Shown: one piece after another, positions 1-19,684 of the stretch
Layout: each line of letters begins with the position of its first letter
How positions within the stretch are numbered: position 1 is the first letter of the stretch
Origin: Acutalibacteraceae bacterium
GTDB taxonomy: Bacteria; Bacillota; Clostridia; Oscillospirales; Acutalibacteraceae
Reading direction: 5' to 3'
Length of the DNA: 19,684 nt
Assembly (NCBI GenBank): GCA_045643805.1
Contig: JAZRFT010000006.1
Span: 1-19,684 of the forward strand
The notes under the pieces: model-generated
Databases searched by the model: none
The model's input: the letters and a program-made list of their open reading frames with translations, nothing else
Told to the model about the DNA's origin: nothing
Made by a program: the position numbers and the translations under genes

Positions 1-141
1 CACTCTTGATATCCGAGTGCTAACCTCTGTCACAAATATACTATCATTGCTAAAAAAAGACAATAGAAAAAGGCAACTTTTTTTAAAAAATTTTGAAATT
101 CCTTAAAAAAGCTGCTTTTGTTATTATTTTGTGCTCCGTTA

Positions 142-1023
142 TTATTTTGTATGGTATACAACTCTGTTATTCTCAAGATCGGTATAAATCAGGTCGTCCT
201 CAATAAGTGACTGCAGAAGATTTTTAACCATTACCGCATACATACAGTATTTCGGCATTTTAATTTTCAGCTCTTCCCTTTTCATAACTGCATCAAAAAG
301 CTCCTCAAAGCTTTTGCCCTCGCAAAGCTCAAAAATCATACGCTTTTTTTCCTTGAGCTTTTCAATATTATACTCCGCAAGCTCCCTTATATCCTCAACC
401 GGAGGATTATGAGAGGGAACAAAAAGACGTGCCTTCATTTCCTTGATTTTTTCAAGAGTTGCAATGGCTTTGTTTACATTATAAAAAAAGGGAAGCCTGT
501 AATTTTCCCAGGTGGTTACGGAAAGTATGGAATCTGCAAGGAAAACTACATCATCGGGAGTGCGTACGCCAATCATTTCAAATCCGTGGCCGGGAAGCTC
601 AATTATTTCAAAGCCCTCAGGGATATTATCTGCCGTAATAATTTCTGTTTCACTCGGCTCACTGCCGTAAAAGGGATTGGCGCTTTTATCAACGCTGAGT
701 GCAACGTTGTAAAAATCCGCCTCAAGCTCGGTATTATAAATAAAGGCCTGCTCAAGCCTTGTGCTTAAAAGCTTACAGCCGTACTTGTCCTGAAAATATC
801 TGTTTCCGCAAATGTGGTCAACATGGCAATGGGTATTGATAACAAGAGAAACGGTCAACCCCATTTCCGTGAGCTCACGGTCAAGTCCCCTGACCATTCT
901 TTTATGGTCGCAGGTGTCAATCAGCACCGCTTCTTTTTCACTCAGCTTATAAATACCCACATTTGTAAAAGCGTCATAATATAAGGTATTGCCCTTAAGA
1001 TGTTTTACTTCAAACATCAGCAT
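142..1023 (-). CDS. MBL-fold metallo-hydrolase
   Basis: 293-aa ORF with the metallo-beta-lactamase HxHxDH signature (NTHCHVDHICGN) and later His/Asp ligand motifs (ELPGHGFE, FLADS). GGAGAG sits directly against the first ATG, so the ATG at 1017 (MFEVKH...) is the more likely start. Confidence 0.85.
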   Translation of the reverse strand: MLMFEVKHLKGNTLYYDAFTNVGIYKLSEKEAVLIDTCDHKRMVRGLDRELTEMGLTVSLVINTHCHVDHICGNRYFQDKYGCKLLSTRLEQAFIYNTELEADFYNVALSVDKSANPFYGSEPSETEIITADNIPEGFEIIELPGHGFEMIGVRTPDDVVFLADSILSVTTWENYRLPFFYNVNKAIATLEKIKEMKARLFVPSHNPPVEDIRELAEYNIEKLKEKKRMIFELCEGKSFEELFDAVMKREELKIKMPKYCMYAVMVKNLLQSLIEDDLIYTDLENNRVVYHTK

Positions 1024-1099
1024 CTCTCCATAATCATTTTGTATTGCATTTAACGCTGTATTGTGTTATTATCTGTAAAAAGGAAAGGAGTGACCCGTA

Positions 1100-1456
1100 A
1101 TGATTCTAGGTATTGCCGGTTCAAGAAGCCTCAACAAGCCCTTACCGGAAGAGCTGATGCCTCCTTATATTGATAAAATCATTTCAGGCGGTGCAAGAGG
1201 TATTGACAGATGTGCAAGAAATTATGCACTCGAAAACCATATCTGCATAATGGAAATACTACCCGAATATGAGCTTTACGGACGCCGCGCTCCCCTTTTA
1301 AGGAACGACTGGATAATAAAGCTTTGCGATATGATGTACATTTTCTGGGACGGCAAAAGTCACGGCTCGGACTATGTAATAAAAAAATGTATTGAAACGG
1401 GAACTCCCCACAAGGTTTTCACCTTTGAAAACGGAAAATACGTACCTATGAAATAA
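1100..1456 (+). CDS. SLOG/DUF2493-like small Rossmann-fold protein (DprA/Smf-LOG superfamily)
   Basis: 118-aa ORF. The GIAGSRS...GGARGID motifs resemble the SLOG/DprA nucleotide-binding fold. AAAGGAG lies 7 nt upstream of the ATG and a terminator follows immediately. Confidence 0.55.
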   Translation: MILGIAGSRSLNKPLPEELMPPYIDKIISGGARGIDRCARNYALENHICIMEILPEYELYGRRAPLLRNDWIIKLCDMMYIFWDGKSHGSDYVIKKCIETGTPHKVFTFENGKYVPMK

Positions 1457-1491
1457 GTGCCCAACGGAAGGTTGCGGCACTTTGTTTTTTT
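1457..1491 (+). terminator. Rho-independent terminator after the SLOG-like gene
   Basis: Stem GTGCC-CAAC / GTTG-(C)-GGCAC (1457-1480, one bulge) followed by TTTGTTTTTTT. Confidence 0.6.
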
Positions 1492-1502
1492 CATAAAAAA
1501 AA

Positions 1503-1840
1503 TGAGTGAGCCTGTAAGCCGAGTTCTGTCTTTTAAGGCAATTATCTATCTAGGCCGCGGATTGCTCCGTGGCTCAAGCCACCCGTCGGTTTTCGCCCAG
1601 CTGACGTATCATATCCTGTCGGTGTTGCTTCGGGTAGGGTTTACATGGCCGTGCAGTCTCCTGCACGCCGGTGAGCTCTTACCTCGCCTTTCCATCCTTA
1701 CCGCATAAATGCGGCGGTTTATTTCTGTTGCACTATCCCTAAGGTTGCCCTCGGCGGTCGTTAACCGTTACCCTGCTGTATGAAGCTCGGACTTTCCTCA
1801 CGTTTCAAAATGAAACCCGCAACTGCCCAGCTCACTCACA
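1503..1840 (-). ncRNA. rnpB: RNase P RNA (bacterial type A)
   Basis: The reverse complement contains the universal P4 strand GAGGAAAGTCCG (1788-1799) and AGTGCAACAGAAATAAACCGCC. It also has GGTAAGGATGGAAAGGCGAGGTAAGAGCTCACCG and the 3' ACAGAACTCGGCTTACAG. The P1 stem pairs GAGTGAGC (1504-1511) with GCTCACTC (1830-1837). The six-frame ORFs here (1457-1708 etc.) are artefacts. Confidence 0.88.
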
Positions 1841-1846
1841 AATGGT

Positions 1847-1875
1847 ATTTTACAAGAAAATTGCAGAAATGTCAA
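1847..1875 (-). promoter_or_regulatory. Sigma-A type promoter for rnpB
   Basis: On the minus strand TTGACA (1875-1870), 17 nt, TAAAAT (1852-1847), placing the start about 6-7 nt before the P1 stem. Confidence 0.5.
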
Positions 1876-1946
1876 AGCCTTTGACAAAAAAACACATTTA
1901 AATTTAAGTTTATTTTTAACAACATATCTTTAAATAAACAAAACCC

Positions 1947-1975
1947 TTGTTAAAAACGATTTTATATAGTATAAT
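1947..1975 (+). promoter_or_regulatory. Sigma-A type promoter for the LCP gene
   Basis: TTGTTA (1947-1952), 17 nt, TATAAT (1970-1975). The predicted start near 1982 argues against the ATG at 1983 as start codon. Confidence 0.5.
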
Positions 1976-2009
1976 ATCTTAAATGTATATAAAAATTACG
2001 GAGGACAAA

Positions 2010-3440
2010 ATGGACGATATATATTTTACCGACAAAAGAAGTCGCCGTAACGGCAATGATGATAAACCAAAAAATGACCGTTTCACCCAAAGTGAATACA
2101 ACGATATAAGCTCAAACCCCAATTTAAAAAAGCGATCCTCTGCACCCGTTGTTCCGCCTAAAAAAACAGGCTTCACCGTCAACATTCCCGACGATGAGTT
2201 TAACGTTCCCGAATATCAGCCTGCAAGAGACCGCACACCCCAGGGTCAGCGCAGAGTTCCTGTTCAGCCGACACGAACACCTTCGGGAATAAAGGTAAGT
2301 GACAGCGTTTCACTTGAATATAAGCAGGGTGCAAAAAATCATGCTCCGGGCCGTACCCCCTCTGCTCCCCGTTCAAGAACACCGCAGAAGCCTCCCGTGG
2401 CACAGCACAAGGTGAAGAAAAAAATCGGCGGTAAAATCGCACTTGCAGTTGTGCTTCTTCTTGCAATAGGTATTGCAGGCATTTTCAGCTACGGCTACTC
2501 GATACTCGGCAACATCGACTACGATGACAGCATCACGGAAAATGCTTACCTGGGTGACATCACTCTCAAGAGCAGCCCCTCGGTGAAAAACATTCTCATC
2601 ATCGGCAGTGACGCAAGAGACGGGGAAGGTGTATCGGGCCAGCGTTCAGACTCAATGATTCTTTTCTCCATCGACAAGCTTCACAAGGAAATCAAGCTTT
2701 CATCCTTCCTTCGTGACAGCTTTGTGTACATTCCCGAGGCTGAATACAGGGATAAGCTTAACGCCGCCTTCAGCTACGGCGGTGCACAGACCACCATTGA
2801 CACCCTTGAATATAATTACGAGGTTGACATTGACAATTATGTTATAATCAACTTTGACGTTTTCAAGCAGTTCATCAATCTTCTCGGCGGTGTACCCGTT
2901 GAGGTTACGGAATATGAAGCGGAATATATGGTCAAAGACCTCAAGTTTATCTACATCAAGCCCGGTGTAAACAATATGAACGGTAATGCCGCACTTATGT
3001 ATTGCCGTATGCGTTACCTCGACAACGACTTTGAAAGAACAGCAAGACAAAGAAAGGTAATCAAGGCCGTTATAAGCAAGGTTGCCAAAACAAGCCCCGT
3101 TGTTCTTGTGGATATAGTAAAGCAGATTGTTTCCAATATCAAAACAGATATTCCCCAGAAGGACCTGCTTTCCCTCGGAGTTGGCGCAGCGCTCAGCTTC
3201 CTTCGTTACGACATTGTTCAGCAGCAGATTCCTGCCGAAGGTACCTGGTGGGATGAAAACATTGACGGCTCCGATGTAATCCGCCTTGACATTGAAACAA
3301 ACACCGCCATTCTCCAACAGTTTGTTTTTGAAAAGTATGATGCAAAGGCTATCGAGGCACTTGCCGATAAGGCCGAGCAGTATTCCTACTACGAAGAGGA
3401 AGAGGAAGAAGACGACGAATACTACAACGAATATTATTAA
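2010..3440 (+). CDS. LytR-CpsA-Psr (LCP) family cell-wall glycopolymer transferase
   Basis: The ORF is open from 1983, but GGAGG (1999-2003) precedes the in-frame ATG at 2010 (MDDIYF...). Pro/Arg-rich N-terminal region, one TM helix (KIALAVVLLLAIGIAGIFSYGY), then the LCP core (ILIIGSDARDG...GQRSDSMILFSID...LRDSFVYIP...MRYLDNDFERTARQRKV). Confidence 0.85.
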   Translation: MDDIYFTDKRSRRNGNDDKPKNDRFTQSEYNDISSNPNLKKRSSAPVVPPKKTGFTVNIPDDEFNVPEYQPARDRTPQGQRRVPVQPTRTPSGIKVSDSVSLEYKQGAKNHAPGRTPSAPRSRTPQKPPVAQHKVKKKIGGKIALAVVLLLAIGIAGIFSYGYSILGNIDYDDSITENAYLGDITLKSSPSVKNILIIGSDARDGEGVSGQRSDSMILFSIDKLHKEIKLSSFLRDSFVYIPEAEYRDKLNAAFSYGGAQTTIDTLEYNYEVDIDNYVIINFDVFKQFINLLGGVPVEVTEYEAEYMVKDLKFIYIKPGVNNMNGNAALMYCRMRYLDNDFERTARQRKVIKAVISKVAKTSPVVLVDIVKQIVSNIKTDIPQKDLLSLGVGAALSFLRYDIVQQQIPAEGTWWDENIDGSDVIRLDIETNTAILQQFVFEKYDAKAIEALADKAEQYSYYEEEEEEDDEYYNEYY

Positions 3441-3479
3441 AAGCATAACCCCTGACTGTTTAGGTCAGGGGTTATGCTT
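3441..3479. terminator. Bidirectional terminator between convergent genes
   Basis: Perfect 16-bp stem AAGCATAACCCCTGAC (3441-3456) / GTCAGGGGTTATGCTT (3464-3479), flanked by A-run and T-run. Confidence 0.8.
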
Positions 3480-3492
3480 TATATAAAAAGAT

Positions 3493-3684
3493 TTACTTTT
3501 CTCTTTTTATCCTGAATTTAGCAAGAATTGAATCAAGCTTTGCAAATTCAGCCTCTGCCTTTTCGGCATCTTTTTCAAGGCTTGCTTCTCTGTTATAGTT
3601 GAGAAGGTCACAGCCGCATTCGGAGCAGTTCTGTTTAATGTAAAAAATACTTATTTTTTTACCGCATTTAGGACACTTGTTCAT
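3493..3684 (-). CDS. Small zinc-ribbon protein
   Basis: 63-aa ORF with CPKC...CSEC (two CxxC pairs) and a charged helical tail. Its ATG overlaps the transporter stop codon as TAATG. Confidence 0.6.
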   Translation of the reverse strand: MNKCPKCGKKISIFYIKQNCSECGCDLLNYNREASLEKDAEKAEAEFAKLDSILAKFRIKREK

Positions 3685-5117
3685 TATTCTGCCTCCTTAA
3701 TGATTGATTCCTGTCTTTCTCTGTTTGCTTCCTGAATCATTTTAAGCTTATCACCCTCAAGGTCGTAGAAGAAGTACGGGATAAGTGAGAACAGACCGAG
3801 CAGAGTGGGAATGCAGGTAACAAGACCCCAGAGCCAGAATAACGTATTCACTCCACTACCTTCAACAAGGACCATTTCCTCGCCAACCTCGGCAAGACCG
3901 ATAATAGGCATAATGAATGCGGCAATTGCCGTTGTAAGCGAGCCTGTGAGCTTACTGATAAAGGTGAGAATTGAAAATGACATTCCCTCGTTTCTCTTGC
4001 CGGTTTTCCACTCCATGTAGTCTACGGTTTCACCAATCATCTTGGTAGGAATAACCGCTCTTATTGAACCGTTAATTGCGCCCGAAACACCCTGAACCAT
4101 AAGAAGAGGAACGATAATTTTCGGGTCTGTATAGAACTTGCAGCCTGCAAGGAAAACACACAAAGTAACAAAAGCATGGAAGAAGGACATACGCACAACA
4201 ATCTGCTTTGAGCTCCAGCGCTTTTCAAGGATTGTCATAAGCGGATAGGTAAGCCAACCCATAACAGTACCGGGAATTCCGGCAAGAATTGAAAGGCTGT
4301 TAATACCGAGGGACATTGTGTAGAAATATGTGTTGAAGGTGCCGCCTATACCCTCTACCGTACCGATAATGCTTGAAAACGTAAGCAGGAAAAGGGGCTT
4401 ATTTTTGAAAAGATAGCGGAAGCAATCGAGAAGCCTCGGATCATCGTTTGATTGCACAACTCTCTCCTTTGTGCAGATGCCCGAAAGAGAGAAAAGAAGC
4501 ATACCGAAGGTACCTGCAACAATACCGAGAATGAGGAATACCTGCGCCATTGAAAGAGGGATAACGCCGTTTCTTGCAAGGTCAACGCAGGGAATAATTA
4601 CAAGTCCGGGAATACCGCCGATAATACCCGAGATAAGTCTTGCCGACTTGATTACCCTTGAGCGGTCATCGGGATTAGGTGAAATTGCCGCCGAAAGTCC
4701 CCAGAAGGGAATGTCACCGATAGTATAGAAAAACTCCCAGATGAAATAGGTCACGCTCATAAAAATGATTTTAACCAATGTTGAAGCGTTGCCGAGGAAA
4801 ACGGGACCTCCGAAGAAAAGCACCGTAATAAGTCCGAGCGGGACAGGTGTAAAAATAAGGTAGGGTCGGAGCTTGCCGTAACGGGTACGGGTCTTGTCAA
4901 CGATTGAGCCCATAAGAGGGTCGTTGAAGGCATCCCAGAAGCCCATAAGAAGAATCATTGTACCGACCGCCTCGGCAGGTACGCCGAAAACAGTTACAAG
5001 GAAAAATGTAAGCTGTCCTCTGACCATATTGTAGCCTATACATTGTCCGCCGTTTGCTATGCCGTAAAGGAGGGTTTCCTTAACTCCGACATAACGCTTT
5101 TGTTTTGTTTCTGTCAT
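3684..5117 (-). CDS. GPH-family (glycoside-pentoside-hexuronide) sugar:cation symporter, MFS
   Basis: 477 aa, about 12 hydrophobic helices, and the GPH signature after TM2 (DAFNDPLMGSIVDKTRTRYGKLRPYL). AAGGAG lies upstream of the ATG. Confidence 0.85.
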   Translation of the reverse strand: MTETKQKRYVGVKETLLYGIANGGQCIGYNMVRGQLTFFLVTVFGVPAEAVGTMILLMGFWDAFNDPLMGSIVDKTRTRYGKLRPYLIFTPVPLGLITVLFFGGPVFLGNASTLVKIIFMSVTYFIWEFFYTIGDIPFWGLSAAISPNPDDRSRVIKSARLISGIIGGIPGLVIIPCVDLARNGVIPLSMAQVFLILGIVAGTFGMLLFSLSGICTKERVVQSNDDPRLLDCFRYLFKNKPLFLLTFSSIIGTVEGIGGTFNTYFYTMSLGINSLSILAGIPGTVMGWLTYPLMTILEKRWSSKQIVVRMSFFHAFVTLCVFLAGCKFYTDPKIIVPLLMVQGVSGAINGSIRAVIPTKMIGETVDYMEWKTGKRNEGMSFSILTFISKLTGSLTTAIAAFIMPIIGLAEVGEEMVLVEGSGVNTLFWLWGLVTCIPTLLGLFSLIPYFFYDLEGDKLKMIQEANRERQESIIKEAE

Positions 5118-5135
5118 ATTCTTTCTCCTTTAATG

Positions 5136-6086
5136 TTATTGCACATACATTGCACCCGTAAAGGCAAGCAAAGTATCTGTTTTTTCATCAATATCTCCCC
5201 ATAATTCAAGGGAATACCATTGACCCTTTTCAAAGCAGAAGGCAAGCTCCCTTTCCGTTGCAGCAATAGCCTTAACCGTTCCACCGCCCTTTGAAACAAG
5301 GCGTATTTCCTTGAACGTAAAGTGCTGACCTTGGGCAACTCTCTTTTGCCTTTCGGTGTCAAGGGTAATTTCAAGAATGTTTTCACCTGCAGGCATTTCA
5401 TCACCCACGGTAAAGCCGTCGGAAGTTTCAAAAGTGAAAAAGGGTCCGGTTGTGATAACCGTTCTGCCCTCATTAAGGGCGGTTTTCATTTTATCACCCG
5501 TCAGCTTACCGGCCTCACAATAAAGATAAGTGCAGGCGGCAAGGTTTACATTGCCGTTCAGACGGTGCCAGTCCCTACCCATTGAGGGAGCAATTCTGTA
5601 ACCCTTATCAAGAAGGCTGTGCCACAAGGCTCTTGCTTTTTTGTTGGGAGTATTGAGATAAGGACAGCCCTCGGAAAAGGCCTCGATATAGCTCACATTC
5701 TCCCATTTTGTTATATTGTAATCCCAATGTCCGCCGGTACAGATGGGCGTACCAAGCTGAAAGGGATGTGCAATGCCTACAATTCCGCCGTTTTCACGGA
5801 ATTCCTCAATTGTACAGTCAATATTACAGATATCGGTAAAATCAATGATATGAGCAGTACCGAGGCAAAGCATATGACCGTGATAGGTTGTGTATTCAAT
5901 GCCCTTTAAAACGGCAATTTCGTCCTGTTTATCCGTTTCTTCCCAACCTGATGTTGTGTTATGATCAGTAAGGCAGATGCCCGAAAGCTCTCTGCTTTTT
6001 GCGGCATTGAGTAATTCCTCAACAGTAAAGCTTCCGTCGGAGTGAAGGGTGTGGCAATGAAGCTCACATGGATACCATTTTTTCAT
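5136..6086 (-). CDS. PHP-domain metal-dependent phosphoesterase (CehA/McbA-like)
   Basis: 316 aa. N-terminal PHP motif CELHCHTLHSDGS, then CLTDHNT and further His clusters (YHGHM, IAHPF). Confidence 0.75.
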   Translation of the reverse strand: MKKWYPCELHCHTLHSDGSFTVEELLNAAKSRELSGICLTDHNTTSGWEETDKQDEIAVLKGIEYTTYHGHMLCLGTAHIIDFTDICNIDCTIEEFRENGGIVGIAHPFQLGTPICTGGHWDYNITKWENVSYIEAFSEGCPYLNTPNKKARALWHSLLDKGYRIAPSMGRDWHRLNGNVNLAACTYLYCEAGKLTGDKMKTALNEGRTVITTGPFFTFETSDGFTVGDEMPAGENILEITLDTERQKRVAQGQHFTFKEIRLVSKGGGTVKAIAATERELAFCFEKGQWYSLELWGDIDEKTDTLLAFTGAMYVQ

Positions 6087-6547
6087 ATGAGCACCTCACC
6101 TTCAATTTTTACGTTGCAGGTGCAGTTTTCTGTAACAAGAGCGTGAACATTAAGGCAGAGCTTCCACTCACCTGCTGAGATTTTGCCTTTAAGGAAGCCA
6201 ACGGAAGCAAAGTCCTCGCTTATTTCGTGGTACTGCTCGTCAGCCTGACGGTGTGCCGCACCGCGGAAGCCCTCGGGAGAATAAAGTGAAAGGGTTACAA
6301 GATTTTTAAGAGGCATAAACTCCTCGTAATCTGTATATTCCGTCCACTCCTCACCTGCGTCACGGATAAGATTCTCTTTGATAAGCTCAAAGCTTTTTTC
6401 CTTATCCTCGAGGATTTTCGGAGAATAGGAATAATTGATAATAAGCTTTGTTACTCCGTCGGGAACAAGGAAGGGAATATATCTTGTGCTTTTTTCGTCG
6501 TCAGGACGAAGATGTGTTTGTGTTTGTTTTAAAACAATCTTACTCAT
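6083..6547 (-). CDS. Hypothetical protein, probably beta-rich, coupled to the PHP gene
   Basis: 154-aa ORF with no motif I recognise. ATGA overlap with the downstream PHP gene and an 8-nt overlap with the upstream GH4 gene. Confidence 0.6.
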   Translation of the reverse strand: MSKIVLKQTQTHLRPDDEKSTRYIPFLVPDGVTKLIINYSYSPKILEDKEKSFELIKENLIRDAGEEWTEYTDYEEFMPLKNLVTLSLYSPEGFRGAAHRQADEQYHEISEDFASVGFLKGKISAGEWKLCLNVHALVTENCTCNVKIEGEVLI

Positions 6548-7919
6548 ACCATTTACCTATATATTTTTCATATCTTTCACTGTAAACATCAACAAGCTTT
6601 TTTGCAATCGGATAAGAGCAGATAAGCGGATGCACCGTAAGAGCCTTGACAGCCTTTTTCTTGCTCTTTTCCATTATGGCTTCAACGGTAAGGTTTTCGT
6701 AATGCTTCACGGCACAGATAAGGTTTTTCTGCATTTCGGGCACATTTACAGCCTTGTGGGGATGGACGCCCTCACCGTCAACGGTGCAGGTAATTTCGCA
6801 CACATCCTCGGGCTTTAAAAAGTCGAGTGCGCCCTCATTGGGGATTGAAAGCACCATCTGTACGGGAATACCCGTATTCTTCGCCTTGATGAATTCAAGG
6901 GCAACCGCCGCATAACCGCCGTTATCGGGAAGCTTTACATATTCCTCTGCGGTGGGAACTGCAAACTTTTCCTCACGCACCTTACCGCTTTCAATGGAGA
7001 AGTAACTGTTTTCTCTCATTGCGTAATGCTCCATAAAGCAATGAAACGCCTTTTCAAAATCAATGTCAATGTCAATTGTTCTCATTTCTTCGAGCATATG
7101 ATTATTGATTTCAAGGATTGTTTCACCACGGGTTTTACTGCTTGCAAGCACGGAAGAAACTGCCTTGTCACGGTAGTGATAGAAATAAAGGTATTCGTTG
7201 GGAAGAAGGTAATCCGAAAGCTCGGTGATACCCTCTTCAAAAAGACGCATTTCCGTTTTTGTGTAAAGGTCGGGATGGTTGATGATTTCCTCGGTCATAT
7301 CCTTGTCACCCACCCTGAAATCAGTAAACCATGAAAGGTGATTAAGTCCGAAGCATTCAAAGTTAAGTGCCTTTTCACCAGTCATTTCCTTAAGCTGACG
7401 TAAAAATCCACTCGGAGCATCACAAACGCCGTAGGTATTGCTGTAACCCATTGTACGAAGCGCCTGAGTTACAAGTCCGCTCGGGTTAGTAAAGTTAAAA
7501 ATCGGAGCATCGGGCTTTGAAAGTGTCTTTGCCTTTTCGCAATACTCCTTAAGGGTATGTATACTGCGAAGCGCCATAGCAAAACCGCCTGCGCCTGTTG
7601 TTTCCTGACCGAGAACTCCCTCATTAAGAGCCGAACGCTCGTCAAAAACTCTGCCCTCGTCACCCTCGGCACGGATGGTTGTGATGATGTAATCCGCATC
7701 CTTGAGTGCCTCGTCGGCATTGCTTGTAAGTGAAAAAGCAAGATCGGGGGCAATCATATGAGCAATACGCTTTGCAATTTTGCCGTAAATGTAAAGCTTC
7801 TCCTCGTCGATATCCATAAACACAACCTCGGTTATGCCCGTATCCTTTGCACCGAGGGCAAGGGACTTTGCAAGGAAGGGTGAACGGACACCGCCACCGC
7901 CTAAAACCGCTAACTTCAT
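6540..7919 (-). CDS. Glycoside hydrolase family 4 (NAD/Mn-dependent glycosidase or 6-phospho-glycosidase)
   Basis: 459 aa. N-terminal dinucleotide fold KLAVLGGGGVRSP and the GH4 blocks FNFTNPSGLVTQA, YGVCDAPSG and GLNHLSW. AAGGAG lies upstream. Confidence 0.85.
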   Translation of the reverse strand: MKLAVLGGGGVRSPFLAKSLALGAKDTGITEVVFMDIDEEKLYIYGKIAKRIAHMIAPDLAFSLTSNADEALKDADYIITTIRAEGDEGRVFDERSALNEGVLGQETTGAGGFAMALRSIHTLKEYCEKAKTLSKPDAPIFNFTNPSGLVTQALRTMGYSNTYGVCDAPSGFLRQLKEMTGEKALNFECFGLNHLSWFTDFRVGDKDMTEEIINHPDLYTKTEMRLFEEGITELSDYLLPNEYLYFYHYRDKAVSSVLASSKTRGETILEINNHMLEEMRTIDIDIDFEKAFHCFMEHYAMRENSYFSIESGKVREEKFAVPTAEEYVKLPDNGGYAAVALEFIKAKNTGIPVQMVLSIPNEGALDFLKPEDVCEITCTVDGEGVHPHKAVNVPEMQKNLICAVKHYENLTVEAIMEKSKKKAVKALTVHPLICSYPIAKKLVDVYSERYEKYIGKWYE

Positions 7920-8788
7920 ATTGTTTTCTCCTTTATTTCAAACTTCTCAATTATTTCTTCATCAGGGAAATCAAACAGGAACCAACCCTTATTTCCCGCA
8001 AGGTCATAAGCTTTAAAAAGAGTGTTCATTTCCTCTGCCGTTTTAACAAGGCTTTCATTTTTGTATCTGTAAGCGGAGCTTATAAAATGAACGCTGATGT
8101 TATTTTCATCACACTTGCAAGCTTCAAGGAATGGCTTTTCGCATTTGTTCCATTTTCGTGAAGGAGCAAGACCGTATCTGTCCTGAACAACTGCCCTTTG
8201 ATTTTCATTAAGAACAACGGGGTAAATTTTTTCTTTCCTTTTACCGCCCTGGTCCTTCCAACAAGAAAAGTCAAGACCGCAGTCCTTTTCCTTTGCCCAC
8301 CAAGGAAAAACCTTGCACCTACGCATAAGCACCATTTTTCCGCGGCACTCGGAAAGGGTGGGAATTTCATTTTTCAGGTACCACTCATTTTCATTGCCGA
8401 CTATGTACTTTTCATAAAAGGCAGGGAAAAACCATCGGTTCATAATTCCTCTGTCCTGCTTGATGCTCACAATAAGGATTTCGTCAGGATTGGCCTTTAA
8501 AAATTCACGGAAATCGGAAAGCACATCATCAAAGATGAGTTTCTTTTGCTTACCGCTGTCAGTAAAGCAATCGGCAAGGGAGTGGCAAAGGTAAAAATCC
8601 TTACCGCTTTTATAAAGACGTATATCAAAAAGGCGGATACCGAGCTCCAGCTGTTCTTTTACCGTAAGGCTCTGACAACGGCACATATTTTCCATTGTGC
8701 AAAAAGCCGTACAGCTGTCGTGGGTGCCGGGTATATTTACCTCGGAAAGGTAAATTTCATCAGGCAACGCCGAAAAAAATGCCTTCAT
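7916..8788 (-). CDS. PI-PLC X-domain (PLC-like phosphodiesterase) protein, cytoplasmic
   Basis: 290 aa. NIPGTHDS and GIRLFDIRL match the catalytic X-box of bacterial phosphatidylinositol-specific phospholipase C. No signal peptide. ATGA overlap with the GH4 gene. Confidence 0.7.
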   Translation of the reverse strand: MKAFFSALPDEIYLSEVNIPGTHDSCTAFCTMENMCRCQSLTVKEQLELGIRLFDIRLYKSGKDFYLCHSLADCFTDSGKQKKLIFDDVLSDFREFLKANPDEILIVSIKQDRGIMNRWFFPAFYEKYIVGNENEWYLKNEIPTLSECRGKMVLMRRCKVFPWWAKEKDCGLDFSCWKDQGGKRKEKIYPVVLNENQRAVVQDRYGLAPSRKWNKCEKPFLEACKCDENNISVHFISSAYRYKNESLVKTAEEMNTLFKAYDLAGNKGWFLFDFPDEEIIEKFEIKEKTI

Positions 8789-8907
8789 TTAACCGCCTCT
8801 TTTCCTTATTTTTTATTATCTTCAATAATACCCTAAACGAGAAAAAAATTCAACATCAAATTGCTTTTTTCATATAATATAACACAAATAAAAAAGGAGG
8901 CTGTACC

Positions 8908-9231
8908 TTGACCACCCATTCAAGCAATAATTATGATTTTTCACTCGGCAGACTGACTGTAACAAAGGCACAGCTTAACCCACCGTTTTTCATCCCGTCG
9001 GATAATATTTTTGCCGTAATGCTTAAAAACAACGGTGATACTCCCCTATCTTTGCAGAAAATGACCTTTGCCTGCGAGGGTTTTATTGAAGGCTCGGCGG
9101 TTATGTTTGTCAAGAGGGAAAGGATAACGCTTGAGGCTACGGAAACGGATGGTAAAATAACCGTTTACGGAATTTACATACCGCCAAGGGAAAATGTGAT
9201 TGTTTTTTACAGAATGAGGGCGGAGGGATAA
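8908..9231 (+). CDS. Hypothetical protein (TTG start)
   Basis: 107-aa ORF. AAAAGGAGG lies 7 nt upstream of the TTG at 8908 and a strong terminator follows directly. Confidence 0.5.
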   Translation: MTTHSSNNYDFSLGRLTVTKAQLNPPFFIPSDNIFAVMLKNNGDTPLSLQKMTFACEGFIEGSAVMFVKRERITLEATETDGKITVYGIYIPPRENVIVFYRMRAEG

Positions 9232-9259
9232 AAAAGGAACGGCGGCTGCCGTTCCTTTT
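9232..9259 (+). terminator. Rho-independent terminator
   Basis: Stem GGAACGGC (9236-9243) / GCCGTTCC (9248-9255), loop GGCT, then TTTT. Confidence 0.75.
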
Positions 9260-9310
9260 AAGGTTTTGTTAATGCTTTATTTTGGAAAATTAAGCCACAT
9301 CAACCCTGTC

Positions 9311-9339
9311 TTGATTTTTAAAGTGAAATAAAATATAAT
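9311..9339 (+). promoter_or_regulatory. Sigma-A type promoter for the radical SAM gene
   Basis: TTGATT (9311-9316), 17 nt, TATAAT (9334-9339). The ORF-track ATG at 9338 lies inside the -10 box. Confidence 0.6.
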
Positions 9340-9364
9340 GGTAAAAAACGAAAGGAGCCACGGT

Positions 9365-11086
9365 ATGAAAGTCATTATTTCCACCCTTAACTCAAAATAC
9401 ATACACTCATCCCTTGCACCGTGGTGCCTTTTCACCGCCTGCAGGGACTACTGCAAGAAAAATCACAACATAAAAGTAATCGAAGGCACGGTCAACGAAA
9501 AAGCCGATGCGGTGCTTAAAAAAATAACCGACGAAAGCCCCGATGCCGTTGCCTTTTCCGTTTATATATGGAACCGGGTTAAGACACTTGACCTCTGCCG
9601 TGAAATCAAAAAATCAAGTCCCGACACGGTTATAATTCTCGGCGGTCCCGAGGTTGCATATAACCAAAGAGAAATTCTTGAAAAATATAGTTTTGTTGAC
9701 TATGTTCTCTCGGGTGAGGGTGAAATAATTCTCCCGAGACTCCTTGATTTTATATCAAGCGGTCTTTTACCCGAGGACATTGACGGTGTAAGCTACCGCA
9801 AAAACGGTGAGCTTATCATAAAAAACGAGGCTATCGGTGAAAGCTTTGACTACCCCTCCCCCTATTGCAAGGAATATTTTGAAGCCCTCGGCGGCAGAAT
9901 CACTTACATTGAAACAAGCCGTGGATGTCCCTTTAATTGTGCCTACTGCCTTTCGGGACGGTGCGGAAAGGTTAAATTCAAAAGTCTTGAGCAAACAAAA
10001 GAGGAAATTCTCTTACTTGCAAATTCAGGTACAAAAACCGTTAAATTTGTCGACCGTACCTTTAACTGCAACAACTCCCGCGCGGTAGAAATTTTCCGAT
10101 TTATAAACGAAAATTACGGCAAGGCTATCCCCCGTGGAGTGTGCTTCCACTTTGAGATAAGTGCCGATATTTTAAAGGACAGCTTTATTGAGGAGGTCAG
10201 CCGTGCCGTACCCGGTGCCGTTCAGTTTGAAGCAGGTATTCAGTCAATGAACGCTGACACCCTTGAGGCAATCGGCAGAAAGTGTAACATGGACAAGCTT
10301 TGCGAAAACATAAAAAAGCTTGTGGCTATTCGCAGCTGTCATATACATACTGATCTTATTGCAGGTCTGCCCTATGAAACCCTTGAAAGCTTCATTGACG
10401 GCTTCAACAAAAGCTACTCCCTCGGTGCGGATATGCTCCAGCTCGGATTTCTCAAGCTTCTTCACGGCTCACCCTTAAGGGATAATGCCGACACTTTTCC
10501 TTGCGAGTTTTCACCCGAGCCGCCCTATGAAATCCTCTCAACACCCACAATGTCAAAAGCTGACCTTGATATACTCCGCACCGCTGAAAAAGAGGTTGAC
10601 CGACTTCACAACAGCGGACGCTTCCGCCGTACTCTCGAATATATTTTTGATGTATCGAACAAGACTCCCTTTGAGCTTTTCCATTTCCTCGGGAAGCAAT
10701 TTGCCAAAGCTCTACCCGACAACGGTGTTCCCCTTGACCGCTACACCGATGCCCTTTACGCGGTTCTCTCCTCCCTTGAAGGAGTAACCCCCGACGTACT
10801 TCGCGACAAAATGATTTACGACCGCCTTGCAACTAACAATTCGGCAATTATCCCAAAAAGCCTTTGCATTGAGGACCCAAGACTCAAAAAAGTCAAGCAC
10901 CGTCTTGCACTCGATTATCCTATGAAAAAGGGAGTCTGCCGCAGTGTTGCGATACTTTACTCCGAAGGCAGGGTTGTTTTCTGCGATTATGAGGGTGAAA
11001 AATCTGCCCTTGGTGAATATTCTGTAAGAGAGATGAATTTCGACTTTTTCGGTGAAACTTTTTTTGATTTTGATATTGACAAGTGA
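9365..11086 (+). CDS. B12-binding domain radical SAM protein
   Basis: SAM-cluster motif ETSRGCPFNCAYCLSG (CxxxCxxC) follows an N-terminal B12-binding-like Rossmann region (KVIISTLNSKYIH...AFSVYIWN...IILGGPE). AAAGGAG precedes the ATG at 9365 (MKVIIST...), in frame with the 9338 ORF start. Confidence 0.85.
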   Translation: MKVIISTLNSKYIHSSLAPWCLFTACRDYCKKNHNIKVIEGTVNEKADAVLKKITDESPDAVAFSVYIWNRVKTLDLCREIKKSSPDTVIILGGPEVAYNQREILEKYSFVDYVLSGEGEIILPRLLDFISSGLLPEDIDGVSYRKNGELIIKNEAIGESFDYPSPYCKEYFEALGGRITYIETSRGCPFNCAYCLSGRCGKVKFKSLEQTKEEILLLANSGTKTVKFVDRTFNCNNSRAVEIFRFINENYGKAIPRGVCFHFEISADILKDSFIEEVSRAVPGAVQFEAGIQSMNADTLEAIGRKCNMDKLCENIKKLVAIRSCHIHTDLIAGLPYETLESFIDGFNKSYSLGADMLQLGFLKLLHGSPLRDNADTFPCEFSPEPPYEILSTPTMSKADLDILRTAEKEVDRLHNSGRFRRTLEYIFDVSNKTPFELFHFLGKQFAKALPDNGVPLDRYTDALYAVLSSLEGVTPDVLRDKMIYDRLATNNSAIIPKSLCIEDPRLKKVKHRLALDYPMKKGVCRSVAILYSEGRVVFCDYEGEKSALGEYSVREMNFDFFGETFFDFDIDK

Positions 11087-11128
11087 ATTAAAATGAGGTA
11101 TAATCAACGAGCTGTTAAAAAATAGCTT

Positions 11129-11204
11129 GCTGATATAGCTCAGTCGGTAGAGTGCATCCTTGGTAAGGATGAGGTCACCGGTTCAAATCCGGTTATCAGC
11201 TCCA
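11129..11204 (+). tRNA. tRNA-Thr (anticodon GGT)
   Basis: 76-nt cloverleaf. Acceptor GCTGATA/TATCAGC, D arm GCTC-AGTCGGTA-GAGT, anticodon arm CATCC-TTGGTAA-GGATG (anticodon GGT), T arm ACCGG-TTCAAAT-CCGGT, encoded CCA. Confidence 0.9.
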
Positions 11205-11237
11205 AACCCTTGAAACTTCAGGTTTCAAGGGTTTTTT
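11205..11237 (+). terminator. Rho-independent terminator after the tRNA
   Basis: Stem CCCTTGAAAC (11207-11216) / GTTTCAAGGG (11222-11231), then TTTTTTC. Confidence 0.7.
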
Positions 11238-11288
11238 CTTTTGCTTTTGATATTTTTATCTGACTACATCCTTTTTTACATTTTTTTA

Positions 11289-12242
11289 ATGAAGGGATGC
11301 GGTCATATTATGCGTTCAAAAATTGTATTTCGTGGACAGTCAGAGAAATTATTTTATGAGGTGTTTGAAGACTTCATTATTTCTCAAACTGCAAGGGGTA
11401 TTTCAGATATTACTATCAGAAATTACCGTCAGCATTTACACAGTATATCCAAACATTTGGATATAGAAACACCCTTTGAAGAATTAACCAAAAGACACCT
11501 TGATGAAATGATTTTATCTATGAGGGCAAACGGTCTTGCTCATAACTCAATAGCAACCTATGTTCGGATGCTTCACACCTTCTTTAATTGGTGCAACCGT
11601 GAGGGAATTTCAGACCTCAATATATCAAGTATCAGAGAAAAAGAAACAATCAAAGAAACCTATTCAGACGAAGAACTTGAACGGCTTCTTAAAAGACCGG
11701 GAAAGGAAGCGGAATTCGGTGAGTTCAGGTGTTGGGTTATTGTAAACTTCTTTATGAACTGCGGATGCCGTGCGGCGACTGTCCGCAATATTCAGAACCG
11801 TGATGTTGACCTGAAGGGAAGACAGATAATATTCAGACACAACAAGAACGGCAAAATTCAGGTTGTTCCTCTTTGCAGTAGAATGGTTCTTATTTTAAGT
11901 GATTATATGTCTGTCCGCAAAGGCAAACCTGAAGACTATCTTTTCTGTAATCAATACGGTGAAATGCTGACGGAAAATGCCCTCAGCCTTGCAATTAAAA
12001 GATATAATAAAAAGCGAGGAGTAAAGAAAACAAGTATGCACCTGTTCCGCCACACATTTGCAAGAAAATATTTGGTTGACTGTGGCGGTGATGCCTTTAT
12101 GCTTCAGCGACTTTTGGGGCATAGCACTCTGAATATGACAAAACATTACTGTTCTATTTTTGATGCGGACATTTCAAAGAACTATGACCGTGTTTCACCC
12201 TTGGAACAGTTAACAAAACCAAAAGAGACCATTAAACGCTGA
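11289..12242 (+). CDS. Tyrosine-type site-specific integrase
   Basis: C-terminal catalytic motifs MHLFRHTFARKYL and LLGHSTLNMTKHY (R..HxxR..H..Y), and an N-terminal SAM-like core-binding domain. The ORF is open from 11241. Candidate ATG starts are 11289 and 11310; neither has a strong SD. Confidence 0.85.
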   Translation: MKGCGHIMRSKIVFRGQSEKLFYEVFEDFIISQTARGISDITIRNYRQHLHSISKHLDIETPFEELTKRHLDEMILSMRANGLAHNSIATYVRMLHTFFNWCNREGISDLNISSIREKETIKETYSDEELERLLKRPGKEAEFGEFRCWVIVNFFMNCGCRAATVRNIQNRDVDLKGRQIIFRHNKNGKIQVVPLCSRMVLILSDYMSVRKGKPEDYLFCNQYGEMLTENALSLAIKRYNKKRGVKKTSMHLFRHTFARKYLVDCGGDAFMLQRLLGHSTLNMTKHYCSIFDADISKNYDRVSPLEQLTKPKETIKR

Positions 12243-12246
12243 TTTG

Positions 12247-12272
12247 AACATCTCTGAACATCTTATAACATC
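12247..12272 (+). repeat. Three AACATC direct repeats with exact 10-bp phasing
   Basis: AACATC at 12247-12252, 12257-12262 and 12267-12272 (first two copies extend to TGAACATCT), immediately after the integrase stop codon. Confidence 0.6.
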
Positions 12273-12281
12273 AACGAGCAA

Positions 12282-12309
12282 AGGGCGAAGGAATTTTAAC
12301 CTTCGCCCT
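12282..12309. terminator. Bidirectional hairpin between convergent integrase and WYL genes
   Basis: 10-bp stem AGGGCGAAGG (12282-12291) / CCTTCGCCCT (12300-12309). The 3' arm overlaps the end of the WYL ORF. Confidence 0.6.
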
Positions 12310-13318
12310 CATCTTTATACATATCTGAAACTTTTTCAATAAATTTTTTCATTTCCTCAACAACCGGCTGAGGGCTTAATATCTTTGCACCTCTTCCAAA
12401 AGTAGAAATCCACGCATAGAACGGCGGACTTGTTTCAATCAGAGCTGTAAATGTAAAGTGCTTGTCTCCGTCAGGTATCATAATTATATCTTTGCCGAAT
12501 TGGTCTATAACGGCATCCGCAAAACGGTTGATGAAACGCATTTTTACATTATGCTTGTCTCCGTGATACATCTGAAACACCTTTGCTTCTCTGTTAGTCA
12601 GGTGTTCAGCTTTAAATAGTTCCGCACCCTCACGGTCTTCAGGAATTGGACTTGTTATCCGTTCCATGCGGTCAACTCTGAAACTGTGGAAGCCCTCTTT
12701 TTCTGAAAGGTAAGCATAAAGATAATAATTGCCATTATCCCAATGGAACGCAAAGGGGCTGACTATATATAACTCACCCTTCTTTGAATATTGCTTGGGT
12801 TTCTGCTTGTTGGGGGTATAATGAAAATACCTGAACCCTATTTTCATATTCAGAGAAATTGCAAGATGTATCTTGTCAACATCCTTTACAACACTGTCAT
12901 TTTTACTGCGGACACGGTTTGACACATAAGCGGTTCTGTTCAGACTGTCCTTTGTGTAAACATCTGCAAAATCTTTGATTTTTGCCGTAATTGACCGTGC
13001 TTCCTCTTGGGTAATAAACTTTGATGACTGAATACTGTCAACAATCAAACGCAGTTCGTATGGCTCAAATTTGGGCTTTGTTATATAATACCCTCTTTGT
13101 TTTGCACTGTATTCAATCGGTTCGCCGAAGTCAACCTGAAGCCTGAATATATCGTTATATATCGTTTTCGGTGATGCTTCAATTCCTTTTGAAGCTAAAT
13201 ATTCGCAAATCTTATTTGCATTTTTTGCGTGGTCTTTGTTTGTGTTCGCCCTCAAATAGTCTCTGATGTAAAGAAGCTTTACGCCTTGACCTGAAGACCT
13301 ACCTTGACCGACTGCCAT
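12296..13318 (-). CDS. HTH-WYL-WCX transcriptional regulator (BrxR/CapW-like architecture)
   Basis: 340 aa. N-terminal winged HTH (ICEYLASKGIEASPKTIYNDIFRL), central WYL-type SH3 barrel (IGFRYFHY...LYIVSPFAFHWDNGNYYLYAY...FRVDRM), C-terminal extension. GGAAGGTGA lies upstream of the ATG. Confidence 0.8.
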   Translation of the reverse strand: MAVGQGRSSGQGVKLLYIRDYLRANTNKDHAKNANKICEYLASKGIEASPKTIYNDIFRLQVDFGEPIEYSAKQRGYYITKPKFEPYELRLIVDSIQSSKFITQEEARSITAKIKDFADVYTKDSLNRTAYVSNRVRSKNDSVVKDVDKIHLAISLNMKIGFRYFHYTPNKQKPKQYSKKGELYIVSPFAFHWDNGNYYLYAYLSEKEGFHSFRVDRMERITSPIPEDREGAELFKAEHLTNREAKVFQMYHGDKHNVKMRFINRFADAVIDQFGKDIIMIPDGDKHFTFTALIETSPPFYAWISTFGRGAKILSPQPVVEEMKKFIEKVSDMYKDEGEG

Positions 13319-13400
13319 AATATCACCTTCCTGTGTATATTGGAATGATTATAGCATAGAAAAAGTGTTAAAGTAAAGATGCAATAAAATGAACAAAACC

Positions 13401-13433
13401 CAATAAAAAAGAGATATCAGTTATGATACCTCT
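13401..13433 (-). terminator. Rho-independent terminator after the methyltransferase gene
   Basis: On the minus strand, stem AGAGGTATC / GATATCTCT (one mismatch) with the MTase stop codon in the loop, followed by TTTTTTATT. Confidence 0.55.
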
Positions 13434-14155
13434 TTTTCTAATCTTTTTTCAGTTGCTCTCATATAAGTTTCGTCTATCTCGATTCCTATATATTTTCTAT
13501 TGTTTCTTAATGCTGCTATACCTGTGCTGCCTACCCCATTAAAACAATCAAGAACCACATCATTTTCATTGGAAGCAATTTTGATTATTTTTTCAAGTAT
13601 AGACACGGGCTTTTGTGTTGGGTGTAAATTTTTTCCACTTTCATCTTTCACTCGTTCAGAACCCATGCAAATACCTGATTCTATAAAATTGTGCATATCT
13701 TTTTGATTTGTAAAATTCCAAGTGTGTCCTTTATTCCAACAACTAACAATGAGTTCGCAACTATTTAAAAATGATGATTTTCTAAAGTTCGGAACAGGAT
13801 TTGTTTTATGCCATACCATAAATTGAAATGTGTCAAATTCAGGGTCGAACACTTTATGATATTCACCAATAATATTGTAAGAACAAAATATAAATATGTT
13901 TCCGTTTGGTTTTAAAATCCTCTTGAACTCACCTATAAGGTCTTGAGGTTTTAACTCTGTCAAATCCCATTCTGCTAAATCATTATTGATTTCACTTCGC
14001 CAATCAAATTTCATATTGCCTGTGCTATATTGAGCAATATTATATGGGGGGTCAGTCAATATTAAATCTATTGAATTGTCGGGGATATTTTTTAAGGCAG
14101 AAAAACAATCATCGTTAATCAACAAGTATTTTTCTATGCTCTGAATATCTATCAT
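13421..14155 (-). CDS. Type II DNA methyltransferase, beta-class N6-adenine/N4-cytosine (DPPY)
   Basis: 244 aa. Catalytic motif IV LILTDPPYNIAQ near the N-terminus and SAM-binding motif I VLDCFNGVGSTGIAA near the C-terminus (beta permutation). The start overlaps the upstream ORF stop as ATGA. Confidence 0.85.
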   Translation of the reverse strand: MIDIQSIEKYLLINDDCFSALKNIPDNSIDLILTDPPYNIAQYSTGNMKFDWRSEINNDLAEWDLTELKPQDLIGEFKRILKPNGNIFIFCSYNIIGEYHKVFDPEFDTFQFMVWHKTNPVPNFRKSSFLNSCELIVSCWNKGHTWNFTNQKDMHNFIESGICMGSERVKDESGKNLHPTQKPVSILEKIIKIASNENDVVLDCFNGVGSTGIAALRNNRKYIGIEIDETYMRATEKRLEKEVS

Positions 14156-14976
14156 CTAAAATACATTCCTTTTATCTTTGTTAATGCAGTTCTTATTTTG
14201 TCTGCGGATTTTTTATACTGATTGAATACAATTTCAAAACCTTTTTCATCATTACAAACAAAGTTCCAATATTCTTTACCAATCAACAATTCATCTTCTG
14301 CAAAAAATTGTTTTACTCTTTCTTGTTTCCAAGTCTTGCCCTCACCAAACTTGTTATAAGCAGTTCCGAAAAAGATTTTTATTTTTGCAGTCGCATCATC
14401 TTTTAATTGATTTTTTAACAAAAAGTATTCTTCAAGTAATGCTGTTTTTTCCGCACGAGCTTTCTTATTATCTAAATCTCCTGATGCTTTTAACTCAATT
14501 AAATAATGTTCATTCTTCTCTTTGCAGTAAAAATAATTGTCAGTTATATGAGTTCTTTTATAACTTGTTATATCTCTTGGATATATAGATGAGTATGTAG
14601 AATAATGGTTTATATCAGGGGTTGTTATGTGGTCTACATAACTATCTAATATTGATGATATTCTTGAAATTTGGTCAGGCAATATAAATGAATTAATATC
14701 ACCTTTTACTTCATAGGATAATTTTGCGATATTATTACCCATTTTTTCAAGAACATTACCAAAAGAAGAGTCAAAAGAACGGACAAAGGCGGAGTAAAAC
14801 ATAAATTCTTCGCCAAGTTCTGCAATAAAGCAGTTATTCTTTTTCATATTGATAACACCATTAACATCATCAACTTCATCAGAATATCTGCTTATTAAGC
14901 CCTCGGCGAATGCTTCTATTGCGGTATCAACTACTATCTCTATTGCCTTTTGCTTCTGCATATCCATATTCAACAT
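14152..14976 (-). CDS. Putative type II restriction endonuclease partner of the methyltransferase
   Basis: 274-aa ORF translationally coupled (ATGA) to the MTase. It has a possible PD-(D/E)xK-like core (HITDNYF...HYLIELKASGDLD). Family assignment is not secure from sequence alone. Confidence 0.5.
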   Translation of the reverse strand: MLNMDMQKQKAIEIVVDTAIEAFAEGLISRYSDEVDDVNGVINMKKNNCFIAELGEEFMFYSAFVRSFDSSFGNVLEKMGNNIAKLSYEVKGDINSFILPDQISRISSILDSYVDHITTPDINHYSTYSSIYPRDITSYKRTHITDNYFYCKEKNEHYLIELKASGDLDNKKARAEKTALLEEYFLLKNQLKDDATAKIKIFFGTAYNKFGEGKTWKQERVKQFFAEDELLIGKEYWNFVCNDEKGFEIVFNQYKKSADKIRTALTKIKGMYFR

Positions 14977-15002
14977 CCTCTCATATAACTATAACTTTTC
15001 AT

Positions 15003-15031
15003 AGTATAACATAAGATTTCCGTTATTTCAA
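15003..15031 (-). promoter_or_regulatory. Sigma-A type promoter for the R-M operon
   Basis: On the minus strand TTGAAA (15031-15026), 17 nt, extended -10 TGTTATACT (-10 hexamer at 15008-15003). Confidence 0.5.
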
Positions 15032-15104
15032 TGGGTTTTAATTAAACAAAAAAATTATAATTGAGTAAATAATGTTGTGAAAAATTTGATGCCTTGCTTT
15101 CAAT

Positions 15105-15692
15105 TTATTTTTCCAAAAGCCCCACATATTTATAAATCGTGGTTCTACTCAAACCGCACACCCTTGCAAATTCTGAAATGTTCAGATTGCCTGATTTATA
15201 AGACGGATAATGCCTGTAAAACATCTGCGGAATTTGGTCTGTGGTTGTATGAGGGCGACCTATTTTTACACCCTTGCTTTTGGCATTTGCCATTCCTGAA
15301 CGCACTCTTTCTCTGATAATGCGAAGTTCAAGTTCTGCAAACACACCTGACATCTGAATGAACGCATTTGTCATGGGGTCAATCTGACCGTTTGTGCAGT
15401 CAACCGTAATACTGCCAACAATAACAAGCTTAAGCTTCTTTTCTCTTACGGTTTCAATTATCTCACAAAGTTGTTTTGTGCTTCGTGCAAGTCTTGAAAC
15501 TTCAAGGGTGTATATTGTGTCGCCCTCATGAGCCTGTTCCAAAAGTGAAGAAAGTTCTTGTTTTATGGCACTGTCGCCGTGTTCGTATTCGAGGTATATC
15601 TGTTCTGCACCTGCGGTCTTCAGCTCTCTGACCTGACGGTCAATGTCCTGTTTGCTTTCATTCGTGCTACATCTTGCATATCCGTAATACAT
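15105..15692 (-). CDS. Small serine recombinase (resolvase/invertase family) with C-terminal HTH
   Basis: 195 aa. N-terminal YGYARCSTNESKQDIDRQ (catalytic Ser9), SRLARS, FAELELRIIRERVRSG, and C-terminal HTH ISEFARVCGLSRTTIYKYV. Confidence 0.85.
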   Translation of the reverse strand: MYYGYARCSTNESKQDIDRQVRELKTAGAEQIYLEYEHGDSAIKQELSSLLEQAHEGDTIYTLEVSRLARSTKQLCEIIETVREKKLKLVIVGSITVDCTNGQIDPMTNAFIQMSGVFAELELRIIRERVRSGMANAKSKGVKIGRPHTTTDQIPQMFYRHYPSYKSGNLNISEFARVCGLSRTTIYKYVGLLEK

Positions 15693-15706
15693 AATTTATC
15701 TTCCTT

Positions 15707-15973
15707 TCAATCAATAAAAGTATCATAAGTGAATTTAGCACCGAGCCTGAACCCTGATATAAAACTATCACAAATACTGATGCTTGAAAATTCATTGTAA
15801 GCATCTGTGTATTTGACGAACAATTCTTTTTCGGCTTCAGGAAGCTTTGCAGTCAACTCTTCCTCTTTCTTTACAAGTTCGCCGAGCTTCCTTTTAAGCT
15901 TCGGTGTAATTTTAGTGTTAAGTTCTTGCGGTTCTATATTGCCGTAATAAAAGGCTTCAATAAAATCTGACAT
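15707..15973 (-). CDS. Hypothetical small protein
   Basis: The ORF is open from 15997, but codons 1-8 lie inside an intergenic hairpin. The ATG at 15973 (MSDFIEAFYYGN...) has AAAGGA upstream. It sits in an operon with the recombinase. Confidence 0.55.
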   Translation of the reverse strand: MSDFIEAFYYGNIEPQELNTKITPKLKRKLGELVKKEEELTAKLPEAEKELFVKYTDAYNEFSSISICDSFISGFRLGAKFTYDTFID

Positions 15974-15988
15974 AATTGTATCCTTTCT

Positions 15989-16012
15989 CTGCCCCACTTT
16001 TGCGTGGGGCAG
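15989..16012 (-). other. Intercistronic hairpin
   Basis: 8-bp stem CTGCCCCA / TGGGGCAG with an 8-nt loop. No T-run, so this is more likely an RNA processing/stability element than a full terminator. Confidence 0.4.
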
Positions 16013-16023
16013 TTCCTGTTTTA

Positions 16024-16299
16024 TCAGCAGATTGTGAAACGGCGACTGCTGACCTGTTTTGTAAACTCCTGATACATTTCACCGTGAGACTTTTTAAAAG
16101 CCGTTGTATCAAATCTGTTTGACAGAACTGATGTCCAACGAACTATGTAAGCTCCGGCTTCAAGCTCTTCTGTGTTCTGCTGAAGCATCTCTGCTTTGAT
16201 ACTGTCTCTGAGGGCTTCGGCTTCTGCCTTGGCTTCTTCGATGATTGCTTCCCATTCTGTGAGGGCTTCAATTTTGCTGATGATTTCTTTTGTTGACAT
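16024..16299 (-). CDS. Hypothetical coiled-coil protein
   Basis: 91-aa ORF, first gene of the leftward operon. Helical acidic N-terminus (EAIIEEAKAEAEALRDSIKAEM). No recognisable catalytic motif. Confidence 0.55.
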   Translation of the reverse strand: MSTKEIISKIEALTEWEAIIEEAKAEAEALRDSIKAEMLQQNTEELEAGAYIVRWTSVLSNRFDTTAFKKSHGEMYQEFTKQVSSRRFTIC

Positions 16300-16347
16300 T
16301 GTTTTTACTTCCTTTCGGTTTTGTGTTTTGTTTTATTTGATGTATTC

Positions 16348-16454
16348 ATTATAGCACTAATATTTAGTGTTGTCCATTGACATATTGCACTAACTTTCAG
16401 TGTTATATTTGTGCAAATTTAGCACTTGTTTTTAGTGCATAGTTATGATAGAAT
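16348..16454. promoter_or_regulatory. Divergent promoter region with three 6-3-6 palindromic operators
   Basis: O1 CACTAA-TAT-TTAGTG (16355-16369, perfect), O2 CACTAA-CTT-TCAGTG (16388-16402), O3 GCACTTG-TTT-TTAGTGC (16422-16438). Centres are 33 and 35 bp apart. Leftward promoter TGGACA (16376-16371), 17 nt, TATAAT (16353-16348), with O1 filling the spacer. Rightward promoter TTGTTT (16426-16431), 17 nt, TGaTAGAAT (-10 hexamer at 16449-16454), overlapping O3. Confidence 0.65.
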
Positions 16455-16482
16455 GTTTACAATAGGAAAGGTGGCGAAAAAA

Positions 16483-16707
16483 ATGGCGATACAATACAAG
16501 ATTGATATTATGGCAGAACTGAAAAGCAAAGGTTATTCTTCAACAAAAATCCGTGAAGAAAAACTTATCGGTCAGTCATACCTTCAGCAAATCAGACACG
16601 GCGAATTGGTCTCTTGGAAAACCATTGACACAATCTGCTCTCTCTTGGACTGTCAGGTAGGCGACTTGGTTGAATATGTAAAAGAACCAACTGTTCAAGA
16701 AAGGTAA
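16483..16707 (+). CDS. XRE/Cro-type helix-turn-helix regulator
   Basis: AGGAAAGGTGG precedes the ATG at 16483 (MAIQYKID...), in frame with the 16426 ORF-track start. 74 aa with the C-terminal block TIDTICSLLDCQVGDLVEYV typical of short Cro/CI-like HTH proteins. Confidence 0.7.
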   Translation: MAIQYKIDIMAELKSKGYSSTKIREEKLIGQSYLQQIRHGELVSWKTIDTICSLLDCQVGDLVEYVKEPTVQER

Positions 16708-16733
16708 AATTTGTTTCTTATACAAAAAAAGGG

Positions 16734-16749
16734 CAAAATGAGGGCGGTT
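16734..16749 (+). repeat. Copy A of a 16-bp exact direct repeat CAAAATGAGGGCGGTT
   Basis: Identical 16-mer at 16734-16749 and 18605-18620, same orientation. Confidence 0.8.
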
Positions 16750-16979
16750 TACACCTCTTTTTTACCCACCTGAAAGTGTCTGCGGAATGTAATGCTTTTG
16801 CGACACCTACCCCGGGGGTGTATTCCGGGAAAGTTCAGGATTGATTGCGGACTTGCGGTTTTGGGTGGCTCACTCTCCGTCTGAATGATGTTTTTAATCT
16901 GAATGACGGTTTTGTTGACCGCAAAGGATACAATGAAAATACTCCGTCAGACGAACCAAAAGGAACATAACGAAAAAAT
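16750..16979. other. Structured non-coding region (candidate ori/oriT or ncRNA)
   Basis: About 230 nt with no credible ORF. Direct repeats CTCCGTC(T/A)GA (16874-16883, 16942-16951) and TCTGAATGA (16879-16887, 16899-16907). Complementary segments CCGTC/GACGG. Hairpins GTGTC...GACAC (16777-16807) and ACACC..GGTGT around the CCCCGGGG palindrome (16803-16821). Confidence 0.4.
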
Positions 16980-17014
16980 ACGGCAGACCGTGAGTTTTTA
17001 TCTTGGTCTGCCGT
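16980..17014 (-). terminator. Rho-independent terminator ending the amber-containing operon
   Basis: 10-bp perfect stem ACGGCAGACC (16980-16989) / GGTCTGCCGT (17005-17014), followed on the minus strand by ATTTTTT. Confidence 0.75.
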
Positions 17015-17019
17015 TTATC

Positions 17020-17154
17020 TTATTTCCAATCTTTGAAGATTTCATCAAGTGCCATATCAAGTGCGGTCTTCATGCTTTTCTGAAGGAATGAAAACAATTC
17101 TGCTTCAATCACACTTTTCTTCTTTTTCTTCTTGTTATCTCTTTGGTTTGCCAT
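17020..17154 (-). CDS. Small basic protein, 44 aa (below the ORF-track cutoff)
   Basis: MANQRDNKKKKKKSVIEAELFSFLQKSMKTALDMALDEIFKDWK. The ATG at 17154 overlaps the upstream stop as TAATG, GGTGA lies upstream, TAA is at 17020-17022 and a terminator follows 6 nt later. Confidence 0.45.
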   Translation of the reverse strand: MANQRDNKKKKKKSVIEAELFSFLQKSMKTALDMALDEIFKDWK

Positions 17155-17354
17155 TAATTTTTCACCTTGCTTTCAAAGGTGAATTTTATCTCCGTGGGGG
17201 TATCATCAAAATACCCTATGCGTTCAAGGAACTTCTATCTCTGCTCCTCAAGGTTCTGTTCCGGGCTTTGTCCGTTTACCTGATACCAATACCAATCAGG
17301 AACCATGCCACGGTTTCTCCAAAACTATAACATTTGCAATTCTTCCTTATTCAT
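17154..17354 (-). CDS. 66-codon ORF containing two in-frame TAG codons (hypothetical; intact only with amber readthrough)
   Basis: MNKEELQML*FWRNRGMVPDWYWYQVNGQSPEQNLEEQR*KFLERIGYFDDTPTEIKFTFESKVKN, with TAG at 17325-17327 and 17235-17237. GAAGGAG lies 7 nt upstream of the ATG at 17354. There is no TAA/TGA until the terminal TAA (17154-17156). Confidence 0.45.
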
Positions 17355-17374
17355 AAAATTTCTCCTTCCATAAT

Positions 17375-17785
17375 CTAATCAAGGGATATATTCAATGCTC
17401 CCTTGTTGTTTGTATTCTTCCGCCAATTTTCCTCTGTCGGTATCTGACAATTCAATGAGGGCATAAACAAGCGGATATAATAACCTTCTCTTTCTCCAAT
17501 TTCTTCCTCAATTTCTTCTTTTGTCTGACTTTTGGCAGAATACAAAACATTGAATTTCACATTATATCTTCTTCTCTTGGCTTCCGCAAGAACCTTGTAT
17601 TTGTTCTCTTTTGGATTTGACATTGAAACCCAATGTTCTGCCATGCGGTAAAGCATATTCGTGCTTTTACCTACATAAACGATTTTGTTGTTTATGCTTA
17701 TTGAGTAAATCCCTGCGGTCAGGAACTTCTGACTCCAACTTTGCTATAAATATTTATTGTAGATGTTATCAACATATCTTCCCAT
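17375..17785 (-). CDS. GIY-YIG nuclease with an in-frame TAG at codon 14 (pseudogene under the standard code)
   Basis: GGAG lies 7 nt upstream of the ATG at 17785. The frame reads MGRYVDNIYNKYL*QSWSQKFLTAGIYSISINNKIVYVGKSTNMLYRMAEHW..., with TAG at 17744-17746. The GIY...YVG...R..H and E...N blocks are present. The ORF-track start at 17656 would delete the GIY motif. The nominal stop is TAG 17375-17377; readthrough adds 7 codons to a TGA at 17351-17353. Confidence 0.6.
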
Positions 17786-17803
17786 GTTTTTTCTCCTTTA
17801 CTC

Positions 17804-18358
17804 TTAAAATTTAAAGTTGCCGTTTTCATCCGTGAAATCATCCTTCACTCTTGGATTATTCGACTTTATAGTATTTAGATTTTTATTATTAGAATTTATA
17901 TTATTGCTTATATTATTATGCGTATTATCATTATCCCCTAAAGGGGTATTATCAGAATCTGAAGGGGTATTTTCAATGTCAGATGAAGGGGTATTATCAA
18001 TGTCCGCCGCAGTTTTGTAGATTGCATCATAATCAACAATGATTTCGCCCGTCTGACCGTTTTTGCTTGGCTTATGGATTATCCAACCTTTTTCAACCAA
18101 TGATTTTCTTGCACTCTTATATGTAGTTTCAGACATTCCGCAACGGCTCATAACTGTTGCTTCAGGAACGGCAAAACTACCATTATCAGCATTACCGGTC
18201 AGGAACAATATCAATTTCAACTATGCTCCTTCTTTTCCGGTCAGACCGTTGAAAATTATTGCTTCAAGGTCATTGGTTCTGATTGCCATGCCCCACTTTT
18301 TGTCCCTGTTCTTTTCGCCTTTAGATTTCAGTAAAGGTGCCTGATTGAAATTCCCCAT
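17804..18358 (-). CDS. Winged-helix replication-initiator-like protein (phage O / HTH_36-like N-domain) with an in-frame TAG at codon 46
   Basis: The ATG at 18358 is preceded by GGAGGG. The frame reads MGNFNQAPLLKSKGEKNRDKKWGMAIRTNDLEAIIFNGLTGKEGA*LKLILFLTGNADNGSFAVPEATVMSRCGMSETTYKSARKSLVEKGWII..., with TAG at 18221-18223. The C-terminus is a low-complexity Asn/Asp tail with DNTP repeats. The ORF track begins at the TTG immediately after the TAG. Confidence 0.6.
17940..18004 (-). repeat. Degenerate tandem repeats inside the initiator-like gene (encode (D/E)NTP units)
   Basis: GAAGGGGTATTTTCAATGTC (17961-17980) and GAAGGGGTATTATCAATGTC (17985-18004) match at 19/20 positions. A partial third copy AAGGGGTATTATCA lies at 17941-17954. 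Confidence 0.6.
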
Positions 18359-18383
18359 TTCCGCAAACCCTCCAACTTTTAAT

Positions 18384-18509
18384 CTATTCACAGGCGAACC
18401 TGATAAACTGACTTGTATTCATATTGAATTTTTTTGCCGTCTCTTGGATTGCTTCTTTTTCACAATCCGTCAGGCGAAGGTCTAATTTTTTATTGCGTTT
18501 TTTATTCAC
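18384..18509 (-). CDS. Ribbon-helix-helix (MobC/CopG-like) protein, 41 aa to a TAG (below the ORF-track cutoff)
   Basis: AAGGAG lies 7 nt upstream of the GTG at 18509. MNKKRNKKLDLRLTDCEKEAIQETAKKFNMNTSQFIRFACE has a beta-strand/helix/helix pattern typical of RHH accessory proteins. It ends at TAG 18384-18386; readthrough would add 20 codons to a TAA at 18321-18323. Confidence 0.5.
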   Translation of the reverse strand: MNKKRNKKLDLRLTDCEKEAIQETAKKFNMNTSQFIRFACE

Positions 18510-18578
18510 TTCTTTTCTCCTTATTACTTGAAAATTTTTATAAATGAAGTATCAGTTTTTGTCCTGACTTCTATATAA

Positions 18579-18607
18579 ATTATAACAAAATTTTTTAATA
18601 AAATCAA
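18579..18607 (-). promoter_or_regulatory. Strong sigma-A type promoter of the RHH/initiator/GIY-YIG operon
   Basis: On the minus strand TTGATT (18607-18602), 17 nt, extended -10 TGTTATAAT (-10 hexamer at 18584-18579). The -35 box overlaps the 16-bp repeat copy B. Confidence 0.6.
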
Positions 18608-18620
18608 AATGAGGGCGGTT
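18605..18620 (+). repeat. Copy B of the 16-bp exact direct repeat CAAAATGAGGGCGGTT
   Basis: Identical to 16734-16749. Lies between the upstream terminator and the -35 box of the operon promoter. Confidence 0.8.
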
Positions 18621-18625
18621 CATCC

Positions 18626-18664
18626 AAAACAAAAACACCACTGAATTTGTTAAAATCAGCGGTG
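18626..18664 (-). terminator. Rho-independent terminator after the 158-aa paralog gene
   Basis: On the minus strand, stem CACCGCTGA / TCAGTGGTG (one mismatch, 18636-18664), followed by TTTTTGTTTT. Confidence 0.65.
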
Positions 18665-18699
18665 ATCTTGCGTTATTCAATTTCATGGGTTTGTTCCTT

Positions 18700-19176
18700 T
18701 CAGGCAACATCATCAAGCTCGGTGTTTTCTGCTTCCTTATCCGCAAATTCTTTTGCATTCAGCACTTCAGGTTCATTGTGAAAATAAAACAAAGGGTTCT
18801 TTCTGAACTCCGGGAACTGTGCAACAAACCACTTGCGAACAAGAGCATATTTGTTGGTCTGAATTACACCGGCATAGTATTTGAGAAAATTGTATTCTGC
18901 CATATATTCATCAGCACGGGAAAGTGAAGACATGAACTTTTCCATTCTTTCAAACTTCAGATTTTTGAACTGATTGCACTTGAAAGTTTCATTGTTCTGA
19001 TTGGTATATTTTTTCGGTCTCTTGTGCGTTCTTCTCAAAACCACAATACCGGGAACTTCATCAATGACCTTTTTATAAAACTTGTATTCCTCTGAAGAAA
19101 AATCCTGCATCTTATCTTCAAAATCCTTTGTGATTGTAAGTGTCTTCTTGATAAAATCAATCTTAAACTTTTCCAT
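18700..19176 (-). CDS. Hypothetical protein, paralog 2 of a tandem pair
   Basis: The ORF is open from a GTG at 19188, but AAGGTGGA lies 8 nt upstream of the ATG at 19176 (MEKFKIDFIKK...), which matches the N-terminus of the neighbouring paralog. Shares the VRKWF block. Confidence 0.6.
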   Translation of the reverse strand: MEKFKIDFIKKTLTITKDFEDKMQDFSSEEYKFYKKVIDEVPGIVVLRRTHKRPKKYTNQNNETFKCNQFKNLKFERMEKFMSSLSRADEYMAEYNFLKYYAGVIQTNKYALVRKWFVAQFPEFRKNPLFYFHNEPEVLNAKEFADKEAENTELDDVA

Positions 19177-19197
19177 TGTTATATCCACCTTTCTTTA

Positions 19198-19644
19198 TTA
19201 TGCACCCTCTTTTTGTGAAACTGCACTGACTTTTACTTTTACTGATTTTCTTGCTTCAGCAATGTTTCTGATAGTTCTTGACTCTCGGATTATCTTCTTT
19301 TCCTTCTTAACATTAAAGGTTTCACCGTCTACCTTATAAGTATCAAGGAACCACTTTCTGACTGTGGGGAACTTATTGTTCTTGTCGATTGCTTCAAATT
19401 CAGGCATACGGTCAGGATCATTAAGTGTGATATACTCTCTGATGAATGAACGGTTTAAACCTTCATAAGTTGTCTTCTTTTTCTCTGCTTCTGTAATCTT
19501 AAGTTCGAAGCCTGCGTTTTCTGACATGAGGGTTGTTAACTCTGCGAGTTCCTTTTCATAGCCTCTGCCGGCACGGTTGAAGGCTCTTTCTGAACCTCTG
19601 ATTTCCTTGTTGATAAAGTCCACTGTAAAGAATTTTGTTTTCAT
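19198..19644 (-). CDS. Hypothetical protein, paralog 1 of a tandem pair
   Basis: 148-aa ORF (MKTKFFTVDFINK...TVRKWFLDTY...) with AAAGGA upstream. No recognisable domain. Confidence 0.6.
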   Translation of the reverse strand: MKTKFFTVDFINKEIRGSERAFNRAGRGYEKELAELTTLMSENAGFELKITEAEKKKTTYEGLNRSFIREYITLNDPDRMPEFEAIDKNNKFPTVRKWFLDTYKVDGETFNVKKEKKIIRESRTIRNIAEARKSVKVKVSAVSQKEGA

Positions 19645-19684
19645 AGCATTATTTCCTTTCCGTGAGGTTTACTATTTTTTATTT

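What the first reader, a model, noticed from the sequence alone, without database searches (positions are those of the whole stretch)
17154..18509. Six in-frame amber (TAG) codons confined to one five-gene operon: candidate stop-codon recoding or suppression-gated module
I read the minus strand codon by codon across one promoter-to-terminator unit (promoter 18579-18607, terminator 16980-17014). It holds five ORFs with good Shine-Dalgarno sites and coupled junctions, but they are coherent only if TAG is decoded.

The TAG positions are:
- 18384-18386, codon 42 of the RHH gene
- 18221-18223, codon 46 of the initiator-like gene, inside its winged-helix domain
- 17744-17746, codon 14 of the GIY-YIG gene, upstream of the GIY motif
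- 17375-17377, the nominal end of GIY-YIG; seven codons later a TGA forms a classic ATGA overlap with the next start codon
- 17325-17327 and 17235-17237, codons 10 and 40 of a 66-codon ORF whose TAA overlaps the next ATG as TAATG

No in-frame TAA or TGA and no frameshift interrupts any of these frames. Random decay in AT-rich DNA should give mixed lesions. None of the other 24 CDS I call in this window ends in TAG.

TAG reassignment with phage-encoded suppressor tRNAs (genetic code 15) is established for some gut phages. Here it would affect a replication/mobilisation module of a tRNA-integrated element whose other genes and host use standard stops. That would suggest amber suppression acting as a switch that keeps the module silent until a suppressor is made. 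The alternative is a set of nonsense-inactivated pseudogenes.
Basis: partly seen in the sequence, partly recalled or inferred. Interest (0 to 1): 0.88.

Follow-up and report, generated by a model that had tools for sequence, protein, structure and literature searches.

The report
Amber-recoded replication operon in mobile element
A small mobile element integrated next to a tRNA gene in a gut Clostridia genome writes its five-gene replication operon with TAG "stop" codons used as glutamine codons. All its other genes and the host use the normal code, so the operon can be translated only when something else in the cell suppresses TAG.

Summary
The six in-frame TAGs are real, and they are not decay.

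- **Family-wide pattern.** In about 20 related 8-10 kb elements from different gut Oscillospirales MAGs, the same operon (RHH, winged-helix replication initiator, GIY-YIG nuclease, two small ORFs) carries 84-91 in-frame TAGs in about 7,500 codons. It carries no in-frame TAA or TGA.
- **Other element genes.** Integrase, WYL, resolvase, p148/p162, p91 and HTH_26 have 1 TAG in about 9,600-13,600 codons. None of them ends in TAG.
- **Selection.** Sequence downstream of the TAGs is under purifying selection (dN/dS 0.1-0.35).
- **TAG reads as Gln.** Gln is enriched 11.7-fold at TAG columns. Gln plus TAG makes up 3.9% of codons inside the operon, the same as Gln alone in the other genes.
- **One TAG is itself conserved.** The TAG at initiator codon 46 is kept in 16 of 18 distinct sequences, while ordinary Gln columns mix CAA and CAG freely.
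- **No suppressor in cis.** No CUA tRNA or other RNA gene was found in a complete relative element (L001). Decoding must come in trans, and the source is unresolved.
- **Related phages.** Temperate phages of 23-26 kb with a related initiator show the same pattern: TAGs in early genes only, and no suppressor tRNA in the parts held.

Verdict: a code-15-type, suppression-gated module and a new variant of known phage recoding.

The parts
18579..18607 (-). Promoter-like site of the recoded operon (TTGATT, 17 nt, TG-extended TATAAT)
   Evidence: Conserved in L001 and L002.
18321..18509 (-). RHH / NikA-like gene of 62 codons with an in-frame TAG at codon 42 (18384-18386). Its 3' end overlaps the start of the next gene.
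   Evidence: Pfam NikA-like E=1.2e-7. Relatives have CAA/CAG (Gln), ATG or TAG at this position, and the frame stays open to the same end. Further TAGs occur at codons 23, 24 and 34 in relatives.
17804..18358 (-). Winged-helix (HTH_36) replication-initiator-like gene of 184 codons with an in-frame TAG at codon 46 (18221-18223)
   Evidence: Pfam HTH_36. PHROG replication initiation / DnaD-like loader families, E 1e-12 to 7e-9. The TAG is conserved in 16 of 18 distinct relatives and is CAG in the other two. dN/dS downstream of the TAG is 0.12-0.35.
17351..17785 (-). GIY-YIG nuclease gene of 144 codons with in-frame TAGs at codon 14 (17744-17746) and codon 137 (17375-17377). It ends at a TGA inside an ATGA overlap.
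   Evidence: Pfam GIY-YIG E=4.7e-7. L002 has GAG at site 14 and GAT at site 137 and reads through to the same TGA. dN/dS is 0.10-0.23.
17154..17354 (-). 66-codon ORF (o66) with in-frame TAGs at codons 10 (17325-17327) and 40 (17235-17237)
   Evidence: Codon 40 is CAA (Gln) in the 92.6%-identical L001. Codon 10 is GAG in L002. Relatives carry TAGs at other columns (15, 33, 38, 53).
17020..17154 (-). 44-codon ORF (o44), the last gene of the operon. It has no TAG in this copy.
   Evidence: Relatives L008, L012 and L014 have in-frame TAGs here.
16980..17014 (-). Intrinsic terminator hairpin of the operon
   Evidence: Read from the sequence. Conserved in L001 and L002.
18700..19176 (-). p162 (158 aa from the ATG), standard-code gene of unknown function directly upstream of the operon
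   Evidence: No in-frame TAG in 11 relatives. Family of more than 1,100 proteins, no Pfam match and no PDB fold match.
19198..19644 (-). p148, a distant paralogue of p162 in standard code
16426..16707 (+). Cro/C1-type HTH_26 regulator on the opposite strand to the flanking genes, in standard code (the true start is probably the ATG near 16483)
   Evidence: Pfam HTH_26 E=1.6e-10. No TAG in 12 relatives.
15105..16299 (-). Three standard-code genes: p91 (16024-16299), DUF6809 (15707-15997) and a serine recombinase/resolvase (15105-15692)
13421..14976 (-). Cargo: type II restriction-modification pair (TdeIII-type REase 14152-14976, N6_N4 methylase 13421-14155)
   Evidence: This slot holds different genes in relatives.
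12296..13318 (-). WYL/WCX-domain regulator in standard code
11310..12242 (+). Tyrosine integrase in standard code
11129..11204 (+). Host tRNA-Thr(GGT), the integration site. Its 3' 45 nt or more are repeated at the far end of the element in L001.

Best explanation
The window holds most of an integrative mobile element inserted at tRNA-Thr(GGT). It is about 9 kb here and 8.2 kb in the closest complete relative. The host is a gut Oscillospirales bacterium that uses the standard code.

The element's five-gene replication operon is written in a code-15-type dialect in which UAG is a Gln codon. The operon runs RHH regulator, winged-helix initiator, GIY-YIG nuclease, o66, o44. About 31% of its Gln positions are TAG.

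Every other gene of the element uses only standard codons and never terminates with TAG. These are the integrase, WYL and HTH_26 regulators, resolvase, p148/p162, p91 and the cargo.

The element encodes no suppressor tRNA. The operon is therefore translated full-length only when UAG decoding is supplied in trans. Otherwise each gene stops after 10-46 codons.

The TAGs thus act as a translational gate on replication. Maintenance and integration genes work in the resting cell, while the initiator and nuclease are made only in a UAG-suppressing state.

**Status of each step**
- Shown: TAG is a selected sense codon, confined to this operon, and equivalent to Gln.
- Inferred: the gating function.
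- Unresolved: the source of suppression. My rough weighting is a co-resident or infecting TAG-recoding phage about 0.4, a conditional host activity about 0.35, and an unknown element-encoded or phage-encoded factor acting on RF1 or tRNA-Gln about 0.2.
For: **1. TAG only, in every relative.** The operon has 84 in-frame TAGs and 0 in-frame TAA/TGA in 7,244 codons across 13-18 loci. The other element genes have 1 TAG in 13,649 codons. With two more loci added the counts are 91 versus 1.

**2. Purifying selection after the TAGs.** Downstream of the first TAG, dN/dS is 0.12-0.35 for the initiator and 0.10-0.23 for GIY-YIG, while dS is 0.6-1.8.

**3. TAG equals Gln.**
- Gln is 32% of sense residues at 24 TAG columns against a 2.8% background. 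That is an 11.7-fold enrichment, and no other residue exceeds 1.8-fold.
- Gln plus TAG is 3.9% of operon codons, matching 3.9% Gln in the other genes.
- Window site 6 is CAA in the 92.6%-identical L001.

**4. Selection for TAG itself.** Initiator column 49 is TAG in 16 sequences and CAG in 2. Other conserved Gln columns mix CAA and CAG freely.

**5. Efficient decoding is implied.** Tandem TAG-TAG pairs occur in relatives.

**6. TAG is never a terminator in recoded elements.** 0 of 77 ORFs of at least 120 aa lying within the element spans end in TAG. A standard-code relative, L051, ends three genes with TAG.

**7. No suppressor in cis.** ARAGORN and Rfam (E up to 1) find no tRNA other than the att tRNA-Thr in the window or in the complete element of L001.

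**8. Precedent.** TAG-to-Gln recoded Topaz prophages occur in Oscillospiraceae at tRNA-Thr, with standard-code integrases. Only 35-40% of recoded phages carry a suppressor tRNA (bioRxiv 10.1101/2021.08.26.457843).

**9. Related phages.** Phages of 23-26 kb whose initiator is 48% identical also carry TAGs only in early genes.
Against: - No suppressor tRNA, Pyl machinery or other decoding factor was found, so translation of the TAGs is inferred from evolution and not observed.
- The related complete phages L026-L032 also lack a CUA tRNA in the parts held, yet must replicate on their own. That argues against a strictly helper-supplied suppressor and leaves the mechanism open.
- Host flanks have few TAG stops (3 of 74). 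This could mean the host itself tolerates or performs UAG read-through, which would weaken the 'off by default' part of the gate.
- One relative (L053) has a TAG inside its integrase, and one has a TAG in DUF6809. The partition is therefore not absolute.
- The 'full-length homologues with Q' in the protein database are code-15 gene calls of TAG and give no independent evidence.
Confidence: 0.72

Rival explanations
1. Host-level decoding, attenuator rather than gate. These Oscillospirales lineages read UAG at appreciable levels all the time, through a chromosomal tRNA(CUA) or through weak or absent RF1 with near-cognate tRNA-Gln(CUG). TAG in the operon then only lowers the output of dosage-sensitive proteins (initiator, nucleases).
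For: - Host ORFs next to recoded elements end in TAG only 3 of 74 times, against 41 of 239 in other Firmicutes loci (Fisher p=0.0036).
- Related complete phages carry TAGs in early genes without any suppressor tRNA in the parts held.
- The TAG-bearing genes include nucleases (GIY-YIG, HNH).
Against: - The split of 91 TAGs versus 1 between operon and other element genes, with identical Gln budgets, is hard to explain if UAG is always readable.
- Up to 3 TAGs per gene (6-8 across the operon), including tandem TAG-TAG, would give negligible product unless suppression is efficient.
- Host genes show no internal TAGs, and three of them do appear to stop at TAG.
- The host sample is small (74 ORFs).
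Confidence: 0.15
2. Nonsense-inactivated pseudogenes. The operon is dead in this copy and the TAGs are decay.
For: Under table 11 the genes are fragmented, and no suppressor is present in the element.
Against: - 84-91 in-frame TAGs and not one in-frame TAA, TGA or frameshift in about 20 relatives.
- dN/dS of 0.1-0.35 downstream of the TAGs.
- The TAG at initiator codon 46 is conserved across lineages whose dS is about 0.6-1.2.
- Start codons, SD sites and overlapping junctions are conserved.
Confidence: 0.02
3. The TAGs are true stops, and the short N-terminal peptides plus re-initiated C-terminal fragments are the functional products (split genes).
For: In the window a TTG follows the TAG of the initiator. 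Table-11 callers annotate products of 134-138 aa in NCBI MAGs.
Against: - The codon after the TAG is ATA, CTG or CTC in relatives, and no SD precedes it.
- TAG positions move among lineages and fall inside conserved domains: the HTH_36 helix, upstream of the GIY motif, and 7 codons before the GIY-YIG end.
- Gln is strongly enriched at TAG columns.
Confidence: 0.04
4. UAG encodes pyrrolysine or another residue (Trp, Tyr, Lys) rather than Gln.
For: Lys is the majority residue at 5 of 24 TAG columns, mostly in Lys-rich tracts. Pyl decoding is known in some anaerobic Firmicutes (from general knowledge, not tested here).
Against: - Lys enrichment is only 1.4-fold, against 11.7-fold for Gln. Tyr is 0.2-fold and Trp is absent.
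- The Gln budget matches exactly when TAG is counted as Gln.
- No pyl genes or tRNA(CUA) occur in any locus. Whole genomes could not be scanned.
Confidence: 0.03
5. Sequencing or assembly artefact, for example a modified base read as T.
For: None specific.
Against: The same pattern appears in independent assemblies from goat, water deer, human and other samples and from different pipelines (NCBI MAGs, ENA, Logan, JGI). The positions are lineage-specific.
Confidence: 0.01

Closest known systems
TAG-to-Gln (code 15) recoded temperate phages of gut bacteria, especially 'Topaz' and 'Garnet' prophages (Borges et al., bioRxiv 10.1101/2021.08.26.457843)
   Same: - In-frame TAG read as Gln inside a standard-code host.
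- Integrase kept free of TAG.
- Topaz infects Oscillospiraceae and integrates at tRNA-Thr.
- Many such phages also lack a suppressor tRNA.
- Recoding was proposed there to separate lysogeny functions from lytic functions.
   Different: - This is an 8-10 kb element with no capsid, tail, terminase or lysis genes.
- Recoding is confined to a replication operon, whereas in those phages it is concentrated in structural and lysis genes.
- None of its operon proteins matched GenBank phages. The initiator and p162 profiles found no phage relative in IMG/VR (p162 matched only one further element-like contig); the other operon proteins were not scanned there.
crAss-like and Lak phages using code 15 with phage-encoded tRNA-Sup(CUA) (PMC9523058; PMC7886860)
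   Same: UAG decoded as Gln. Early genes are in standard code and a recoded gene block depends on a change in decoding.
   Different: Those are large lytic phages of Bacteroidota. They mostly carry their own suppressor tRNA, and the recoded block is late genes.
Phage satellites (PICI, P4-like, PICMI)
   Same: - Small size and tRNA-site integration by a tyrosine integrase.
- Own regulators and replication module.
- A variable cargo slot that sometimes holds defence genes (RM, Mrr, and AbiJ in the standard-code relative L051).
- Dependence on a trans-acting factor for activation.
   Different: - No helper has been identified.
- No packaging or capsid-redirection genes are recognisable.
- Activation through the genetic code has not been described for any satellite. 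My literature searches found nothing.
The 23-26 kb temperate phages found here (L026-L032)
   Same: - Initiator 48% identical.
- Integrase next to a tRNA-Thr.
- TAGs in the RHH-like, initiator, nuclease (HNH) and small-ORF early genes.
- No CUA tRNA in the parts held.
   Different: They are complete phages with terminase, portal and tail genes, all in standard code. They have an HNH nuclease instead of GIY-YIG, and no p148/p162, WYL or resolvase genes.
Laboratory amber-mutant phages grown on suppressor hosts
   Same: The logic is the same: essential genes carrying UAG are expressed only where a suppressor is active.
   Different: Here the arrangement is natural, spans several genes and is evolutionarily maintained.

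Membership tests
Code-15-type (TAG to Gln) recoded mobile genome | Conserved genes interrupted by in-frame TAG only, never by TAA or TGA | tested here: met
   84 TAG and 0 TAA/TGA in 7,244 operon codons across relatives. The window copy has six TAGs.
Code-15-type (TAG to Gln) recoded mobile genome | TAG positions correspond to Gln in homologues | tested here: met
   Gln is enriched 11.7-fold at 24 TAG columns.
Code-15-type (TAG to Gln) recoded mobile genome | Interrupted genes remain under purifying selection | tested here: met
   dN/dS of 0.10-0.35 downstream of the first TAG in the initiator and GIY-YIG genes.
Code-15-type (TAG to Gln) recoded mobile genome | TAG avoided as a terminator | tested here: met
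   0 of 77 ORFs of at least 120 aa within the element spans end in TAG. All operon genes end in TAA or TGA.
Code-15-type (TAG to Gln) recoded mobile genome | Own suppressor tRNA with a CUA anticodon (present in only 35-40% of described recoded phages) | tested here: not met
   ARAGORN and Rfam on the window, the complete element in L001 and the other loci scanned find only the att tRNAs.
Code-15-type (TAG to Gln) recoded mobile genome | UAG actually translated as Gln (peptide evidence) | not testable with these tools
   This needs proteomics or reporter assays.
Recoded prophage (Topaz/Garnet type) | Phage structural and lysis genes, themselves recoded | tested here: not met
   No capsid, tail, terminase or lysin in the 8.2 kb complete element. 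No relatives in GenBank phages; the initiator and p162 profiles found none in IMG/VR phage contigs.
Recoded prophage (Topaz/Garnet type) | Integrase free of in-frame TAG | tested here: met
   0 TAG in 2,406 integrase codons of 8 loci. The exception is the more distant L053.
Phage satellite (PICI / P4-like / PICMI) | Integrase plus own replication module in a small island | tested here: met
Phage satellite (PICI / P4-like / PICMI) | Genes that hijack helper packaging (small terminase, capsid-size redirection, cos/pac) | tested here: inconclusive
   No Pfam or PHROG match of that kind. p148, p162, o66 and o44 have no assignable function.
Phage satellite (PICI / P4-like / PICMI) | Induction and transfer by a helper phage | not testable with these tools
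   No helper was identified.
Integrative mobilizable element | Relaxase and oriT | tested here: not met
   Only a NikA-like RHH is present. No relaxase domain occurs in any element protein.
Pyrrolysine decoding | pylTSBCD genes and tRNA-Pyl(CUA) | tested here: inconclusive
   None in the window or in any locus. Whole host genomes could not be scanned. The residue statistics favour Gln over Lys-like residues.
Pseudogenised operon | Mixed lesions and relaxed selection | tested here: not met

The most novel reading that the evidence does not exclude
The element uses the cell's genetic-code state as its induction signal. It sits silent in a standard-code host. It translates its replication initiator and nuclease only when a TAG-suppressing (code-15) phage, or a stress-induced host suppressor, makes UAG readable. 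That would make it a 'code-sensing' satellite that hitch-hikes on recoded phages. The related 23-26 kb phages, which also carry TAGs only in early genes, may work the same way.
Probability: 0.3. Interest if true: 0.9.

Novelty: new variant of a known kind. Interest (0 to 1): 0.68.

Why it matters
Stop-codon recoding in bacteria has so far been described for phages. There it is thought to delay late and lysis genes until the phage's own suppressor tRNA appears.

This case differs in three ways:
- The same TAG-to-Gln dialect occurs in a small element without any virion genes.
- It is restricted to a replication operon.
- The element has no suppressor of its own. A related small phage family shows the same reversed pattern, with early genes recoded and late genes standard, and no suppressor in the parts held.

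Several consequences follow.
- One mobile element's activity can depend on a decoding state created by something else in the cell. That is a new kind of dependency between mobile elements, or between element and host.
- It sharpens an open question: how is UAG decoded in the majority of recoded phages that lack suppressor tRNAs?
- In practice, table-11 annotation fragments these genes in NCBI MAGs. Code-15 gene callers silently write Q for TAG, which can mislead homology-based reasoning.

Tried and rejected
- **Known plasmids and phages.** DNA similarity of the operon to PLSDB plasmids and GenBank phages gave no match. tblastn of the initiator and GIY-YIG against GenBank phages gave none.
- **IMG/VR, initiator profile.** No relative found.
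- **IMG/VR, integrase.** One unrelated, non-recoded phage fragment of 52% GC, L019.
- **IMG/VR, att core of the window's tRNA-Thr.** One temperate phage, L020, with the identical 47-nt core and its own integrase. It has no in-frame TAGs in the 11.6 kb held. The att core of the L004-type tRNA-Thr gave no hit.
- **Hidden suppressor.** ARAGORN on most fetched loci and permissive Rfam scans of the element and the related phages found nothing. The 96-nt 'tRNA-Lys' that ARAGORN calls in L004 is the partial tRNA-Thr att repeat.
- **'Homologues have Q at codon 46'.** I first took this from database proteins. I rejected it as circular once the DNA showed TAG there, because those gene calls used code 15.
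- **Read-through context.** No conserved downstream motif exists at 68 distinct TAG contexts. The only regularity is that C never precedes TAG.
- **Function of p162.** A family of more than 1,100 hypothetical proteins. The AlphaFold model has pLDDT 81 and no PDB fold match with E below 1. A suspected link to an 89-aa phage protein was not supported by hhalign.
- **Circular episomal contigs.** None of 10 contigs checked has terminal repeats.
- **Literature.** I found no report of recoded satellites or integrative elements, and none of UAG reassignment in Oscillospirales.
- **Identity of the window's genome.** The exact-protein look-up was not on record.
Full report
**1. Observation**

Reading the minus strand of 16900-18700 and translating the claimed frames confirms five tightly packed genes. 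Each has a GGAGG-type ribosome-binding site.
- RHH/NikA-like gene, 18509-18321.
- Winged-helix HTH_36 protein, 18358-17804.
- GIY-YIG nuclease, 17785-17351.
- A 66-codon ORF (o66), 17354-17154.
- A 44-codon ORF (o44), 17154-17020.

No TAA, TGA or frameshift interrupts any frame.

The promoter-like site at 18607-18579 was recovered by the scan. The terminator hairpin at 17014-16980 is evident in the sequence and conserved in relatives.

All 24 other long ORFs of the window end in TAA or TGA.

Pfam and PHROG assignments are as follows:
- NikA-like RHH.
- HTH_36, matching phage replication-initiation and DnaD-like loader families.
- GIY-YIG endonuclease.

**2. Setting**

tRNA-Thr(GGT) lies at 11129-11204. 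It is followed by these genes:
- a tyrosine integrase;
- a WYL/WCX regulator;
- a type II restriction-modification pair;
- a serine recombinase;
- DUF6809 and p91;
- a Cro/C1-type HTH_26 gene on the opposite strand;
- the five-gene operon;
- two paralogous genes of unknown function, p162 and p148.

The window is a whole 19,684-bp NCBI contig, so the far end of the element is cut off.

The closest relative, L001, is 92.6% identical over the operon. It shows the complete element. Repeats of 45 nt or more of the tRNA-Thr 3' end at L001:8078 and L001:16171 bound an 8.2-kb island with the same gene order.

**3. Relatives**

Relatives came from the protein search, one scan of GTDB representative genomes, one metagenome scan and exact-protein look-ups. 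Together they gave about 20 related elements. They come from Clostridia, Acutalibacteraceae, Ca. Fimenecus and Oscillospiraceae MAGs of goat, water deer, human and other guts.

A frame-aware comparison gave these counts.

| Genes | Codons | In-frame TAG | In-frame TAA/TGA |
|---|---|---|---|
| Five operon genes | 7,244 | 84 | 0 |
| Integrase, WYL, resolvase, p91, DUF6809, HTH_26, p148, p162 | 13,649 | 1 | only at ends of low-identity alignments that run past the real stop |

The TAG at initiator codon 46 is present in nearly all relatives. Other TAGs occupy lineage-specific positions:
- RHH codons 23, 24, 34 and 42/45.
- Initiator codons 102 and 103.
- GIY-YIG codons 14, 15, 22, 87, 108, 117 and 137.
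- o66 codons 10, 15, 33, 38, 40 and 53.
- o44 codons 13, 17 and 38.

Tandem TAG-TAG pairs occur.

**4. Not pseudogenes**

Downstream of the first TAG, pairwise dN/dS is 0.12-0.35 for the initiator and 0.10-0.23 for GIY-YIG, at dS of 0.6-1.8. This is similar to the uninterrupted resolvase and p91 genes.

In L002 the window's TAG at GIY-YIG codon 137 is GAT, and the frame runs to the same TGA in the ATGA overlap. The seven codons after the 'nominal end' are therefore coding.

**5. Which amino acid**

I first relied on database homologues that show Q at initiator codon 46. That evidence is circular. The DNA of those contigs has TAG there, so the gene calls were made with code 15.

Using only my own DNA-based alignments, with TAG written as X, three results point to Gln.
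- Gln accounts for 32% of sense residues at 24 TAG columns against a 2.8% background, an 11.7-fold enrichment. The next best residue is 1.8-fold. Tyr is depleted and Trp absent.
- The operon has 114 CAA, 93 CAG and 91 TAG, so 3.9% of its codons are Gln plus TAG. The other element genes have 3.9% Gln and one TAG.
- Window site 6 is CAA in L001.

UAG is best read as Gln, as in genetic code 15.

**6. Evidence for function of the TAGs themselves**

At conserved Gln columns, CAA and CAG are freely mixed among lineages. Initiator column 49 is instead TAG in 16 of 18 distinct sequences, CAG in 2 and never CAA.

In nearly every relative, each of the first four genes keeps at least one TAG even though the positions turn over.

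TAG is never a terminator in the recoded elements: 0 of 77 ORFs of at least 120 aa within the element spans end in it. A more distant standard-code relative, L051, ends three genes with TAG and has no in-frame TAG in its o66 and o44 homologues.

Selection therefore maintains a sharp partition. Maintenance genes must work when UAG is a stop. The replication operon works only when UAG is read.

**7. Source of decoding**

ARAGORN and Rfam, including permissive scans, find no tRNA other than the att tRNA in the following:
- the window;
- the complete L001 element;
- any other element locus scanned.

No conserved read-through context surrounds the TAGs. Decoding must be supplied in trans. Two leads emerged.

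*Lead a: recoded phages in the same kind of host.* The literature describes TAG-recoded 'Topaz' prophages of 22 +/- 3 kb in Oscillospiraceae. They integrate at tRNA-Thr and have standard-code integrases. Only 35-40% of recoded phages carry suppressor tRNAs. The authors speculate that recoding could let a phage sense co-infecting phages (bioRxiv 10.1101/2021.08.26.457843).

*Lead b: phages related to the element.* The initiator has a 48%-identical homologue in 23-26 kb temperate phages, L026-L032. These phages carry Terminase_3, an SPP1-type portal, and an integrase beside tRNA-Thr(CGT).
- They have in-frame TAGs in their early genes only (RHH-like, initiator, HNH, small ORFs).
- They have none in their structural genes.
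- They have no CUA tRNA in the parts held.

This pattern is the reverse of the published 'late genes recoded' model. A complete phage cannot easily rely on a helper, so this lead argues for a host-derived or still unknown decoding mechanism.

*Host stop usage.* Host ORFs flanking recoded elements end in TAG only 3 of 74 times, against 41 of 239 in other Firmicutes loci fetched here (Fisher p=0.0036). This fits either explanation. Host genes themselves contain no internal TAGs.

I could not scan whole host genomes for tRNA(CUA) or prfA.

**8. What the element is**

It has no virion, terminase or lysis genes and no relaxase. None of its operon proteins matched GenBank phages or PLSDB plasmids, and the initiator and p162 profiles found no phage relative in IMG/VR.

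Its architecture resembles phage satellites:
- integrase;
- regulators;
- a phage-type replication module;
- a variable cargo slot that holds RM, Mrr or unknown genes, and AbiJ in the standard-code relative L051.

No helper-exploitation gene can be recognised.

p162 belongs to a family of more than 1,100 hypothetical proteins. Its model is confident, but it has no match to solved structures.

**9. Verdict**

The recoding interpretation is strongly supported, and decay is rejected.

The module is a code-15-type, trans-dependent and probably gated replication operon in a satellite-like integrative element.

It is a new variant of a known phenomenon for three reasons:
- a new kind of carrier;
- a new target module;
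- no suppressor in cis.

The decisive unknown is who reads the UAG.

Noticed in passing
L026 1-20060, L029, L030, L031, L032 (IMG/VR and ENA contigs of 23-26 kb): A family of small temperate phages (Terminase_3, SPP1-type portal, integrase beside a complete tRNA-Thr(CGT)). They carry in-frame TAGs only in the early/replication genes between integrase and terminase. They have none in structural genes and no CUA tRNA in the parts held. This is the reverse of the published late-gene recoding pattern.
   Followed up: partly
Host flanks of L001-L013 and window 1-11100: Host ORFs next to recoded elements almost never end in TAG: 3 of 74, against 17% in other Firmicutes loci fetched here (Fisher p=0.0036). 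This suggests genome-wide TAG-stop depletion in these Oscillospirales lineages.
   Followed up: partly
Protein database entries P0001-P0021, P0045; loci L021-L028: Logan and ENA gene calls for this family were made with code 15, so TAG appears as Q in the stored proteins. NCBI MAG annotations use table 11 and give fragments of 41, 45, 115 and 137 aa. Homology evidence from such proteins is circular for deciding what TAG encodes.
   Followed up: yes
L053 7958-8893 (GCA_052844255.1): In a more distant relative, the integrase is split by a TAG at the conserved Gln of the RNIQNRDVDL motif. This is either recoding spreading into the integrase or a fresh CAG-to-TAG knockout.
   Followed up: no
L051 10548-16711: A related element has a different Rep-like protein and o66/o44 homologues without TAG. 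It uses TAG as the ordinary stop of three genes, so it is a standard-code relative that brackets the origin of recoding.
   Followed up: partly
window 13421-14976; L009 13234-14547; L051 11924-12823: The slot between resolvase and the WYL gene holds different cargo in each element. The window has a TdeIII-type REase plus N6_N4 methylase, L009 has an Mrr-type nuclease, L051 has AbiJ, and others have SHOCT-domain or unknown proteins.
   Followed up: partly
L003 and L010 (both from MAG CALAQQ01, SRR6425821_bin.72): Two different members of the element family occur in one genome bin. The second is next to tRNA-Pro(GGG).
   Followed up: no
window 18700-19644; family A2: p148 and p162 are paralogues of a very large gut-metagenome family (more than 1,100 proteins) with invariant CNQF and WFxAQFP motifs. 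The AlphaFold model is confident (pLDDT 81), but there is no Pfam match and no PDB fold match.
   Followed up: partly
window 1499-1838 (-): Bacterial RNase P RNA class A (280 bits). The ORF at 1457-1708 (+) that overlaps it is spurious.
   Followed up: yes
L020 10053-10099 and 10323-11525 (IMGVR_UViG_3300045988_156157): A phage contig carries a 47-nt sequence identical to the 3' end of the window's tRNA-Thr next to its own 400-aa integrase. It is either a competitor for the same attachment site or a candidate co-resident phage. No in-frame TAGs occur in the 11.6 kb held.
   Followed up: partly
L004 8520-8730: The leader upstream of the p148 homologue contains repeated GGTAGCGAC...CGCTGAA motifs after a promoter-like sequence. 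It may be a regulatory RNA or an operator array.
   Followed up: no
L040 8791-8868 (IMGVR_UViG_2700989470_000002): An unrelated Firmicutes phage locus encodes a tRNA with a UUA anticodon, which looks like an ochre suppressor.
   Followed up: no

Follow-up and report, generated by a model that had tools for sequence, protein, structure and literature searches.

An in-frame TAG, most likely translated as glutamine, in a Rep-like gene of an integrated Oscillospirales island

The DNA analysed here (hereafter referred to as the window) is a 19,684-nucleotide (nt) stretch of contig JAZRFT010000006.1 from an Acutalibacteraceae bacterium (assembly GCA_045643805.1), and carries an integrated island of approximately 9 kb. 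One end of the island is marked by its integration site, a tRNA-Thr(GGT) gene (positions 11129 to 11204, plus strand). In relatives, the 3′ 46 nt of the tRNA are repeated at the far end, which for the window lies beyond the stretch. The tRNA is followed by a tyrosine integrase gene (11241 to 12242, plus strand), by minus-strand cargo genes for a TdeIII-type restriction enzyme, an N6/N4 DNA methylase and a WYL-WCX regulator (12296 to 14976), and by regulatory and recombination genes (15105 to 16707) encoding a Cro/CI-type HTH_26 protein (plus strand), a 91-amino-acid protein, a DUF6809 protein and a small serine resolvase. All of these genes are free of in-frame TAG codons, as are two function-unassigned minus-strand genes (148 and 162 amino acids; 18700 to 19644) upstream of the operon described below, the products of which have only an 18-residue patch in common (E 0.002), too little to establish them as paralogs. 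No in-frame TAG occurs in the integrase here, nor in that of the nine related loci for which a match exists.

The minus strand also carries a predicted operon of five genes, encoding a NikA-like ribbon-helix-helix protein, a Rep-like protein, a GIY-YIG nuclease, a small protein (gene F) and a 44-codon open reading frame (ORF). Upstream lies a promoter-like site (18579 to 18607, minus strand; TTGATT, 17 nt, TG-TATAAT), recognized by its match to the consensus only, and the operon is followed by a terminator-like inverted repeat (16972 to 17013, minus strand) consisting of GGCAGACC, a 15-nt loop, GGTCTGCC and a T-run. The first gene, encoding the NikA-like protein (18384 to 18509, minus strand), ends in TAG (18386 to 18384); its relatives have CAG at this position and in-frame TAGs further upstream, with a tandem TAG-TAG in loci L011 and L014. 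The GIY-YIG gene (17351 to 17785, minus strand) runs from ATG 17785 to TGA 17351 and contains two in-frame TAGs, one at codon 14 (17744 to 17746, minus strand) and one near the C terminus (17375 to 17377, minus strand; ISLD-TAG-IMEGEIL). The GIY motif has a start codon ahead of it only if the gene is read through. Its C-terminal TAG column is also TAG in L021, L023 and phage L042, and its counterpart in L017 has three TAGs. Gene F (17154 to 17354, minus strand; 66 codons) overlaps the GIY-YIG gene at an ATGA and has in-frame TAGs at 17327 to 17325 and 17237 to 17235. The start of the 44-codon ORF (17020 to 17154, minus strand) overlaps the stop of gene F (TAATG), and the operon probably ends with this ORF, which in sequence corresponds to the C-terminal portion of a TAG-bearing gene that is called 'F' in L023. 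The window contains five in-frame TAGs in all, the fifth lying in the Rep-like gene.

The Rep-like gene occupies positions 17804 to 18358 of the minus strand and comprises 184 codons, including one in-frame TAG. It starts at ATG 18358 to 18356, with GGAGG 9 nt upstream, and runs for 45 codons (MGNFNQ...LTGKEGA) to the TAG at codon 46 (18223 to 18221), continuing from TTG 18220 to 18218 for 138 codons to the stop codon TAA (17806 to 17804). A preliminary description of this DNA had proposed that an initiator-like gene is split by an amber codon, and this arrangement of ATG with 45 codons, TAG and 138 codons on the minus strand is real; what that description missed is that the TAG is conserved and translated and that the pattern extends over several genes. 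The product begins with a conserved region, followed by the HTH_36 winged helix, a tail rich in Asn and a C-terminal FTDENGNFKF motif.

With X at the TAG, the product matches the Pfam HTH_36 profile (PF13730) over residues 45 to 93 (profile positions 6 to 55) at 23.9 bits, just under the gathering score of 25 bits. P0001, a 93%-identical homolog that is the same as the window product over the first 85 residues and has Gln at position 46, matches at 26.3 bits (residues 43 to 93, profile positions 4 to 55), and the profile is matched by all 25 homologs, in which Gly44-Ala45-Gln46 and Lys48 are invariant. The AlphaFold2 model contains a helix (44 to 55), a strand (63 to 65), two further helices (66 to 73 and 77 to 90) and two wing strands (93 to 96 and 105 to 108), with residue 46 at the start of helix 44–55, the first helix of a winged helix spanning residues 44 to 108. 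Another helix (29 to 38) packs upstream of this domain. The mean pLDDT is 80–81 for the blocks 31–40 and 41–50, and the block means are about 64–87 across residues 31 to 110; the Asn-rich tail (121 to 171) is below 50, and the C-terminal FTDENGNFKF motif is conserved. The HTH_36 match covers the TAG and the model places it in helix 1, in agreement with the earlier proposal that the domain spans the TAG. The profile match, the model and the conservation described below agree that the gene is a single one and that the amber codon falls within one of its domains. We conclude from the sequence that the Rep-like gene is a single intact gene, and its predicted product is a winged-helix, initiator-like DNA-binding protein of 184 residues.

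The initiator identity of this protein was assessed with structure and profile comparisons. The best Foldseek matches in the PDB are generic winged helices (CodY, MarR, TubR and the N-terminal domain of plasmid RepA at E about 3e-3 to 2e-2; up to about 4e-2 for the best matches as a whole), so structure cannot confirm an initiator, and the family profile has no match among PDB sequences. The PHROG profiles 'replication initiation protein' (PHROG 270, E 9.6e-13) and 'replication initiation O-like' (PHROG 678, E 6.6e-9) match residues 41 to 176, in their N-terminal halves only, and Pfam gives no Phage_rep_O match. Within the 3′ part of the gene lie three iteron-like direct repeats of TGAWAATACCCCTT, spaced 21–24 nt, plus a degenerate fourth (17922 to 17999, minus strand), followed by an AT-rich stretch (17855 to 17921); together these form a candidate origin. 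The TGAWAATACCCCTT repeats also occur in L008, L011 and L017, and in phage L018 they lie in non-coding DNA directly downstream of a shorter rep gene. The lambda-O-type label given previously is only partly borne out: the winged helix and the iteron-like repeats fit it, the PHROG matches extend over the N-terminal profile halves only, and a Phage_rep_O match is lacking.

Nine of 10 GTDB species genomes, and additional metagenome contigs, have the 45 codons, the TAG and the same continuation, a recurrence that is not due to chance. Codon 46 is TAG in 17 of 21 loci, CAG in three and CAA in one; the homolog alignment called for earlier thus gives Gln at this column in every relative without TAG (4 of 21 loci). 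A neighbour-joining tree requires at least three independent switches between TAG and a Gln codon. The median dN/dS is 0.15 for the upstream 45 codons and 0.07 for the downstream winged helix (pS 0.5–0.7), indicating that both sides are translated. That codon 46 stays TAG is in itself not statistically unusual among 12 loci, several of them closely related: 13 of 25 comparable sites, namely two-fold synonymous sites in invariant columns, are equally conserved. On these sequence data we make no claim of selection on the codon-46 TAG itself.

These data bear directly on whether the island is a defective remnant whose TAGs are inactivating nonsense mutations. A C-to-T change from CAG to TAG is a common mutation and the island has no structural genes, as decay would suggest. 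By contrast, the same TAG is found in 17 of 21 loci that differ at most of their synonymous sites, dN/dS is 0.07–0.15 on both sides of it, the in-frame stops are TAG only with no frameshifts, the att repeats are intact and two different insertion sites are used. We regard decay as scarcely credible. The codon-46 TAG is translated, most likely as glutamine; it marks no gene boundary and is not a nonsense mutation, as far as can be judged from comparative data.

A boundary would be expected if the locus made two products, a 45-residue peptide ending at the TAG and a 138-residue protein initiated at TTG 18220 through AGGAG. The AGGAG noted previously 5 nt before this TTG is present in the window, as is the TTG, and the truncated proteins P0027 to P0033 are in keeping with such a restart, having come from code-11 gene callers. 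The AGGAG is part of the coding sequence GAA-GGA-GCA (Glu-Gly-Ala). In relatives, AGGTG replaces AGGAG and the codon after the TAG is any leucine codon (CTG, TTA, TTG or CTC), so a restart at TTG 18220 is not conserved; in L008, L009 and L010, none of ATG, GTG and TTG occurs in frame between the TAG and codon 70, which lies inside the domain and is the earliest possible start. Database entries of 133–137 residues beginning at the equivalent of 18220 (with MKLILF or MLFLTGN), which at first sight are the contrary homologs named in the preliminary description, are gene-calling artefacts: the contigs of P0027 (L001) and P0033 (L002), the two for which DNA was read, have the 45 codons and the TAG just upstream. 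Furthermore, judged by the AlphaFold2 model, the truncated form would be missing the upstream helix and some of helix 1, and the strongest purifying selection falls on the residues right after the TAG. The proposed truncated product did not hold up, and we give the two-product reading almost no weight.

The TAG codons of the islands are concentrated in the operon. Across 11 non-redundant islands, the genes from NikA-like to F contain 44 TAGs in 4260 codons and the other island genes none in 10872; this survey covered the first four genes of the operon, the 44-codon ORF lying outside it. A scan of approximately 170 kb of related loci for ORF pairs split by TAG, with 45 codons or more on either side and no longer ORF overlapping them in a different frame, gave only the Rep-like gene and the neighbouring GIY-YIG gene. 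The in-frame stops in the operon are exclusively TAG, with TAA, TGA and frameshifts absent, and the flanking host genes of these loci contain no convincing in-frame TAG. TAG as a sense codon is confined to the operon block of the island.

This distribution also bears on the possibility that decoding is a property of the host, in which a chromosomal amber suppressor tRNA of Oscillospirales or a weak or absent RF1 would make TAG a rare ordinary Gln codon with no link to phages. Several observations are compatible with it: TAG-bearing islands occur in at least nine GTDB species, TAG is rare as a stop codon in the flanking DNA (2 of 38 host ORFs; overall, 4 of 135 ORFs) such that a resident suppressor would be tolerable, and the recovered parts of the small phages L042 and L045 contain early-gene TAGs and no tRNA. 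However, host genes such as RnfB still terminate at TAG, host genes in the flanks contain no convincing in-frame TAG, and the absence of TAG from 10872 codons of integrase, resolvase, regulator and cargo genes is hard to square with a usable Gln codon. We consider host suppression unlikely, but the strongest of the alternatives weighed here.

The identity of the inserted residue is indicated by the alignments. Across 21 TAG columns, 74 of the 201 non-TAG residues are Gln, which ranks first at 8 of the columns. In the Rep-like protein, TAGs replace Gln102 or Gln103 in L023, L028, L030 and L031, in tandem (TAG-TAG) in L031. For P0001, P0010 and P0020, the database gene caller itself rendered the TAG as Gln. 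Pyrrolysine decoding was considered and rejected, since the positions of the TAG columns are variable and the residues aligned with them are mainly Gln, Glu or Lys.

Another reading is that, in a standard-code host, a few percent of ribosomes misread UAG by a near-cognate tRNA-Gln, with the TAG serving as a fixed attenuator to hold Rep at low levels and the 45-residue peptide as the main product. Gln is indeed the residue typically inserted by near-cognate read-through of UAG. Purifying selection on the N-terminal 45 codons would fit a function of that peptide. Yet many genes carry more than one TAG (three in the L017 GIY-YIG gene, and the tandem pairs in the L011 and L014 NikA genes and the L031 Rep gene), and since the yields of successive read-through events multiply, the product would be negligible. 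Nor do the 44 TAG sites have a common motif or 3′ structure; the base at +1 is T in 17, A in 12, G in 8 and C in 7. Leaky read-through is, in our judgement, very improbable.

We searched for a tRNA that could decode the TAGs. ARAGORN and Rfam detected no tRNA(CUA) in the window or in the 35 element loci L001 to L035, with only flanking host tRNAs present; the att-bounded islands L002, L010 and L013 are among these loci, and Rfam found the tRNA-Thr alone in the island and the phages L018, L042 and L045. Suppressor tRNAs were detected in only about 40% of TAG-recoded phages (Borges et al., 10.1101/2021.08.26.457843). As the island has no suppressor tRNA, translation under the standard code should stop after 45 codons of the Rep-like gene and 13 codons of the GIY-YIG gene. 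Full-length operon proteins would then be made only with an amber suppressor, presumably a tRNA-Gln(CUA), and the operon may be a translational switch, as the TAGs and the lack of a cis-encoded suppressor suggest. The suppressor would be supplied in trans, the likeliest donor being a TAG-recoding (code 15) phage infecting, or induced in, the same cell, and Rep- and iteron-driven replication of the island would begin only when the suppressor is present. The trans-acting suppressor in host cells is hypothetical. We nevertheless consider the explanation as a whole (an intact gene, a TAG translated as Gln and an operon gated by a suppressor in trans) to be probable. That the suppressor comes from a phage is plausible, at somewhat less than an even chance, and more tentatively still, the island may act as a satellite of phages, or as a defence island, that senses its helper by way of the genetic code; its replication and mobilisation operon would remain silent in the standard-code host and be woken by the suppressor tRNA that a TAG-recoding phage brings or induces. 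Such a code-sensing island would parasitize, or defend against, alternatively coded phages.

Related phages were sought in several collections. The closest TAG-free homolog of the Rep-like protein is encoded in a 19,087-bp siphovirus-like contig. Two IMG/VR phages, L042 and L045, carry a module of a TAG-rich small gene, a Rep-like gene and a GIY-YIG gene beside TAG-free late genes; they are small phages related through terminase, with TAG-rich early genes as in the islands. The Rep-like proteins of L042 and the window align only downstream of the L042 TAG, for which we therefore claim no positional homology to codon 46, and a search for more complete genomes of the L042 type found none. Scans of IMG/VR with Rep (as a single sequence and as an alignment), the integrase and the GIY-YIG protein yielded no relatives, and tblastn found no Rep-like relatives among GenBank phages and PLSDB plasmids. 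In a search for a helper phage with a common att site, the 3′ half of the tRNA-Thr matched 104 DNA stretches in IMG/VR; these loci contained no relatives of the operon genes, no tRNA(CUA) was present in the viral loci examined, and the IMG/VR scans identified no helper phage.

Islands of this kind reside in Oscillospirales metagenome-assembled genomes (gut Clostridia), at tRNA-Thr or tRNA-Pro sites, and carry defence cargo. The three with both ends (L002, L010 and L013) are 8.2, 9.1 and 12.3 kb in length and are bounded by the 46-bp tRNA repeats. Their content is satellite-like: a small integrated island with an integrase, a regulator and a replication module, and no virion genes.

Under standard annotation, the operon genes come out split or truncated, and NCBI calls the Rep-like gene a 137-amino-acid 'helix-turn-helix domain-containing protein'. 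Conversely, large protein databases hold 'full-length' versions silently translated with code 15, by which homology checks can be misled.

A comparison with the lambda O-type and DnaD-like initiators (PHROGs 270, 428, 678 and 186; HTH_36) shows that the Rep-like protein shares their N-terminal winged helix. The lambda ori lies within gene O, and here too the iteron-like repeats and the AT-rich stretch lie inside or beside the gene itself. By contrast, the Rep-like protein has only 184 residues, whereas the PHROG profiles span 300–455 positions, and it has no recognizable helicase-loader-recruiting domain; its role as an initiator is putative.

In-frame stops inside functional coding sequences are also known from Q-beta A1 and MuLV gag-pol, in the latter of which UAG takes Gln. 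Those systems have one leaky stop with a defined context or downstream structure, and both of their products are functional, whereas the island has many TAGs at varying positions, some of them in tandem, with no common context.

The current understanding of stop-codon recoding in gut phages is that it times the late structural and lysis genes. The closest published counterparts are the TAG-recoded Topaz prophages (about 22–24 kb), which occupy tRNA-Thr sites of standard-code Oscillospiraceae and whose integrases are free of TAG, and for which recoding was proposed as a lysogeny switch and possibly as a means of sensing co-infecting phages (10.1101/2021.08.26.457843). The island resembles Topaz in its TAGs at Gln positions, its standard-code Oscillospirales host, its tRNA-Thr site and TAG-free integrase, and the division of its genome into a standard-code and a TAG-using part. 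Unlike Topaz, it measures about 9 kb here and 8–12 kb in the three relatives with both ends seen, lacks genes for capsid, tail, terminase and lysis, gave no match in IMG/VR, and bears cargo that includes restriction-modification genes; no suppressor tRNA was found in any complete copy. Moreover, its recoded part is a 1.35-kb early replication operon rather than late genes. Published recoded phages in general have TAG in late structural and lysis genes, whereas the TAGs of the island lie in early replication genes. The early-gene TAGs of the islands and of L042 and L045 lie outside the prediction of the published late-gene timing model, and these two small phages may use TAG to gate early rather than late genes.

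In size, tRNA-site integrase, initiator and origin, Cro/CI-type regulator, variable defence cargo and lack of structural genes, the island is similar to PICI, P4-like and minimalist islands, and by analogy with phage satellites its activation may depend on another phage. Unlike in known satellites, no packaging-redirection genes were found. Known satellites sense their helpers through protein antirepressors, and we know of no satellite reported to be gated by the genetic code.

We rate the island as a variant of known phage stop-codon recoding, in which the recoding device is found in a virion-less chromosomal island with defence cargo and no suppressor of its own, and, among related small phages, in early replication genes as well. 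Were an infecting recoded phage to supply the suppressor, the island would represent a new mode of phage sensing, through a change in the genetic code rather than a protein signal, in a simple and testable system of one operon and one tRNA.

The Rep-like gene, on the minus strand, opens at ATG 18358-18356, with GGAGG upstream, and runs for 45 codons (MGNFNQAPLLKSKGEKNRDKKWGMAIRTNDLEAIIFNGLTGKEGA) directly into an in-frame TAG at 18223-18221. Its 3′ part comprises 138 codons from TTG 18220 to the TAA at 17806-17804, as read in the preliminary description of an initiator-like gene split by TAG. Pfam HTH_36 matches the read-through product at residues 45-93 (profile positions 6-55, 23.9 bits) and the product starting at the TTG at residues 3-47 (profile positions 10-55, 23.3 bits). 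The former match takes in residue 46, bearing out the earlier proposal that the amber codon interrupts a single domain of one gene. A 93% identical homolog, P0001, matches at residues 43-93 with 26.3 bits, exceeding the cut-off of 25 bits, and the domain is matched by all 25 aligned homologs. The AlphaFold2 model computed from the alignment of these homologs has medium overall confidence (mean pLDDT 60.5, with the tail unmodelled), and residue blocks 31-40 and 41-50 reach a mean pLDDT of 80-81. It consists of helices 29-38 and 44-55, strand 63-65, helices 66-73 and 77-90, wing strands 93-96 and 105-108, and helix 110-118; residue 46 therefore opens the first helix of the winged helix.

A genome scan recovered ten loci with the Rep-like gene, all in Oscillospirales metagenome-assembled genomes from ruminant and other gut samples (labelled Clostridia bacterium, Acutalibacteraceae, Ca. 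Fimenecus and Oscillospiraceae). Codon 46 is TAG in nine of them and CAG in one; adding JGI, ENA and Logan contigs brings the aligned column to 17 TAG, 3 CAG and 1 CAA among 21 loci, and a neighbour-joining tree of these loci implies at least three independent switches. The CAG or CAA is genuine in loci L016, L018, L025, L033, L034 and L029. Taken alone, the conservation of TAG at this codon is within what codon bias and relatedness give. Among diverged TAG-bearing loci, the median dN/dS is 0.15 over the 45 upstream codons and 0.07 over the next 70, with synonymous differences (pS) of 0.5-0.7. By this comparative measure, both regions are translated and constrained. The Rep-like gene is one intact gene, and pseudogenisation is effectively excluded. 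The rival reading, a restart at TTG 18220, had been raised because AGGAG lies 5 nt upstream. That motif is present, as part of the coding sequence GAA-GGA-GCA, but the codon following the TAG in relatives is CTG, TTA, TTG or CTC, all leucine, so a start codon there is unconserved. In three relatives (L008, L009 and L010), the earliest in-frame ATG, GTG or TTG is codon 70, and a restart is effectively excluded.

Protein databases obscure this pattern in both directions. Some of the seemingly full-length Gln46 homologs that protein searches give are gene-caller artefacts: P0001, P0010 and P0020 (from loci L028, L021 and L023) are stored with Gln46, yet their DNA has TAG, and translation with table 11 does not give the stored protein. 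Evidently, the collection's gene caller applied code 15, in which TAG is read as Gln, to these contigs, and homology checks relying on the stored proteins would wrongly suggest an ordinary Gln codon in relatives. Homologs beginning after the TAG, which the preliminary description had named as telling against a single gene, exist in appearance only: these 133-137-aa 'truncated homologs' result from gene calling under code 11, and the DNA of the two that were read, P0027 and P0033, has the upstream 45 codons and the TAG.

PHROG profiles match residues 41-176 of the Rep-like protein under the names 'replication initiation protein' (E 9.6e-13), 'replication initiation O-like' (E 6.6e-9) and 'DnaD-like helicase loader'. 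Foldseek returned generic winged helices only (CodY, MarR, TubR and plasmid RepA N-terminal domains; best E ~3e-3 to 4e-2), and a PDB profile search with the family gave no match. Inside the 3′ part of the gene, three to four TGAWAATACCCCTT repeats, 21-24 nt apart (17922-17999), encode a recurring (D/E)NTP(S) motif of the protein and are followed by an AT-rich stretch (17855-17921). The repeats are kept in relatives; in L018, a phage contig, the rep gene is shorter and the repeats occupy the non-coding DNA immediately after it, and conservation therefore acts on the DNA. The repeats and AT-rich stretch likely form an origin of replication with iterons, placed within the Rep-like gene much as the lambda ori lies inside gene O. 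The PHROG names and the iteron-like repeats support a putative initiator function.

TAG recurs in the neighbouring genes, all on the minus strand. The GIY-YIG nuclease gene, next after the Rep-like gene, extends from ATG 17785 to TGA 17353-17351 with in-frame TAGs at 17746-17744 and 17377-17375. It must start at ATG 17785 and read through the first TAG, because no other start lies upstream of the GIY motif. The start of small gene F (66 codons; TAGs at 17327-17325 and 17237-17235) overlaps the GIY-YIG stop as ATGA. A 44-codon ORF (MANQRDNKKKKKKSVIEAELFSFLQKSMKTALDMALDEIFKDWK; 17020-17154) overlaps the preceding stop as TAATG and precedes a clean hairpin terminator (~17013-16972); its L023 counterpart is fused into a longer TAG-containing ORF. 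The NikA-like gene ends in the window at TAG 18384-18386, which could be a stop or a sense codon; the equivalent codon is CAG in several relatives (L009, L021 and L023 were compared), where the frame runs on for ~20 codons, overlapping the Rep start. A promoter-like site precedes the operon at 18607-18579.

With TAG translated as X, comparison across loci placed in-frame TAGs only in the four surveyed operon genes (NikA-like RHH, Rep-like, GIY-YIG and small gene F). In 11 non-redundant islands, these genes hold 44 TAG, 59 CAA and 52 CAG in 4260 codons, and the remaining island genes hold 0 TAG in 10872 codons. TAG is thus confined to one operon in the island. The TAGs are conserved and recur at Gln positions: across 21 TAG columns, Gln accounts for 74 of 201 aligned non-TAG residues and is the commonest residue at 8. 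Tandem TAGs occur in the NikA genes of L011 and L014 and the Rep gene of L031, and no shared sequence was found 3′ of the operon TAG sites. Flanking host genes have no in-frame TAG. Across ~170 kb of related loci, only the Rep-like and GIY-YIG genes consist of two ORFs divided by a TAG, each at least 45 codons long and free of overlap with a longer ORF in a different frame, and there is therefore no sign of hosts using TAG as a sense codon. As a stop, TAG ends 2 of 38 flanking host ORFs of ≥100 aa (window, L002, L008, L010 and L013) and 4 of 135 over all loci, a sample too small to judge depletion; in L002 RnfB, the TAG stop is followed by TAA one codon later.

Three of the islands carrying the operon are delimited by 46-bp direct repeats identical to tRNA-Thr(GGT) or tRNA-Pro(GGG) over its 3′ half (L010, 9.1 kb; L013, 8.2 kb; L002, 12.3 kb). 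The island in the window begins at tRNA-Thr 11129-11204 and extends past the window end, encoding, in this order, an integrase, a WYL-WCX regulator, a DNA methylase with a TdeIII restriction enzyme, a small serine resolvase, DUF6809, a 91-aa protein, a convergent HTH_26 Cro/CI-type gene, the TAG-containing operon and two unassigned genes. The last two (148 and 162 aa; 18700-19644, minus strand) occur in most related islands at 23-48% identity, are TAG-free wherever present, share a short (K/R)KWF patch and match nothing in Pfam, PHROGs or NCBIfam. Between resolvase and integrase lies a variable cargo slot, also seen in L002, L008 and L021, which resembles the defence hotspots of satellites; it holds the restriction enzyme, methylase and regulator in the window (12296-14976), an Eco57I-type methylase and a 982-aa T5orf172/ResIII protein in L002, and an LRR protein in L021.

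The island encodes no suppressor: neither tRNA(CUA) nor another RNA family was detected in the window, and none of the related element loci has a tRNA(CUA) according to ARAGORN. The 96-nt 'tRNA-Lys' that ARAGORN calls in L010 (8197-8292) falls on the 46-bp att repeat, and the call is probably a spurious product of this tRNA-Thr remnant. We propose that a suppressor tRNA, provided in trans, inserts Gln at TAG; the operon would therefore be silent in an ordinary host cell. Plain leaky read-through is very improbable, since genes with multiple or tandem TAGs are not expressible by leakage. The other island genes avoid TAG absolutely, and we consider a suppressor encoded by the host an unlikely source. 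On these two grounds we favour, tentatively, a TAG-recoding phage as the source; no helper phage was identified for the islands.

Phage relatives carry similar modules. The closest TAG-free Rep homolog (66% identity) lies on contigs of which seven of ten fall in the 10-20 kb size class; three fetched from separate Logan sequencing runs (L018, L019 and L020) are each 19,087 bp. This contig uses the standard code. Its NikA-like and Rep module, with a 56-aa gene, is the closest homolog of that module to be free of TAG; the contig also encodes portal, terminase, Mu-F-like and tail proteins and an integrase, and probably represents the whole genome of a small temperate phage. Among phages related to it through the large terminase are L042 and L045 (IMG/VR), small and siphovirus-like. 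Their early modules (1317-2535 and 1312-2533) contain a 65-aa gene with two TAGs, a Rep-like gene with one and a GIY-YIG gene with four to five. In-frame TAGs are concentrated in these modules, where a few other small genes also bear them; late genes, including those for lysin, terminase, portal and capsid, have none. Neither phage showed a tRNA in the parts recovered. Their GIY-YIG proteins are 38% identical to that in the window, with a C-terminal TAG column common to both.

The preliminary observation is thus confirmed and its main interpretation supported, and the phenomenon is larger than was then seen: an early operon that uses TAG, carried by a family of small islands integrated at tRNA genes in gut Oscillospirales. 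In our literature search, no paper reported a TAG block of this kind in virion-less islands or satellites. TAG-recoded Topaz prophages of ~22-24 kb reside at tRNA-Thr in standard-code Oscillospiraceae and have TAG-free integrases; recoding was proposed as a lysogeny switch, and it was mentioned that suppressor tRNAs could thereby reveal co-infecting phages to a phage (Borges et al., 10.1101/2021.08.26.457843). The TAG-using early operon is a variation on such phage-type stop-codon recoding, and L042 and L045, with their TAGs in early genes, show the reverse of the published late-gene pattern.
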